Shown piece by piece: positions 1 through 64,000 of a stretch of DNA of 64,000 nucleotides. Source of the DNA: an uncultured delta proteobacterium (GTDB taxonomy: Bacteria > Myxococcota > UBA727 > VGSZ01); contig CAVZJB010000004.1 of the NCBI GenBank assembly GCA_963775425.1, positions 384,001 to 448,000 on the forward strand, given 5' to 3'. Below the pieces are notes generated by a model. That model saw nothing but the letters and a program-made list of their open reading frames with translations. It was not told the DNA's origin and did not search any database. Within the stretch, counting starts at the first letter, position 1. Each line of letters begins with the position of its first letter. The position numbers and the translations under genes are program-made.

Positions 1-2
1 GC

Positions 3-3000
3 GGCAACGTCCTGTACAACAAGACCATCGTCGGCACGGCCAACATCGGCCGTCCCTCGATCGCCCGTGTCAGCGACACCAGCACCATCTTCTGCTCCAG
101 CAACGGTGACAACCGCCCGCCGGAGTTCGGCGTCGCCTGCGCCGCCGTCGACGCCCTCACCGGCGACAAGACCTGGGACAACAACACCTGCACGCCCGCC
201 CGCGGCAACAACACCCAGGGCTCCTGCCTCATCGCGCAGTCGCACCCGAACGCGAACCCGCCGACGTACATGAACCAGCCGATCGTCGCCCTCGGCGAAA
301 ACGGCCGCTTCTACGTGCAGGTCGAGCAGAGCAACGGCCCGCCGAACAACAACAACAACAACGCCCGCGGCGCCACCACCACCATGCTGTACACGCTGCT
401 CCCGAACGCGACCGGCCCGAGCATCCAGGGCCACGTCGAGAGCATCGGCCTCAACCAGGTGCACGCCACCACCTGCACCGGCAAGTACGGCCAGGACGCC
501 AAGGTCCACGTCGCGGTCGTCGACTCCTCCATCACCGGCTCCGGCATCGGCGCCGTGCAGCTCGAGAAGTTCGACATCACCGGCCAGACCCTGACCCAGG
601 TCGGCAACCCGCTCGCCCTCTCCGGCTACCCGGCGGACAGCGGCTACCTCGCCAACCAGGACGGCCAGAACCCGAACGACCAGGGCCGTGACTTCATGCG
701 CTGCATCGGCGACATCGCCAACCCCGGCTTCGGCGTGGCCAACGGCTTCATGCCCACCGTGCAGAGCTTCTTCGCCATCCCCTTCGCCGGCTGCGCCGAC
801 GACCAGGGCGCGGCGTGCGACCCCGACGTCAACCCGAACAACCCCGAGAAGAACTCGCTGTTCCTGAGCCTCCTGCCCGCCGAGGAGCCCGCGCCCGCGC
901 CCATCGTGACCCACGACCTCTCCGTCGTCGTCGATGGCCAGGGCACCGGCAAGGTCTTCTCGAGCCCGCTCGGTGTCGACGGCTGCGACAGCGGCGCCAC
1001 CTGCACCGCCACCTTCGACGAAGGCACCAACATCACGCTGACCGCTCTCGCCGGTGAAGGCTCCATCTTCAGCGGATGGCAGGGCGCCTGCACGGGCACC
1101 GGCGGCTGCGTCGTCGCCATGAGCCAGGCGCAGCAGGTCACCGCGACCTTCGACGTCGGCGGCGTCATCGTGAACGACCCCGTCGGCCTCATCGTGAGCG
1201 TCCTCGGTCAGGGTGACGGCAGCGTGACCTCCGACCCCGCGGGCATCACCTGCACCGGCGGCACCTGCGCCAGCAACTTCGACCGCAACAGCAGCGTGAC
1301 GCTCACCGCCACTCCCGGCGCGGGCTCGAAGTTCACGGGCTGGAACGGCGACTGCAGCGGCACCGAGCCCTGCGTGCTCACGCTCAGCGCCGCGCGCAAC
1401 GTGACCGCGGTGTTCGACCTCGACCCGAACGCGCCCGACGGCGGCGACAACGGCAACGGCAACGGCGGCGACGTGACCAAGGCTCCGGGCGCGAGCTCGA
1501 CGGGCTTCAACTGCGCCTCGAGCGGTTCCAGCCCGAGCGCCTACGCCATGCTCGCGCTCGTGGCGGGCGGCCTGTTGTTCCTCCGTCGCCGGAGGTCGGT
1601 TCTGACGGGCGCCGCGAGCGCTGCCGTCGCCGTCGGCCTCGTCGCCTCGCTGACCGCCTGCCCGGCGGCGGCGCCGACCCCGGTCATCGACGCCTTCGTC
1701 GCCGACCAGCCCACGGTCGCGGCGGGGACGCCGGTGCAGCTCTCCTACCAGGTGCATGACGCCGAGGCGGTGACCATCTCCGTGCTCGCCGGTGTCGACG
1801 TGCTTCCCTTCAGCGACCAGCTGAGCGGAACCATCTTCACCCCACCGGTGACGGTCCCCACCACGTTCGTCATCACGGCGTTCGGCCCCGCGCTTGCGGG
1901 GCGCGCCCCCATCCAAAGCACCAAGACGGTGAGCGTGACGGTGGGTGACCCCGCCAACCCGACGCCGAGCGAGGGCGAGGGCGAGGGCGAGAACAACGTC
2001 GCGGTCCACGCGCAGATCCTGTCGTTCGGGCCGTCGGCGACCAACGTCACCACCGGCGACTCCGTGACCCTGACCTGGCAGACGAGCAACGCCGCCTCCG
2101 GCGTCATCCTCGCCAACGACGCGGTGCTGACCACCATCACGGCGTCCGACCTCACCACCGGCACGTTCGGCACCACCCCCGACGCGTCCGCGGTGTACAC
2201 GCTGTCGCTGTCCGGCTCCGACGGTCAGCTCGTGACGTCGACGACGGCCGTGAACGTGTCCCCGCCGGGCGTGGGGCCGCTCACCGCCGAGGCGATGTTC
2301 TCGAGCAACGTCGAGCCCATCCTGCAGTCGAAGTGCGGTGTCTGCCACGAGTCGGGCAACGCCTCGGGCTACCCGGACCTCTTCGGCACCAGCAGCCCCG
2401 ACACCTACTACCAGCGCGTCACCGCCGACTCGCGGTTCATCCCCGCGGTCCCCGAGGACAGCCTGCTGCTGTTGAAGGGTGAGCACACCGGCCCGGCGTT
2501 CCTCCCGGCGGAGGCGCAGCAGGTGACCGCGTGGCTCGTGCAGGAAGCGGGGGAGCGCGGCACCGGCTCCACCGGCCCCACCGACCCGGGTCCGACGGGC
2601 AACTTCCAGCCGACCACGCTCGCCGAGGCCCTCACCCGCTTCGGCGCCTGCATGGACCGCCAGGTGTGGGACAACACCGTGGGCCAGGGCAACAACACGC
2701 GCATCGCCCAGCAGAACACCACGCAGGGCAAGTGCATGGGCTGCCACTCCTCCGGCACGGCGGGCGCGTTCCTGAGCGCCAGCTCCGGTGACACGTTCGA
2801 CATGAACCGCACCCGCCCCTACGTCCTGAAGCTCGTGCTCAGCACGGCCAACGTCGATGGCTCCTTCAAGGACCTCGTCGCGGCCCGCCGCTTCGAGAAG
2901 AAGGGCAGCGAGGGCGGCGACCACCCGAGCTACCAGCTCACCCAGGCCCGCCTCGACGCCATCAACAGCTTCGTGGACCAGACCCTCACGTCGTACCACG

Positions 3001-3029
3001 ACTACACGCAGGCCTGTAACAACCCGTAG
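3..3029 (+). CDS. Large exported protein, 5'-truncated: two InlB-B-like Cys repeats, internal MYXO-CTERM-like segment plus lipobox, Ig-like domains, two c-type heme motifs
   Basis: Frame is open from the window start into ORF 270..3029. Repeats 'V.GQG.G.V.S.P.G..C...C...F...TLTA...S.F.GW.G.C.G' occur twice. GFNCASS..LALVAGGLLFLRRRR is followed by LTAC. CGVCH at 2334-2348 and CMGCH at 2733-2747. Confidence 0.85.
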   Translation, partial: GNVLYNKTIVGTANIGRPSIARVSDTSTIFCSSNGDNRPPEFGVACAAVDALTGDKTWDNNTCTPARGNNTQGSCLIAQSHPNANPPTYMNQPIVALGENGRFYVQVEQSNGPPNNNNNNARGATTTMLYTLLPNATGPSIQGHVESIGLNQVHATTCTGKYGQDAKVHVAVVDSSITGSGIGAVQLEKFDITGQTLTQVGNPLALSGYPADSGYLANQDGQNPNDQGRDFMRCIGDIANPGFGVANGFMPTVQSFFAIPFAGCADDQGAACDPDVNPNNPEKNSLFLSLLPAEEPAPAPIVTHDLSVVVDGQGTGKVFSSPLGVDGCDSGATCTATFDEGTNITLTALAGEGSIFSGWQGACTGTGGCVVAMSQAQQVTATFDVGGVIVNDPVGLIVSVLGQGDGSVTSDPAGITCTGGTCASNFDRNSSVTLTATPGAGSKFTGWNGDCSGTEPCVLTLSAARNVTAVFDLDPNAPDGGDNGNGNGGDVTKAPGASSTGFNCASSGSSPSAYAMLALVAGGLLFLRRRRSVLTGAASAAVAVGLVASLTACPAAAPTPVIDAFVADQPTVAAGTPVQLSYQVHDAEAVTISVLAGVDVLPFSDQLSGTIFTPPVTVPTTFVITAFGPALAGRAPIQSTKTVSVTVGDPANPTPSEGEGEGENNVAVHAQILSFGPSATNVTTGDSVTLTWQTSNAASGVILANDAVLTTITASDLTTGTFGTTPDASAVYTLSLSGSDGQLVTSTTAVNVSPPGVGPLTAEAMFSSNVEPILQSKCGVCHESGNASGYPDLFGTSSPDTYYQRVTADSRFIPAVPEDSLLLLKGEHTGPAFLPAEAQQVTAWLVQEAGERGTGSTGPTDPGPTGNFQPTTLAEALTRFGACMDRQVWDNTVGQGNNTRIAQQNTTQGKCMGCHSSGTAGAFLSASSGDTFDMNRTRPYVLKLVLSTANVDGSFKDLVAARRFEKKGSEGGDHPSYQLTQARLDAINSFVDQTLTSYHDYTQACNNP

Positions 3030-3066
3030 TAGCGCATTGCGCACACGAGTGCGCTAGGCTCGCTCC

Positions 3067-3777
3067 ATGGAGCCGGCAACGATCCTGGTCGTCGATGACG
3101 AGCCGGATCTTTGCCGGCTCCTCCAATTCAACCTCGGCGAAGCCGGGTTCGTCCCGCAGGTCGCCGAGAGCGGCACCGAGGGCCTCGCCGCCGCCGAGAA
3201 GCACCGCCCGAGCGTCGTCGTCCTCGATCTCATGCTGCCCGACCTGCCGGGCACCGAGGTCTGCCGGCGCCTGCGCGCGCACCCCGACCTCCATGACGTC
3301 GGCATCCTGATGCTCACGGCGCGCAGCGACGACTACGACCGCATCGTCGGCTTCGAGCTCGGTTGCGACGACTACGTGGTGAAGCCGTTCAACGTGCGCG
3401 AGGTGATGTTGCGCGTGCGCGCCCTGGCCCGCCGCGTGAGCGATCGGCGCGCGGCGGCGGCGGCCAACGCGGGGATCTCGAGCGGCCGCGTGGTGTCGTG
3501 GCGCGGCCTGAAGGTCGACATCGATCGCCACGACGTCACGGCGGACGGCGAGGAGCTCCATCTGCGCCCCGTCGAGTTCCGGCTGCTGACGGCGCTCCTC
3601 GAGAACCCGGGCACCGTGTTGTCGCGCGAGCGGCTCCTCGAAGAGGTGTGGGGCGCCGACGAGGTGAGCACGCGCACCGTCGACACCCACGTGAAGCGCC
3701 TGCGCCAACGGCTCGGCGCATACGGGGAGTGCATCGAGACCGTGGTCGGCTTCGGCTACCGCGTTCGCGAGCCGTGA
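3067..3777 (+). CDS. OmpR/PhoB-family response regulator (PhoB-like)
   Basis: ILVVDDE, LDLMLP, DDYVVKPF receiver motifs; winged-helix tail TRTVDTHVKRLRQRLG..IETVVGFGY. Confidence 0.93.
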   Translation: MEPATILVVDDEPDLCRLLQFNLGEAGFVPQVAESGTEGLAAAEKHRPSVVVLDLMLPDLPGTEVCRRLRAHPDLHDVGILMLTARSDDYDRIVGFELGCDDYVVKPFNVREVMLRVRALARRVSDRRAAAAANAGISSGRVVSWRGLKVDIDRHDVTADGEELHLRPVEFRLLTALLENPGTVLSRERLLEEVWGADEVSTRTVDTHVKRLRQRLGAYGECIETVVGFGYRVREP

Positions 3778-5486
3778 AGCTCACCTTCCGGGTGAAGCTG
3801 ATGCTCGGCTACGTCGCCCTCGTGGCGGTCGCCGAGATCCTCACCGTCGTCGCCCTCGACCGCTCCCTGTCCGCCGAGCTCACCACACAGCTCGCGCGGC
3901 GCCTCGAGGACCAGGCCAAGGGCTCCGCCGAGTGGGTGGCCGCGGGGAGGCACCCCTCGGTGGTCGCCGGGCGCCTGTCGCACATCGCGAGCGCGCGCGT
4001 CACGCTCATCGACAAGGACGGCGCCGTGCTCGGCGACTCCGGCCCCGACGCCCCCGACGACGCCAGCGCGACGCCGGAGGTGGCTGCTGTGCGCGCCGGC
4101 AGGATCGGGCGCGACGTTCGCAAGAACCCGCACCTCGACGAGGAGGTGCTCTACGTCGCCGTCCCCGCGCCCGAGGGCATCGTGGTGCGGCTGGCGGCGC
4201 CGCTGTCCGACGTGAACAGCACGTTGTCGTTGTTGCGCCAACGACTGCTGCTGGTGTCGGCGGTGGTGTTCGTGCTGGCGGTGCTGTTGGCGCTGGTGGC
4301 GGCGCGCCTGCTCGCGTTGCCGTTGGTGGCCATGCGCGATGCAGCGCGCGGCATCGCCCAGGGCGACTACGACGTGCACCTGCCGCCGGGGCCGCAGGAC
4401 GAGTTCGGCGATCTCTCGCGCTCGCTGCGCTCGCTGGCCGATCAGCTCGACGCGCGCATCGGCGAGATCGTGTCGCAGAGGAACCGTTTGCAGACCGTGC
4501 TGGCGTCGATGATCGAGGGCGTCGTCGTGCTCGACGCCGAGCGCAAGGTGGAGCTCGCCAACCCGTCCGCCGAGCGCCTGCTCGGCCGCGGCGCGCTTGC
4601 CGGCCGCTCGCTCGACGACATCGTCGTGGTGCCGGCGCTGCGCGCGCTGTTCGATTCGGCGGGGGCCGAGGGCGCCGCCGCCGAGGTCGAAGACGGCGAG
4701 CGCGTGCTGGCGGCGACGGTGCAGCCCCTGTCCGACGGCGGCGCGGTCTGCGTGCTCCACGACGTCACGGCGCCCCGCCGCATGGAGGCGATGCGCCGCC
4801 AGTTCATCGGCGACATCTCCCACGAGATCGGCACACCGGTGTCGGCCATCCAGGGCTACGCGGAGACGCTGATGTCGAAGAAGCAGCTCGACCCGGCGAT
4901 CACCACCGAGTTCCTCGAGATCATCCATCGCCACGCGCGCCGCATCGGCAACCTCGTCGCCGACCTCCGCTTCCTGTCGGCGCTCGAGGGCCGCGTGCCG
5001 GACGCGCACGAGGCCCGCGAGCCCGTCAGCCTCCGCGAGCTGGCGCACCACGTGAGCGAGACCGTTCGCCCCCGCGCCGAGGAGCGGAAGACCTCCGTGA
5101 GCATCGACATCGACGACGACGTCGTCGCGCTGGGCGACACCGACCACGTGGAGCGCGTGCTGCTGAACCTCGTGGACAACGCCGTGAAGTACGGGCGCGC
5201 CGGCGGCACCATCACCGTACGGGGTCGGAAGAAGGGCGGACGTGTCGTCGTCGAGGTCACCGACGACGGGCCGGGTATCCCCGCCGACCACATCGACCGC
5301 GTCTTCGACCGCTTCTACCGCGTCGACCGCGGTCGCTCCCGCGCCGTCGGCGGAACGGGCCTCGGCCTCGCCATCGTGAAGCAGCTCGCCGAGGCGATGG
5401 GCGGCAGCGCCGCGGTGACGAGCGAGCTCGGCAAGGGTGCCCGCTTCGTCGTCGAGCTCCCCGCCGTCGACATGGCAAACGCATGA
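3774..5486 (+). CDS. PhoR-like sensor histidine kinase (2 TM, HAMP, PAS, HisKA, HATPase)
   Basis: GTG overlaps the regulator stop (GTGA). H-box DISHEIGTP, N-box NLVDNAVKY, DDGPGI, FDRFYRVD, GGTGLGL. Confidence 0.92.
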   Translation: MKLTFRVKLMLGYVALVAVAEILTVVALDRSLSAELTTQLARRLEDQAKGSAEWVAAGRHPSVVAGRLSHIASARVTLIDKDGAVLGDSGPDAPDDASATPEVAAVRAGRIGRDVRKNPHLDEEVLYVAVPAPEGIVVRLAAPLSDVNSTLSLLRQRLLLVSAVVFVLAVLLALVAARLLALPLVAMRDAARGIAQGDYDVHLPPGPQDEFGDLSRSLRSLADQLDARIGEIVSQRNRLQTVLASMIEGVVVLDAERKVELANPSAERLLGRGALAGRSLDDIVVVPALRALFDSAGAEGAAAEVEDGERVLAATVQPLSDGGAVCVLHDVTAPRRMEAMRRQFIGDISHEIGTPVSAIQGYAETLMSKKQLDPAITTEFLEIIHRHARRIGNLVADLRFLSALEGRVPDAHEAREPVSLRELAHHVSETVRPRAEERKTSVSIDIDDDVVALGDTDHVERVLLNLVDNAVKYGRAGGTITVRGRKKGGRVVVEVTDDGPGIPADHIDRVFDRFYRVDRGRSRAVGGTGLGLAIVKQLAEAMGGSAAVTSELGKGARFVVELPAVDMANA

Positions 5487-5561
5487 CACGCGCTTGGCCG
5501 CGCGACGACACGGGACCGACCGATTGACCTCGTCACGAGCGCGGCTTTAGCGTGGCTCATC

Positions 5562-6185
5562 ATGAAAAAACTCAATGGCCTTCTCGTCCTCTCGTCGTTC
5601 CTGATGCTGCCCCTGCTGTCCACCGCCTGCCCGCCCGCCGTGGGCGAAGGCGAAGGCGAAGGCGAAGGCGAAGGTGAAGGTGAAGGTGAAGGTGAAGGTG
5701 AAGGCGAAGGCGAAGGCGAAGGCGAAGGAGAGGGCGAAGGCGAAGGAGATGCTTGTCTCTCCGGTGGCACCGCTTTGACGACGACGGGCGCGGGCCGCTG
5801 CGACGACCCGAAGGTGGTCACCATCGCGAGCACGGGCACGTTCGTCGTGCAGACGGGCGCGGACCAGACCAACGGCAACAACGCCAACCTCGACACGTGC
5901 GCCAACGGCCAGACCGCGCGTGACGTCGCCTTCCAGCTCGATCTTCCCGCGGGCGTGACGACGTTGCAGGCGAGCGTGGACGCTGGCGGCGGGTCCCCCC
6001 TCGTCAACATCTTCTCCGGCGCGGCGTGCGGCCAGACCGTGAACCAGTGCGCGGCGACGAGCGGCGCGTGCGCCACTGCGACGGCGACGTCGGGGACGGA
6101 CTTCACGGGGACGTCGATCTTCGTCTCCGTCTCCGAGGAGACCGCCACCGCCAACGACTACGCCCTGCGACTCGACGTCCAATGA
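5562..6185 (+). CDS. Lipoprotein with (Gly-Glu)17 linker and Cys-containing beta domain
   Basis: MKK plus hydrophobic stretch plus STAC lipobox; GE tract at 5643-5747. Confidence 0.85.
5643..5747 (+). repeat. 6-bp coding microsatellite (GGN GAR)x17
   Basis: Direct reading; synonymous variation between units. Confidence 0.95.
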
Positions 6186-6595
6186 GAGCCCGAGCGCTCA
6201 CCTCGCTCGCCGGCGTCGCCGCCGCGGGACTGCTCGCCGGCGTCTGGCCGAGCTGTCTCCCCGACGGCCCGCCGGAGATCTGCGACAACGGGATCGACGA
6301 CGACGGCGACGGCAACGTCGACTGCGACGACGCCGACTGCGAAGCCGAGTGCGCCGTCACCGCTGGCGAGGGCGAAGGGGAAGGCGAAGGCGAGGGCGAG
6401 GGCGAAGGGGAAGGCGAAGGGGAGGGCGAAGGGGAGGGCGAAGGGGAGGGCGAAGGTGAGGGTGAGGGTGAGGGCGAAGGTGAGGGTGAAGGCGAGGGCG
6501 AAGGTGAGGGTGAGGGTGAAGGCGAGGGCGAAGGTGAGGGCGAAGGCGAAGGCGAGGGAGAGGGCGAGGGTGAAGGTGAAGGCGAGGGCGAATGA
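6182..6595 (+). CDS. Small exported protein or lipoprotein with an [22 protein letters not shown] acidic motif and a C-terminal (GE)~38 tail
   Basis: ATG overlaps the previous stop (ATGA); signal peptide ending PSC; stop overlaps the next ATG. Confidence 0.8.
6365..6592 (+). repeat. 6-bp coding microsatellite, about 38 Gly-Glu units
   Basis: 228 nt of GGN GAR running into the stop codon. Confidence 0.95.
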
Positions 6596-8814
6596 TGAGG
6601 ATGTCGACGGCAGCGCTCGCGTGCGCGCTCGTCGCTGCGGTGCCCGCGCGAGCGGGGGTGGAGACCTCGTGGGACTGCTTCTTCGCCGCCGAAGGCGTTG
6701 ATTGCTCCCAGCTCGAAGAAGCGTTCTTCCACGCGACCCCGTTGTTGATCCGTGTCGACGCGCCGGACAAGCCGGCGCCCTACGACGGTGGAGCCGTGCA
6801 CCCGTCGAGCGACGAGCGCGCCGGGGCCTCGCCGGCGTCGGGCGAGCCGGGCGCGACGTGGGGCGCCGGGGCGTCGCCGGCGTCGGGCACGCCGGGCGCG
6901 ACGTGGGGCGCCGGGGCGTCGCCGGCGTCGGGCACGCCGGGCGCGACGTGGGGCGCCGGGGCGTCGCCGGCGGCGGGCACGCCGGGCGCGACGTCGGGCG
7001 CAGGGGCGTCGCCGGCGGCGGGCACGCCGGGCGCGACGTGGGGCGCAGGGGCGTCGCCGGCGTCGGGCACGCCGGGCGCGACGTCGGGCGCAGGGACGTC
7101 GCCGGCGTCGGGCACGCCGGGCGCGACCTCGGGCGCAGGGACGTCGCCGGCGGCGGGCACGCCGGGCGCGACCTCGGGCGCAGGGACGTCACCGGCGGCG
7201 GGCACGCCGGGCGCGACCTCGGGCGCAGGGACGTCGCCGGCGGCGGGCACGCCGGGCGCGACCTCGGGCGCAGGGACGTCGCCGACGGCGGGCGCGCCGG
7301 GCGCGACCTCGGGCGCAGGGACGTCGCCGGCGGCGGGCACGCCGGGCGCGACCTCGGGCGCCGGGACCTCGCCGGCGGCGGGCGAGCCGGCCGCCACGTG
7401 GGACGCCGGGACGTCGCCGGCGTCGGGCACGCCTGCGGCCGCGTCGGGCGCAGCGACGTCACCGTCGTCGGGCGCCGCGACGGCGCCGGAGCCGCCGGGT
7501 GCAGGCGCTCCGGCGCACGCCGCACCACCGGCAGCGCCGGACGACTCCTCGCACGCGGCGCCGGACGCTCCCCCTCAGGCATCGACGCACGCGGATGCGT
7601 CGACGAGGCGGGTCGCGGTGGTGCTGCGCAGCACGCCGTTCACCGGGGGCGTCGAGTACAGCATCGACATCACCGGCGCCGACGGGCGCGAGCACGTGGG
7701 CATCGTGGACCGCGTGCCGTCGACCTTCTCCGACGCCACCGTCGGCAATGGCAGCGGCGGCGGCGGCGGGCTCGGCGGCGGCGCCGACACCGGCGGCGGC
7801 GGCGGACAGGGGACGGGCGGCGGCAGCGGCCGCGGCCGCGTCTCGCGCAGCGCCGTCGTCGTCCTCCGCCTCGTCGCCGATCTCCAGCGGGCGATCGTGC
7901 CGTTCCTCTCCGCCGACCACCCCGCCGTCGTCGACGACGACGGCATGACGCTCTCCCTCAAGGACCCCGCCTTCACGCCGGGCCAGGCGCGCGTCGAGGA
8001 CCGCGCCGCCCGCTGGTTCGCGAGCCCTACGTTCTCCGGCGACGTCTCCCAGACCGCCCTCCTGCGCATCCAGGGCCGCGCGCAGCTCGACGCCAACTGG
8101 TCCAATCCGCTCTTTCGCGTCTTCGGCACGTCGTGGGCCGGCTTCACGTTCCTCTCCGCGCCGGGGCCGCGGGAGAAGGACCCGGCCCAGACCTTCGGCT
8201 ACGCCATCGACGGCCTCGACGTCACCGGCGCCAGCGTCCTCGGCGGCGGCTGGAGCGTCGGTGTCGAGGGCCGCGTCACCCAGGCGCCCGACCAGAACTG
8301 GTTGCTGCGGGCCTCCGGCTACACCGGCGTCGAGTGGGTCCTCGTGCCCTTCCTCGCCACCAACGGCGGCAACGTCGGCGTCCGCTACGTCATCGGCACC
8401 GAGCACCAGGAGTACGTCCACGAAAACGTCGAGAAGTCGTTCGAAGGAAACTTTCTCCGCCACCGGCTCGTCGCCTTCGGCGTCTGGCACTTCGAGCGCG
8501 TCGACCTCTCCGCGTCTCTCGCCGGCAGCTCCATCGTCAAGGACTTCACCTACTCGGACGTGTCCGCCGCGGCCAGCGTGGCGTGGCGCGTGGTCAACGA
8601 CCTCTCCGTCTCCCTGTCGACGACGGCGTCGTACCGAAACGCGCTCGTCAACGCCCCCGACAACCTCAACGAGCTCGATCCGCTCGAGCGGTTCGTCGGC
8701 GGGGGAAACTTCGGCGCCGTGAACTACACGGCGTCGCTGTCGTTGGTCTACGTCCTCGGCAACTCGCTGCTCGAGCGCCAGGACCAGAGGTGGAGCAATG
8801 GCACCGAGCAGTGA
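6592..8814 (+). CDS. Putative outer-membrane beta-barrel protein with N-terminal Cys pair and low-complexity insert
   Basis: Signal peptide (ARA-G); WDC..DC motif; C-terminal ~280 aa of alternating, aromatic-rich beta strands. Confidence 0.7.
6820..7449 (+). repeat. 45-bp tandem repeat x14 encoding AG(A/T)SP(A/S)(S/A)GTPGAT(W/S)G
   Basis: 630 nt equals 14 x 45; read directly. Confidence 0.95.
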
Positions 8815-8815
8815 G

Positions 8816-9397
8816 TCACTGCGGCGTCAGGCGCAACCCGACGTCGGGGCCGTTTGCGCCGCCGCCGCCTCCGCCGCCTCCGCCGCCGCCGCCTCCGCCG
8901 CCTCCGCCGCCGCCGCCACCACCGCCGCCGGTGGCGCGGAACTGCAGCTCGCCGGCGTCGTCGGCGTTGACGGTGGTCGAGCCACAGGCGCCGTCGGGGT
9001 TGGTGACGTTGACCGTCTCGAAGAAGCGGAAGCCCACCGTGCTCGGGCAGCCCGACGTCGAGCACGGCTTGTTCACGGCTTGCACGAGCACCGCTTGACC
9101 CGGTTGGTAGCCGCCGACGACGAAGTAGCCCTTGAGGCTGTTGAAGGCGGCGCCGTCGACGGTGTCGCCGAAGAGCACGACGTCGTCGCCGCCGGCGTCG
9201 ATGGCGAGGGCGGTGGCGGTGCTGTCGTTGCTCAGATCGTGCTGAACGTAGAGCGCCGCCCCGTCGCAGGGCGACGAGATGTCGAGCGTGTCACCCTCCC
9301 CTTCTCCCTCGCCGCCGAGGCGATCGGAGTAGCGCTGGCACGCGCAAGCGGTCACCAGCGTCAGGAGGAGGACGACGCGTGATGAGAATCGGTTCAC
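8816..9397 (-). CDS. Lipoprotein with short GE tract and poly-Gly segment, function unknown
   Basis: GTG at 9397 with GGAG upstream; VVLLLTLVTAC lipobox; poly-Gly at about 8856-8930. Confidence 0.75.
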   Translation of the reverse strand: MNRFSSRVVLLLTLVTACACQRYSDRLGGEGEGEGDTLDISSPCDGAALYVQHDLSNDSTATALAIDAGGDDVVLFGDTVDGAAFNSLKGYFVVGGYQPGQAVLVQAVNKPCSTSGCPSTVGFRFFETVNVTNPDGACGSTTVNADDAGELQFRATGGGGGGGGGGGGGGGGGGGGGGGGANGPDVGLRLTPQ

Positions 9398-9467
9398 CCT
9401 GCTCCTCCGATAACCTCGAGGATACGGAGTTGGTTTCGACGACGTCAACGCGACGAGGGAGTGAGTC

Positions 9468-9956
9468 ATGACGGCGGGACATCGGATGATCCTCGGACTT
9501 GCGCTGCTCGCGTCGCTGCCCGCCCTCGGTCAAACGACGGCGGCGCCCGCGGAACCGCCGCCCAACCCCGGGCGGCCCGTGCACGTCGTCGAGGAGCGCG
9601 CCCTCGAGGTGAGGGTCGGCGCCGACGTCGTCGCCAGGGTGACGTCGGCGGATCTCGCCAAGGTCACCCCGCTGCCGACGGCGCGAAAGACCGGGGGCAA
9701 GACACACCTGTGGCCGCTCAAGGACGCCCTCGCCGCCGTCGCAGGGCCGAAGGCCCGCCTCGTCGCCGTGACGCTGCCGGGGGGTCAGCGGCTGGCCGTC
9801 GACGAGAAGGCCTGGGCGGACCCGGAGCGGATCCCGGTGGTGTGGCAGAACCGGCGCGGGCTCTTCAAGCTCGGCTGGGTCGATAAGCTCGGACAGCGCA
9901 TCCCAGACAGCCAGGAGCTGAGGGACGTGCGCGCTCTGGAGATCGTGAGGCCCTGA
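9468..9956 (+). CDS. Exported protein, possibly a degenerate molybdopterin-oxidoreductase-like (Oxidored_molyb) domain
   Basis: Signal peptide (ALG-Q). Pattern SADLAKV...WPLKDAL...LRDVRALEIV loosely recalls the family's 'dL..l / Gv.L.dll / vk.l..Iev' pattern. No Cys. Fold call is weak. Confidence 0.55.
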   Translation: MTAGHRMILGLALLASLPALGQTTAAPAEPPPNPGRPVHVVEERALEVRVGADVVARVTSADLAKVTPLPTARKTGGKTHLWPLKDALAAVAGPKARLVAVTLPGGQRLAVDEKAWADPERIPVVWQNRRGLFKLGWVDKLGQRIPDSQELRDVRALEIVRP

Positions 9957-9959
9957 AGC

Positions 9960-11369
9960 ATGCCCGCCGTCGACGACGTTCATGCGCCGGTGCGCGGGGG
10001 CCTCGATCCTCGCCTGCGCGTGCTCTTCCTCCTCGCCGTCGCCGTCGGGGTCTTCTTCCTGCACGTCGTGTGGCAGGCCGCGGCGGCGTGCGGCGCGCTC
10101 GCGGTGCTGTGGCTCGTCGTCAAGCTGCCCCCGAGGCGCTTGCTGCGGCAGGTGCTCAAGCTCTGGGGCTTCGCGCTCTTCGTCCTCGTGTCGTACGCGT
10201 TCTTCGCGAACAACCCGGCCACGGATCGATGGGAACAGCTCCCGATCGTCCCTGTGCGCATCAACGTCTCCGCGCTCGTGCTCGGCTGCTTGATGATCCT
10301 GCGCGTCATCGCCGTCATCCTCGCCTCGCAGGTCGCGCGCGCCGGCGACGTCCGCGCCGTCGCCGCCGGCCTCGGCAAGCTCGGCGTGCCGCGCATCGTC
10401 GCCGTCTCCATCGACACGGTGCTCTCGCTCCTCGGCGACGAGCCGCGTGGCCGCATGGGGCGCGGCAGCGGCGGCGGCACGGGGCGCGGCGGGGGCGGGG
10501 GCGGGGGCGGCCGAGGCGACGGCGGCGGCGGGGGACGCGGGCGTGGCGACGGCGAGCGCGCTCACGACGGCGACGGCGGCGGCGGCGGTTTCTGGCAGGC
10601 GGTGCGCCGAATCGCGCGCGGCGACGTCGAGCCCATCGTCCAGCGGCTCTCGCGCCAGATCGATCGCGCGCACGAGCACGCCGAGGCGCAGAGCGACGCC
10701 CTCACGGAGAAGGAGCGCACGCGCGTGGCAGACATCGGGGTCATCGCCGGTGTCTCGCTCACCATGCTCGGCATCAAGGCCCTCAAGATCCTGCCGAGCA
10801 TCCCCTTCGCGCCGGGCCACAAGCTCGTGTTGCTCACGCCGCTGTACATCGTCGCCGGGATGCTGACCCGCGGGCGGGGCGGCGCCACGCTCACGGGGCT
10901 CACCATGGGGACGGTGGCGTTCCTCATGGGTGACGGCAAGTACGGCGTGTTCGAGATCGTGAAGCACGTGGTGCCCGGCATCATCACGGACCTCTGCCTG
11001 CCCCTCGTCGCCGGCGGCGGGCGCAGACCGGGCGGCGTGGTGTGGACGCTGTTCGGTGGCGTCATCGCCGCGGGCCGCTTCGCCACCATCTTCGTCATCA
11101 CGCTGCTCGTTCAGGCCCCGGCTGTGGCGTACGCCATCCTCGTGCCCGGGCTGACGGTGCACATCACGTTCGGCCTCGCGTCGGGCTACGTCACCTTCCA
11201 CATCGTGCGCGCGCTCGATCGCTTGCCGGCGGCAGCGGCGGGGCGCTTCCCCCCGCGCGTGGATGCCCGCGGCGGCGCGCCCCCCGCCGCCGACGCGCCG
11301 GCTGACGACGCCGGCGGCGCCCCCCTCGAAGCCGGCGCAACGCCGGCGGAGCTCAAGGAGACAGGATGA
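9960..11369 (+). CDS. ECF transporter T-component (CbiQ/EcfT-like) fused to an S-component-like membrane domain
   Basis: N-terminal LDPR motif, TM helices and 'GLGKLGVP' typical of EcfT. C-terminal ~170 aa of about 6 TM helices with 'GGATLTG...PGIITDL' typical of S components. Confidence 0.75.
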   Translation: MPAVDDVHAPVRGGLDPRLRVLFLLAVAVGVFFLHVVWQAAAACGALAVLWLVVKLPPRRLLRQVLKLWGFALFVLVSYAFFANNPATDRWEQLPIVPVRINVSALVLGCLMILRVIAVILASQVARAGDVRAVAAGLGKLGVPRIVAVSIDTVLSLLGDEPRGRMGRGSGGGTGRGGGGGGGGRGDGGGGGRGRGDGERAHDGDGGGGGFWQAVRRIARGDVEPIVQRLSRQIDRAHEHAEAQSDALTEKERTRVADIGVIAGVSLTMLGIKALKILPSIPFAPGHKLVLLTPLYIVAGMLTRGRGGATLTGLTMGTVAFLMGDGKYGVFEIVKHVVPGIITDLCLPLVAGGGRRPGGVVWTLFGGVIAAGRFATIFVITLLVQAPAVAYAILVPGLTVHITFGLASGYVTFHIVRALDRLPAAAAGRFPPRVDARGGAPPAADAPADDAGGAPLEAGATPAELKETG

Positions 11370-12202
11370 ACAAGTTGGTCAAAGGCGACGGCCGCACGCA
11401 CATCGAGAGCTCTCTCATGCGCGAATCGCTCGTCGACAAGCGCGTCATCGCGCGTACGCAATCGGAGCACGAGCTCGCCATCGTTCCCGACGTCAAGCTC
11501 GTCGGCATCGGCGGGCAGTCGATCTTCGACCGCGGCAAGGAGGGCGTGCTGCCGCTCGTCGAGGAGATCAAGGACGCGCGGGCCAAGAAGAAGCGCATGG
11601 TGCTCGGCGTCGGCGGCGGGACCCGCGTGCGCCACACCGTCTCCATCGCCTACGACCTCGGCATCCCGGTGGGCGGCATCGCGCAGCTCGTCGGCGCCAT
11701 GGAAGAGGCGAACGCGGTGTTCTTGAACGCGCTGCTCGCCAAGAACGGGTCCATCGTGATGCAGCGGGAGCACTTCTGGGAGCTGCCGCTGTACCTCGAG
11801 AGCGGGATGTTGCCGATCATCATCAGCATCCCGCCGTATCACTTCTGGGAGCCGCCGGTCGACGACAGTCCCCTGCCCTCCCACGGCAGCGACTTCGGCC
11901 TGTTCATCTACGCCGAGGTGCTCGGCATGGAGCACGTCATCTTCGTCAAGGACGAGGACGGCATGTACGACAAGGACCCCAAGGCGCACGACGACGCCAA
12001 GCTCATCAAGAGCACCACGCTGGGGGCGCTGCTCGCGGACATGCCCGAGGAGCTCATCCTCGACCGCATGCTCTTCGAGGCGTGGCGCTCCGCGCGGCAC
12101 GTGAAGCGCGTCCAGATCGTCAACGGGCTCAAGCAGGGCGAGCTCACGCGCGCGTTGAACGGCGAGGACGCCGGCACCATCATCACGAAGGAGACGGCAT
12201 GA
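11366..12202 (+). CDS. mosA: Molybdenum storage protein alpha-like subunit (amino acid kinase fold)
   Basis: HIESSLMRESLVD N-terminus, DRG..GVLPLVEE, GTRVRH, DLGIPVG, PPYHFWE, ARHVKRVQIVNGL..G.LTRAL.GE..GT match Azotobacter MosA as recalled. Confidence 0.85.
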   Translation: MNKLVKGDGRTHIESSLMRESLVDKRVIARTQSEHELAIVPDVKLVGIGGQSIFDRGKEGVLPLVEEIKDARAKKKRMVLGVGGGTRVRHTVSIAYDLGIPVGGIAQLVGAMEEANAVFLNALLAKNGSIVMQREHFWELPLYLESGMLPIIISIPPYHFWEPPVDDSPLPSHGSDFGLFIYAEVLGMEHVIFVKDEDGMYDKDPKAHDDAKLIKSTTLGALLADMPEELILDRMLFEAWRSARHVKRVQIVNGLKQGELTRALNGEDAGTIITKETA

Positions 12203-13002
12203 GCGAGCGAAGAGTGATCGAGAGCGCGCTGGCGCAGTCGTCGATGACGAACCCGGCCACGGCGGGGTTCAGCTACGACGCCCAGGCGATGATGCCGGAC
12301 GTCAAGGTCATCAAGATCGGCGGGCAGTCGATCATGGACCGCGGGCGCGCAGCGGTGTTCCCCGTGCTCGACGAGCTCGTCGCCGCCAAGGCGCAGCACA
12401 AGCTGCTGCTTGGCTGCGGCGGCGGCACGCGCGCGCGGCACGTGTACGCGGTGGCGTCCGACCTCGAGATGCCCACGGGCGTGCTGGCCGCGCTCGGCGG
12501 CTACGTCCCCATGCAGAACGCGCGCATGGTGCAGATGCTGCTCGCCAAGCACGGCGGCATCTACATCATGCACGACGACTTCGAGAAGCTGCCGCTCTAC
12601 TTCCAGCTCGGCTGCATCCCCATCATGACGGGCATGCCGCCGTTTTCGTATTGGGAGAAGCCCGGCGAGCATGGCCGCATCCCGCAGAACCGCACGGACG
12701 CCGGCGTGTTCCTCTCGGCGGAGGTGCTCGGTGCCAAGCGCGCGCTGTACATCAAAGACGAGGACGGCCTGTTCGAGGACGACCCGAAGAAGAACAAGAC
12801 CGCCAAGCACATCCCGCGCATCACCGCCGCCGAGCTCATCGAGCGCAACCTCGATGACCTCATCGTCGAGCGCGTGGTTATCGAGTACCTGCGGCACGCG
12901 CGCTTCTGTCACGAGCTTCAGATCGTGAACGGCCTGAAGCCCGGCAACATCACGCGCGCCCTCGCCGGCGAGGACGTGGGGACCATCATCACGAAGGAGT
13001 GA
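12199..13002 (+). CDS. mosB: Molybdenum storage protein beta-like subunit
   Basis: ATGA overlap. VIKIGGQSIMDRGRAAVFP, HKLL, GTRARH, GMPP, IP..RTDAG.FL.AE, KDEDGL, TRALAGE.VGTIIT closely match Azotobacter MosB as recalled. Confidence 0.88.
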   Translation: MSERRVIESALAQSSMTNPATAGFSYDAQAMMPDVKVIKIGGQSIMDRGRAAVFPVLDELVAAKAQHKLLLGCGGGTRARHVYAVASDLEMPTGVLAALGGYVPMQNARMVQMLLAKHGGIYIMHDDFEKLPLYFQLGCIPIMTGMPPFSYWEKPGEHGRIPQNRTDAGVFLSAEVLGAKRALYIKDEDGLFEDDPKKNKTAKHIPRITAAELIERNLDDLIVERVVIEYLRHARFCHELQIVNGLKPGNITRALAGEDVGTIITKE

Positions 13003-13034
13003 GCTCGCTCCCGCGCCTCGCGACGCGGGTGAGC

Positions 13035-14087
13035 TCAGCCGCGCTCGTCTTCGTCGCGGGCGCCGCGCATGCCGCGCTCGAGGCGGTCGCGCACCTTCAT
13101 GTGCTGGCGGGCGCGGTAGCGGTCGTGGCGGTTCTCGCCACGCTCGTTCTCCTCGTCGGTCTCACGATCGACGAGCTGCATCTCGGCGAGGCCGAAGATG
13201 ACGCGGCCGAGGCCAGCGCGGTCCGCGGCGGAGGGCAGGAGCGCGTCGGGGAGGCGGATGGGGACGTCGACGATGAAGCTCACTACGCGATAGGTAGGGC
13301 CCGAGAACTCGTTCACGTGCCCCGCCGACTGCTCCTCGTGGCCGAGCTCGAGCTGGAGGTCCTGGGCGTACTCGCGATACCTCTCGTGGCTCTCGATGAG
13401 CGCCGTGAAATTGATGAGCAGGTTCACGCTCTGGCCCGGCGCCACGTAGTTGTACGGGAACAGGCGCGACGTCATCTGCGGCATCAAGGTGAGCACGTCG
13501 AGCGGCCGCTCCACGACGAAACGGAAGCGGACGCGGTCGTGGATGGCGGCGGCGTGGTGCTCCTTTTTCACGAGGAGCTTGGTGATCAGGCTGGTGCGCG
13601 ACTTCTCGCCGCCGACGTAGCTCACCAAGGGGAAGCCCTCCGCGCGCAGGGCGGCGGCGAACACATCCACCTTCTCGACGAGGAGCTCGGCGAGGCGCGA
13701 CTGCGACAGCGGCAAGCGAAACCGCAGCTCACGGGCCTCGATGTGCTGCACGATGTGCATCACCTTCAGGAGCAGACAGGCGAAGAACCGGTCGCGGCGC
13801 CGGCCGCGCTTCTCGGAGGCGTAGAGGAACAGCTCGAGCGGCGGGCACGACAGGAGCTCCGGCGGCGGCTTGTAACCGTGCTCCTCCTGCAGGTAGTGCG
13901 CGGCCAGGTCGCGCAGGTGCACGAGGCGCACGAGATCCTCGGGGTCGTCGGCGTCGCCCCCGAGGAGGTGGATGAACGACTTGACGTCGTCGATGGTCTC
14001 GTGCTGAAGCCGGTACCAGTCGACGACCGAGCCGCCACGAAGGATGAGGCGGACCTGCTCGAGCTCCGCGAGGGTGAGTGCGCGCAC
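13035..14087 (-). CDS. TIGR04552-like protein (RelA/SpoT-like nucleotidyltransferase fold)
   Basis: ELEQVRLILRGGSVVDW N-terminus; K..SLITKLL.K, HDRVRFR, EMQ motifs. Confidence 0.75.
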   Translation of the reverse strand: MRALTLAELEQVRLILRGGSVVDWYRLQHETIDDVKSFIHLLGGDADDPEDLVRLVHLRDLAAHYLQEEHGYKPPPELLSCPPLELFLYASEKRGRRRDRFFACLLLKVMHIVQHIEARELRFRLPLSQSRLAELLVEKVDVFAAALRAEGFPLVSYVGGEKSRTSLITKLLVKKEHHAAAIHDRVRFRFVVERPLDVLTLMPQMTSRLFPYNYVAPGQSVNLLINFTALIESHERYREYAQDLQLELGHEEQSAGHVNEFSGPTYRVVSFIVDVPIRLPDALLPSAADRAGLGRVIFGLAEMQLVDRETDEENERGENRHDRYRARQHMKVRDRLERGMRGARDEDERG

Positions 14088-14094
14088 TGGCTCG

Positions 14095-16776
14095 TCAGGG
14101 TCCGATCTTCATCGGCATGGTGACGGGCACCGGCGACGACGCGCGCGTGGCCGGGAACCGCCAGCGCTTGATCTCGCTGACGACGCAATTGCCCGCCGGC
14201 GTTCCCGCGAACTTGGAGTCGAGCACGGAGACGTTGGTGGTGTTGCCGCGCGCCTGGATCTTCCAAGCCATCTTGATCACGCCGCTCGCGCTGTGCCGCC
14301 GGCCGCACTTCTCGACGTTGCCGAGGTGCGACTTGACGACGACGAGGACGTCCGCCTTGGACAGCGAGTCCTTGACCGAGCCCGCCCTGTCGGCCGCGCG
14401 GCTGCTCTCGGACCTCCCGCTCGCCTTGCAGTCGAAGTCGAGCACCGGATCGCAGCCCTTGGGCGTCGCGTGCGACGCCGTGACCGCCGGCGGCGGGCTC
14501 GTGTGGTGCGTGCTCGTGTCCGCGCGGGGGTGCCGCGCGTGCGTGTCGTGGTGGACGGGCGCGTGGCTGGGGGCCGCGTGCTCGGGCTCGTCGGCGGAGG
14601 CGACCTTCCCGCCCTCGTCCTTGTCCTTCGCCGCGTCGGCCGCGTGCTCGTCGGGCTTGGCGTCCGGCTTGGCGTCGTCCGGCTTGGCGGCGTCCGGCTT
14701 GGCGGCGTCCGGTTTGGCGTCGTCCTTCGCGGTGGCGTCCTTCTTGTCGGCGTCGGCTTTCTTGTCGTCGGCCTTCTTGTCGTCGGCCTTTTCGTCGTCG
14801 GCCTTCTTACCGCCGCCGGCGAGCGGCATGAGCTTCCCGTCGGCGCCCATCACGAAGGTCTTGCCGTCGACCTGCACGAGCTTGGGGCCGTCGTCCTTCT
14901 TGAGGGCCACCACCGTGAGCACCACGATGAGCAACAGCACGACGACGCCGACGCCGATGCCGGCCGCGAGCATCATCGGCGACATGCGCGACGGCTGCGG
15001 CGGGGTGGTCATGAAGCCGCCCGGCGGCGGATACGACGGGGTCACCGCGGGCGCGTTGAACGAGGGCAGCGCGCCGCCCGCCGGCGCGAGGGGCGCACCG
15101 ACCTCGGGTCCGGCCTCGAGATCCTTGCCGGCGCCGAGCGAGCCGAACAGCGGGGCGTTGATCGACGCGTCGTCGGCGGGCGCGAGGTCGTCGTCGGCGG
15201 CGGGCATCGGGCCGTTGTCGATGCGCTTGATCTCGTCCTGCACCAGCGACGCCAGCGCGGACGCCGCCGCCGGCCGCCACTCCGGCTCCGCCGACGCCGA
15301 CGACGGCGGCGACGACGACGCGGTGGGCGCCTTGGAGGGGCCGCCGACCGCGCCGAGCGATCCGAGCGACCCCATGCCCGCCATCTCGGCGAGGTTGGCG
15401 GCCTGGTACACGTCGGTGAGGCCGTGAGGGCGCCACGAAGCGTCGTCGCTCGGCTCGTCGAAGGGGCTCGGTCCGGCGGCGGTGGCGCCGGGCGGGAGGC
15501 CGTCGCCGATGCCGTCGATGCCGAAGGCCGCGGCGCCGCCGGCCTGCGCGGCCCGGCCGCGGTCGTCCTCGACGCGCGGGATGTGCGGCATGGGCACCTT
15601 GTCGAAGAGGGCGCGCACGGCGGGCACCTCGCCGGCGGGGAGCCAGTCCTCCATGCCGATCTTCCACACGAGGCTCTCGCGATCGACGCGACCGGCCTCG
15701 ATGTGGCGGCCGACCTCACCGAGCGCGAGCGGGCCGACGTCCTGGTCGTCGATGGCGACGTGCCACACCTGCTCCGCCGGCCCGTCGTCGGCGCCGTCGG
15801 GGCTGCCTGGATCGGGGCCGCGCACGAGGCCCGGCTCGAGCTCGCGCGGATCGGGGCCGGCGTCGAAGCCCAGCGGGGAGTCCGCGGTCTGCTTGCGCAG
15901 CGCGTCCATGGCGCCGACGTCGAGGACGCGGGTGGGCCCGCGGTGATCGTCCCCCTCGGCGGAGGGGGTCGCGGAGCCGTCGAACATGGCGTTGAACGCG
16001 CCGGCGAGCTGGTCGTCGAGCCCGCCGTCCTCGTCGGAGGAAGCGCTTTGCGGCGGCGGCGGCGGCACCGGCAGGTCGTCGTCCTCGTCGTCGGCCGCCC
16101 GTTGGTCCGTCACCACGGTGGTGTCGACGCCGCCGCGCGCGGCCCGAGCGGGCTCGTGCTCGTCGCTGCGATCATCGCTGCGATCATCGCTGTGGTCGCC
16201 GTCGTCGCGCTCGTCCTCGGGGGGCGGCGACGGCGGCGCCTGCGCGCCCGTCACCTGCGGCGCGTGCGCCGAGAGCTCGGTTCGGTCGTCGTGCCCTCGC
16301 TCCTCGGGCTCCGACGGGAGACCGAGGTCGAGGGGGTTCTTGGTGAGCTGGGTCGCGTCGCCGAACAGCGAGACGGGGGCGGGCGCCGACGGCCCCGTGG
16401 TCTCGGGCGACGGCTCGTCGTCGTCCCGGGCGCGCTCCTGCTGTGCGCGCATGTCGGGGACGCCCGGATCGGTGGGGCCGCCCTGCGCGAAGATGTCGCC
16501 GCCGCTGTCGTCGTCGGGCGGGGACGCGCCGAGGTCGAGCCCGGGCGGCGGGGGCTGCATCTCGGTCACGACGGGCTTCTCGACGGCGGGCGCGGGCTTG
16601 GGCGCCTTCGCGGGCTTGTCCTCGGCCTTCTTGGCCTCAGCGGGCGCGGCGTTCTTGTCGGGCCGCACGATGATGACGTGCTGGCACTTCTTGCACTTGA
16701 CCTTGACGCCGCGCTTTCCGACCTTCTCGTCGGCGATCATGTATTGGGCGTGGCAACTGTCGCACTCGAACTTCAT
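14095..16776 (-). CDS. gltJ: Gliding motility protein GltJ/AgmX
   Basis: Zn ribbon CDSC..CKKC; GYF-like WHVAID..DVGP...VWKIGMEDW; WRPAAASALASLVQDE; single TM; TonB-like C-terminal domain. Confidence 0.85.
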   Translation of the reverse strand: MKFECDSCHAQYMIADEKVGKRGVKVKCKKCQHVIIVRPDKNAAPAEAKKAEDKPAKAPKPAPAVEKPVVTEMQPPPPGLDLGASPPDDDSGGDIFAQGGPTDPGVPDMRAQQERARDDDEPSPETTGPSAPAPVSLFGDATQLTKNPLDLGLPSEPEERGHDDRTELSAHAPQVTGAQAPPSPPPEDERDDGDHSDDRSDDRSDEHEPARAARGGVDTTVVTDQRAADDEDDDLPVPPPPPQSASSDEDGGLDDQLAGAFNAMFDGSATPSAEGDDHRGPTRVLDVGAMDALRKQTADSPLGFDAGPDPRELEPGLVRGPDPGSPDGADDGPAEQVWHVAIDDQDVGPLALGEVGRHIEAGRVDRESLVWKIGMEDWLPAGEVPAVRALFDKVPMPHIPRVEDDRGRAAQAGGAAAFGIDGIGDGLPPGATAAGPSPFDEPSDDASWRPHGLTDVYQAANLAEMAGMGSLGSLGAVGGPSKAPTASSSPPSSASAEPEWRPAAASALASLVQDEIKRIDNGPMPAADDDLAPADDASINAPLFGSLGAGKDLEAGPEVGAPLAPAGGALPSFNAPAVTPSYPPPGGFMTTPPQPSRMSPMMLAAGIGVGVVVLLLIVVLTVVALKKDDGPKLVQVDGKTFVMGADGKLMPLAGGGKKADDEKADDKKADDKKADADKKDATAKDDAKPDAAKPDAAKPDDAKPDAKPDEHAADAAKDKDEGGKVASADEPEHAAPSHAPVHHDTHARHPRADTSTHHTSPPPAVTASHATPKGCDPVLDFDCKASGRSESSRAADRAGSVKDSLSKADVLVVVKSHLGNVEKCGRRHSASGVIKMAWKIQARGNTTNVSVLDSKFAGTPAGNCVVSEIKRWRFPATRASSPVPVTMPMKIGP

Positions 16777-17204
16777 AAAAACGCCCTCGCCTGCGCTTCC
16801 GGCTGGGAACGCGCGCGATCATCCGATGGTCTTTCGCCGACGATACTGATCCCCGTCGTGGAGGGTCAAATCGCCGCACCGCGTCAACAGGAAAAAACGC
16901 CGCTTTGGCGCCGGAGTGCGCACGCGCGCACGGCTTGCACGTCGTAACGCCCGGTTCAAAGGTGACGAGTCGTGCCGTGTCGACGACGGCGCCGGCCGTC
17001 GCCCCGATCGGCGGATCCGCGTCATCGAGAGCGCCGTTGATCCGAGCCACCCGGAAGGGGACGGTGCTACGGCCACACGCCGGAGCGGAAAGGAGCTCCG
17101 AGCTCGGCGACGAAGACGCGCGCCGAGTTGAGCGCCGGGGCGCCGAGCTTTCCGCTCCGGCGGTGGCGACGTTGTCTAGCCTTCGCTGATTCCGAGCGCC
17201 CAAG

Positions 17205-17425
17205 CTGCACGCGCCCTGGTCTCGCCGAGCACGCCAACGCCGTGTCGCCCTGATGGCAGCCGTGGCCTTCAACCTGCTGCAGAACCTCGCGAAGCTCACC
17301 GCCTGAAGTCCGCGCCGACGTCGCATCGAGGCACGTCGGCGCGCACACGACCCGCACGAACCCGCCACGTGCGCCGATAGCGGGATCACAACACCGCTCG
17401 GACCCGCCGTTTCCTCACAACCTGC
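17205..17425 (+). mobile_element. Possible degenerate 3' remnant of an IS1182/IS5-like transposase with its right end
   Basis: VALMAAVAFNLLQNLAKLTA* (17244-17306) preceded out of frame by GL; GTTTCCTCACAACCTG at 17409-17424 resembles IS1182-type ends. Confidence 0.4.
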
Positions 17426-17531
17426 GGCGGTTGTTGCGCGCCGACGTGCCTCGCCACGTACTCCGCGCGGCGAGCCACCTTGTGGGCGGCTTCGCCGAGT
17501 GCTGCTACCAGCCCCGTTTTTCGTCAGCCTT

Positions 17532-20500
17532 TCAGCTCCCGATGCCCGTGCCGAGGCGCTGGCGCAGCTCGAAGTTCTCGTCGCTCACCGCGAACAGCAG
17601 CAGCTCTCGCACCTTGGCGCCGTGCGCCAGCGGGATGGCGCCGGGATCGGGTTGCTTGAGGAGCGCCATGCACAGCTCGAGATCACCGGTGAGCAGGTAC
17701 CCCGCACGAATGGCGGTGTGCTCCATGCCCTCGAGGAACGGCTTCGTCGACGCGGCCTTCTTGGTCTTCAACACCTCGGCGGCCGCGGGCTTGAGGGCGT
17801 TGGCGAGCGGAGCGCCGATGCGCGCGAGCGCCTTTTCGAAACGATCGACGTCGGCGGGCTCGCCGCGCACGGGATAGCGGCGGTCGACGAAGTGAAGCGC
17901 GACGTCGACGAGCGTGTTGAAGCGCTGCGCGCCCATGGTGCGCGGGAGCATGTAGGCCGGCCGGAGCGCCGTGAGCTGGCGGCCGATGGTGAACCACAGC
18001 CTCCGCCCCTGCGTCTCGGACAGGAGCGGGCTCGCCTTGCCGAGCGCGAGCGTGGGCTGCTCGAGGCAGAGCGGGTAGAGCGGGTCGGCGCTGTTGTGCT
18101 TCTGGTAGAGCTCGAAGCCGCCGGTGGCGAGCACGCCGCGCACGTGCTTGAGCTGGTTGATGAAGTATGGCTGCACGGGGGCGTCGAGGTCGACGCGCTC
18201 CATGTCGCCGCGGCGCACGCCGATGTTGTACACGCGCGGCTCGAGCGCGAGCACGCTTCCCGCGGAGCGCCACAGAGTGGCGCTGATGGTGGCGATGGCG
18301 CCGCGCGCGGCGGGGTGCACGAGGAACGCCTCCCACAGCTTGTCGGTCATCGCGCGGCGCGCTTGCGGCGGCACCTGCTTGACGTACAGCGAGAGGATGT
18401 CGGCTTCGCTCGGCTGGAGATCGCCGAGCACGCGCAGCGCCTGCGCGAACACGTAGGCGCGATCGATGGCCTTGCGCGCGAGCGCGATGCGCACCAGCTC
18501 GTGCAGGGCGCGCGTGATCTTGTCGGGGTTGAGCTGGATGAGCTTGCTGTACGCGGCCGCCGCCTCGTCGATGCCCGCCGGGTTCCGGGCGAGGAGATCG
18601 GCGAGCACCTCCACCGCCTCCGCGCTGTTCGGCTGCATCCTCACGATCACGCGGTACGCCTGGGTGGCGCCGTCGAGGTTGCGCAGGCGGAAACGGTAGA
18701 GGTCGCCGAGGTTCTTCCACAGCACCTCTTTGATGCCCGCGCGCGTGTCGGGGATGCGCTTGAGCATCGCGATGTAGTTCTCTTCGAGCGCCGGCCAGTT
18801 CCCCGTCGACGACAACAGGCTCTCGATGCTCTCGAACGCCTTGACGAAGTTGGGATCGAGATCGAGCGCCGCGTTGAAGTACTGCACCGCGCGCTGATCG
18901 TTCTTGATCTCGTCGCGGTAGACCTCGCCGAGGGTCTGGTTGAGGCGAACGCGCGAGTCCTGATCCTGCTCGACGCGTACGAGCTCCTCGAGCACCTCCA
19001 CCGCACGCGGCCCCTGCCGCGTCTGCCGATAGAGCTGCAACATGCTCTCGAGGATCTCCTTGTCGCCCGGCCGCTGGCGGTTGGCGTCTTCGTAGGCGTC
19101 GATGGCGCGATAGGGATCGTCGAGCTCGCCGGTGGCGAGTCGGCCGATCTCGATGAGCAGGTTGGTGCGCTCGTCGCCGAACACGAGGGGCACGAGGCGG
19201 ATGAGCACCTCGTACGCGTCCTCGAACTGTCCGTCGCCGACGAGGACGTTGGCCATCAAGCGCAGGGAAGGCGCGTGGTTGGGATCGAGCTCGAGCGCCT
19301 TCTCGAGCGACTTGATGGCGCGGTCGCCCTGCCCGAGCTTGTGGTTGAGGTCGGCGACCTGCTGGTAGTAGTCGACGACCTCGGCGTCGGTGAGGCCGTC
19401 GCGGTGGTGGATGAGGATGGCCTGGTAGATCTTGGCCGCGTCCTCCCACCGCCCGGACTTCGACAACGCCGCCCCGAGCCCCTCGAGCGCGGGGAGATAG
19501 GTCGCGTCGATCTCGTACGCGCGCTGGTAGTTTTTGAGCGCCTTGGCGTCCTTGCCGAGCTTCTCGCAGACGTAGCCGAGGCGGTAGTGCTGGCGGCAGA
19601 GGTCGGCGGCGTCGTCCTGCGGGTCGAGGCGCTCGACGATGATGTCGAGCAACTGCTCCGCCCGCTGCCAGTTCTCGTCGCGGAAGGCGATGTCCGCCAG
19701 CGGCTTGGCCGCCGCGAGGTGGTCGAACGTGAGGGCGAGCGCCTTCTCGAGCTCTTCGGAGGCGCCCTCGAGGTCCGCGAGCGTGTCCTGGAGGAACAGG
19801 CCGGTGGTGGTGTGGATCTCGGTGCGTTGCACCTCGTCCTCGGTGTACTTGGCCTCCTCGCGCAGCCACTGCAGGTACTCGGCGTTTTCACCCTTCTGCA
19901 GGGCGATGTTCTTGAGCGCCTGGATGGACGGCAGGTGGCTCGGCTCCACGTCGAGCGCGGCCTTGTACGCCAGCACGGCGTTGCCGACGTCGAGCAGCAT
20001 CTGCTCGTTGATGTTGCCGATGCGGTGGTAGATCTCCACCGCCTCCTTGGAGGCGCCGAGGAGCTGTGCCTCCGCCTGCAGCTTCTCGAGGGCGTTGAAC
20101 CAGTTGCCGCTCTTTTCGTAGAGCGCGCCCAGGGAGTGGATGGCGCCCTGTGACCCCGGGTCGAAGTCGAGAGCGGCCGTGTACATCTGCTCGGCCTTGT
20201 CCTGGCGTCCGAGCTCCTGCGCGTAGACCTGGCCGATGGCGAGGTAGAGCTGCACGATCTCCTGCGGATCGCGCGTCAGCGAGATGTGGGCCTCGTAGGT
20301 CTTGACGAGGTCCTCCCACTGGCCCTGCGCGCGGTAGAGGCGCTCGAGGTTCTCGACGGCGCGCACGTTGTCGGCGTCGACCTGGAGCACCCGCTGGTTG
20401 GCCTCGATGGCCATGCCGGCGTCCTCGAGGCTCTCCTCCCAGGTGGCGCCGACCTTGGACAGCAGGCGTACGGCTTCGTCGGTGGAAGGCGCGAGCTCGA

Positions 20501-23500
20501 CCATCTTCTCGAAGATCTTCACCAGCTCCTGCGGCCGATTGAGCGTGGTGAACAGACGCTCGAGCGCCTTGAGCGAAAGGACGTGTGCGGGATCCTCGTC
20601 GAGGATGGAGCGATAGACCGCGATGGCCTGTTCGGGGTTGTCGAGCTCCTGCTCCCACAGCCCGCCGACGCGGTAGCGGATGGCGAGCTTGTCTTCGAGG
20701 CCCTGCGCGACCTCCTCGTGCCGCTTGAGGATGTTGACGAGCTGTTGCCAGCGCTTCTCGCGCTCGAGCAGATCCGCGAGATCGCGCAGCGCGCCGGCGT
20801 CTGCGTGGTCGAGCTCGAGAATGCGCTTGTAGGCGTTGATGGCGGCGTCGACGTCGTTGGCCTTCTCGTCGAGGGTGCGCGCCACCCGGCGCAGCATCTC
20901 GATGCGCGCGCCGACGTCGTTGGACTGCTCGACGCGACGCTCGAAGACGTTGACGACCTCGCGCCACTTCCCCTGGCTCTCGTACAGCGCGACCATGCCG
21001 TCGAGCGCGCCCTTGTTGGTGGCCTCGTACTCGAGCGCTCGCTTGTAGTGCAGCTCGGCGTCCGCCGGAGAGCTCATGTGCTTCCACGCGAGCTCCGCCA
21101 TGCGCAGGTGGATATCGATGATGCGACGCTCGTCGGCGAGGTTGCTGCCGAGGGCGTCGTCGTAGATGGTGACCAGCTCGTCGGCGCTGTCGGTGGCGAT
21201 GGCCAGGCGGTCCATCCACTGCGCCAGCGACGCGTCGTCGTAGTCCTCTTTGAACGCGCGGCACGCGGCGAGAAACGCCAGCGCCGGCTGCGAGAGCTTC
21301 TCTTCGTAGATCTCGCCGATCTCCTTCAAGAGCTCGATGCGCGCGGCGGGCTCGGTGGTGGCGCGCGTGCGCTCCTCCTTCAGGAGCACCAGCTTCTGCC
21401 AGTCGTTGTTCTCGGCGTAGATGGAGCCGAGGCGCCCGTACGCGCGCTCGTTGGTGGCGTCGATCTTGAGGATGCGCTCGTACGGCCCGGCGGCCAGCTC
21501 GTGGCGCTTGAGGTTCTCCTCGAACACCGTGGCGAGCTCGAGGAGCTTTTCGGCACGCGCCGGCCCCTCCGCGACCGCCGAGGCGCGCTCGAGGGTATCG
21601 GCCAGCTCGTCCCACGCCTCGTTGGTGCGGAAGATGGCGCTCAGCCGCTCGAGCTGCTGCGCGGAGTGCGGCTCGATGTCGAGGATGCGGCGGCCGGTCT
21701 CCACCGACTCCGCGCGCTTTTGGAGCTTCAGCCCGAGCACCTCGGCGAGCTGGAAGCGCAGGTCCTTGAGCTGCTCGGCGTGCGCCGTGGTCCGCATCAT
21801 GCGGCGGATGAGCCCCACCAGCTCCTCGTATTTCCCGAGGTCCCAGTAGAGCTTGCGCAGGGCGTTCAAGCTCGCCTGGTTCTGGGGATCGAGCTCGAGG
21901 ATCTTGAGGTGGCGGGCGACCGCCTCCTCCTTGCCGCCGAGGTGCAGCGAGAGGACGTCGCCAAGCTTGACGGTCAGCGATGACAGGAACGCCGGGTCGC
22001 GCTCGACCTGGAGCGCGTCTTCGTACAGTTGCCTGAGGTCGGCGAAGCGCTCGGCGGCGGCGTACAGCCGCTCGAGGGTGGAGAAGCTGGGGTCGTTGGC
22101 GACGGTGCCCGTGCCCTCGCGCTGCGACGCCTCCAACGAGCGCAGCTCCTCCCACAGCGGGATGGCGTCGTCGACGGCGTTCAACTGATCGGCGAGGAGG
22201 ATGGCGAGGCGCCGCCGGTAGCGGGAGAAGCCGTCGACGTCGCCGCCGAGCTTGCACGCCTCGATCTCCTCCTCGAGGAGCGGGCGCAGCTCTTCGAAGG
22301 CGCCGGCGGCGTCGGTGAGATCGATGAGCAGGCGGCGCGCGGGCACCGAGCCCCGATCGAGGCGACGCGCCTCCTCGAGGAGCGGCATGGCGTCGTCGGC
22401 GCGGTCGAGGTGATCGGCTAGCACCTTGCTGAGCTCGACGAGGAGCGGCACGCGCTCCACCGCCTCGTCCTTGAACATCAGGCGACGGCGCAGCGCCTTT
22501 TCGAGATCGTCGAACCGACCCACCTGCGCGTAGAGCGTGGAGAGCGCCTCGAGCGGGACCAGCCGCCCGGGTTGCTTCTCGAGCACGCCCTCGTACGCCG
22601 CGATGGCGCGCTCGACGTCGTTCATGGCCGTCGCGTAGATGTCCGCCGCCGCTTCGCGCAGCTCGGCAGCGAGGGCGCTCCGGCCGCCGACGTCGGCGGC
22701 GAGGGCTTCGTCCTCGTACATCTCGGCGAGCTCCTCGATGACATCGGCTTGCGCGGCCAGACGCTTCAAGCGCTCGCGGAGGTTGAGGTCGTTGGCGTCG
22801 TTCTTGAGCGCGCGGCACAGCGTTCCGAAGGCGAGGCCGGGAGCGTCGAGCTTCTGCTCCTGGATGTCCGCGATGCGCATGAGCTGCGTGCGGATCTCCT
22901 TCTTGTCGCCGCGCCGCTCGAGGTCGGGGATCTGCGCCTGCAGCACCTCCACGGCGCCGCTCCAGTTTCCGCTCCTCTCGTAGCTCTGCGTGAGGATGAC
23001 GGCGCCGTCGAACTTGCCGGTGTGGCGCTGCTCGAGCCGGCTCTCGAGATACTCCTGCGTCTCCTTGTGGCCGGGCGCGTCGTTGAGCACCGCCTGGAAC
23101 TGCACGAGGGCGTCGTCGGGAAGGCCGAGGTGCTGATCGAGCACCACGCCGAGCTTGAAGCGCGCCTGGAGCGAGCGCTCCGGGTCGCCGGTGCCGAGCG
23201 CGACGAGCTCGCAATCGAGCGCCTCGGCGACCTTGTCCCAACGTTGCTGTCGCTCGCACACGTCGGCGAGCGCGCGCAAGGCGGCGGTGTCGTCGGGCAA
23301 GGACTCCAGCAGGCGTTGCAGGGTGGTGATGGCCGCGCCGTAGTCCTGCAGCCCGTGGGTCTCGATGGTCGCGGCCTCGAACAGGAACTGTCGCGCGGCG
23401 GCGGCGTCCGGCGCGAGGTCCGCCTTGCGCTTGAGCGTGGCGGCGAGCTTCTGCGGCTCACCGACGGCGCGGTAGAGGCGCTCGATGCGCTCGAGGATCG

Positions 23501-26500
23501 GGAGGCGCTCCTCCGCCGACATCCCCTGCGCCGTGGCCGCCTGGAACGCCAGGTCGTAGAACTCGGAGGCCCGCAGCGGCTGCCCCACGCCGCCCTCGTA
23601 CAGCTCGCCGCAGCGAAGCGCGTAGTTGAAGCGCTGCGGATCGTTGATGGCGAGCCCCTCGATGAGGTCCTCGTAGAGGCCGAGCAGAGACTCGAGGTCG
23701 TGCAGCCGGACGCTCAGGCGCTCCGCGCGCTCCCGGAGCACGTTGTCGGCGGGGTCTTCGCCGAGGGCGCGCGCGAGCGTGACCATGGCCTGCTCGGGGC
23801 GATCGAGCATGCGCTCTTCGACGTCGACGATACGCACCCACAAACGCTTGCGCTCGCTCGGATCCTGCTCGACGTCGAGGCGCAGCCGGAGGACGGGCGC
23901 GAGCTCGCCCCAGGCGTCGGCACTCTCGAAGCGCGGCTCGAGGACCGTCGCGAGCTGCGCCCGCCAGATCCGCGCCTCGTCGCGCGTCTCGCCCGACAGC
24001 AGCAGGAGCGCACGCGTGCCGAGGGCGGTCACCGCCTCGGCGGCGGGGTTGGTCTCCGCGAGGCTGACGAGCGCGGCGACGGCGTTTCCGAAGTCGCGCA
24101 GCCGCTCGAGCTGCACGTAGATGAGGCGCGCGAGCACGTTGCCGCGCTCCTCGAGGGTGGGCGCCTCCTGCGCCTCCCATGCGAGGTGATGGGCCAGCTC
24201 CGGCCAGCGCTCCGCGCGCGCGAGCAGCCGCTCCATGGTGGCCCGCGCGCCCATGTCGCCGGGGTCGAGGACGAGGAGCTCGCGCGCCGCGCCGATGGCG
24301 CCGTCGAGGTCGTTGAGGTTCTCGTCGACGTCGCACAGCTCGGCCCAGGCGTCCTTGGCCGTGTCGCGCAGACCTTCGGCGGCGGCGGCGGCGGCGAGCT
24401 GCAGGAGCACGTTGGCCAGCTCGCGCATGCCCTCGGGCGAGCCGGCGTGCATCCGCGTGAGCCGCGCGAGAATCCTTGAGGGTGGCGGCGTCGCCCGCGC
24501 CGGCCTGCACGGCGGCGGCCAGCCGCTCCATGGCGGTCTCGGGATCGCCGCCGGCGCCCTCGGCGATCTCGGCCATGCGCTTGTACAGCGCGAGGCGCGT
24601 GTCGTTGTCGCGCACGGCGTCGAGGACGTCTTCGTAGACGGCGCCGAGGCCTTCGAGGTTCTCGGTGTCCCTCGCGAGCCGCTCGGCCTCACCGCGCACC
24701 GAGGCGTCGTCGGGGACCTCCTTGAGCGCGCGGCACACCGTCATGAACGCCAGCGACGGCTGTCCGAGCTTCTCCTGGATGGTGGCCACCTCGAGGAGGA
24801 GCGCGGCGCGCGCGGTGTGATCAGGCTCCGCCGACAACCGCAGCTCGATCACCTGCGGCACCGCCGCCAGATCGTTTTGCGCGCGCAGCGTCTGCTCGAG
24901 GAGCGCGGCGGCGTCGGCGATCGGCGGCGCGCCCTTGGTGCGCGCAGCGTCGACGAGCACCTCCAACGCCTGCCGCACCTCCACGACGTGCGGCGCCTCG
25001 CCGACGGCGGCGGCGAGCTCGTCGAGGGCGCCGGCGGGATCGCCGCGGCGCTTGAGCTTCAGCGTCGCCAGGCGCGCGCGCAGGAGCACCCGCGATTCGG
25101 CGAGCGCCTCGAGCGCGATGCGGGCCTCGAGCACGTCCACCAGGGCGGAGGAGTTGCCCGTGCGCTCGTAGATGTCGTCGAGGAGCTTGAGCGCCTCGGG
25201 ATCGCGCGGGTTGTCGGCGAGCGCGGCGCGAAGGGCCTCCTCGGCGCCGGCGTCGTCGTGCACCACCAGCAGGCGGGCCATCTCGAAGAGGGCCTCCCGT
25301 CGCACGGCGATGTCCGCGGTGGACTGCACGCGCCGGCGCAGCACCTCGACGAGCGCCTGCTGATCGGCTTCGCCGCGATGGATCTGCTCGAGGGCGCTCA
25401 GGGCGGTGGTGTCTGAGGGCTCGAGGCGCAGGATGGCCTCGGCGACGCGCACCTGCCCGTCCTTGTCGTCGATCTTCTGCGCCACCGAAGCGGCCTCTCG
25501 CAGGAAGCGCAGCGCCGTGTCCTTGCCCCCCTCCTGCGACGCATGGGCCTCGGCGACGTCCTCGAGCACCTCGAGGAGGTCGCTGAAGCTGCCGGTCTCC
25601 TCGGCGAGGGCGTGCACGCGGGTGAGGCGCTCCTCGCTCGGCGCGTCGCGCAGGGCCCGGCATGTGGCCATGAACGCGAGCTGCGGTACGCGCAGCGCGT
25701 TTTCGTGCATCTGCGAGATCTCGTCGAGCAAGCGCGCGCGCTCCTCGCCGGGCTCGCGCTTGGTGGCCGCGATCTCGAGGCTCTCCACCAGCGGCTGCCA
25801 CGCCTCCTGCGCCCGGTGGTGCTCGATGATGGCGTCGAGCGCGTCGCGCCCGGCCTGGTCGTCGCGCATGGCGAGCTTCTGCAGGGCCTCGGTGCAGCGG
25901 GCCGTGCTGTTGCCGTCGCGCTCGACACGCAGGCACTCGAGGAGCGAGCGCACCGCGCCCTGGAGGTCGCCGGCGCGTCCGACGAGCAGGCCGTGCTCGA
26001 GGAGCAGCGCGGCCTTGAGGGCCGGCGAGGTCTGGAGCGCGGCGCGCTTGTCGACGACGGCGGCGAGCTCGGGCGTGTCGGCGTGCTGCAGCCGCAGCCG
26101 CGCCTCGAGGCGGGCGAGGATGGGGTCCTCGCGCGGCGCCATCTCATGGCAGGTGCGCAGGGTGTCGAGGCCCTTCACGTCGTCTTCGAGGATGTCGAAG
26201 TAGTAGTCGGACAGATCGAGCAAGCGCTGGAGGCGCTCGGGCCCCTCGACGAGCGACGCGAGCTTCTCGAGACAGGTGGCGACGCCCGCGGCGTCGTTGC
26301 GCCGCTCGTAGAGCGCGGCCATCCGCTCCCACGGCTCCTTGGCTGCGGGCTGGAGGTTCGCGAGGAACATCAGCGCCTCGAGGCCGCCGTCGATATCGCC
26401 GCGCTGCACGGTGAGCTCGGCCAGGCGCTCGGAGTACAGGAGCGCCGTTTCCTCGTGGGGGCTCACGCGCAGCGCCTGGTAGCGCGCGAAGAGCTCCTCG

Positions 26501-29500
26501 TAGCGCTGCAGCCCCGCCGCCAGCGCCTCCGCCTGCCGCCGCGCCGGATCGTCCTCGGGATCGTTTTCGAGGTGTTGCAACAGCGCGTCGAGGGCCTCGT
26601 CGGGCAGGTCGACCTGCTCGACGAGCACCGTGGTGAGCTGCCCGATCAGCGCGCGGCGCGCCTGGATGTTCGGCTCGAGGCCGAGGAGCACCTGCAGCAC
26701 GTGTGCGCGCCCGGCGTGGTTCTCGACCGCCTCATAGCGCTGCAGGAGGGCGCGGCCGCACGCCTGGCGCTCGTGCACCGGCGCCTTGGCGTCGTCGAGG
26801 ATGGCGCGGATGCCGGCGAGCGCGCGCTCCTGGGTCTCGTCGTTGGCGAGCGAGGCCTCGTAGGCCTGAAGCGCCTCCTTGTGGCGCTCGAGCCCGTGCA
26901 GCACGTCGCCGAGCGCCGCGCGCATCGCGGAGCGCTCCTTGCCTGCGAGCTGGCCGGCGAGCTCCTTGAGCGCCCACGCGAGCTTCTCGGCGGTCTCGAC
27001 GTCGGCGACCACCTCCACCGGCTCCGCACCGTCGTCGCCGTCGGCGGCCGGCGGCGCGCCCTCCATGGCCTTGTCGTACGCAGCGACCAGGTGGCGCAGC
27101 GCGCGCTGCCGCAGCTCTCCGGTGACGGGGGCCTCGCCCGCGAACGCCTGCTCGAGCGGCGCGCGCGCCGCCTCGGGGTCTTTGAGCTCTTCGACGAGGA
27201 GGATGCCGAGACGCGCGCACACCGGCGCTGCGTCGGCGGGCGTGGCGGCGATGCGCTGCTCGAGCACGCCCCGGAGCTCCGTCCAACTGTCGCGCTTGGC
27301 GTAGATGTCGGCGAGCGCGTCGAGCGAGGAGACGGCGCCCGGGTCCTTCTCCAGGATGCCCTTGTGCGCCTCGATGGCGCTCACCTGATCGCCGAGCACG
27401 CCCTGCAGCAAGTCGGCGCGGCGCTGCAACAGCCCCTGCTTCTGCTGGCCGTCGGGCAGCCGGTCCGACGCCTTCTGCAGCACGTCGGCGAAGCGCGCGT
27501 GGGCGTTGGCCTCCTGAGCGAGGCGCTCGACCTCCGCGAAGGTCTCCTGGTTGGACGGCTCGTCGACCCAAGCGTCGGCCCACGCGTCGAACGCCTCCCG
27601 CGGGCTCTTCAGCTTCTCCTCGAGCATCCCGCCCATGGCCTTGGCGAGCATCGCGCGCTTCTTGTCGTCGCGCTCGGCGCCGTGGCGCAGCGCCATCATC
27701 TCGACGGTCTTGCGCCACTGCTCGTTCTGCGCGTACCAGGGCTGCAGCGCTTCGGCGATGGGCACCACGAGGCTGCCGCGCGCTTGCAGGCGCTCGAGGG
27801 CCTTCAGGAGCTCCGCGTCCACGTCGTGATCGCCGGCGGCAGGGGGCTCCCGCGCTTGATCGGCGTCCCCGGCTCCGTCGTCGGCGCCGCCCTCGGAGGC
27901 CCGGCGGGCGTCCCACTGGCGCAGGTAGAGCTCGGCGGCGTCGTCGGGGCGGTTGAGCTTCTCCTCGTACACGCGCGCGAGGCGGCCGCCGGCGGCGACG
28001 GCGTCGCGCTCGTTGCCGAGATCGTTCTCCACACGCATCCGCCGCTCGAGGGCCGCCGCGAGGTCCTCGAATTGCTCTTGCGAGCGGAGCACGGCCTCGA
28101 GCTTGTCGTGCGCGGCGCGCAGGCCGGCGTCGATCTCGAGCACCTCGCGCAGCCGCGCGGCGGCGTCGTCGGGCCGGTGCAGCTTGACGAGGACGTCCGC
28201 GAGCGTGAGCAAGGTCTGCGCGCGCTCGCGCGGATCGTTCTGCGTGCGGATGCGGCTCTCGAGGACGGCCGCGTGCTCCTCGGGCGAGGAGTCCTTGGCG
28301 AGGAGCCCGTCGAGCAGGGCGAGCGCGTCTTTGTCGCCGGGATCCTGCTCGAGCATGGTGTCGATGACCAGGCGCGCCTTCTTGCGATCGCCCGCCTGCA
28401 ACGCGAGCTGCGCAGCCCGGAGCTTCAAGCGGCGCGCTTCGCCGGGCGCGGAGGCGCGGTGGGCGGCGTCGAGGAAGGTCTGCGCGAGGTCGCCCGTGCG
28501 CGCGAGCGCGTCGGCGAGGCGCGACAGCTCCGCCTCGAGGCTCTCGCGCGGCTGCAGGACGAACAGCCGCCGGCCGGCGTTGAACGCCTTGTCGGGCGCG
28601 GCGAGCGCGCCCTGGTAGGCGGTCATCAACCGCTCGAGGAGCTTGGCCTCCTGCGCGGGGTCGATGGGCCTGAGCGCGCTGCGGCGGCTGGGCTTGAGCT
28701 GCGCCTCGATGACGTCGGCGAGCTTGGCCTCGTCGCCCTTGCGCTCATAGAGATCCGCGAGCTGCGCGAGCACGCCGTCGTCCTCGACGTCGAGGCCGCG
28801 CAACTGCTCGAGGCGCTCGGCCGCCTTGGTGAGATCCTTGATCTCCACCTCGTACAGCCGCGCGAGCTGCCGGAGCGTGTTCTTGCGCGCCGGCATGTCG
28901 CTCGACTCCTGGAGGAACGCCTCCATGACGACGGCGGCCTCGGGGTAGCGCCCGTTTTCGAGGTGAAGCTCGGTGAGCGCGTGGATGGCCGCGACGTTTC
29001 TTGGGTCCACCCGCCGGACCTTCTCGTACGCGGCCGCGATCTCCTCGGGGGCCGCGCCGCGCTCCGCCAACAACATGGCCACGAACAGCCACATGTCCAC
29101 GGCCACGTCGACGGCGCGCACGGCCTCGGCCTGCTTCTTCAGCCGATCGATGAACTCCCCGAGCTTGCCCTCCTCGCGGTAGAGCGCCTCGAGGAACTTG
29201 AGCGCCGGACGGTAGCCGGGCGACAGGAGCAGACACTTCTCGACGTTCTGCTCGATCTGCGCGTCCTTGGGCGCATACGACGCGTACACCTGCGCGATGG
29301 CCAGGTAGCGCCGCGCGGCGTCGCGCTTGTCGCGCGCGTCGAGGGCGGCGTCGCGCAGGCGGCGCACGTGGTCCTTCCACGTCTGCGGAAACGCCTCGAG
29401 CTCGCCCTTCAGCGTGCGCGCCCGCGCGAGGTCGGGCGCCAGCTTCGCGGCGCGCTCCACGGCGTCCTTGGCGACGTCGTGGGCCGCCGGCCGCACCAGG

Positions 29501-30201
29501 AGCGCCTCCGCGATCTTGATGTAGAGCTCCGCGAGCTCGCGCTTGACGGCGGGGTCTGCGTCCGCGCCCTCCTCCTCGACCTGCTCCACCTCGAGATCGA
29601 CGAGCTGCTTGGCCTGCTCTTCCCGCGACTGCTCCAGATAGATCTGCGTCGCCTTGCGCACCGCCGAGCGGTTCTTGCGGTCTGCCTTGAACGCGGCCTG
29701 GTACTGGATGAGCGCCTGCTGCGGCTGCCCCAGGTGCAGGCGCGCGAGGTCGCCCATGCGCTCCCACACCACGGCCTTGGCGTCGTCGTCGGGGAGGAGG
29801 CCGGCGAGCCGCTGGAGCACCGCGAACGCGGCCTCGTGGTGGCCCGCCGACTCGTGCAGCGACGCGCGCGCCTCGACGATCTCGCGCTTGGCGCCGAAGC
29901 GCTCCTCGGCGCGCGCGAGCAGCGACACGGCGGTCTCGACCTCGCCGGGCGACTGGCGGTGCACGTCGAGGATGCGGGTGACGATCAGCGACCGCAGGGA
30001 GCTGCCGCGCTCAGCGGGGTCCGCGTCGTCGGGCGCGTGCTGCGCGTCGCCGGACGCTTGCAGCGCCTCGCCGAGGGCGAGGAGCGCCGCCTTGCCGTCG
30101 CCGCCGCCCATGGCCTGGTCCGCGCGTGACAAGAGCGCGCCGACGTCGACGCCGTTGCCCCCCGAAGTCGACCCGTCTCCCGGCTGCGTCGTCGTCGTCA
30201 T
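17532..30201 (-). CDS. gltI: Giant TPR protein GltI/AgmK, about 4220 aa if joined; one extra base at 24474-24475
   Basis: ORF 23458..30201 is TPR-like up to ..DAATLK and ORF 17532..24692 is TPR-like from ILARLTR. Removing one base from CTC AAG G ATT CTC joins them. Located between gltH and gltJ. Confidence 0.82.
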
Positions 30202-30207
30202 CTCTGC

Positions 30208-30897
30208 TCAGAACGTGTACTTGAGCGTCGGGTAGACCTCGACGCCGAACGCAAAGGGCGCGATGAGCGCCTGAAAGTCTCCCTCGAGGCCGATGGAGAG
30301 GTGACGGAGCTTCGTGTAGTACTCGACGCCCAGGGACGCGTCGGTGTGGACCGAGCCCGTGGCGCCGCCCGCGAGCTGCTTCGGGAACCAGAGCGCGTAG
30401 CCGGCGCCGACGCGCGCGAACGCGAAGAAACGATCCGTGGTGATGTAGTCGAAGCGGACGGCGACGCCGGGGGCGAAGTGCGAGAGATCGCCGGAGAGCG
30501 CGCCCGCCTTGATCGCGCTTTGGTCGAGGAGCCCCTCGTTGAAGTTGGCGAGGACGAAGGCGTCGAGCTCGATGTTGTTGAGGATGTCGTAGCCGACGCG
30601 GATGCCCATGCGCGTGCCCGGCAGCGTGCCGTCGGGATTGATGTTCACGAAGCCCGGCTGGTTGAGCGGGATGAAGTAGTTGGGGCCGTAGTCGACGGAG
30701 ACGAAGAAGCCGCGCTCGATCTCGTTGATGTCGATGACGTGGGCGGAGCCCTTGGTCACCTCCCCCGCGCGCGGCTCGTCGGCGTTCGAAGCGATGCCCT
30801 GCGCGAGCGCGGGCCCCGCGGCGCAGGTCGCGCACAGGACGAGGGCGCGTGCGACCGAAGGGAGCGGTCGCGGCAGGGTTGTCCTCGAAAAAACCAT
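30208..30897 (-). CDS. gltH: Outer-membrane beta-barrel GltH/CglE
   Basis: Signal peptide; NEIERGFF; GVEYYTKLRHLSIGLE; ends LKYTF; synteny. Confidence 0.85.
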   Translation of the reverse strand: MVFSRTTLPRPLPSVARALVLCATCAAGPALAQGIASNADEPRAGEVTKGSAHVIDINEIERGFFVSVDYGPNYFIPLNQPGFVNINPDGTLPGTRMGIRVGYDILNNIELDAFVLANFNEGLLDQSAIKAGALSGDLSHFAPGVAVRFDYITTDRFFAFARVGAGYALWFPKQLAGGATGSVHTDASLGVEYYTKLRHLSIGLEGDFQALIAPFAFGVEVYPTLKYTF

Positions 30898-30992
30898 GGT
30901 CCGACCTCTCGGGTTCCATGGCCGCTATACCGCGTTTGGCGTGATCGAAGCCACTTTGCCCCCCCATGTAGGAGGCGGTGGGCGGTTCTTGC

Positions 30993-32273
30993 TCAACCTG
31001 CCGGCCTCACGACGAAGGGGTACGTGACCACCACGTCGCCGCCGCCCTTGGGCGCGGGGAACACCCAGGTGCGCACGTGGCGCGCGACGCAGCCGTCGAG
31101 GCTGGCGTCGCCGCTGCCGGCGCTGACGCGAGCGGAGCGCACGCGCCCCGAAGGGCCGATGACCCACGCGAGGGACACCTTGCCCTCGAGCCCCGGGGTG
31201 CGCAGCAGCGCGCGCTCGTAGCACGCCCGCACCTGGTCGACGTGAGCGCGCACGACGCGCCGGATGATCTCGCGATCGAGGGCCCCGACCACGACGGCGG
31301 GATCGCGCTGCACGACGACCTCGTAGTCGCGCTTGGCGCCGATGTCGCCGCCGACGGCGCCGAAGTTGCCGCGGGCGCGGCCGCGCCCGGTGTCGACGGC
31401 GCCGATGCCGATGATGCCGACGCCCGCCGCGCCGCCGTCGCCGCTTCGCGCCCTGCCCTGCAGACCGAGGCCCGGCGGCGCCGTCGTCGCCGTGGCGCCG
31501 TCGATGGAGCCGACGAGGCCGGCCACCTGCTCGAACCGGTCATCGCCGACCACCGAGGAGAGCCCGCCCGGGCCGCCGAACAGCGCCGCGAGCCTGCCCT
31601 CGACGACGTCTTCATCGCTGCGCCTGGGCTGCGCCGCCGCCTGCGCCGCCGCCCGCGGCGCCCGCGGCGACGACGGGGACGACGGCGACGGCGTCGACGG
31701 GGCCGACGGCGACGACGGCGACGACGTCGGCGACGCGGACGGCGCGCGCGCCGGCGGTGTCACGCGCGCGATGACCGTACCGAAGCGCGCGGCGGTGACG
31801 GCGAGCGCGGCGGCGTCGTCGTCGACGGCGCGAGGGACGAGCGTGAACATCGCCACGAACGCCGCCATGGCGAACAGCGTGACGGTCGCGGTGTTGGCCC
31901 ACAGCGCATCGAAGATGGGCGCGAGCGCGGCGACGCGGGATCGATCCGCGCGACGGACCTCGAGGGTGAACGCGCCGATACCGACGGTGGCGCTGACGTC
32001 GTCGTCCACGAGGACGGTCGCCCCAATCTCAGCGCAGAGCGGCACGGCACGGCCCGCGCGCTCGATGATCCCGCGCATCCCCGGCGCCGTCGTGAGCAGC
32101 CAGCCCGAGGCCGACCGCACGAGGAGCGGGTGGCTCTCGGCGTGCTCGAGGGGAACGAAGAGGTCGTCGCTCGGCAGGCGCCCAACGGTGAGGGTGCGCT
32201 CCTCGACGAGCTTCCTCACCTCGACGACGTCACGCCCCCAACGCAGCACCACCTCGACGAAGCTGTCGGCCAT
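30993..32273 (-). CDS. GltG paralog lacking the FHA domain (TM plus AgmX/PglI TonB-like C-terminus)
   Basis: Shares VEV...WG.DVV, APIFD.LWANTA.VT.FA, LD.EIIRRVVR.H and WVFP.PKGGG.V.V.YPF with the adjacent gltG. Confidence 0.85.
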   Translation of the reverse strand: MADSFVEVVLRWGRDVVEVRKLVEERTLTVGRLPSDDLFVPLEHAESHPLLVRSASGWLLTTAPGMRGIIERAGRAVPLCAEIGATVLVDDDVSATVGIGAFTLEVRRADRSRVAALAPIFDALWANTATVTLFAMAAFVAMFTLVPRAVDDDAAALAVTAARFGTVIARVTPPARAPSASPTSSPSSPSAPSTPSPSSPSSPRAPRAAAQAAAQPRRSDEDVVEGRLAALFGGPGGLSSVVGDDRFEQVAGLVGSIDGATATTAPPGLGLQGRARSGDGGAAGVGIIGIGAVDTGRGRARGNFGAVGGDIGAKRDYEVVVQRDPAVVVGALDREIIRRVVRAHVDQVRACYERALLRTPGLEGKVSLAWVIGPSGRVRSARVSAGSGDASLDGCVARHVRTWVFPAPKGGGDVVVTYPFVVRPAG

Positions 32274-32328
32274 CGCATCCTCCGCGTGTCCGAGAGACCG
32301 CGGCCGCGCACCCGCGGTTCCCCGCGGA

Positions 32329-32364
32329 GAAAACGAAACCGCGGCCTCCAGGGCCGCGGTTTCG
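32329..32364 (-). terminator. Intrinsic terminator after gltG
   Basis: Minus strand CGAAACCGCGGCC-CTGGA-GGCCGCGGTTTCG followed by TTTTCT. Confidence 0.75.
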
Positions 32365-32396
32365 TCACGCTCGCAGGAGCCTGGACGCGTCGACGC

Positions 32397-34691
32397 TCAA
32401 CCGCCCTGCTTGAACACGAAGGGGTAGCTGACGATCACGATGCCGCCGCCCTTGGGCTTCGGGAACACCCACGTCTTGATCTTCGAGGCGAGGCAGTTCT
32501 CGACGTTGGCGTTGTGCATCTGGGTCTCCTCGGTCTGCGCCTGCGTCACGCGGCCGCCGCCGTTGATGACCCACTTCATCTTGATCTTGCCGAAGATGCC
32601 GGGCGTCCTCGTGAGCTCGCGCTCGTAGCAGTAGCGGATCTGCGACGCGTGCTCGCGCACGACGCGGCGGATGATCTCCTTGTCGAGGGAGCCGAGGATG
32701 ACGGGCGTCCCCTGCGTCATCGTGACGTCGTGGTCGCTCTTGTTGCCGAGGCCGCCTTCGCCGGAGCCGTAGCCGGCTTCACCGGAGCCGCGGCCGCGGG
32801 TGCCGACCTTGCCCGTGCCGAGGGTGTTGAGGCCGACGCCGCCGCCGCCGGGGCCGCCGCCGCGCAGGCCGAGGCCGCCGACGCCGCCGGACGCGCCGAC
32901 GCGCGCGCCGTCGATGCCGCCGAGGGCTGCTTCGAGCGCGCCGCCGCCGGTGTCGTTGTCGAAGAGCTGGGCGATGCCGCCGGCGCCCTTGTCACCGAAC
33001 AGCGCGTTGAGCTTGCTGGACACGACCTGCTCGTCGGTGGGCTTCTGCGCCTTCACCGCCATCTTGTTGTGCGTCTCTTCCTTCATCTTCTTGTCGCCGG
33101 CCTTGCCCTTGTCGTTCTTGGCCGCCTGCTTGGCCGCCTTGGGCCCCTTGAGGCTCTTCAAGAAGGAGTTGTCCTTGGGCGGCGGCTTCAAGATCATCGT
33201 CTGGAACTTGGACGGGTTCGTGAGGAGGTCGTCCTCCATCGAGTCCAGGCCGACGGGCATCAGCGTCACCACCGCGAGCATGGCCGTGGTGGCGAACATG
33301 GTCACCACCGCCGTGTTCGCCCACAGCACGTCGAAGATCGGCGCGATGGGGATGATCTTGGACTTCGGCACCACGCGCACTTCGACGACGAACTGCCCGA
33401 TGGAGAGCTGCACGCGGGTGTCGTCGGTGAGCTGCAGCGAGAAGCCGCTGCCGTCGGGCGCGCCGCCGGCCTGCGCGAGCGGCACGCTGGCGTCGCCGCG
33501 CGAGACGTTGCCCGACATCGCCTTGGTGTAGTGCACGGTCCAGCCGCCGCCCTCCGAGGAGCGCAGGAGGTCCCAGGTGGGCCCGTCGGCGAAGCCATCG
33601 AGCGGGACGAACATCACCGGCGACTTGTTCTTCTTGCCGACGAGCGCCGACGCGTCGCGGGCGTCGTCCTGATCGACCTTGCCGATCACGACCGCGGGGA
33701 CGTTGCGCACGCGCTTGCAGTCGACGACGTCGTTGCCCCACTTGATGGTGACCTCGACGTAGCGGTTCTCCGGCGTGACGCGGTCTTCGGGGATGGGCGG
33801 GAGCGGCGGCGCCGCCATCATCAGCGCCGGCCCCGTCTCCGCGGTCTGCGGCGGGCGCGCCAGCGGGCGCGCCGCGGCGGGCGGCGACGTCGGCCGCGGC
33901 CCGGGCTGCGCCGGCGCGCGCGCGGCGGCCGGCGCCGCGACGGCGGCGGGCGGCGACGTCGGCGACGCGGCCGCAGATGACGGCGCAGATGACGGCGCAG
34001 ATGACGGCGCAGATGACGGCGCAGATGACGGCGCAGATGACGGCGCAGACGGCGGCGCCGTGGGCACCTGCTGCAGCGGCTGCGTCCTGGGCGCGTCCGT
34101 CGACGACGGCGCCACCTCGGAGGCCGGCGGGCGCGCGAACACCTCGCTGGTCTGCGTCCCCGCGGGCACGGAGCTGTTGAGCTCCGCCCGCAGCGCGTTC
34201 ACGTCGGTGGGCCCGGACGTGAACACGCCGGTGTGCGACGACAGCCCGCCCTCGAACGGGGACGCGGCGGGGGCGGCGGCAGCGGCGGGCGCAGCGGCAA
34301 CAGCGGCGGCGGCGGGCACGACCTCGGTGACGCTGGTGGCGCCGGGCGCGGAGGCGGCGGCGCCGCTCCCCCTGAGGGCCGCGATCTCGGTCTCGTCGAG
34401 GATGACCACCAGCCGCGAGTCGCCAAGGCCGACCTCGTCGCCGTGCTTGAGACGGACCCGGCTGACCTTGTCGCCGTTGACGCGCGTTCCCTCGGCGGAG
34501 CCCATGTCGATGATGGACACCTCGTTGCCGGCCGCGATGTCGATGACGGCGTGGATGCGCGAGACCTTGGGGTCCTCGAGGCGAAGGTGGGCCGACGCGA
34601 GGCGCCCGATCTTGATGATGTCGCGCTCGAAGACCTGTGTGTCGACGAGATTGTCGCCACGATGGACCTTGATGCCGATAGCGCGTGCCAT
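32397..34691 (-). CDS. gltG: Gliding motility protein GltG/PglI (FHA, Pro-rich linker, TM, TonB-like C-terminus)
   Basis: FERDIIKIGRLASAHLRLED..VSRIHA..DMGSAEGT.VNG FHA domain; QIRYCYE..L; GGAG upstream of ATG 34691. Confidence 0.9.
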   Translation of the reverse strand: MARAIGIKVHRGDNLVDTQVFERDIIKIGRLASAHLRLEDPKVSRIHAVIDIAAGNEVSIIDMGSAEGTRVNGDKVSRVRLKHGDEVGLGDSRLVVILDETEIAALRGSGAAASAPGATSVTEVVPAAAAVAAAPAAAAAPAASPFEGGLSSHTGVFTSGPTDVNALRAELNSSVPAGTQTSEVFARPPASEVAPSSTDAPRTQPLQQVPTAPPSAPSSAPSSAPSSAPSSAPSSAPSSAAASPTSPPAAVAAPAAARAPAQPGPRPTSPPAAARPLARPPQTAETGPALMMAAPPLPPIPEDRVTPENRYVEVTIKWGNDVVDCKRVRNVPAVVIGKVDQDDARDASALVGKKNKSPVMFVPLDGFADGPTWDLLRSSEGGGWTVHYTKAMSGNVSRGDASVPLAQAGGAPDGSGFSLQLTDDTRVQLSIGQFVVEVRVVPKSKIIPIAPIFDVLWANTAVVTMFATTAMLAVVTLMPVGLDSMEDDLLTNPSKFQTMILKPPPKDNSFLKSLKGPKAAKQAAKNDKGKAGDKKMKEETHNKMAVKAQKPTDEQVVSSKLNALFGDKGAGGIAQLFDNDTGGGALEAALGGIDGARVGASGGVGGLGLRGGGPGGGGVGLNTLGTGKVGTRGRGSGEAGYGSGEGGLGNKSDHDVTMTQGTPVILGSLDKEIIRRVVREHASQIRYCYERELTRTPGIFGKIKMKWVINGGGRVTQAQTEETQMHNANVENCLASKIKTWVFPKPKGGGIVIVSYPFVFKQGG
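33973..34044 (-). repeat. Perfect 12-bp tandem repeat x6 encoding an APSS linker in gltG
   Basis: (GCAGATGACGGC)6 on the + strand. Confidence 0.95.
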
Positions 34692-34774
34692 TCTGACTCC
34701 TTCGCGTTCTTCGTCAGGCGCCCCCCGGTAGGACAAGCGCCCGAAGTCGCGAGTTCCCTGACGGATCCCGGGCC

Positions 34775-35062
34775 CTAAGGCCCGAGGGGGAGCTCCTGGG
34801 CGGACGCCAGGAGCTCCCGTGTGAAGCTCTTGCGAAGCTGGATGAGGCTGCGGACGCCGCGCGCGCGCGGCGGCAGGGTGACGACGTTGTCGGGCTCGCG
34901 CAGGTCGCGTCCCACGATGACGTCGGGGGCGATCTCGATGACCTGCACGCGCTCACCCGTCGCCGGGAGCGCGCGCGCTCGATCGTGCGCGGGGCGCGCC
35001 TGCGCGAAGGCGGGCGCGGCCACGCTGGCGAAGAGGGCGACGATGAAGAGGGGACGCATCAC
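34775..35062 (-). CDS. Divergent GltF paralog
   Basis: Signal peptide; DL.EPD and RSLIQLRKSFTRELLAS parallel gltF DL.TPD and RSLIRIRTDFRREVLGS. Confidence 0.75.
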   Translation of the reverse strand: MMRPLFIVALFASVAAPAFAQARPAHDRARALPATGERVQVIEIAPDVIVGRDLREPDNVVTLPPRARGVRSLIQLRKSFTRELLASAQELPLGP

Positions 35063-35346
35063 AGGTCCGAGATGGATCCCAGCACCTCGCGCCGGAAGTC
35101 GGTGCGGATGCGGATGAGGCTTCGATGGCGCATCTTCTTGCGGGCCTCGAGGTAGACGGCGTCGGGCGTCTTCAAGTCGCCTTCGATGGTGTCGTCCTCG
35201 AAGTTGATGACGGTCTTCCTGCTGTAGGAGACCCCGTTCTCGCTGACGGTGTCTTTCTTGTCTTGCGCGAGCACCGGGGACGATGTGGCCGCAATCGCCG
35301 TCACCGCGATCGCGATCAGCGGAAGGGGGAATCGCAAGCGCCTCAT
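35059..35346 (-). CDS. gltF: GltF/CglF
   Basis: GGAGG RBS; signal peptide; KTVINFEDDTIEGDL.TPD...LIRIR.DF motif. Confidence 0.88.
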   Translation of the reverse strand: MRRLRFPLPLIAIAVTAIAATSSPVLAQDKKDTVSENGVSYSRKTVINFEDDTIEGDLKTPDAVYLEARKKMRHRSLIRIRTDFRREVLGSISDL

Positions 35347-35517
35347 GTCACACCTCCGGACAGATCGGACACTACCACGACGTCGGGGTTCCACTTCCAG
35401 AAGCCGGGCGTGCGAGGTGGGCCTGCATCGCACACAGGCCCTACGTGTCCGCATCGGCCACCCACCCGACGCCCCAAAGGGCCGGGCGCTGCGCCGCGCG
35501 GTCGACGTGACGGCGCA

Positions 35518-37083
35518 CTAGTCATCGTAGAATTTGTCGTCCGTCTCGGGCGCGAGCTGACCCTTGCCCTTCGTCTTCTTCTTCTTCTTCTTCTTCTTCA
35601 CCTTCTTCTTCTTTTCCTTGTCGGGCGGGGCGCTGGCGGCGTCGTCGGGCTTGTCGGCGCCGGCGTCGGCCGCGGGCGGCTGATCGCCGCCGCCGTTGTC
35701 GGCGACGGGCGGGCCCTCGGCGGGCGGTTGGCCGTCGGCGGGCGGCTGGCCCTCGGCGGGCGGCTGCCCCTCGGCGGGCGGCTGCCCCTCGGCGGGCGGC
35801 TTGGGGTTCTTGGCTTCCTCGGCGGCCTTGGCGGCGGCCTCGGCGGCGGCCTCCTCCTGCTGCTTCTTCTGCTCCTCGAGCATGCGCTTCTCCTCCGCTT
35901 TGGCGGAGATGAGCGCGTCGGCTTCCTTCAAGAGGTCGTCGGCCTCTTTGATGGGGCTCGACGTCTTGGCCATGTACTTGTCGAAGGCGCTCTTGGCGGC
36001 CTCCGGGTCCTGCAGGAAGCGCAGCTCGAGGATGCCGAGGTTCAAGGCGGCGTCGGCGTAGTTGTCGTCGACCTCGATGGCCTTTTCGTATTCGGCCTTC
36101 GCCTGATCGAACTGGCCGAAGCCCTTGAGCGCGAGGCCGAGGCTGTTGTGGAGGCTGGCGTTCTTGGGCTCCACGGCGATGAGCGCCTGCAACTGCGCCG
36201 CCGCCGTCTTCCAGTCCCGGTTGGACAGCGCCATCTCCGCGAGCGCCACGCGTGCGTCGACGTGGTTGGGGTCCTTCTCGATGACCTTGGTGTAGAGAGC
36301 GCGCGCGGTGGCGACGTCCTTTTCGTTCATCGAGACGATGGCGAGCGCGTAGTTGAGCTCGGCGTCGTCGGGCGAGAGCTTGAAGCCGCGCTGCACGATG
36401 AGGCGCGCGAGCTGCGGCTTGCGGGCTTCGGCGTACAGACGCGCGAGCAAGCGGTACGCCGCCAGCGAATGGCGGTCGTACATCAGCGCTTCGCGCGCGA
36501 GCCGCGAGGCGGTGTGCGCGTCGCCGTCGCGCTGGAGGATGCGCGCGAGCCGCAGGCGGGCCGACACGGCCTCGGGGTGGCGGTCGATGACGTCGGTGTA
36601 GAGGGCCTTGGCCTGGTCCATCTGCCCGCTCTGCTCGAGCAACAGGCCGAGGTTGTTCACGGCGGTGTCGAGCGAGGGATCGGCGTCGATGGCCGTGCGG
36701 TACGCGCGCGCGGCGTCGTCGACCTTACCGTCCTTCTCGTCGAGGACGCCCAGGTCGTAGTGGGCGACGGCCAGCTTGGGATCGGCCTCCGCGGCCTCCT
36801 TCAAAGCGTCGCGGGCGCCGCCGACGTCGTTGCTCTTGAGCTTGTCGGCGGCCTTCTGGAAGGCGACGGCCGCGTCCTCGGTGGTCTTGGTGCCCGCAGC
36901 GGCGCCGGTGCCCACCGAGGAGCTGCCGCCGCCGCCGCCGCCGCCGCCTGCCGCGCCGGTGGTCTTACAGGCCGCGGCGAGCGCGAGCGCCGCCACGGCG
37001 AGGACGAGGCGGGCGACGAGGCCGGATCGGCGACCGGAGGGAGCGGCCGCGCTCCAGCGGGCGGACGTGAGAGACCGGGTCAT
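35518..37083 (-). CDS. gltE: TPR lipoprotein GltE/AglT
   Basis: LAAAC lipobox; TPR array; Pro-rich and Lys-rich tail; between gltD and gltF. Confidence 0.82.
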   Translation of the reverse strand: MTRSLTSARWSAAAPSGRRSGLVARLVLAVAALALAAACKTTGAAGGGGGGGGSSSVGTGAAAGTKTTEDAAVAFQKAADKLKSNDVGGARDALKEAAEADPKLAVAHYDLGVLDEKDGKVDDAARAYRTAIDADPSLDTAVNNLGLLLEQSGQMDQAKALYTDVIDRHPEAVSARLRLARILQRDGDAHTASRLAREALMYDRHSLAAYRLLARLYAEARKPQLARLIVQRGFKLSPDDAELNYALAIVSMNEKDVATARALYTKVIEKDPNHVDARVALAEMALSNRDWKTAAAQLQALIAVEPKNASLHNSLGLALKGFGQFDQAKAEYEKAIEVDDNYADAALNLGILELRFLQDPEAAKSAFDKYMAKTSSPIKEADDLLKEADALISAKAEEKRMLEEQKKQQEEAAAEAAAKAAEEAKNPKPPAEGQPPAEGQPPAEGQPPADGQPPAEGPPVADNGGGDQPPAADAGADKPDDAASAPPDKEKKKKVKKKKKKKKTKGKGQLAPETDDKFYDD

Positions 37084-40000
37084 TCGCTACCTCCACCGAC
37101 GGGCTCGTCGAAGCTCATGTCGCCGTCCTTGCCGGCGACGGGGGCGCTCACGGCGGGCGGCGCCTCCACCTTGACGCCCGGCGGCGGCGGCGGCGGCTCG
37201 GTGCCGGGCGCAGGCTTGGCCTTGTCGCCGATCTTGGGGATCTCGAGGACGAGGCCCATGCCATGCTCCGGCGGCCGCGTGGACACGGCGACCTTGTCGC
37301 GCTGCTCGAGGTTGTTCTTGGGGAACGTGTTGGGCCGGTGCTCCTCGAGGTACGCGAGGCACTTGCGCGTCCATTCGTTGAACACCGCGAACTGGGCGCT
37401 CTTGTCGAGGCAGAGCGTCATGTAGTTGGCCGCCGCCTCGTCGAAGGGCAGCGTCTGCTCTTCCAGCTTGGACTTGAACAGCTCGCTCTGCTCCTCGGTG
37501 AGCCCCCGGGGCGGCCTCACGGCGAGGATGGACTTCACGAGGTCGGCCGTCGCCTCGCCGTTTCTGAACAGCGAGGCCACCGCCCACTCCGGGCTCTTGA
37601 GCTTCACCACCGTGAGGTAGGCGGCGTCGACGGCGTCCTTGGCCTTGCGCTTCTGCTCGAGCGTGCTCTTGAACTGCTTGGGCTTGTCGGCCTTGGCGAT
37701 CTTGATCTTCTTGTACTTCTCGAGCACCTCGTCGGCGTTCTTGAACGCGACGAGCGCGAGCGGATCGCCGACGTCGTCGAGGGGCTTGCCCGTCTTCTTG
37801 TAGGCGGCGCCCTGGACGGCCAGCCCGCGCAGGGCTTTCTCCAGCGACGACTTGCCCTCGTGGTGCTTCACGCGGAGCTGGTACGCCTTGTACTGCGCGT
37901 TCAACGCCTTCACCGGGTCCTTGCGGCGCCACTTGTCCGCGAAGTCCTCGTACGACTCGATGGCCTTCCGGAGGTTGCCGGACTCCTCCCACGCCGTGGC
38001 GATGGAGTAGCTGACGTCCTCGGCGTCGTCGGCCTTGGGGTAGCTCTTCAGGTACTTCTCGCGGTCCGCGACGCCGGTGCGCGTGTCACCGGTGCCGACG
38101 CGGTAGATGCTCGCGTTGAACAAGGCGTCCTTGGCCCGGTCCTTCTGGCTCGGATCCTTGGCGTACTTCTCGTTGAACTTCTCGAGCCACGCCGCCGAGT
38201 CCTTGTAGGCGACAATCTGCTCGTACGCGTCGGCGATGTCGTACATCTGATCGGGGACGAGCGGGCTGTCCTTGTACGCGTTCACGAGCCGGATGCGCAC
38301 CTTGATCGCGCGGTCGAGCGCGCCCGCGCGGGTGAATGTGGCGGCGGCGTTGGCGAGCGCCTTGTCGGCGAGGGTGGACTTGGGGAACTCGTCGGCGAAC
38401 GCGAGGTAGCGCTTGCCGGCCTCCGGCCAGTTCTTCTCCTTCTCGTACTTGGCGATGAGCTTGAAGGACGACTCCTCGACGATCTTCCGCACGAGATCGA
38501 CGAAGTCGGGGTTCTTCATCAGCTTGTCGTTGGCGAGGAACTTGCGCGCCACCTTGTTCAGGTTCTCGTAGTCCTCCTGGATGCCATAGGTGTCGAGCAC
38601 CAGGTTGGCGGCCTGCTCGGCGCGCGGGTGATCGGGGAACTTGTCGATGAAGTCGAGGAAGCGCGGCGTGGACTCCTCGAAGTAGTTGTACTCGTAGAAC
38701 GTGCGCGCGATCTTGTACGTGGACTCGACGGCGATCTTTCCCTTCGGGTAGTTCTCGACGTAGTTCTTGCACGCCGCCATCAGCTTCTTCTTCACCTCGG
38801 GGATGGGCATCTTCTTCAAAGCCGATCCCGGGCTGATGGCCGCGGCGCCCTTGTTCTTCTGCGCACGGTCGTAGTCCTTGACCACCTCGTCGTAGGCGCG
38901 CACGGACTCCTCCGCCGACGCCTCCGCCCACTTCCCCTTCTTGTCCTGGAGGAAGACCTTCACGTACTGCTCGCCGGCCTGCTCGAACTTCTCCAGCTTG
39001 TAGAGGAGCTCGGCGTAGAAGAAGCGCATCTCGTACGCCTCTTTGCGCTCCGGGAAGAGGTCGAGGTAGTCGCCGTACAGCTCGTAGGCGTACTCGAACG
39101 TGTTGTTGTCGAGGGTCTTCTTGGCCTCGTTGTGCCAGGTGGTGGCGAGGTAGCGCAGGGTGTTGTCGGAGACGTCGTCGGCGGCCTTGAGGTCCGCCTC
39201 GACGTCCGACTTGCGCGGGTCGCCGTCCTTGATGCTCGCGAACACGCTGCGCACCCGCTTGTACTCGTCGGCGAGCTTGCGCGCCTGGCCCACCACCTGG
39301 CGCTTCTGGCCGATGCGCGAGGCCAGCTTGACGATCTTGCCCTGGTACAGGGGGTTCTTGGTGTTGGCGGGCTCCATCTTCATCAACGTCTGGTACGTGA
39401 TGATGGCGTCGCGATCCTTGCCGTCGCCGTAGTAGATGTCGGCGAGGCGCTCGAGCATGGAGCGCAGCTCGCCGGGCTCCTTGTCGTCGACGACCTGCTT
39501 GAACTCGTTGGGCGCCTGCGCCGCGCTACCGAACTGCGCATATGCGAGCACGTAGTCCTTGCGCGCCTCGCGGGCGAGGCCGATGCCGCGCTTGTCGTGC
39601 AAGAGCTTCATCTGCGAGTAGAGGATGACCTCCTTGAACTTCTCCGTGGCCTTGTCGAAGCGCGTGAGGTTGTAGAAGCACCACCCCTGCTTGTAGGTGG
39701 CGTAGCCGAACACCGTGGCCTCCTGGTTGGCGGCCGCCTTGGTGTACGCCTCGAGGGCCTTCTTGACGTCGCGCTCCTCCTCGGGCCCGACCTGGAAGTA
39801 GTACTCGCCGAACGCGAGCCACGCGTCGGCGATGTACTGCGCCTTGGGGAACTCCTTGATGAGCCGCCGGTAGACCTTGAGCGCGTCTCGGTACTGGTTC
39901 CTGTCCCAGTACGCCTGTCCGAGGCTGTACAGCACGTCCGGCATGCGCTCGTACTTGGGGTAGCGCCGCTCGATGGCCTCGTAGAGCTTGATGGCGTCCG

Positions 40001-40553
40001 TGCCCCACTTCTTCTGTTCCTTGAGCTCCTTCTCCTTGTCGTCCTGGAGCTGGAGCACCTTGGCGTCGTTGCCGTTCGAGAGCGCGGCGGCGATGGCGTC
40101 GTCCTTCTCCATGCCGTTGAAGAAGTGCTGCTGCCCTTCCTCCAGGAACAGCTCCGCTTTCTGGAAGTAGAGGTCGGGCTTCTCGTCCTCGGGCGGGTTC
40201 TGCTTCAAGATCTTGTTGAGCTGGTCGATGAGCTCTTTGCGCTTGGCGCCCGTCTTGCGTTCGATCTGGTGGCGATAGACCTGGTACGCGTCGGCGCCGA
40301 GGTCGCCGCCGGTGTTCACCTGCACCTTCTCGCGCGCCGCCTCCTGCACGACGGTGGGGACGCGCGCGTCGCGCTCCTTCTGCGCCTCCTCCGCCTCCTT
40401 CTTCTCCTGCTCGTCGGCCTTGGCGCCGATGCGGTCGGAGTCCTTCGGCGGCGCCATGGTGGGCGGCGCCCGATCCGGTTGTTCGTCGGCGAGCGTCGCC
40501 GGCACGCCCAACAGGGCGGTCGTCGCTGCGGCGGCGAGCAAAGTGCGTTTCAT
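37080..40553 (-). CDS. gltD: Exported TPR protein GltD/AgmU
   Basis: GAGGAG RBS before ATG 40553; signal peptide; long TPR array with YKQGWCFYN, EARKDYV, LATTWHNEAKKT; synteny. Confidence 0.85.
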   Translation of the reverse strand: MKRTLLAAAATTALLGVPATLADEQPDRAPPTMAPPKDSDRIGAKADEQEKKEAEEAQKERDARVPTVVQEAAREKVQVNTGGDLGADAYQVYRHQIERKTGAKRKELIDQLNKILKQNPPEDEKPDLYFQKAELFLEEGQQHFFNGMEKDDAIAAALSNGNDAKVLQLQDDKEKELKEQKKWGTDAIKLYEAIERRYPKYERMPDVLYSLGQAYWDRNQYRDALKVYRRLIKEFPKAQYIADAWLAFGEYYFQVGPEEERDVKKALEAYTKAAANQEATVFGYATYKQGWCFYNLTRFDKATEKFKEVILYSQMKLLHDKRGIGLAREARKDYVLAYAQFGSAAQAPNEFKQVVDDKEPGELRSMLERLADIYYGDGKDRDAIITYQTLMKMEPANTKNPLYQGKIVKLASRIGQKRQVVGQARKLADEYKRVRSVFASIKDGDPRKSDVEADLKAADDVSDNTLRYLATTWHNEAKKTLDNNTFEYAYELYGDYLDLFPERKEAYEMRFFYAELLYKLEKFEQAGEQYVKVFLQDKKGKWAEASAEESVRAYDEVVKDYDRAQKNKGAAAISPGSALKKMPIPEVKKKLMAACKNYVENYPKGKIAVESTYKIARTFYEYNYFEESTPRFLDFIDKFPDHPRAEQAANLVLDTYGIQEDYENLNKVARKFLANDKLMKNPDFVDLVRKIVEESSFKLIAKYEKEKNWPEAGKRYLAFADEFPKSTLADKALANAAATFTRAGALDRAIKVRIRLVNAYKDSPLVPDQMYDIADAYEQIVAYKDSAAWLEKFNEKYAKDPSQKDRAKDALFNASIYRVGTGDTRTGVADREKYLKSYPKADDAEDVSYSIATAWEESGNLRKAIESYEDFADKWRRKDPVKALNAQYKAYQLRVKHHEGKSSLEKALRGLAVQGAAYKKTGKPLDDVGDPLALVAFKNADEVLEKYKKIKIAKADKPKQFKSTLEQKRKAKDAVDAAYLTVVKLKSPEWAVASLFRNGEATADLVKSILAVRPPRGLTEEQSELFKSKLEEQTLPFDEAAANYMTLCLDKSAQFAVFNEWTRKCLAYLEEHRPNTFPKNNLEQRDKVAVSTRPPEHGMGLVLEIPKIGDKAKPAPGTEPPPPPPGVKVEAPPAVSAPVAGKDGDMSFDEPVGGGSE

Positions 40554-40608
40554 GGCGGAGCTCCTCAATTGCGACCGAAGGGGGCGGTCGCGATGCAATC
40601 GCGCGGCG

Positions 40609-42711
40609 TCAGTTGCCGGTGATCGTGTTGTCTTCCGGCGGCTTGCAACCCTTTGTCAGCGTGTACTGATAGGTGCCGAGCTCGTCGCGCCAGTACTCGC
40701 CCTCGAAGGGCCAGTAGAGGCGTTCGTCGTCGACAGCCGTCGAGTCGCGATAGCCGAACAGGTCCGTCTTCTCGGTGGTGCCGGTGAGGGTGGCCTCGAG
40801 CGCTTCCTTTTCGCCCTTGGTGATCTCGAACTGGATGCGCACCAGCTTGCCGGTGAGGTCCTTCAAGAAGGATCGCTCGCTGGTGAGCTTCTCCTGCAGG
40901 AGCGAGCCCGCCTGATGCACGAGCTCGTCGCGCCGCTTGTCGACGGCGGCGTTGGTGTCTTGATAGCTCTGGCTGCCGTTGAACGGCTGGGCGAGCGCGG
41001 CCAGGCGCTGCTTCTCGTCGTCGACCTCGGCGATGGCGTCGCGGTAGCCCCGCACGCGCTTGTCGGAGAGCGCGAGGCGCAGCAGGCGCGCGGTGAGCGC
41101 GAAGGAGCGGTTCTGGTCGTCCCGCCCCTCCTTCACCTTGGTCTCGAGGTCGGTGAGCTCCTCGTACATCTGCTTGGCGCTCTTGGGCTCTGGCTTCTTC
41201 GCCTTCGGGTCGACCTTGCCGTCCTTGCCAATGACCTCGTCGCCGATGAGCCGGTTGAGCTCGGTGAGCACGCCGCCGTAGTTCTGCTCGAACTCGCCGA
41301 GGAACGCGCGCGCCTCGGGGTAGCGGCAGTTCTCGTAGAACGTGATGGCCTTCAGGATGGCCGCCTCGGGGTAGTACTCGTCCTGGAAGAACGGGGACTG
41401 CAGCGTGACGAGGTTGCCGAGCGCCTTCTGGTACTCGCCGAGACGGAAGTGCGCCCACGACGACTCGAACAATGCCTCCAGCCACTGTTCGGAGTCGCGG
41501 TCGATGCGGTCGTAATAGAAGATGGCGTAGCGGAACTGCTCGAACTGGTAGTGGATGCGCGCGAGCGAGAAGAACGCCATCTCACGAAGCTTGGGGTTGT
41601 CGACGCTGCCGGTGCGCGGGTTGGTCATGCGCACGACGTTCTGGAACTCGGTGACGGCGGGCTGGAATTCGCCCTTGGCGAAGTGCACCAGGCCCTTGAT
41701 GTAGACGGCCTGCGCGTAGAGCGTGAAGTCTTTCTTCACGCGGTTGAGGTTGTCGAGGCTCAGCTTGAGCGCCTCGTCCGCCGTCTTGGGACCATCGAAG
41801 CCGTGGGTCTCCGGGGGCTTTTCCTCGGTGACGGGCTTGTCCTCCTCGGCCGTCTTGGCCTCTTCCTTCTCCTTCTTCGCCCGGTGCGAGCGCGTGTGCT
41901 TCTTGGGCTTGACGTCCTTCACCTTGCTGCTGCCCATGTCGAAGAGGTCGTCCTGGGCGACCTTGTCGCCGACGACCCAGTCGCCGTCGCCGCCGCCGAG
42001 AGCGTCATCGTCGAAGTTGAAGCCGCCGCCGTCGTCGTCCTTCTTGTCTTCCTTCTTCTCTTCCTTCTTGCCCTTGCCCTTGCCCTCGCCCTTGCCGTTG
42101 ACGTTCTCGAAGTCGAGGGCGCCGGTGTCGCCCTTGTCCTCGACGGGCTTGTCGTCCTTCTGCTCGACCGCGACGCCCTTGGCGCCGAGCTCGAGCGCCG
42201 TGAGGAAGTAGTAGCGGCCGAGGGAGTAGCCGAGCTCGCTTTGGTACTCGGCCGGGATGTCCTCGGCCTTGGCGTAGCGCGCCACCAGCCTGAGCGCGGC
42301 GAGCTCGTCTTTGATCTTGCGCGCGATGAAGAACAGCCACTCGCGGGTCTGTGCGTACATCGGGTGCTTGGGACCCGCCTCGAGGATCTTCTGAAAGCAC
42401 GCGAGCGACGCGTGGTAGGCCTGCATTTTGTAGTAGGCCTTGCACATGTCGTACTGCACGGAGGGGTGGAACTTCTTGAGCTTCTTGTCCTGCAGGATGC
42501 CGTCGAAGGCCGCGAGCGCCTCGCCGAAGCGCTCCTGCGCCAGCAGGTCCTTGGCGTCCTCGACCCTCTCCTTGTCGGTGTCCGTGACCTTCTCCTCCAC
42601 GATGTCGAAGCTGAAGTCGTCGCCGCCGCCGCCGCCGCCGCCCGCCTGGGCGTAGGCCGCCGGCGCGCCGGTCATGACGCTCGCGAGCACCACCGCCGTC
42701 AAACGCTTCAC
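40609..42711 (-). CDS. gltC: Periplasmic TPR protein GltC
   Basis: WLEALFESSWA.F..G.YQKALGNL.TL.SPFF; C-terminal YWPFEGEYWRDELG.Y.YTLTKGC. Confidence 0.88.
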   Translation of the reverse strand: MKRLTAVVLASVMTGAPAAYAQAGGGGGGGDDFSFDIVEEKVTDTDKERVEDAKDLLAQERFGEALAAFDGILQDKKLKKFHPSVQYDMCKAYYKMQAYHASLACFQKILEAGPKHPMYAQTREWLFFIARKIKDELAALRLVARYAKAEDIPAEYQSELGYSLGRYYFLTALELGAKGVAVEQKDDKPVEDKGDTGALDFENVNGKGEGKGKGKKEEKKEDKKDDDGGGFNFDDDALGGGDGDWVVGDKVAQDDLFDMGSSKVKDVKPKKHTRSHRAKKEKEEAKTAEEDKPVTEEKPPETHGFDGPKTADEALKLSLDNLNRVKKDFTLYAQAVYIKGLVHFAKGEFQPAVTEFQNVVRMTNPRTGSVDNPKLREMAFFSLARIHYQFEQFRYAIFYYDRIDRDSEQWLEALFESSWAHFRLGEYQKALGNLVTLQSPFFQDEYYPEAAILKAITFYENCRYPEARAFLGEFEQNYGGVLTELNRLIGDEVIGKDGKVDPKAKKPEPKSAKQMYEELTDLETKVKEGRDDQNRSFALTARLLRLALSDKRVRGYRDAIAEVDDEKQRLAALAQPFNGSQSYQDTNAAVDKRRDELVHQAGSLLQEKLTSERSFLKDLTGKLVRIQFEITKGEKEALEATLTGTTEKTDLFGYRDSTAVDDERLYWPFEGEYWRDELGTYQYTLTKGCKPPEDNTITGN

Positions 42712-43547
42712 GACCGCACCCGCGCCGCCTCGTAGCGGTATTGGAAATCGAACGGAAAATAGAAGCCCACGCCCATGGAGAACAACAGCAGGTTCTGGAG
42801 CGTGGAGATGCTCTGGCGGTCCTGCGGATAGATGTAGTCGCGGAGGTCGGTGCGCACGACGAGCCAGCGCAGGAGGAAGACCCGCAGGCCGGCGCCGATG
42901 TCCATGGTCGGGTGCACCGGGTCCTTGTTGGTGTCGAAGACCGCGCCGGCGCCTGCGATGGCGAAGGCGTCGAAGTGGATGATGGCGTCGGACAGCACCG
43001 CGAGCTTGCCGTACACGGGCGAGAACGTGATGCCGGCGTCGGCGAGGCCGATGACGTCGGCGTCGGCGTTGATCAGGCGCTGCTGCTGGCGGAGCTGATC
43101 GAGCGGGGCCAGCTTCTCGACGAAGAACGGCGGGACGTAGGCGCCGCCGACCTCGAACGCGAACGCGTCGTTCAGGTGGTACGCGACGCGGCCCGCGAGC
43201 GACCAGGTGCGCTTGAACGGATCGTTGGTGGTGACCATGACCGCCGGCTGCAGCTCGAAGCGGTTCTCCTTGAGGAAGACCTTGCGGCTCACCGCCTTGA
43301 TGCGGTCCTTGAGGGTGAGGTTGATGCCCTCGTCGAGCTTGCTCTCGCTCTCGTCGCTTCCGGTGTCGCCGCTGTCGGTGTCGTTGCCGACGTCGTCGGG
43401 GTTGTCGTCCGCGGGCGGCGTGTCCGCGGGCGGCGTGTCGTCGGCCGGCGGCGCGTCCGGGGCCGGCGGCGGCGTGCTGAAGTCGAACCCGTCCGCGAGC
43501 GCGGCCGGTGCGCCCGTCATCAGGGCGGCGAGGACGAGAGCTCTCAT
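42708..43547 (-). CDS. GltA/GltB-family outer-membrane beta-barrel
   Basis: DRIKAVSRKVFLK..RFEL.P, NDPF, FSPVYGKLA, IHFD, G.G.YFP. A versus B not resolved. Confidence 0.85.
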   Translation of the reverse strand: MRALVLAALMTGAPAALADGFDFSTPPPAPDAPPADDTPPADTPPADDNPDDVGNDTDSGDTGSDESESKLDEGINLTLKDRIKAVSRKVFLKENRFELQPAVMVTTNDPFKRTWSLAGRVAYHLNDAFAFEVGGAYVPPFFVEKLAPLDQLRQQQRLINADADVIGLADAGITFSPVYGKLAVLSDAIIHFDAFAIAGAGAVFDTNKDPVHPTMDIGAGLRVFLLRWLVVRTDLRDYIYPQDRQSISTLQNLLLFSMGVGFYFPFDFQYRYEAARVRS

Positions 43548-44386
43548 GACTTCCCTCCGATGACTTCGCTCGAGTAGTCGAAGTCGAGCGGGAGGTGGAT
43601 CCCCATCCCGAAGGTGAGGATGAGCGAATTCGGGAACGTCAGCTTGTTGCCGACACTGAGGGGATAGACGTAGTTCCGCAGATCCGCGCGCGCCGTCAGC
43701 CAGTGCGTGAGGAACACGCGGCTGCCCACGCCGACCTCGACGGCGGGGTGGACGACGTCGGCGGTGTTGTCGAAGGTGGCGCCGAGGCCGCCGGAGAGGA
43801 AGCCGTCGAAGTGGATGACCTCCTCCGCGAGCAGCGCGAGCTTGCCGTAGAACGGCGAGAACGTGACGCCGCCGTCGACGTAGCCGAGCTGCTTGACGAT
43901 GTTGACGCAGGCGGTGCCCTTCGCGACGCCCTTGCCCCCGCAGTCGACGATGCCGCCCTGGAGCACGCGCACGTCCTCGAGGAGCTGCGGGAACACCGTG
44001 CCGGCGCCGCCGAAGTCGATCGCGAGCTCCTCGTTGAAGTGGTAGCTGGCGCGCCCGCCGACGGACCAATCGCGCTCGAGCGCGTCGTTGGTGGTGAAGC
44101 CGAACTGCGGCTCGATCTCGAAGCGCTGGCGCTTGAGGAACACGCGGCGCGACACGGCGCGGATGCGCTCTTGCAGCGTCTTGCCCGTGCTGCCGTCGTC
44201 GGCGGTGGTGGTGCCGGCGTCCTTGCTCTCGCTTTGCAGGTCGGTGTCTCCGGCGGCGGGCGCCGGATCCGCCGCGCGGGCGGGGGAGGCGATCGCGATG
44301 GAGGCGATCGCGATGGTGATGGCGGCCAAGGGGAGCGGCCGCGGTTCAATCGCGCGCTGAGCGGATCGCTTTGCACATGTCGTCAC
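43544..44386 (-). CDS. GltA/GltB-family outer-membrane beta-barrel (paralog)
   Basis: ERIRAVSRRVFLKRQRFEIEP, NDAL, FSPFYGKLA, IHFD. Confidence 0.85.
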   Translation of the reverse strand: MTTCAKRSAQRAIEPRPLPLAAITIAIASIAIASPARAADPAPAAGDTDLQSESKDAGTTTADDGSTGKTLQERIRAVSRRVFLKRQRFEIEPQFGFTTNDALERDWSVGGRASYHFNEELAIDFGGAGTVFPQLLEDVRVLQGGIVDCGGKGVAKGTACVNIVKQLGYVDGGVTFSPFYGKLALLAEEVIHFDGFLSGGLGATFDNTADVVHPAVEVGVGSRVFLTHWLTARADLRNYVYPLSVGNKLTFPNSLILTFGMGIHLPLDFDYSSEVIGGKS

Positions 44387-44623
44387 AGAGACTGGCCTCC
44401 GCGTCGTCGGAACAACCTCGCTGTTAACACTTTGGCCGAAGCGCAGACAACTTCGCGCCTGGGCGCAGCCACGCGCCGGCGTCCGGGAGATGACCGGCGT
44501 CCGGTAGATGACCGGTACGGCCGGCGGCGCCTACACCAACGGCGCACGGGCGTGGTAGAGATCCCGGTCAAGCGGTGACGGTTCTGCGGGCGTCGGCCCA
44601 AACCGCACCCGAGGTGCTCATTC

Positions 44624-45163
44624 ATGCGCGGTCTTTCTGTCCTGTTCGTCCTCGTCACCGTCGCCGGAGGGCTCGCCTGTGAGCCGGAGGTCGGCGGGCT
44701 CTGCGATCCCGATCCGAAGAAGGTCGCCGACCACATCGAGGTGAAGAAGGGGACCAACAATCTCGTGCAGGACGTCGAGCTCGACAATTGCAGCGAGGGC
44801 TTCTGCCTCTCCACCGACGGCAGCCGCCCCTATTGTACCAAGCAGTGCGAGGCCGACATCGAGTGCGCCGAGGCCGGCGAGGGCTTCACCTGCCAGGCCG
44901 TCATCAACTTCGGGCCGCTCGCGTGCCAGGACTACGAGCAGTTCAAGGACAACAAGACGTCGGGCGACTGCCAGGCCGACGGCACCTGCACCAACACGGA
45001 CGAGACCTGCCAGGTGGACGTCACCGACGGCCAGCAGAAGTGCGGCGTCCCCGGCAAGGACTGCCTCACCGGCGACAACGGCGCCTTCTCGGCGCTCCCG
45101 CTCAAGTACTGCGCTGCGTCACCGGACGTCATCGCCGCGCGCGACAAGCAGTACGGCCGCTGA
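44624..45163 (+). CDS. gltK: Cys-rich lipoprotein GltK/CglC-like
   Basis: GLAC-EPEVG..C lipobox; C...FCL...YCTK.C pattern; divergent from the barrel pair as in M. xanthus. Confidence 0.72.
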   Translation: MRGLSVLFVLVTVAGGLACEPEVGGLCDPDPKKVADHIEVKKGTNNLVQDVELDNCSEGFCLSTDGSRPYCTKQCEADIECAEAGEGFTCQAVINFGPLACQDYEQFKDNKTSGDCQADGTCTNTDETCQVDVTDGQQKCGVPGKDCLTGDNGAFSALPLKYCAASPDVIAARDKQYGR

Positions 45164-45323
45164 CGTAAGCCACGGACCTACATGCCCGCCCCGCGCCATC
45201 AGGAGGCGGGTGTGATCTCGCGGAGATCCTCCGCGGGCGCTGCTCGTTCATACTCATGGTTCTGGCGGATGAACAAAACCGCGCCCGTGGTTGTCCCAAC
45301 GAGAATATCCGGGGTCTGATCTC

Positions 45324-46737
45324 ATGCAACGCACCGCCGTCATCTACGGACTCGCCCTCTCCACCCTCGTGGGAGCCTTCTTCCTCGCGCCGCGCCTCAG
45401 GCCGCACAAGCAGCCCGACCCGGTCCCGGTGCCCACGCCGAGCGCCGCGCCCGTCACCGAATCTCGTCTACTCGGACGGCGTCCTCGAGGCGCACGCCCG
45501 CCTCGACCGCGGCTACCTGATGGCGCACGGCAGCGAGCCCGTGTGGGTGGACCTGGCCATCAAGGCCAGCGGCGTCCAGACCCGCGCGCCGCTCACGTCG
45601 GTGCTGGTCATCGACCGCTCCGGCTCCATGGCGGGCGACAAGATCGACGCGGCGCGCATGGCCGCGGAGCGCTTCGTGCGCGAGGTGAAGGACGGCGACG
45701 CCGTCGGCATCATCACCTTCGGCACCGACGTCACCGTCGAGCTGCCCGTCACCGTCATCGACTCCGCCTCGCGGACGCGCGCGCTGCACGTCGTGCGCAA
45801 CATCGAGGAGGGCGGCGGCACCAACATCGACGGCGCCATGAGCTCGGCGCGCCAGATGCTCGCGTCGGCGGACCTCCTCGGCCGCGTCGGCCGCGTCGTC
45901 CTCATCTCCGACGGCCGCCCCACGGAGGGCGACCGCCGCGAGTCTTCGCTCGTGAGCCACGCGACGCGCCTGCGCGAGAAGGGCATCGTCACGTCCACGC
46001 TCGGCCTGGGCCTCGACTACAACGAGGACCTCATGGAGCACATGGCCGTCGAGGGCGGCGGCCGCTACCACTACCTGCGCACGCCCGATCAGCTCGCGCA
46101 GATCCTCGACGACGAGCTCCAGCAGGCCTCGGCCGTCGTCGCCGCCGGCGTGAAGGTCTACCTGCCCCGCGATCTCGGTGGCCTCATGTTCGCCGACGCC
46201 CCCGGCGCCAAGGTCTCCGCCGGCGAACGCGTCGCCGTCGACGTCGGCGACCTCGCCGCGGGCGAGGAGCGCCACGTGCTCCTGAAGCTCACGGCCAACG
46301 ACATCGCCGGCGGCGCGCTGTCTTTCGCCGCGCCCGAGATCATCTACCGGAAGATCACGGACCGCAGCGACGCGCTGCTCGCCAACAAGGCCGACCCGTT
46401 CCAGATGCTCGTCACCGGCGACGCCACCAAGCTCGAGCAGAGCCGCGTCGACGACGTCCGCGTGCGCGTCCTCCAGGTGGAGGCGAGCCTCGCCCTCACC
46501 GAGTCCATGCAGCACTACGCCAAGGGCGACGCCAACTTCGCCCGCCAGCACCTCGCCCAGAAGAAGGCCGAGCTGCGCAGCTTCGCCAACAAGACCAAGA
46601 GCGCTTCGCTGGCCCGCGAGGTGAAGAACCTCGACGACGTCCTCAACGAGGTCAGCGCGGCGCCCGCGCCGTCGTCGGACAAGGCGCAGGACATGATCAA
46701 GGTGCAGAAGGCGCGCGCCTTCGAGCTGCGCCGGTGA
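45324..46737 (+). CDS. Membrane-anchored VWA protein (YfbK-like); one extra base at about 45457-45459
   Basis: ATG 45324 gives MQRTAVIYGLALSTLVGAFFLAP..PVT, then the product continues in another frame as NLVYSDG. MIDAS DRSGS, GGTN, ISDG, GLGLDYNEDLM. Confidence 0.8.
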
Positions 46738-46819
46738 CCTTCGGGCCGGGGGACGGCGCCCGCGGCCGCCCCGGCTCCCCGACGACGGCGCTCGCCGTCT
46801 CGCCCACGGAGAAATCGAG

Positions 46820-48064
46820 ATGGCCATGACGTTCAGAGACGCCCCGTCGTTCTGGAAGGAGACGCTCGCCGTGACGGGCGGGGCGGTGGCGGCGGGCGTG
46901 ACCGTCGGCGTCGTCGGCCCGGCGGCCCTCGGGCTCCCCGTCGTCGCTGCCGCCGGCGGCGCAGCGCTGCTGGGCGGGTCGGTCGGTGCGGCGATGACGA
47001 GGCCGCGGCCGAAGCGCAAGGGCCTGCGGGTGCTCACCGGCCTCGTGGGCGGCGCGCTCGCGGCGGCGGGCTTCGCCTCCCTCGCGGCGCTGCTCGGCCT
47101 CGGCGACACCGGCGTCGTCATCGGCGGCTGGCTCGGTGGGCTCGCCCTGGGCGCGCTGCTCGGCGTCGACGACAAGATGCGCCTGCCCAACCAGCTCGTG
47201 GGCCTCGTCGCTGCCTCGACCACGGGCGCCGTCGGCGCCCTCGCGCTGACGAAGATCGCGTCGTACGCGGCGTCGGAGAGCGCACCGGTCGGGCTCACGG
47301 CGGCGACGATGGCCGGCGTGCTCGGGCTGTGGGTGGCCGCGGCGGCGGGGCTGCGGCGCGTCGAGAAGGTGCGCGATCCCCTGCTGCAGCGGAGCGAAGA
47401 GGTGCTCGAGGGCCTGGCCGATCCCGTGCGCAAGAAGGTGGTGGAGGCGCTCGAGACCTACGAGGAGATCGAAGAGGGCATCCAGAAGACGGAGAACATG
47501 GCCGTCGACACCGCGGCCGAGGCGCGCAAGCAGGCGCGCACGCTCATGGAGTCGCTGCTCGAGACCGCCCAGACGTGGAAGCAGATCCACGGCGACCTCG
47601 CGAGCCCGCGCCTCAACGGCATCGAAGACAAGCTCGCCGACCTCGAGGCGCGCGCGGCAAAGACCGAGGACCCCGTCACCCAGGGGCACCTGCAGCGGGC
47701 GGCGCAGGCGCTGCGCGCCCAGAAGTCGGCCATCGACGGCTTGAAGGTGGGCTGCGACCGCGCCGAAGCCGCGCTCGACGCGCAGCAGGCGCTGCTCGAG
47801 CGGCTGCGCCTCGCCGTGGCCCAGCACCGCGTCTCCGACCGCGAGCGCTTCGCCGTCGAGGTCAGCGCGGTGGCGGACCAGGTGGCGCGACTGTCCGACG
47901 ACCTCGAGTCCATCTCCGCCGCCATCGCCGAGGCCGAGGCGCTGTCGGATCGCAAGCTCCTCGCCGACCTCGAGCGCGCCGGCCGCCGCGCGCTCTCGCA
48001 GCTCGGTGACGAGGTCGACGAGCAGGCCGTCGAAGAGCCCGCCGAGGTCGAGGCCTCGCGCTGA
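46820..48064 (+). CDS. Hypothetical membrane protein: Gly-rich TM helices plus long coiled coil
   Basis: About 6 hydrophobic segments in the first 175 aa; heptad-rich C-terminal half. Confidence 0.8.
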   Translation: MAMTFRDAPSFWKETLAVTGGAVAAGVTVGVVGPAALGLPVVAAAGGAALLGGSVGAAMTRPRPKRKGLRVLTGLVGGALAAAGFASLAALLGLGDTGVVIGGWLGGLALGALLGVDDKMRLPNQLVGLVAASTTGAVGALALTKIASYAASESAPVGLTAATMAGVLGLWVAAAAGLRRVEKVRDPLLQRSEEVLEGLADPVRKKVVEALETYEEIEEGIQKTENMAVDTAAEARKQARTLMESLLETAQTWKQIHGDLASPRLNGIEDKLADLEARAAKTEDPVTQGHLQRAAQALRAQKSAIDGLKVGCDRAEAALDAQQALLERLRLAVAQHRVSDRERFAVEVSAVADQVARLSDDLESISAAIAEAEALSDRKLLADLERAGRRALSQLGDEVDEQAVEEPAEVEASR

Positions 48065-48141
48065 GCAGGCGTCCCGAACGCGCTGGGATGGGCCACAGGC
48101 GAGGCGGCGCGCGCAGCGAAACGATGTGCTACGCGGCGGTC

Positions 48142-48687
48142 ATGCGCGCCGCCGTCGTCGCCCTCTCCGCCCTCTCCGCCCTCGCCGCGGGATGCACCGC
48201 GTCCGCTTCAGCCCCCGAGGCGCCCGCGCACGCGCCGCTGCCCGTGGCGGAGGGGCCGAGCCCCGTGCCTGCGATGCCGGTGCACAAGGCGGGCGTCACC
48301 ATCGACGCCAAGGACGGCCCGGTGCACTTCGCCGTCGAGCTCGCCATCAAAGACACCGAGCGCCAGCGCGGCCTCATGTTCCGCGAGCACCTCGACGACG
48401 ACGCGGGCATGTTGTTCATCTTCGAGCGCCAGCACCCGCAGTCGTTCTGGATGAAGAACACGCGCATCCCGCTCGACATGATCTTCATCGACGAGGGCGG
48501 CACCATCGCCGGGATCGTCGAGGACGCGGAGCCCATGACCACCGTGTCGCGCCGCGTGGACAAGCCGTCCCGCTACGTGCTGGAGGTGAACGGGGGGACC
48601 ACGCGCCGCCGCGGCCTCGCCGCGGGCCAGCGCGTGCACTTCGAGGGCGTGCCGCCGAGCCTCGTGGATGCAAGGGTGTTGCAATGA
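48142..48687 (+). CDS. DUF192 family lipoprotein
   Basis: LAAGC lipobox; RQRGLMFR, GMLFIF, FWMKNTRIPLDMIF, YVLEVNGG. Confidence 0.92.
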   Translation: MRAAVVALSALSALAAGCTASASAPEAPAHAPLPVAEGPSPVPAMPVHKAGVTIDAKDGPVHFAVELAIKDTERQRGLMFREHLDDDAGMLFIFERQHPQSFWMKNTRIPLDMIFIDEGGTIAGIVEDAEPMTTVSRRVDKPSRYVLEVNGGTTRRRGLAAGQRVHFEGVPPSLVDARVLQ

Positions 48688-49208
48688 CCATCCACACCTT
48701 CGACGGCTTCGCGCCGCAGATCCACGACAGCGCCTTCGTCCACCCCGACGCCACCATCATCGGCAACGCCGTCGTCGGCGCCCGCTCGAGCGTCTGGCCG
48801 GCGACGGTGCTGCGCGCCGACATGAAGGGCAAGATCGTCATCGGCCAGGAGACCTCCGTGCAGGACGGCACCGTGGTGCACCTCACCGAGGACTTCAGCG
48901 ACACCTTCGTCGGCAACCGCGTCACGGTCGGTCACCGCGTGATCCTCCACGGCTGCATCGTCGAGGACGAGTGCCTGATCGGCATGGGCTCCATCATCCT
49001 GGACAACGCGCGCATCGGCACCGGCTCCCTCGTCGGCGCCGGCGCGCTGGTCACGCAGGGCACCGTCATCCCCCCGCACAGCCTCGTCCTCGGCTCGCCC
49101 GCCAAGGTCATCCGCCCGCTCAAGGAGAAGGAGCGCAAGATGATCGACGACGGCTGGCCCACGTACGTCGCGTACGCGGCCCGCTACCGGCAGCAGCTCC
49201 CGCGGTGA
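48684..49208 (+). CDS. Gamma-carbonic-anhydrase family protein (YrdA-like, left-handed beta-helix)
   Basis: VLRAD, VQDGTVVH, VTVGHRVILHGC, hexapeptide repeats; ATGA overlap. Confidence 0.92.
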   Translation: MTIHTFDGFAPQIHDSAFVHPDATIIGNAVVGARSSVWPATVLRADMKGKIVIGQETSVQDGTVVHLTEDFSDTFVGNRVTVGHRVILHGCIVEDECLIGMGSIILDNARIGTGSLVGAGALVTQGTVIPPHSLVLGSPAKVIRPLKEKERKMIDDGWPTYVAYAARYRQQLPR

Positions 49209-49423
49209 CGGGCCGCGCCCTCGTCGTCGTCGTCGTCGACGCGCGCGACGGCGCCGGGCGCACACGTGGGACCGTCGTCGCCGATGTGCGCGCCGCCGTC
49301 CCCATGTGCGTCGTCGAGGTGATGTCGGTCGTGTAAGTCCTTGTCCGCGCCGGCTTTTTGTCCGAGGTCGCGAACCAACCCAGATCGCCCCACGCAGACG
49401 ACAACCATGGCGGAGGGGCTGCC

Positions 49424-52400
49424 GTGGACGTCACCGACAACAACAGCAGGACGCGCCCGCCGCCGCCGCCGCCGCCGCCGGTGAGCGCGCCGGCGACGGG
49501 CGTGGACAAGGTCCGCGATCCCCGACTCGTGCAGGGCGCGCCCGCGGTCCCCCCGCGGCCCGCCGCCCGCGACGCCTTCGTCGCCGAAGCCGGCACCGCC
49601 GCCGCCGCCGCCGCCCCCCGGGAAGATCCCACGCGCGCCGCGCGCGCCCGCCTCGAGCACGCCGGGCAGCAGGTGCGCCGCGGCCTCGCCTCGAGCCCCC
49701 CTTCGCCGCTGGCGCCGGCGCCGGCGCCGCCGGCCACGACGACGACCGCCCCCACGGCGTCGCCGGCAGCGGCGCCGCGCGCGAGCGTGTCTGCCGAAGA
49801 CCAGCGCGCGATCGACACGCTCGCCACGAGCGACAGCGGCCCCGCGCGCGCGCAGGCGTGGCAGACGCTCGAGCGCGCCCTGCATCCCGGGATGCCGAAC
49901 ACCCGCGCCTCCGCCGCCGACAAGCGCCAGGCGGCGGCCGTCGCCGAGGCGATGGGCAAGGCGCTCGGCGAGCACCCCGAGCAGCTCGCGGACAAGCGCA
50001 GCGGGCTGAACCTCAAAAACACGCTCGCGTCGCACGCGCGCCGTGGGGACGACGCCGCGCGGCGCGCCCTCGAGGACGCCGGCGATCGCGCGCGCGTCGG
50101 CAGCCTCTCGCGCGGCAGCGACGCCGAGCAGGCCCGGGCCCAACACGACGTCGTCGCGCACCTGCAAAGCGGGGCGCCGGCGGATCGCAAGCGGCTCGCC
50201 GCCGCGCTCGGCGCGAGCGCGCGCGGCGACGACTATGCGCACTACCGCGCGCTCGCCACGCTCGATCAGGCCGGCACGCCCGAGGCCCTCGATCAGGTCG
50301 CGAAGACCGGTGACTTCGCGTCGTCGCAGATCCTCGCGCGCCACGGCGAGGCCGGCCTCGACGCGGCCATGCGCCAGTGGGGCTCGATGACGCCCGAGCA
50401 GCGCGCGAACATGGAGGGGCTCCTTGGCTCCGACGCCGCCAAGGCGCGCCTCGCCGCCGGCGACCCCGCCGTCACCGCGGCCGCCGGCGACATCATCATG
50501 CAAGACCCCATCGGCGACTCGCTCATGCGCAGCGAGCTCGCCGCCGCCGGCACGCCCGCGGCCGCCGCGCAGCTCGCGCGCGCCACGGGGCACGAAAACG
50601 AGCCCACGCGCTCGCTCGCCGCCGCGGACCTCGATCGCATGGGCAAGACCGGCGTCGACGCGGCCGCCGCCGCGTGGGGCGCGGCGAGCGACGCCCACAC
50701 AGGCGCGCTGCTCCGGGTGCTCGGCAGCGCGGAAGGGCTCAAGACCCCCGCCGGACAGCAGGCGCTCCTCGACGCCGCCCGCGCCAGGGACCCCGCGCTG
50801 CGCGCGCAGGGCGTGGAGGCGCTCGACGTCGCCGGCCGCTGCGGCCGAGGCGACGACGCGTTCCGCCGGCAGGCCGTCGCCGCCGCCGCGGACGCCGCCG
50901 CCAACGCGGAGACCACCGACGACGCCGCCAAGGCGATGCGCGCCGCGGACGCCAACCTGCCGCGCCTGTCGACGTGGGGCCCCCAGGGCCAGGACAGCCG
51001 CGCCGCCAACGTCGACGCCTTCGCGTCGATGGCCCACGCGGCCGAGAGCGCGACGCCCGCCGGCCGCGCCGCCCTCGAGGCCCGCGCACGCGCCGTCGCC
51101 AAGGCGCTCGGCGCCTCCGACGACGCCGTCGACAAGGCCCGAGCCGTCCGACGCGGCTCACCCGACGAGCGCGCGAGCGCGCTCGCCAGGAGCAACGCCG
51201 AGGACCTCGCGCTCGAGGACGCGCGCCTCGGCAAGGACGGGCTGGGCCTGAACGACGCCCTCGACAACGTGCGCGCGCAGGCGTCGACGACGTCCGCCTA
51301 CGACCGCGCGCTGTCGAACGTCGCGCAGCACAACCAGGCCGTCGCGAGCGAGGCGCTGCGGCGCGCGGAGAAGGCCGGCGACGAAAGCGCCGTCACGCGC
51401 TTCGCCAAGCAAAACGTCTTCGACCAGACCGGTGAGCGCGCGTCGTGGAACGAGCGGCGCGCGCTCGACACGCTCGCCGGCGCCAGGAGCGGGCTCGCCA
51501 CGCACGAGATGATGCGCGCCGTCGCCGGGCGCGGGCGTGACTCGCTCGACGCCGCGCGCAGCTCGCTGAAACGCCTCGGCGACGCCGCGTCTGTGGAGCG
51601 GGCCGGCAGCCGCGCGCTCGCCAACCGCGATCCCGCCGTGCGGGAGGCGGCGGCCAGCTTGATGACGACGAACGGGACCGACGCAGCCAAAGCATCGGCG
51701 GCCCAGGCGCGGCGCGCCGAGCTCGCCCGCCGCACCGACGCCGCGCAGAAGGTCATGGCCGACACCGACGCGCGCTTCAAGGAGTCGATGGAGCGCCTCC
51801 CCGAGCTGCAGGCCGTGCGCGAGGGCCTGAAGCAGGAGGGCGTCGAGGTGCCGCGCGCGCTCGACACCGCCATCGGCGTCCTGCAGAGGAGCAAGGCCGA
51901 CGTCGTCGGGCAGCGCGAGGCGGCGGCGAAGAAGGTGGCCGACTACCTGCGCGACCCCGAGGTGCGGCGCTCGCTCGGCAACCTCTCGCAGGAGGAGGCA
52001 GGCGAGGCGCTCGAGGCCGCCACCGGCGCCATCGCGTCGACGCAGGCGGGCAAGGCGTTCGCGCAGGACGTGGCGGCCAAGGAGCTCGGCGGGTCGAGCG
52101 TGGACGATCCGCTGTTCAAGAAGGTCTTCGACGGCGCTTCCAAGAGCGCCACCCTGGCGAGCCGCTCGCTCAAGGTCGTCGACAACATGGTCGCCGGCCT
52201 CTCCGCCGCCGGCCCCGGCAGCTACCGGCACGCCGTCGCTCACGCGGTGGGCGCCACGTCCGATCAGGTGCGCGAGTGGGCGGCGATGACGAAGGAGGCG
52301 CGGCTCAACCCGTCGAGCTCGATGGTGAAGAGCCTCGGCAAGGTGGCGCACGGCGTGAACCACCTGAGCAACTCCCTCGACGTCATGAGCGCCGGCCTCT

Positions 52401-52804
52401 CGCTGCAAAACGCGGTGAACAACCCCACCGACGCGCGCGCGTGGACCGACGCGGCGAAGGACATCGCGCTCGCGGCCCGCGACTTCACCACCACCGGGAG
52501 CAAGGCGTTCACCGCGTGGACGGCGGTGGCGGCGCCGCTGACGGCGATCACCGGCGAGCTCGACACGCTGAGCGCCCTCGACCGCGGCGACTGGGACGCG
52601 GCCGCCGGCAACGGCGCCGTCGCCCTCGGCGGCGGCCTCGCCACCGCCGGCGTCATCATGAGCGCCACCGGCGTCGGCGCGGCCGCGGGCGTGCCTTTGA
52701 TGGTCGTCGGCGGCATCGTCTCCGCCGGCGGCTCGTTGTACGCGCACTTCTTCAAGGACGGCCCCGCCGAGGCCCGCGCCAAGGAGCTCGGCTTCCTGAG
52801 TTGA
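49424..52804 (+). CDS. Large Ala-rich helical protein with HEAT-like segments and a C-terminal Gly-rich hydrophobic hairpin
   Basis: GGAGGGG RBS before GTG 49424 (ORF open from 49358); coding-like codon bias; no Sec signal. Confidence 0.78.
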   Translation: MDVTDNNSRTRPPPPPPPPVSAPATGVDKVRDPRLVQGAPAVPPRPAARDAFVAEAGTAAAAAAPREDPTRAARARLEHAGQQVRRGLASSPPSPLAPAPAPPATTTTAPTASPAAAPRASVSAEDQRAIDTLATSDSGPARAQAWQTLERALHPGMPNTRASAADKRQAAAVAEAMGKALGEHPEQLADKRSGLNLKNTLASHARRGDDAARRALEDAGDRARVGSLSRGSDAEQARAQHDVVAHLQSGAPADRKRLAAALGASARGDDYAHYRALATLDQAGTPEALDQVAKTGDFASSQILARHGEAGLDAAMRQWGSMTPEQRANMEGLLGSDAAKARLAAGDPAVTAAAGDIIMQDPIGDSLMRSELAAAGTPAAAAQLARATGHENEPTRSLAAADLDRMGKTGVDAAAAAWGAASDAHTGALLRVLGSAEGLKTPAGQQALLDAARARDPALRAQGVEALDVAGRCGRGDDAFRRQAVAAAADAAANAETTDDAAKAMRAADANLPRLSTWGPQGQDSRAANVDAFASMAHAAESATPAGRAALEARARAVAKALGASDDAVDKARAVRRGSPDERASALARSNAEDLALEDARLGKDGLGLNDALDNVRAQASTTSAYDRALSNVAQHNQAVASEALRRAEKAGDESAVTRFAKQNVFDQTGERASWNERRALDTLAGARSGLATHEMMRAVAGRGRDSLDAARSSLKRLGDAASVERAGSRALANRDPAVREAAASLMTTNGTDAAKASAAQARRAELARRTDAAQKVMADTDARFKESMERLPELQAVREGLKQEGVEVPRALDTAIGVLQRSKADVVGQREAAAKKVADYLRDPEVRRSLGNLSQEEAGEALEAATGAIASTQAGKAFAQDVAAKELGGSSVDDPLFKKVFDGASKSATLASRSLKVVDNMVAGLSAAGPGSYRHAVAHAVGATSDQVREWAAMTKEARLNPSSSMVKSLGKVAHGVNHLSNSLDVMSAGLSLQNAVNNPTDARAWTDAAKDIALAARDFTTTGSKAFTAWTAVAAPLTAITGELDTLSALDRGDWDAAAGNGAVALGGGLATAGVIMSATGVGAAAGVPLMVVGGIVSAGGSLYAHFFKDGPAEARAKELGFLS

Positions 52805-52844
52805 GCGACGTCGCCCCGCCGTGACTGTCGTGGCGCGGCCAGGC

Positions 52845-53681
52845 TCAACCGAGAAGCGCGGGCAGCGGCTTCAAGAAGTTGCCGCCGTCGACGGTGACGA
52901 CGGTGCCGGTGATGAACGACGCCGCCGGCGTGCACAGGAAGGCGATGCAGCCGGCGCAGTCCTCGGCGGTGCCCATGCGGCCGAGCGGGACGGTGCTGGT
53001 CACGCGCGCGCGCGCTTCGGGGTCGGCCCACAGGCGGGCGTTGGCGCCCTCGGTGTCGACGGGGCCGGGGGCGATGGCGTTGACGCGGATGCCGACGGGC
53101 GCCCACTCCACCGCGAGCGTCTGGGCGAGGTTCAACATGCCGGCCTTGCCTGCCCCCGAGTGCGCCATCAGCGGCGACGCGGTGTAGCCGTTGGTGGCGG
53201 CGTTCAAAACGATGGACGCGCCGCCGCGCTCGCACAGGTGCGGGTACCAAGCGTGGATGGTGTTCCACGTGCCGAGCAGCACGGTGCCCACGACGGTGGC
53301 GAAGCCGTTGGGCGTGATGCTCGCCGCCGGCGCCAGGAAGTTCGCGCCGGCGTTGCACACGAGGATGTCGACGGCGCCGGACGTGTCGAGGGTTGCGTCC
53401 CGCCACGCGGCGAGCTCCTCGGGCTTCTTCACGTCGGCGGACGCCGTGACGACGGGGTGGTCGAAGCCCGCCGCGCGGCCGGCCGCTTCGATCTCGGCGC
53501 GGGCAGCCTCGAGCACGTCGGCCCGGCGGCCGCAGATGGACACCCGTGCCCCGAGCGCGGCGAAGCGCCGGGCGGTGACGAGCCCGATGCCCGTGCCGCC
53601 GCCGGTGATGGCGACGCTGCGGTGGGCGAAGAGGCCCGGGTGAAAGGTCTCGAGCGTGGATGACGACGGCGGCGTGGGCAT
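52845..53681 (-). CDS. SDR oxidoreductase, 2,4-dienoyl-CoA reductase-like
   Basis: TGGGTGIG, NAGANF, HSGAGKAG, LAVEW...IRVNAIAPGP, VPLGRMG. Confidence 0.88.
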   Translation of the reverse strand: MPTPPSSSTLETFHPGLFAHRSVAITGGGTGIGLVTARRFAALGARVSICGRRADVLEAARAEIEAAGRAAGFDHPVVTASADVKKPEELAAWRDATLDTSGAVDILVCNAGANFLAPAASITPNGFATVVGTVLLGTWNTIHAWYPHLCERGGASIVLNAATNGYTASPLMAHSGAGKAGMLNLAQTLAVEWAPVGIRVNAIAPGPVDTEGANARLWADPEARARVTSTVPLGRMGTAEDCAGCIAFLCTPAASFITGTVVTVDGGNFLKPLPALLG

Positions 53682-53830
53682 GGCCCGAACCTCCGTCGTC
53701 GAAGAGGCGTGTGCAAGGGCTCGGGGGGTGCGCGCTCGCGCACGGCCCGCCCGCGCGGCACGCCCGCGGACGTCGCGGGGGCGCCGCACCGCGGCGGCAT
53801 ACGGGGTGCAAAGGGCAGGACGACGTGCTG

Positions 53831-54247
53831 ATGCCTTCCGCCCTTTCACATTCGCCAGACGTGTCGACCCCGACGCGCCGTCACACCGCGCTCGTCGTCG
53901 AGGACGACCCGGCCACCCAGCGCCTGATCGCGCACACGCTGCGCGGCGCCGGCCTCTCCCCCGTCGGCGTCGGCAGCGGCGAGGCCGCCCTCGCGTGGCT
54001 GGAGATGAACCCGCCCCCGGCGCTCATGAGCGTGGACCTCATGCTGCCCCATATGTCCGGGCTGAGGCTCTGCGACGCCGTCCGCACACGACACGAGACG
54101 GCCTCGCTCCCCATCGTCATCATCACCGCGCGAAGCGGGGTGCAGGACGAGGCCGCCGCGCTCGAGGTGGGCGCGGCGTTCCTCGGCAAGCCGTTTCGCG
54201 TCCGCGAGCTGATCGACCTGGTCACGGGCCTGCTGGCGCCGCGATGA
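53831..54247 (+). CDS. Single-domain response regulator (CheY-like)
   Basis: LVVEDD, VDLMLPHMSG, IITAR, KPF. Start may be GTG 53861. Confidence 0.88.
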   Translation: MPSALSHSPDVSTPTRRHTALVVEDDPATQRLIAHTLRGAGLSPVGVGSGEAALAWLEMNPPPALMSVDLMLPHMSGLRLCDAVRTRHETASLPIVIITARSGVQDEAAALEVGAAFLGKPFRVRELIDLVTGLLAPR

Positions 54248-54253
54248 GCGCGG

Positions 54254-54793
54254 TCAGGCGTTGGTGATCTCGGCCTCGTCGATGACCGGCACGCGCTCCG
54301 CCACGGGCTCCACGCGGCGGTAGCGGCGCTGCTGCCCCGGCAGGAAGTACATCCCGGTCACGCGCGGCGGCTGGTGGGTGAACTCCACCTTCTGCGGCTC
54401 GAACGTGCCCACCAAAGCGGTGCCGCCGTCGACGAGGGTGAGCTTGAGGCGGGCCATCACCTCGCCGTCGAGCTTCTGCGCGACACCCTCCGGGAAGCCC
54501 ATGGCTGCCAGCGCCTTCTTGCCGTGATCGCGGCGCGTGAGCGTCACGCGCCGGCCGACCACGATGCCCGAGTACTCCTGGTACCCGCCGGTGACGTCCC
54601 GCCGGCCGGTGATGAACGGCCCGAGCTGCCCGAGGGTGATGCGCTCGACGCGCGCGCCGTCGGCGATCTCGTCGTCGCTGAGCACGCGCTCCCACGTGCC
54701 GCTGATGCGAAAGAGGAACGTCGACAACAGCCACAAGGCGGCCGTGCCGCCGAGCGCGGCGACGACGACGACCCGGATGGTATCCCCGTCCAC
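54254..54793 (-). CDS. Hypothetical protein with N-terminal TM and small beta domain
   Basis: GAGGG upstream of GTG 54793; hydrophobic N-terminus; SGTW motif. Confidence 0.7.
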   Translation of the reverse strand: MDGDTIRVVVVAALGGTAALWLLSTFLFRISGTWERVLSDDEIADGARVERITLGQLGPFITGRRDVTGGYQEYSGIVVGRRVTLTRRDHGKKALAAMGFPEGVAQKLDGEVMARLKLTLVDGGTALVGTFEPQKVEFTHQPPRVTGMYFLPGQQRRYRRVEPVAERVPVIDEAEITNA

Positions 54794-55026
54794 GCACAAC
54801 ACCCTCGTCCGCCCCGCCGGGGGCTGTCAACGCGGGCTCTCCTCGGGACGCCGCGCACACGCCGGCGCGGCGACCGCTCGATGGACGCATGAACCCTCCG
54901 CTGACGGCCCGCGGAGCGCGCGCCTCGAAGAGGGTTTGGGGCCGGTCTCGTGATCCGTCCGGGACCGGCCGGCGCACGGCCGCCGCCCCCCATCGGCCTC
55001 GAGCTTCGGCTCGAGCTTCGCCGCGG

Positions 55027-56505
55027 CTAATTGCAGCCGGTGAGCGTGGTGCCGGCGGCGGCGACGTTGATGTCGTCACCGGGGCCCGGGCGCGCGCCGC
55101 CGCACAGGACCACACGGGTGTCGCCTTCGAGCTGCCAGCCGGTGTCGGTGGCGCAGTCTGCGCCGTCGGGGAGGTGCGGGATGTTGGTGGTCTCGTTGGT
55201 GCCGGCCTTGGTGAGCTGTACGACGACGTTGTCGGGGTTGGCCGGCGGCTCCGCGAGCTCCACGAAGTCCACCGCGGCGATGAACGCGGCGATGTCGAGC
55301 ATGGTGCCGCGGAAGGAGCTGTTGCAGATGGAGTCCGTGCTCTTCTTGCCGATCGCGGTGGCGAGGTCGAAGTAGCGCGAGCCCGGATCTGCGGTGCAGC
55401 ACGGCGTGCCGGCCGAGGGATCGCAAGGGTCGCCGACGTTGGTGAAGTTGGAGAGGCCGCCGGAGTTGCGGCAGCCGCCGGTGGGCGCGCCGTCGCCGCC
55501 CACCTGGCAGCCCGCGGGCTCGACGTTGCCGGGCTCACCGAGGCCGCCGGCGATGACGGCCACCTTCACGTTCGGGTCGGCCGCGACGAGCGCGTCCTTG
55601 TACTTCGAGATGGGAGCGAGGTCGGGCGACGCGATCTCGTTGCCGTTGTCGTCCTGCGCGTAGCAGTTGGACGGGCTGAGCGGCGGCGTGATGAAGGAGC
55701 TGTAGGCGCCGCAGATCTCGCCGTCGAGCTCGTCGGCGAAGTCGCCGCCGAGGCCGTGGGAGCAGTCGTCCTCGTCGCTGAGGAACATGACGACGAGCGA
55801 CGCGTCGGGGCGCCGGAACGACTCGAAGTCGCCCACGCAGTCGGGGTTCGGGGACACGCCCGGCTCCTGCTGCAGGAAGATGGCGGCTGCGTCGAGGCCG
55901 CGCTCGTACGGCGAGCCGAAGATCTGGATGTTGTCGAGGGTGTCCTTGAAGCGCTGGGCGAAGTCGTCGTTGGAGGAGTCGCCGTCGGTGAGGTCCGCGG
56001 CCGCGATGATCTTCTCCGCGGTCCCCGGCGGGCCGTTGGGCTGCAGGCAGCCGCGCTGCGGGCGGAAGCCCCAGGCCTGTCCGCCTTGCTGGTCGGGCAG
56101 GCGGTTGTCGCACAGGCCGGCGTCGGTGGTGATGACGCCGACGCGGAAGTCGCTCTCGAACGCCGCGAGCAACTGGATGAAGCCGCACTTCGCCAGGGGG
56201 CCGTCGCCCGTGTACTGGTCGCGCACCGGGTTCTTGAACTGCGGGTCGATGTTCTTGAGGTCCTGGAGCGGGCACTCGGCGGCGTTCTGGTTCAGGAAGT
56301 TGTCCACCAGGTTCGCCTGCTCCTCCGCCATGGAGCCCGAATTGTCGACGACGATGAGGATGTCCGCCGCCTTGTTCACCGGCACCGGCACGTTGGTGAC
56401 GATGGTCTTGTCGCAACTGTTCTGCACTTCCTGAAACACGCGGCGGTTGCACGACAACGCCAACGGCGAGACGAGGACGAGCGCGAGGGCGAGGGGCTTC
56501 CGCAT
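55027..56505 (-). CDS. Cys-rich VWA-domain lipoprotein
   Basis: GGAGG RBS; LALSC lipobox; DILIVVDNSGSM MIDAS, FRVGVITTD, ERGL, FLSDEDDCS. Confidence 0.88.
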   Translation of the reverse strand: MRKPLALALVLVSPLALSCNRRVFQEVQNSCDKTIVTNVPVPVNKAADILIVVDNSGSMAEEQANLVDNFLNQNAAECPLQDLKNIDPQFKNPVRDQYTGDGPLAKCGFIQLLAAFESDFRVGVITTDAGLCDNRLPDQQGGQAWGFRPQRGCLQPNGPPGTAEKIIAAADLTDGDSSNDDFAQRFKDTLDNIQIFGSPYERGLDAAAIFLQQEPGVSPNPDCVGDFESFRRPDASLVVMFLSDEDDCSHGLGGDFADELDGEICGAYSSFITPPLSPSNCYAQDDNGNEIASPDLAPISKYKDALVAADPNVKVAVIAGGLGEPGNVEPAGCQVGGDGAPTGGCRNSGGLSNFTNVGDPCDPSAGTPCCTADPGSRYFDLATAIGKKSTDSICNSSFRGTMLDIAAFIAAVDFVELAEPPANPDNVVVQLTKAGTNETTNIPHLPDGADCATDTGWQLEGDTRVVLCGGARPGPGDDINVAAAGTTLTGCN

Positions 56506-56673
56506 GAGACCTCCAAAGGGCAACTGTGATCTATAGCAAGCTCGCTTCGGGCCCGCTCGAAACGGGCCTCGGGACCACGACCGAGGGGACGCGCACCCGC
56601 CTGGGGGAGGCCCGCCCCCACGCCGCCGTCGACGAGGTCCGCGCGCCGCTGATGTGGGTTGTCGAGGCCGCGG

Positions 56674-58389
56674 TCACCCGCCGAGCAGCGAGCGGACGAG
56701 CTTGTCGACGTGCGCGAAGGCGTCGGCGACGGGGACGCGCTCGGTCTTGTCTTTGGGGTCCGACCGGCGCTTGACCTCGACGATGCCCTCCTTGAGGCCC
56801 TTGCCGCCGACGGCGACGCGCACGGGGTTCCCGATCAAGTCGGCGTCCTTGAACTTCACGCCGGGCCGCTCGTCGCGGTCGTCGTAGAGGACCTCGATGC
56901 CCGCCTGGATGAGCTTGCCGTAGAGATCGTCGGCGACCTTGGTGGTGTCCTCGTCCTTGCCGAGCGACACCAGCGAGACGTGGAACGGTGCGATGGGCGC
57001 GGGCCAGCGGATGCCGTCGTCGTCGTGGTTCTGCTCGATGGCCGCCGCCGCCGTACGCGTGACGCCGATGCCGTAGCAGCCCATGACGTACGGGCGCTCG
57101 ACCTTGTCCTCGCCCTGGTACGTCGCCTTCATCTTGTCGCTGTACCTGGTGCCGAGGAAGAACACGTGGCCGACCTCGATGCCGCGCACGATGTCGTAGG
57201 GCTTGCCGGTCTTGGGGCACACGTCGCCCTCGCGCGCGGACGTGAGGTCCGCCCACTCGGCGACGTCGAAGTCGCGGCCGACGGCCACCTGCACCCAATG
57301 CTTGTCCTTCTCGTTGCCGCCGCAGACGAGGCCGGCGAGGCCCTTGGCGCCGTGGTCGACGACGACGCGCAGGCCCTCTTTGGCCTTCACCGGGCCGGCG
57401 AAGCCCGGCGGCGCGCCCGTGTGCACGAGCACCTCGGCGTCGTTCAGCATGCGCACCTCGGACGCGCCGAGCGCCTTGTTGAGCTTGACCTCGTTGACGT
57501 CGCGATCGCCGCGGCAGAGCGCCATCACGGCCTTGCCGTCGACGAGGAACAGCACGGCCTTGAGCACGCGATCGGGGGCGACGCCGAGGAACGACGACAC
57601 CTCGTCGATGGTCTTCTTCTCACGCGTGTCGACGAGCGACGCCGCCATCTGCGCGTCCTCCGCGGGGCGATCGGGCGCCGCCACCGGGGCGAGCTCGACG
57701 TTGGCCGCGTAGTCGCCGGAGACGGCGATGGCGTCCTCGCCCGACTGCGCGAGCACCTGGAACTCGTGCGAGCGGTTGCCGCCGATGGCGCCGGTGTCCG
57801 CCTCGACGGCGCGGAACTCGAGGCCGCAGCGCGAGAAGATGCGGCCGTAGGTGGCGTACATGTTGTCGTACTCGCGGTGCGCGTCGGCCTCGTCGGCGTG
57901 GAACGAGTACGCGTCCTTCATGAGGAACTCGCGCCCGCGCATGAGGCCGAAGCGCGGGCGCACCTCGTCACGGAACTTGGTCTGGATCTGGTAGAGGTTG
58001 AGCGGGAGCTGGCGGTAGCTCTTCACCTCGTCGCGCACGAGCGACGTCACGACCTCTTCGTGGGTGGGCCCGAGCACGAACTCGCCGCCCTTCCTGTCCT
58101 TGATGCGGAGCAGCTCGGGGCCGTACGCGTCCCAGCGCCCGCTCTCGCGCCACAGCTCGCCGGGGCAGACCACCGGCATCACGATCTCCTGGGCGCCGGC
58201 GCGGTTCATCTCCTCGCGCACGATGTTCTCCACCTTCTTGAACACGCGGTTGGCGAGGGGGAGGTACGTGTAGATGCCGGCGGCGAGCTTGCGGATCATG
58301 CCCGCGCGCATCATCAGGCGGTGGCTGGCGACGACGGCGTCGGCCGGCGTCTCCTTCACGGTGGGGATCAGCATCTGGGAGTGGCGCAT
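56674..58389 (-). CDS. proS: Proline--tRNA ligase (bacterial type with editing domain)
   Basis: SHRLMMRAGMIRK, LGPTHEE, KFRDEVRPRFGLMRGREFLMKDAYSF, GIEVGH, MGCYGIG. Confidence 0.97.
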   Translation of the reverse strand: MRHSQMLIPTVKETPADAVVASHRLMMRAGMIRKLAAGIYTYLPLANRVFKKVENIVREEMNRAGAQEIVMPVVCPGELWRESGRWDAYGPELLRIKDRKGGEFVLGPTHEEVVTSLVRDEVKSYRQLPLNLYQIQTKFRDEVRPRFGLMRGREFLMKDAYSFHADEADAHREYDNMYATYGRIFSRCGLEFRAVEADTGAIGGNRSHEFQVLAQSGEDAIAVSGDYAANVELAPVAAPDRPAEDAQMAASLVDTREKKTIDEVSSFLGVAPDRVLKAVLFLVDGKAVMALCRGDRDVNEVKLNKALGASEVRMLNDAEVLVHTGAPPGFAGPVKAKEGLRVVVDHGAKGLAGLVCGGNEKDKHWVQVAVGRDFDVAEWADLTSAREGDVCPKTGKPYDIVRGIEVGHVFFLGTRYSDKMKATYQGEDKVERPYVMGCYGIGVTRTAAAAIEQNHDDDGIRWPAPIAPFHVSLVSLGKDEDTTKVADDLYGKLIQAGIEVLYDDRDERPGVKFKDADLIGNPVRVAVGGKGLKEGIVEVKRRSDPKDKTERVPVADAFAHVDKLVRSLLGG

Positions 58390-58458
58390 GCGCCGCGTAT
58401 GGCACGTGCCGGTCCCGTCGTCGATGCTCGCGCCGCCCCCCGCTGCTACCCTCGCCCC

Positions 58459-59358
58459 ATGGCAGATCCGCGCCGCCGCGCTCGGGACAACGCCGCCGGC
58501 CCGTGGTTCGTCGACACCACCTGCATCGCCTGCGACGCCTGCCGCCAGTGCGCCCCCGCGCTGTTCGCCGACCTCGCAGACGGCTCGTCCGCCGTGATGC
58601 GCCAGCCCGCGAGCGACGACGAGCTCCGCGGGGCGACGCTGGCGATGCTCGCGTGCCCCGTGGGCGCCATCGGCCACGACCACGAGGACGGGCGCGGCGG
58701 TGTCGAGCTTCGCGGGCTGTTCCCGCAGGAGCTCGACGACGGCGTCTGGTACTGCGGGTTCAACTCCCGCAAGAGCTACGGCGGCAACGCGTATCTCGTC
58801 GACCTCGGCGCCGCGGGGGACGAGCCCCACGACGAAGGGGCCCGCAGAAGGCTCGTGATGATCGACGCGCCACGCTTCGTGAAGCCCGTGGCGGACTTCA
58901 TCGCGGCCCGCGGCGGGCTCGCCGCCATCCTTTTGACCCACGGCGACGACGTCGCCGACGCCGATCGCTACGCCGAGCGCTTCGGCGCGCCCGCGTTCAT
59001 CCACGATGCCGACGCGTACGCCGCGCCGTTTGCGTCGACGTGGCGCGGCGTCGAGCCGGTCCGCGCGCTCGACGGCGCCGTCGAGGTGCTGCCGGTGCCG
59101 GGGCACACGCGCGGCAGCGTGATGTTCCTCGCGCGCGATCGGCTGTTCACCGGCGACTCGCTCGCCTGGTCGCGCGACGACCAGCGGCTCACGGCGTTCG
59201 ACGATGCGTGCTGGTACTCGTGGACCGAGCAGAAGCGCTCGCTCGCGCGCGTCGTCGGCCGCGCCTTCACGTGGGTGCTCCCGGGCCACGGACAGCGACA
59301 CAAAGCGAGCGTCGAGGAGAACACGGCCTCGCTCGCGGCGCTCGTCGCACGCATGTGA
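58459..59358 (+). CDS. Ferredoxin plus metallo-beta-lactamase-fold hydrolase fusion
   Basis: CIACDAC..ACPVGAI; THGDDVAD, PGHTRG, FTGD, LPGHG. Confidence 0.88.
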   Translation: MADPRRRARDNAAGPWFVDTTCIACDACRQCAPALFADLADGSSAVMRQPASDDELRGATLAMLACPVGAIGHDHEDGRGGVELRGLFPQELDDGVWYCGFNSRKSYGGNAYLVDLGAAGDEPHDEGARRRLVMIDAPRFVKPVADFIAARGGLAAILLTHGDDVADADRYAERFGAPAFIHDADAYAAPFASTWRGVEPVRALDGAVEVLPVPGHTRGSVMFLARDRLFTGDSLAWSRDDQRLTAFDDACWYSWTEQKRSLARVVGRAFTWVLPGHGQRHKASVEENTASLAALVARM

Positions 59359-59458
59359 CCGCGCTTCGCTACGAACGAGCGCCTGCGCGACGCGGCGACC
59401 GGAGCAGCGACGGGCGGATCGGGTCGAACACCGCGGGCGCGATCGCTACCACTACGCC

Positions 59459-60654
<1,196 letters not shown>

Positions 60655-60658
<4 letters not shown>

Positions 60659-61434
60659 TCGCAGCGCTCGTCGCCCTCGCGGTCGCCGGCGCGCCCGGTG
60701 TCGATGTCGCGAAGCGCACGGAGGCGCGCGCGTTCGCCGACGTCGACGCCCATCGGTGGTGCGACGCCATGGCGCTGTTCCTCGAAGCGAACGACCAGGC
60801 GCCCGCGCCCGGCCTGCTCCTCGACGCGGCGCACGCCGCCGAGCTCGCCGGCGACCGCAGGCGCGCCGCGGCGCTGTACGGCTCCGTCGACGACGCAGGC
60901 GCGGCCAACAGGCGGGCGACGCTGCTGCGGACGATCGCGCGCGAAGGCCCGGGCACGTCGTGCGCCGGGGGGACCGTCACCGCGGCCGACGACCACACGC
61001 CGGACGCACGCGCCCCCGACGTCGCGCCCCCGCCCGATGACGAGGCGGGCGCACGTGACGACGGTGCCGCCGCGGTCGATGCGCACGCCGGCCGCGGCAA
61101 GCATCACGCGCGTCACCGCAGGCGGCACCCGCGGCCCGTCGACGCGCACCGCGTCGAGCAAGCGCCGCCGTCGAACGGGCCATGGGGCTTCGCCGCGCTC
61201 GGTGCCGGCGGCGCGGGGATGCTGGTCGGCGTCGTCCTCGTCGGCGTCGGCGGCGAGCCCTGGGTCGCGTCGAGCACGGCGCCGGAGGGCAGCGCGGGGC
61301 GCGCGCAGCGCTCGAGCGGCGCCTACCGCTTCGACGCCTACGGCAAGGGCGTCCTCGCCGGCGGCGGCGCGCTCCTCGCGGCCTCCGCCGTCGCGCTCGC
61401 GGGCGGCGCCGTGCTCCTCCGCGGCGAGGAGTGA
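60655..61434 (+). CDS. Exported TPR-like protein with C-terminal TM hairpin (kinase-associated)
   Basis: ATGA overlap with the kinase stop; A..LF.EA...AP.P.LL.DAA.A TPR-like segment; two C-terminal hydrophobic segments. Confidence 0.7.
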
Positions 61435-61485
61435 GGCCCCGCGGGGGCCCCGCGCCGTTCGCGGCGTCCGCTCCGTCGGCGGCGC

Positions 61486-61896
61486 GTAGGGCGGTGAGCG
61501 GTGCGGTGCCCTCCGACGCGCCCCACGAGGGGGCGCCCTACCTGCGGGAAGACGTCGTCGTCACGACGAACGCCGGCCCGCCGTGAGTGTGATCCATCGG
61601 GAACGCGCGGGACGGAACGGTGCGGTGCCCTCCGACGCGCCCCACGAGGGGCGCCCTACGTGCGGGAAGACGTCGTCGTCAACGACGAACGCCGGCCCGC
61701 CGTGAATGTCGGAACGCCGCTGAGCTCAAGGGTCGACGGGAGCCGCACCGTCGATGCGGCGCGTGCGTGCCCGGGGCCTGGCCGACGCGTGCGGCGACGA
61801 CGGCGCCGGCCGTCGCCCCGATGCGAGGAAGGCGGCAAGACGTCGTCGTCAGCGACGAACGCCGTCCCGCCGTGAATGTCGGAACGCCGTCAGCTC
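61486..61896. repeat. REP/REPIN-like cluster between convergent genes
   Basis: Two ~90-bp direct repeats (61499-61590, 61618-61709), each with minus-strand GTAGGGCGCCCC(C)TCGTGGGGCGC; third copy of the ~43-bp core at 61837-61879; plus-strand GTAGGGCG at 61486. Confidence 0.8.
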
Positions 61897-62122
61897 AGCG
61901 GGTGACTTCGCGCCGGAGGAGGTAGCCGAACAGCAGCAGGTGGACGTGGCGGGCGCGGGTGGCGTCGTCGTCGTCGGGGAATTGTGCGCGGGCGACGGCC
62001 TTCATGACCCCGAGCATCTCGTTGCCGACCTCGCTCGCGATGAGCGCGTCGAGCTCCTCGCCGCTCAGGCTCTGGACCGTCTGCAGCGCGGCGAGCGCGC
62101 GCTTGTCGTCGGGGGCGGCCAC
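61895..62122 (-). CDS. Small hypothetical helical protein (75 aa)
   Basis: GTG directly abuts the GH13 stop; GGAGG upstream; coding-like codon bias. Confidence 0.7.
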   Translation of the reverse strand: MAAPDDKRALAALQTVQSLSGEELDALIASEVGNEMLGVMKAVARAQFPDDDDATRARHVHLLLFGYLLRREVTR

Positions 62123-64000
62123 TCAGGCCTCCTCGAGCGCGAGGACCTGCACCTCGTAGGGCGCGAGCTTCGCGAACAGGCCACGCGCCTTGAGGTCGCG
62201 GCCGAGCACGGGCGCCGGCCAGAGCGCTTTGTTCGGGTCGTCGGCCATCAGGTCGCGCACCTGGTAGCGCTTGTCGTCGTCGATCGAGAGCCCGTCGACG
62301 CGAAACACGTTCTCGCGCGTCTCCGTGTTCGACAGGTTCGCCAGCACGAACGCTGTGCTCGAGCGAGCGTCGGGGAAGCGCGCCATGGCCAGGAGCGCGT
62401 CGTCGGCGCCCCCGCTCTGCGGCCGAAGCCACGCACGGTTGTCGTCGTGCAACGCGGGGAGCGTTTTGCGCGCGCGACCGGCGCGCGCGATGACCTCGGC
62501 CATCTTCTTCCCTGCGGTGTCGGCGGCCCGCAGCGCGGCGACGCCTCGGTACTGCTTGAACGGGATCTGCGTGCGCTCGCCGAGGTCGTCGCCGGCGACG
62601 CGCGAGGTGGGCCCGCCGAAGAGCTGCAGGAGCGCCTCGAGCCGCGCGCTCGCCTGGTGGTTGTCCCCGAGGCACACCAGCGGCCGCGTCTCGTCGTGCG
62701 ACGACAGGCTCAACAGGTCGTGGAACCACGGGTCCTCGACGATGTGCTCGAAGTCCTCCGGGCGGTGCGCGCCGAGCAGGTTGTGGAACCAGCCCCCCTG
62801 CCCCGCGTCGAGGAAGTGCCGCGTCTTGTCGTTGGTGTGGAAGTCCTCGCCGAAGAAGAACAGGGTCTTTCCCGGCGCGTGCGCGTCGACGTCGGCCTGC
62901 ACGCGATTGACCGCGCCCTCGAGCATGGCCTCGGGCAGCCCCGTGAGGTGGTCGAGGCGGAAGCCGTCGACGCCGGCGTCCACGGCCCAGAAGCGCAGGA
63001 TGCGCTCGAGCCAGCCCTGCACCGCCTTGTTCTCGTCTGTGGGGACGCCGTCCCACCAGTGATAGCCCCAGCGAAAGCGGCCGTGGTTGAGCTGCGCGGT
63101 GTCCGGCCACTCCCACCAGCCGCCCGGCGCCTTGTCGTCGGCGGTGCGCGCGCCGTGGGGGTCCAGGTCCTTGTTGCCGTACATCCAGGGCGCCACGTAC
63201 TCCATGTAGTCGGGCACGCTCGGGTCCTGCAGCCTCTTGTCGACGACCTTGAGCTGCTCGGGGCTCACCACCACCTGCGCGAAGTCGTCCTTGCGCACCT
63301 CGCGGACCTCGTGGCCGGCGGCGTCCCTCTCGACGAAGAGGTCACGGAACTCGTAGTTGTGCCCGACGTGGTTGAGGGCGACGTCGAGGTAGACCTGCAC
63401 GCCGAGCTCGTGCGCCTTGCTCACGAAGCGCTTGAATTCCTCGAGGGCCGCCGTGCGCGCCTGCTCCTCGGTGCCGCCCTTCGCGATCACCGCGCGGGCG
63501 TCGCGCGACAGCTCGGAGCGGATGGAGAAGTAGTCCTTCACGGCGTACGGGCTGCCGGCGTCGTCGACGGCGGGGCGCTGGTCCCACTTGCTGACCTTGA
63601 ACGGCGGCATGATCCACAGCGCGTTGACGCCGCGGTCGACGAGGCCCTCCAGGGTGTACTCGCCCTTCGCCTCCATCATGTCGGCGAAGGTGCCGGGGAG
63701 CTTGTTTTGTGCGTCGAAGTTGACGTTGCCGACGGCGACCTCCTCGATGGCGAGGTCGTCGAAGCGCTCGTCGCGCGGACGGAACCGGACGTCGCCGATG
63801 CCGCTTTGCCCCATCCACTGCCAGCTCTTGCCGTCGTCGACGGAGACGCGGCCGACGGCGCGGTAGTTGCCGACGCGGTTCACGGGCAGGTCGAGCGTGA
63901 AGCGCGCGTGGCCGCCGCCGGCGCCCGCCGGGCGCATGGGCACGGCGTGGAACGTGTCGGGGGCGGCGTTGTCGTCGGCGTTGGTCCACACCTCCGCCTT
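62123..64000 (-). CDS. GH13 alpha-amylase family glycoside hydrolase, 5'-truncated
   Basis: GSPYAVKDY, DVALNH, GVDGFRLD, GED, SHDE conserved regions; frame open to the window edge. Confidence 0.9.
   Translation of the reverse strand, partial: KAEVWTNADDNAAPDTFHAVPMRPAGAGGGHARFTLDLPVNRVGNYRAVGRVSVDDGKSWQWMGQSGIGDVRFRPRDERFDDLAIEEVAVGNVNFDAQNKLPGTFADMMEAKGEYTLEGLVDRGVNALWIMPPFKVSKWDQRPAVDDAGSPYAVKDYFSIRSELSRDARAVIAKGGTEEQARTAALEEFKRFVSKAHELGVQVYLDVALNHVGHNYEFRDLFVERDAAGHEVREVRKDDFAQVVVSPEQLKVVDKRLQDPSVPDYMEYVAPWMYGNKDLDPHGARTADDKAPGGWWEWPDTAQLNHGRFRWGYHWWDGVPTDENKAVQGWLERILRFWAVDAGVDGFRLDHLTGLPEAMLEGAVNRVQADVDAHAPGKTLFFFGEDFHTNDKTRHFLDAGQGGWFHNLLGAHRPEDFEHIVEDPWFHDLLSLSSHDETRPLVCLGDNHQASARLEALLQLFGGPTSRVAGDDLGERTQIPFKQYRGVAALRAADTAGKKMAEVIARAGRARKTLPALHDDNRAWLRPQSGGADDALLAMARFPDARSSTAFVLANLSNTETRENVFRVDGLSIDDDKRYQVRDLMADDPNKALWPAPVLGRDLKARGLFAKLAPYEVQVLALEEA

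Follow-up and report, generated by a model that had tools for sequence, protein, structure and literature searches.

A MYXO-CTERM sorting signal joined in frame to a lipoprotein signal suggests a polyprotein in Myxococcota

How can a sorting signal of the terminal MYXO-CTERM type be followed, in the same reading frame, by a second export signal and several hundred further residues? Such an arrangement lies in the window, by which we mean the whole 64,000-nucleotide (64-kb) stretch of DNA analysed, at positions 1503-1664 of the plus strand, where the translation reads GFNC-ASSGSSPS-AYAMLALVAGGLLFL-RRRR-SVLTGAASAAVAVGLVAS-LTAC-P within one open frame (3..3029), with 477 residues after the RRRR and 455 downstream of the second, lipobox Cys (Table 1). 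The preliminary description of this DNA read the junction as a MYXO-CTERM signal running without a stop into a lipoprotein signal, and this is borne out: the frame is open throughout and 12 other sequences contain the same junction, a recurrence that places it beyond chance. The full protein, P0002, starts with what by inspection is a signal-peptide-like leader (basic, apolar, ATA-Q). Of three hydropathy peaks, the strongest two belong to the second apolar stretch (1.85) and to a stretch rich in beta structure at 383-401 (1.61), and the MYXO helix scores 1.53.

Table 1. Features of the fused gene, in window coordinates
Feature	Coordinates	Strand	Basis or remarks
Fused ORF	3..3029	+	Begins upstream of the window; full length 1231 aa (P0002)
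Beta-propeller, C-terminal part (P0002 ~27-520)	3..893	+	AF2 model of P0168 and fold matches
Two divergent InlB B-repeat domains (PF18998)	906..1424	+	E 4.5e-17, 2 stretches
Linker ahead of the sorting signal, Gly/Asn/Pro/Asp-rich, weakly conserved	1425..1511	+	Sequence; 1/29 columns invariant in alignment A1
Internal MYXO-CTERM	1512..1595	+	Cys 1512-1514; TM helix ~1539-1583; RRRR 1584-1595; TIGR03901 above cut-off
Putative 48-aa hairpin peptide, freed if cut twice	1515..1658	+	Inferred from the myxosortase model and general LspA knowledge
Internal lipoprotein (SPII-type) signal	1584..1661	+	RRRR n-region; h-region 1596-1649; lipobox LTAC 1650-1661, Cys 1659-1661
GGAGG with in-frame CTG 6 nt on: candidate relic or alternative internal start	1591..1604	+	Sequence
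Ig/FN3-like domain 1, lipoprotein half	1677..1946	+	Structure model and fold search
Ig/FN3-like domain 2, lipoprotein half	1998..2273	+	Structure model and fold search
Diheme c-type cytochrome domain	2274..3026	+	CxxCH 2334-2348 and 2733-2747; helical domain

An assembly or sequencing error that deleted a stop codon could produce the same picture, and a small error could suffice where the two halves are separate genes: in split loci the second gene starts 1-84 nt past the stop, and in 10 of the 17 the distance from stop to ATG is just 1-3 nt. The 12 other fused sequences, however, come from separate assemblies, and the nearest relative, P0003, also reads RRR-SVL-G-AA at the junction, again without a Met. 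Furthermore, GC3 in the frame of the ORF stays between 0.88 and 1.0 in each 150-nt window and at 0.92-0.96 over the junction, a steadiness that speaks against any switch of frame. We regard an artefact as ruled out by the other fused sequences together with the continuous GC3, its probability being negligible, and the missed stop that the preliminary description had named as its possible undoing does not apply to a junction found in 12 further sequences.

Relatives of the protein occur in both fused and split form. A search of proteins of 554-1764 aa with the downstream 514 residues returned P0002 itself and 8 relatives (P0003-P0010, 1162-1244 aa), all of them fused and 51-58% identical over the searched region, and a search of representative sequences turned up two fusions at greater distance, P0020 (880 aa) and P0023 (1029 aa), which differ in domain content. 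Three fused loci were found in GTDB genomes, namely L001 and L002, in which the junction is visible and the contig stops before the cytochrome, and L013, which is nearly identical to P0010 and was left out of the count. The set of 13 fused sequences used throughout comprises the window protein P0002, P0003-P0010, P0020, P0023, L001 and L002 (P0003-P0009, P0020 and P0023 having been examined as protein sequences alone). The window gene and L013 differ at 139 of 336 four-fold sites, and L001 and L002 at 130 of 333, with GC3 near 0.95; we read synonymous sites as near saturation, so that the fusions would be old. The preliminary description had suggested looking among relatives for the halves as separate genes, and there they are: of 31 candidate stretches in a GTDB scan, 20 were confirmed, all titled Myxococcota or unclassified Deltaproteobacteria, with 17 loci split and 3 fused, a proportion to be taken as a sample and not a census, the scan having relied on a single peptide pattern, to which the window protein itself does not conform. 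The cytochrome directly follows the propeller in 19 of these 20 loci, and in 17/17 split loci the cytochrome gene begins with its own basic, apolar and Cys signal. A set of 108 matches divided into 98 stand-alone propellers, 6 fusions and 4 longer or unrelated repeat proteins, and the Cys-TM-basic motif forms the C-terminal end of 97/97 stand-alone propeller proteins (one C-terminally partial match excluded). Stand-alone lipoproteins of 472-489 aa share the Ig-Ig-cytochrome layout, and L005 (Bradymonadia) is the split counterpart of the exact architecture in the window. An Atlas search with the junction region gave no usable match, and a search for long proteins with the same cytochrome gave one weak match and missed the known fusions as well, which makes it uninformative. 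The halves are thus a conserved Myxococcota gene pair, a propeller with a terminal MYXO-CTERM followed by a diheme cytochrome lipoprotein, and the ORF in the window is a true fusion of two proteins that are each exported and anchored in their own right.

The first half was described at the outset as adhesin-like, a label for which we see nothing in favour apart from the repeats: it consists of a beta-propeller and two InlB-B-type repeats, is tightly paired with the cytochrome and gave no adhesin match in Pfam or NCBIfam. An AF2 model of the family member P0168 (pLDDT 86) has as its best fold match a generic propeller (Z 32.1, rmsd 3.1, 347 aligned, 9% identity), and the propeller fold matches as a whole are generic propellers at 5-13% identity. 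The cytochrome assignment of the second half holds, with two CxxCH motifs and two invariant candidate distal His (2484-2486 and 2922-2924); all four features are invariant across 57 stand-alone cytochrome rows and present in all 12 complete fused sequences. Fold searches of this half had their matches all taken by the Ig domains. The best Pfam match of the cytochrome domain, PF13442, scores 26.7 against a cut-off of 27, the best match among PDB sequences has E 0.017, and Atlas look-alikes are unnamed cytochrome clusters; the Pfam, NCBIfam and PDB searches placed neither the propeller nor the cytochrome, nor a conserved upstream gene, in a named family.

The fusion appears to have arisen more than once. 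A single clade for all fused forms is rejected by AU tests on the propeller (p 2e-93, 30 of 129 rows) and on the cytochrome (p 6e-4, fragments P0015 and P0017 excluded; A+B, p 5e-4). In the propeller tree (129 rows) three groups of fused forms can be told apart, which require 3 changes, group A being the window clade, nested among split relatives, group B holding P0020, L001 and L002, and group C the single sequence P0023, while in the cytochrome tree A+C as a clade is not rejected (p 0.067) and B+C is marginal (p 0.048); the trees were built by a quick method without a mixture model. Two origins of the fusion are a well-supported, firm minimum and three are likely, so we consider that it probably arose two or three times, with both signals kept each time. 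Change counts alone do not tell gain from loss. Splitting instead of fusing would have meant regaining a stop codon, a start codon and a ribosome-binding site many times over.

The first of the two signals is recognised as a MYXO-CTERM by curated models. TIGR03901 (cut-off 20), the model by which the preliminary description proposed to check it, scores the 54-aa segment at 26.4 bits and the complete ORF of the window at 20.4, and TIGR03382 (cut-off 15.85) scores them at 22.9 and 16.6 bits, respectively. The apolar helix between the Cys motif and the RRRR has 15 residues. Although either cut-off is passed by 5 of the 11 full-length fused proteins, with no match at E 0.1 in P0009, P0020 and P0023, the split P0162 likewise falls under the cut-off, and Cys, TM helix and Arg cluster are present in 13/13 fused sequences. 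The MYXO Cys is at least 90% conserved among 78 family rows, including that of P0002, which sits one column off in alignment A1. Internal and terminal helices are alike in hydropathy (p 0.15) and in basic count (p 0.38). The fused forms depart in the Cys-to-Arg spacing, with a median of 23 vs 26 in stand-alone proteins (rows that are not independent), and the window in the Asn preceding its MYXO Cys, which 0/97 stand-alone relatives have. Among 520 proteins scanned, no other internal MYXO-CTERM was found outside the propeller-cytochrome family.

The second signal was judged with a position-weight matrix, for which 111 of the 131 Met-initiated signal peptides of stand-alone cytochrome-family proteins served as the training set. 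By this matrix the junction Cys ranks first of the 10-28 Cys per protein in every one of the 13 fused sequences, with scores of 8.8-22.9 (leave-one-out training median 16.6, 5th percentile 3.3), the window junction scoring 10.4, under that median. Between RRRR and Cys the window has 21 uncharged residues (mean KD 1.72), at the long edge for the family (5-95% range 11-20), a length that would also allow a stable TM helix; across the fused sequences the apolar stretch before the second Cys spans 10-21 residues (13/13), group B having 10 and some group A members a long h-region. At -1/-2, all 13 retain small residues of the lipobox type. In alignment A1, 6 of the 28 columns of the first signal and 2 of the 22 columns of the second are invariant, the second Cys being kept in 9/9, against the roughly 30-40% of columns invariant in the folded domains of the nine group A proteins; a pattern kept while its residues diverge is as expected of signals. 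The idea that one RRRR serves both signals stands for 6 of the 13 fused sequences (P0002, P0003, P0020, P0023, L001 and L002); the other 7 have extra Arg or Lys in a linker.

The junction also carries nucleotide features that would allow the lipoprotein half to be made separately from an internal start (GGAGG at 1591, CTG at 1602), leaving the fusion partly nominal. The sole AGG among the 26 Arg codons of the ORF creates this GGAGG, and among the 14,387 internal codons of 25 genes in the window, GGAGG precedes an in-frame CTG twice, once of them at the junction, and ATG, GTG or TTG 11 times. Furthermore, an SD-like motif often occupies the same place in split relatives. CTG is, however, a poor start, and the resulting signal would have no basic residue; a Met is absent from every fused junction, those of L001 and L002 have no SD, and L013 has AGGAGG with no start codon in range. 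Moreover, with no stop at the junction the upstream product would remain the full fusion, and we hold an internal start to be highly improbable.

We propose a model in which the fused gene probably encodes a polyprotein that myxosortase and Lgt/LspA process into two partners, each anchored by lipid, as read from the arrangement of its signals. An operon pair of Myxococcota, a propeller with terminal MYXO-CTERM and then a cytochrome lipoprotein, has fused in frame. The N-terminal leader would take the propeller half through Sec, until the MYXO-CTERM helix halts transfer with the Arg cluster inside, an orientation and a stop-transfer role established for terminal MYXO-CTERM tags. The Arg cluster, in some lineages together with a basic linker, and the apolar stretch that follows would then act as an internal lipoprotein signal, so that the cytochrome half is also exported and able to receive two hemes. 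Attachment of heme c takes place outside the cytoplasmic membrane, and the heme motifs are kept, so re-export of the C-terminal half is the least that the second signal must accomplish. The MYXO Cys, residue 727 of P0002, would be lipidated and myxosortase would cleave behind it, while the lipobox Cys, residue 776, would be lipidated by Lgt and LspA would cleave before it. The hairpin, predicted with pLDDT below 50 in the structure model, would thereby be released, leaving the propeller lipidated at its C-terminus and the cytochrome at its N-terminus, two anchored proteins made 1:1 at one site and probably working as partners. In PMC11980579 myxosortase is proposed to cut immediately behind the lipidated Cys, which is required for cleavage, and substrates with a C-terminal FLAG tag are still cleaved, so that a free Arg terminus is not required. 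For action of Lgt/LspA on an internal signal after a TM helix we found no account in the literature searched. By Pfam, no gene for myxosortase (CPBP family), Lgt or LspA is among the 40 other genes of the window.

Since retention of both Cys is no proof of proteolysis, readings with one cut or none were weighed as well. A single cut could free the propeller by myxosortase and leave the cytochrome anchored by the hairpin, or free the cytochrome by LspA and leave the propeller in the inner membrane. In its favour are the atypical Asn before the MYXO Cys in the window, the shorter Cys-to-Arg spacing in fused forms and the long h-region of some group A members; furthermore, mrtX mutants still bring part of their uncleaved MYXO-CTERM proteins to the surface (PMC11980579). 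On the other hand, both Cys are retained in 13/13 fused sequences, across separate origins, and the h-region of group B is too short for a stable anchor; we judge a single cut unlikely. It would still give two polypeptides, one of them with a lipid-only anchor.

If nothing is cut, a single protein would stay in the inner membrane by a hairpin of two helices and expose both of its halves to the periplasm, where the two Cys, at the periplasmic ends of the hairpin, could be lipidated without cutting or linked by a disulfide. Topology by itself would satisfy heme maturation, both Cys would lie on the same hairpin face, and the weak predicted binding between the halves suits a tethered unit. Yet a plain covalent fusion could have dropped the hairpin, which 0/13 fused sequences did, the small lipobox-type residues persist in all of them, and the TM residues lack the conservation of two helices packed as a pair. 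An uncut protein thus seems to us distinctly unlikely, and cleavage at both signals best accounts for what is kept.

Whether the two halves act together was approached by complex prediction, in which the propeller and cytochrome scored 0.47 vs 0.00 for the best control, with 0.56, 0.01 and 0.47 in three runs, contacts agreeing at least 88% and partner pLDDT at least 81. The mark applied is reached by 116 of 157 solved pairs and by 2 of 215 mismatched pairs, and scores of at most 0.60 hold just 18 of those solved pairs plus both mismatches, so the prediction lends weak support to binding of the two domains to each other. In the neighbourhood, a conserved gene that lacks annotation, ~330 aa long and resembling a lipoprotein in most of the copies looked at, lies near the pair in 17/20 loci, a CbiQ/ECF-T-like gene in 10/20 and molybdenum storage protein genes in 8/20; the latter two kinds are also present in the window, at 9960-13002, and TonB-dependent receptors flank L003 and L005. 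These neighbours hint weakly at a role in envelope redox or metal (Mo/W) handling, or in Mo/W acquisition. The propeller, the diheme cytochrome and the upstream lipoprotein-like gene, often with ECF-T-like and molybdenum-storage genes, form a widespread unannotated Myxococcota module.

It may also be, with odds that we put a little below even, that a MYXO-CTERM abutting a lipoprotein signal is a reusable, self-excising 'cut-here' cassette that was reached convergently 2-3 times here and lies in further hidden polyproteins. If so, any MYXO-CTERM gene ahead of a lipoprotein gene can fuse by stop loss and such fusions still yield two native lipid-anchored proteins at 1:1, and other hidden polyproteins are to be expected in Myxococcota. 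If both cuts are made as proposed, the locus would be a natural bacterial polyprotein using two lipid-anchor pathways on a single membrane hairpin; an internal signal would be accepted by Lgt/LspA, a large re-exported extension would be tolerated by myxosortase, lipoproteins hidden inside ORFs would escape annotation pipelines, and the junction would offer a compact linker for 1:1 co-display of two proteins. Moreover, orthologues that occur naturally in split and in fused form with the same domains, as do L005 and the window gene, are a ready control for questions of MYXO-CTERM lipidation and cleavage site.

Comparison with known systems places the junction most closely beside MXAN_5598 of Myxococcus xanthus, which has an internal MYXO-CTERM and is a probable gene fusion whose N-terminal part is proposed to be processed and anchored (Guo, Haft, Wall 2025, PMC11980579). 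The window protein is like it in both respects, but the downstream part of MXAN_5598 is an OM beta-barrel with an OmpA domain instead of a lipoprotein signal with a diheme cytochrome, and its account, in the text available, makes no mention of a second signal, split orthologues or repeated origin, unlike the family described here. With the terminal MYXO-CTERM/MrtX system (TraA, MXAN_4924) the window protein shares the Cys motif, TM helix, Arg cluster, an HMM score above cut-off and, by inspection, an N-terminal leader, whereas those proteins have few residues after the tag and the window protein has 477 (PMC11980579). A tripartite signal away from the terminus is reported for a Haloferax ArtA substrate, and an internal GPI signal was engineered in DAFhGH (PMC2288913); both are C-terminal-type anchor signals processed mid-protein, and they involve other enzymes in other domains of life, with no second lipid-anchor signal on a shared basic cluster. 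A MYXO-CTERM joined to a lipoprotein signal was not reported in the literature searched, subscription papers lying largely outside that search, nor is such a junction covered in the accessible parts of 10.1101/2023.06.07.544157, PMC6372800, PMC4158809 and PMC3668242. The internal MYXO-CTERM is thus already known from MXAN_5598, while the hairpin with a lipoprotein signal, the split orthologues and the repeated origin appear new, as judged from that literature. A different precedent is the FbcH cytochrome b-c1 precursor of Bradyrhizobium japonicum, in which one gene with an internal signal yields two mature envelope proteins by one signal-peptidase cut after a polytopic protein, with no sorting tag, lipid anchors or double cut. 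One bacterial gene, an internal signal sequence and a c-type cytochrome are common to both, and the anatomy in the window fits an FbcH-like bacterial polyprotein. It suggests a long precursor from which two proteins, each with an anchor of its own, would be cut, something that has seldom been described for bacteria.

The propeller-cytochrome pair is accompanied by a conserved gene of ~330 aa, probably a third module member, that is present at locus L003 (6602-7789), at L013 (3273-4283), whose fusion belongs to the same clade as that of the window, and at 15 further loci. It lies immediately 5′ of the pair in 16 loci and downstream of it in L001, a locus of the second group of fused forms, and the six copies that we examined gave no match in Pfam or NCBIfam. 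The position at which this gene would be expected here would fall beyond the bounds of the window. Two genes upstream of the L013 fusion there is also a second, ordinary MYXO-CTERM protein with a choice-of-anchor V domain (2602-3273).

At the junction of the fused ORF, a Shine-Dalgarno-like motif is present within or just past the Arg cluster in both loci of the window clade for which DNA was available, as GGAGG in the window (1591-1595) and as AGGAGG in L013 (~6790). Such a motif is often encoded at the equivalent place by the relatives in which the two halves are separate genes, and at the fused junction it may be a relic, a pause site or an internal start.

Neighbouring genes of the window

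Feature	Window position	Strand	Note
Response regulator (OmpR-type) and histidine kinase (HAMP/PAS)	3067-5486	+	directly downstream of the fused ORF
Two lipoprotein-like ORFs, both short and containing long (Gly-Glu)n tracts	5562-6185 and 6182-6595	+	
Tandem 15-aa Ala/Gly/Ser/Pro/Thr repeat in a 740-aa exported-looking ORF	~6850-7430	+	
CbiQ/ECF-T-like gene, then two molybdenum storage protein subunit homologues	9960-13002	+	PDB matches
TPR, TonB_C, FHA and GYF_2/zinc-ribbon gene cluster	14098-45160	mostly minus	Pfam domains

L013 has the same regulator/kinase gene order downstream of its fusion, and its two proteins match PhoB/PhoR-like NCBIfam models best, with scores under the cut-off. Among the 20 GTDB loci, the pair is flanked by a CbiQ/ECF-T-like gene in 10 and by molybdenum storage protein genes in eight, the two subunit homologues of the window having best PDB E-values of 5e-58 and 6e-76. 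The STAC-P of the first lipoprotein-like ORF echoes the LTAC-P of the junction, and the repeat-bearing ORF had no Pfam match. As for cytochromes, in L014 to L019 the diheme cytochrome lipoprotein is represented by two paralogues in tandem after the propeller gene, and a large multiheme cytochrome (13219-15807) lies downstream of the L001 fusion. The TPR, TonB_C, FHA and GYF_2/zinc-ribbon cluster of the window resembles the gliding-motility operons of myxobacteria.

Follow-up and report, generated by a model that had tools for sequence, protein, structure and literature searches.

Does a molybdenum storage protein work together with a membrane protein of its own? The question is raised by four co-oriented genes on the plus strand (g1-g2-g3-g4, from the ORF list), which span positions 9468-13002 of the window, that is, the whole stretch of 64,000 nucleotides analysed here (C4:384001-448000). 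The initial annotation read this quartet as an operon for the capture and storage of molybdate, tungstate or Moco, composed of an exported protein, an ATPase-less fusion of the T and S components of an ECF transporter, and the storage protein MosAB. We followed up this reading by comparing the genes with known families and structures, with related loci, and with the rest of the host genome.

Operon structure and the storage protein genes

The compact arrangement of the four genes given in the initial annotation was confirmed from the sequence (Table 1). The g1/g2 junction reads TGA-agc-ATG at 9954-9962, leaving a 3-bp gap, the start codon of g3 overlaps the stop codon of g2 as ATGA at 11366-11369, and a second ATGA overlap joins g3 and g4 at 12199-12202. 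Shine-Dalgarno-like sequences (AAGGAG / GAAGGAG) were found immediately 5' of g3 and g4. Since the flanking genes on either side are encoded on the minus strand, g1-g4 form a closed unit.

Table 1 Genes of the operon and domains of g2, in window coordinates.
Feature	Position	Strand	Length or residues	Description	Source
g1	9468..9956	+	162 aa	Exported protein, small beta-rich domain	ORF
g2	9960..11369	+	469 aa	Membrane protein, EcfT-like half + S-component-like half	ORF
g3 (mos1)	11366..12202	+	278 aa	MoSto-like amino-acid-kinase-fold subunit	ORF
g4 (mos2)	12199..13002	+	267 aa	MoSto-like subunit, start confirmed	ORF
g2 N-domain	9987..10436	+	residues 10-159	First cytoplasmic helix + four TM helices, truncated EcfT/CbiQ-like	
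g2 Gly/Arg-rich disordered loop	10437..10589	+	residues 160-210	Predicted cytoplasmic	
g2 cytoplasmic helices	10590..10688	+	residues 211-243	A-R-G-D motif at 219-222	
g2 C-domain	10707..11219	+	residues 250-420	Six TM helices, S-component-like predicted fold	

Sequence similarity clearly places g3 and g4 among the homologues of the Azotobacter vinelandii molybdenum storage protein (MoSto; MosA/MosB; PDB 2ogx, 4f6t and 6gu5, among others), with which they share full-length similarity and the presence of two adjacent, paralogous subunits of the amino-acid-kinase fold. Both matched the Pfam family AA_kinase (E = 2e-16 for g3 and 1.5e-20 for g4), and MosB was a closer match than MosA for each of them. 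Among PDB sequences, g3 matched MosB (6ris_B) at 5.3e-58 and MosA (2ogx_A) at 6.9e-43, and g4 matched MosB (2ogx_B) over its full length at 3.6e-76 (259 bits) and MosA at ~3e-42 to 9e-42. The initial name 'MosAB' was thus right about MoSto homology, but both subunits are closer to MosB, and g3, which reads VGIGGQS, is missing the lysine of the K-x-G-G motif, a residue whose role we assume from the kinase family. In all 12 aligned mos1 sequences this lysine is replaced by V, S or N and GGGTR is kept, whereas in the alignment g4 (mos2) retains both K-I-G-G and GGGTR.

A tree built from 32 sequences separated the clades containing mos1 (m1) and mos2 (m2) from pairs of the same phylum that lack g2 (split support 97/91). 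Furthermore, the g3/g4 clade differs from MoSto in having an obligatory membrane partner gene; in A. vinelandii, mosAB presumably has no such gene beside it. To our knowledge, MoSto has been studied in a single organism. It was described in 2019 as 'rather unique ... having no known homologs' (PMC6448029). MoSto is a hexameric cage that stores Mo/W at the expense of ATP, and another study lists among the ligands of its polyoxometalate clusters His156 and Glu129 as well as three His residues situated on the threefold axis (PMC4504029).

The first gene of the quartet has a signal-peptide-like N-terminus (MTAGHRMILGLALLASLPALG). g1 matched no Pfam or NCBIfam family, seven homologues of it were found, and its profile retrieved nothing relevant from PDB sequences. 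With its AF2 model (pLDDT 79.8), the top Foldseek match was PruR (Atu3496; 7kos_A; E 0.16, prob 0.82), a putative pterin-binding protein with the SUOX fold that we take to be periplasmic. The nearest Atlas clusters, which are small Oxidored_molyb proteins (PF00174; score 0.89 with 188 features shared), agree with this best structural neighbour. However, g1 and PruR have no match at the sequence level and a TM-score of merely 0.39-0.42, and these similarities are leads to a possibly SUOX/PruR-like fold rather than evidence of membership. It should be noted that g1 is only loosely linked to the g2-mos unit, lying directly upstream of g2 in just three of the ten loci that have upstream sequence, which weakens its inclusion in the module as first annotated.

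Domain architecture of the membrane protein g2

g2 is predicted to contain 10 TM helices (AF2 model pLDDT 82, pTM 0.81), and the candidates that were scored included 281 homologues at E<=1e-3. In nine loci its two halves are encoded in a single reading frame, and in one (L015) they fall into two frames. Of the 150 representative clusters listed, 94 have both halves.

The N-terminal half resembles EcfT. Residues 14-149 matched positions 7-140 of the Pfam CbiQ profile (28.8 bits, cut-off 25), the g2 family profile found the EcfT chains 4hzu_T and 4huq_T in the PDB (E 6e-4 and 7e-4), and a Foldseek search with the N-domain gave EcfT 7nnt_D (prob 0.99, TMt 0.39, E 1.0). The EcfT assignment made at the outset is consistent with these matches, but the CbiQ match is truncated at position 140 of 216, and the score against NCBIfam TIGR02454 (39.3 bits) was far under the cut-off of 111.8. 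Searching the whole host genome in six frames, PF02361 found nothing at E<=1e-3, and therefore no canonical CbiQ.

The loop that follows has a pLDDT below 50 at residues 162-207. A Gly/Arg-rich stretch was found in 36/36 aligned homologues, and among 94 two-domain representatives that are more distant, a crude count gave 25 in which G and R make up at least 50% of the linker. Beyond the loop, the model places helices at residues 211-219 and 224-243. Two Ala-Arg-Gly motifs on the cytoplasmic coupling helices are given as a hallmark of EcfT in a published paper (PMC11109136). Compared by eye, A219-R220-G221-D222 of g2, in which G221 and D222 are invariant in all 36 homologues, resembles the second of these motifs and may be equivalent to it. 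The first motif was unrecognisable in g2 by eye, and the Gly/Arg-rich loop occupies its expected place.

The C-terminal half has six helices across residues 256-420 in the AF2 model, and its predicted fold resembles that of S-components. Foldseek matches of the C-domain included the S-component 5edl (prob 0.94, TMt 0.53), TmRibU (5kbw_A; prob 0.85, TMt 0.63) and ThiT (4muu_A; prob 0.72, TMt 0.54), with weak E-values of 0.7-2.1. The sequence itself gives no such assignment. Residues 211-469 matched no Pfam family at E<=10, and the profile search with the C-domain led to a family of its own, small and self-contained, with 283 clusters, so that the S half of the initial annotation stands as a predicted fold, and the C-domain did not turn out to cluster with a vitamin-specific S family. 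Atlas neighbours carrying PF09819 and PF09605 scored below 0.9 and are leads only, and an MreD-family cluster was also among the Atlas neighbours. An AxxxA motif in helix 1 of S-components binds EcfT, as stated in the same paper (PMC11109136). The strict motif is absent from helix 1 of the C-domain in both the window protein and the aligned homologues; in its place g2 has G260-V-I-A-G264, a small-xxx-small variant that mostly reads A-V-I-A-G in homologues, with G264 invariant.

Taken as a whole, g2 resembles ECF transporters in its truncated CbiQ/EcfT match by sequence and fold, its six-helix half with an S-like predicted fold and its one A-R-G-D motif on a cytoplasmic helix. In contrast to these transporters, it has the T-like and S-like parts in one chain with the Gly/Arg-rich loop inserted, and it lacks S-family membership by sequence.

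Linkage to mos genes and molybdate context

The pairing of g2 with mos genes proposed in the initial annotation was borne out in other genomes. The order g2-mos1-mos2 is conserved in 11 of 12 related loci taken from genome_contigs, and in the twelfth (L005) the contig stops after g2. Within a 401-genome sample of the phylum, Mos was found in nine genomes and the g2 C-domain in five, all five of which have Mos. g2 adjoins Mos in three of these genomes (G114, G074, G022), and in G249 both lie at contig ends.

Two library proteins, each the representative of one cluster, join g2 to a partner in a single chain. P0180 (732 aa) consists of a g2-like protein (Pfam CbiQ, 39.9 bits), a linker of ~70 aa and an m1-type Mos domain (AA_kinase, 59.9 bits), and the C-terminal position of Mos agrees with the predicted cytoplasmic C-terminus of g2. 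In P0178 (855 aa), a full ModC including its TOBE domain (TIGR02142, 312.7 bits, cut-off 285.05) precedes a g2-like protein; this ModC::g2 fusion was found once among the 150 listed representatives.

modA lies directly 3' of mos2 in five of the 11 evaluable loci (L006, L009, L011, L014 and L044; TIGR01256, 120-191 bits, cut-off 62.5). modB was above its cut-off in L006 and L014, where the ATPases best match ModC, and ModC-like genes occur 1.4-1.5 kb downstream of mos2 in L006, L009, L011 and L014. Together with the ModC::g2 fusion, this neighbourhood supports the link to molybdate made in the initial annotation, and both the Mo link and the coupling of g2 with Mos are well supported. g2 thus shares its metal context with the ModABC/WtpABC importers; it has no similarity to ModB. 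No modABC was found alongside the window operon or in the other six evaluable loci. The ModC-like genes were the only ABC ATPases in the related loci, and loci without modABC had none.

In the host genome (completeness 94.55%), TIGR04520 gave 79 ABC-ATPase matches, none of them in the window. The best match to TIGR04520 reached 161.8 bits (cut-off 315) and that to TIGR01166 150.4 bits (cut-off 211.8), and hence no ATPase of the EcfA or CbiO type was found above cut-off in the genome; as in the operon and the related loci, the EcfA/A' genes of ECF transporters were missing. Nor were mod genes found in the window, and ModA had no match anywhere in the genome. These searches uphold the earlier statement that the window encodes no ABC/ECF ATPase and no modABC. 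Contig C11 of the same genome encodes a WtpA/ModB/ModC-like ABC system, all scores of which are under the curated cut-offs. Because of this system and of the modABC genes in the operons of relatives, g2 would not be required as a molybdate importer, which weakens that part of the initial proposal. The genome encodes a MoaA-like protein and molybdopterin oxidoreductases and belongs to a non-diazotroph. No NifH was found in it, suggesting that the stored metal would go to Moco enzymes and not to nitrogenase.

Possible roles of the g2-Mos pair

We tentatively favour, with slightly less than even confidence, a Mo (or W) homeostasis module in which a distinct MoSto clade is coupled to g2 in function and probably also by physical contact. 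The S-like domain of g2 would bind the oxyanion at the periplasmic face, assisted by g1 in some genomes, and let it go at the cytoplasmic face. There, a storage protein made of the two paralogous amino-acid-kinase-fold subunits, mos1 and mos2, would be docked on the cytoplasmic helices or the loop of g2 and would capture the oxyanion by ATP-dependent deposition as polyoxometalate, and no ABC ATPase belonging to g2 would take part. What the genes encode, their conserved linkage and their molybdate context are observed, and we infer that Mos docks on g2, which way transport runs, what is carried and how energy is coupled; likewise, g2 itself may import molybdate, and the store may act as sink or may energise g2. 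On general grounds, and as a point against this model, a passive carrier would have to let a divalent anion in against the membrane potential, which would be energetically hard. A precedent for ATPase-independent transport is provided by the solitary S-components BioY and BtuM, which transport without an ECF module according to the paper cited above (PMC11109136). They share with g2 an S-fold unit without dedicated ATPases, whereas g2 retains an EcfT-like scaffold and has a cytoplasmic, ATP-using storage protein as its genetic partner. That the Mos-like complex replaces the EcfA ATPases outright, docking on the EcfT-like helices and the Gly/Arg loop and driving the S-like domain so as to pump molybdate or tungstate directly from the periplasm into the cage, we regard as unlikely.

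Alternatively, g2 could be a non-transporting membrane anchor, sensor or regulator of the store, with the S-fold as a receptor or scaffold and molybdate entering via ModABC/WtpABC. The modABC genes co-encoded in five of 11 loci, the Wtp/Mod-like system of the host genome and the lack of a strict AxxxA motif fit such a role, and the P0180 fusion suits tethering and transport equally well. The S-fold is also known, from the paper cited (PMC11109136), in non-transporters such as MreD and sensor kinases, and an MreD-family cluster is among the Atlas neighbours. However, modABC is missing beside the window operon and in six of 11 evaluable loci, and many charged or polar positions of the C-domain are invariant (K276, K288, D325, E332, H336, D344, R373), a pattern more characteristic of a site for binding or translocation. 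As the EcfT-like scaffold is, moreover, known from transporters only, we hold an anchoring, sensing or regulatory g2 that does not transport to be somewhat unlikely.

A distinctly unlikely explanation is that g2 is an ATP-driven importer powered by a ModC-type, not EcfA-type, ABC ATPase encoded elsewhere. P0178, with its complete ModC at the N-terminus of a g2-like protein, supports it, along with the ModC-like genes downstream of mos2 in four loci, the ModC/WtpC-like ATPase on C11 and the single conserved A-R-G-D motif, EcfT-type cytoplasmic helices being established docking sites of ABC ATPases in ECF transporters. Yet such a fusion was seen only once, neither the window nor the remaining loci encode an ABC ATPase, the ModC genes of the loci come with their own ModB, and g2 departs from EcfT both in its unrecognisable first Ala-Arg-Gly motif and in its truncated profile match. 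It is very improbable that the substrate is a small molecule such as a pterin or Moco, trapped by the Mos-like proteins acting as kinases, rather than a Mo/W oxyanion. The PruR and Oxidored_molyb leads for g1 point that way, the vitamins carried by known S-components include folate, a pterin, and the amino-acid-kinase fold is a kinase fold. Against this, g1 is an inconstant neighbour with a weak fold assignment, g4 is similar to MosB over its full length, and the modABC linkage and the ModC fusion indicate molybdate.

A separate clade of MoSto homologues is thus always accompanied by a dedicated membrane protein, here in a non-diazotroph, and the conserved g2-Mos pairing suggests that molybdate may be passed across the membrane to its store by a route not described before; we found no published description of an ECF-Mos coupling. 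The three- or four-gene operon is compact enough for direct testing in E. coli. If Mos does drive g2, the pair would be an ECF-type importer with a non-ABC ATPase, combining uptake and storage in one machine. If g2 and Mos work together, they would show how a metal store is connected with the membrane, extend the ECF-like world by a T-S fused member that lacks an ATPase, and provide a testable example in which capture by a store drives transport.

Operon organization and linkage of g2 to storage protein genes

The four genes reported in the initial annotation, encoding an exported protein (g1), a membrane protein that fuses EcfT-like and S-component-like parts (g2) and two molybdenum storage (MoSto, Mos) proteins (g3, mos1; g4, mos2), were present as described, co-oriented on the forward strand. 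Their junctions read TGA-agc-ATG (g1/g2), ATGA (g2/g3) and ATGA (g3/g4), and Shine-Dalgarno-like sequences (AAGGAG / GAAGGAG) precede g3 and g4. The flanking genes lie on the opposite strand on both sides, and the G+C content is ~70% throughout. A Pfam search of these flanking genes found no tie to molybdenum, and a promoter and terminator scan gave nothing useful. The Rfam search of the window returned zero matches, and therefore no Moco riboswitch.

Immediately upstream of the operon there are several coding tandem repeats, including (GGCGAA)n, which encodes Gly-Glu runs, and a CGC run; the proteins that hold them have no Pfam family. A neighbouring gene encodes a GYF_2 protein, beyond which lie two very long open reading frames (ORFs).

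Features of the operon, its surroundings and related loci
Sequence	Feature	Position	Strand	Description
Window	g1	9468-9956	+	162 aa ORF
Window	g2	9960-11369	+	469 aa ORF
Window	g2 loop	10437-10589	+	Gly/Arg-rich, low complexity; residues 160-210
Window	g3 (mos1)	11366-12202	+	278 aa ORF
Window	g4 (mos2)	12199-13002	+	267 aa ORF, start confirmed
Window	Coding tandem repeats	5643-5746, 6365-6592, 6818-7473, 8857-8930		
Window	740-aa ORF	6592-8814		Holds 45-bp unit x14.6
Window	893-aa protein	14095-16776	-	N-terminal zinc ribbon and GYF_2 domain
Window	Two long ORFs	17532-30201	-	2386 and 2247 aa
L015	g2 halves	5938-7286		Two overlapping frames
L007	CxxCH exported protein	4017-5901		Upstream of g2
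L008	CxxCH exported protein	4952-5929		Upstream of g2
L010	CxxCH exported protein	4357-5292		Upstream of g2
L039	ABC ATPase	4189-4779		Directly downstream of g2-less Mos pair
L040	ABC ATPase	2656-3240		Directly downstream of g2-less Mos pair
L041	modA-like gene	547-1560		Upstream of g2-less Mos pair
L022 (G000:C11)	Mo/W-type ABC system	43376-46599		Own genome

The gene-neighbourhood survey proposed in the initial annotation linked g2 to the storage genes. Scanning one genome from each species identified 12 loci encoding a g2 relative, and mos1 and then mos2 directly follow g2 in 11 of them; a contig end cuts mos2 in L004, and the contig of L005 stops 63 bases past g2. Recurrence of this order in 11 of the 12 loci rules out chance adjacency. 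Within a 401-genome sample of the phylum, Mos proteins occurred in nine genomes (our own included) and the g2 C-domain in five, all five among the nine; this survey overlaps the locus scan and is not independent of it, as L015 shares its contig with G022:C75 and L005 matches G249:C173. In the four genomes with Mos but without g2 (G261, G282, G292, G334), the identity of the Mos proteins to g4 does not exceed 52%.

A profile of the g2 C-domain retrieved 283 clusters among 1.84 billion representatives, 225 of them at E ≤ 1e-10. Both halves of g2 were found in 94 of the 150 representatives listed out of the 283 (median 407 aa), the other 56 being mostly fragments. One single cluster representative, P0180, joins g2, a linker and a mos1-type Mos domain in one protein; another, P0130, is a chimeric gene call, yet g2 followed by mos1 is visible in it. 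A search for longer proteins containing g2 found no related long fusion, which is weak evidence. We consider it very probable that g2 is coupled to this MoSto clade.

The two halves of g2 occupy a single frame in nine loci and two overlapping frames in L015, which may represent a natural two-gene split or else a frameshift within the G-rich linker.

Two storage protein homologues

Both g3 and g4 have the amino-acid-kinase fold (Pfam PF00696) and give full-length matches to the solved Azotobacter vinelandii MoSto chains. Among PDB sequences, MosB is nearer than MosA to both g3 (5.3e-58 against 6.9e-43) and g4 (3.6e-76, 259 bits, against about 3e-42 to 9e-42), and the runners-up, UMP and isopentenyl-phosphate kinases, have E > 1e-7. 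Given these full-length matches and the distance to other kinases, g3 and g4 are MoSto homologues, both more MosB-like. MosB was also the first PDB match for both genes of one g2-less pair.

In alignments of the related loci both subunits were highly conserved, mean column identity being 72% for mos1 (n = 12) and 78% for mos2 (n = 11). The K-I-G-G motif is kept in mos2, whereas the Lys of K-x-G-G is absent from all 12 mos1 sequences; in four Mos loci of the phylum that lack g2, 7/7 genes keep this Lys. A tree of 32 Mos sequences, which is unrooted and places the long-branched single gene c_L042 uncertainly, supported a mos1 clade (100/100) and a mos2 clade (99/96), and separated both from two clades of g2-less pairs (97/91). 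An N-terminal peptide (G-D-G-R-T-H ... L-M-R-E-S-L) and the motif P-P-Y-H-F-W-E-P-P are invariant in mos1 of the window and of loci L004-L015. Possibly, mos1 is a docking subunit for g2 that has no catalytic activity.

Architecture of the membrane protein

The Pfam CbiQ match of g2 was just above threshold and covered only the model's first two thirds, and its NCBIfam match was far below cut-off. A profile of the g2 family (36 homologues) matched the EcfT chains 4hzu_T (E 6e-4) and 4huq_T (E 7e-4). Database names of g2 homologues are "hypothetical protein" or "CbiQ family ECF transporter T component". The C-terminal half matched zero Pfam families at E ≤ 10, and its Atlas neighbours, none of which reached the 0.9 mark, were unnamed ~190-aa proteins and two putative S-component families.

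The AF2 model of g2 was confident (pLDDT 82, pTM 0.81). Along the chain it has four transmembrane helices and a periplasmic hairpin, followed by cytoplasmic helices, a disordered stretch (162-207), helices bearing the A-R-G-D motif and six more transmembrane helices. By analogy with EcfT and S-component topology, we infer ten helices with both termini cytoplasmic. Fold comparison was by Foldseek alone and is weak by E-value: every match had E > 1e-3, and those of high probability were limited to EcfT (7nnt_D, prob 0.99) and three S-components (5edl, prob 0.94; TmRibU, prob 0.85, TMt 0.63; ThiT, prob 0.72). Helix 1 of the S-component-like half carries G/A-x-x-x-G in place of the strict AxxxA motif described for S-components (PMC11109136). 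The sequence ARAGD (residues 126-130) was dropped as an Ala-Arg-Gly motif, since the HMMER alignment to EcfT puts it after TM4 and off any coupling helix.

The Gly/Arg-rich loop (GGGGRGRGGGG...) is kept in 36/36 close homologues, across which numerous charged residues of the membrane part are likewise invariant. Similar G/R stretches occur at the C-terminus of the cluster representative P0178 and in the P0180 linker. As a guess, this loop might bind polyoxoanions or the Mos complex.

Molybdate context and possible role of g2

A modA gene lies directly after mos2 in L006, L009, L011, L014 and L044, that is, in 5 of 11 evaluable loci (TIGR01256, 120-191 bits, cut-off 62.5), and L006 and L014 also have a modB above cut-off. 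That many related operons contain modABC strengthens the assignment to molybdenum and removes the argument from need made in the initial annotation. Transport genes also lie beside g2-less Mos pairs of the phylum.

Our own genome assembly (8.26 Mb, 18 contigs, 94.55% complete) contained no detectable ModA, NifH or canonical CbiQ. Its only Mo/W-type ABC system, on contig C11, scores under all curated cut-offs; a WtpA-like binding protein adjoins a long frame with ModB/WtpB-like and ModC/WtpC-like parts, possibly a fused permease-ATPase. A MoaA-like gene just under cut-off and three PF00384 loci were also found.

We tentatively propose, at somewhat less than an even chance, that g2 would deliver an oxyanion to a docked store that uses ATP, with no ABC ATPase involved. 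The initial annotation had noted no ABC ATPase in the window, and indeed none of the 79 genome matches to the ABC-ATPase model fell inside C4:384001-448000; EcfA1 and CbiO were likewise absent above cut-off from the genome. ModC is the best match of the ATPases in L006 and L014, and P0178, a single cluster representative, consists of a complete ModC followed by g2. Energization of g2 by a ModC-type ATPase is an improbable alternative. A non-transporting anchor or sensor is a somewhat stronger candidate and still unlikely.

Least probable, in our view, is that the substrate is a pterin, Moco or another compound. The leads in this direction come from g1, which matches no family in Pfam or NCBIfam and whose N-terminus, by eye, resembles a signal peptide: the best Foldseek match of its model (pLDDT 79.8) was PruR, a putative pterin-binding protein (E 0.16, prob 0.82), and its Atlas lead was small Oxidored_molyb proteins (score 0.89). 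Seven homologues of g1 were found. The g1 profile matched nothing relevant among PDB sequences, leaving both leads without sequence-profile confirmation. Upstream sequence was available for 10 loci; in three of them (L004, L014, L044) the gene immediately before g2 is g1-like, and L008 has a weak g1-like match at 3 kb upstream. An exported CxxCH protein (haem-binding-like, by eye) replaces g1 in L007, L008 and L010.

MoSto is stated in a passage of PMC6448029 to have no known homologues. Literature searches combining MoSto with "energy-coupling factor" (matches judged by title) found no description of a coupling, those combining "Molybdenum storage protein" with "Myxococc" found nothing, and no mention of molybdenum or of a T-S fusion was found in passages of PMC11109136. 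The g2-MoSto system is thus not yet described in the literature searched. The delivery role proposed for g2 is tentative; the place of g2 and its MoSto clade in molybdenum homeostasis is well supported.
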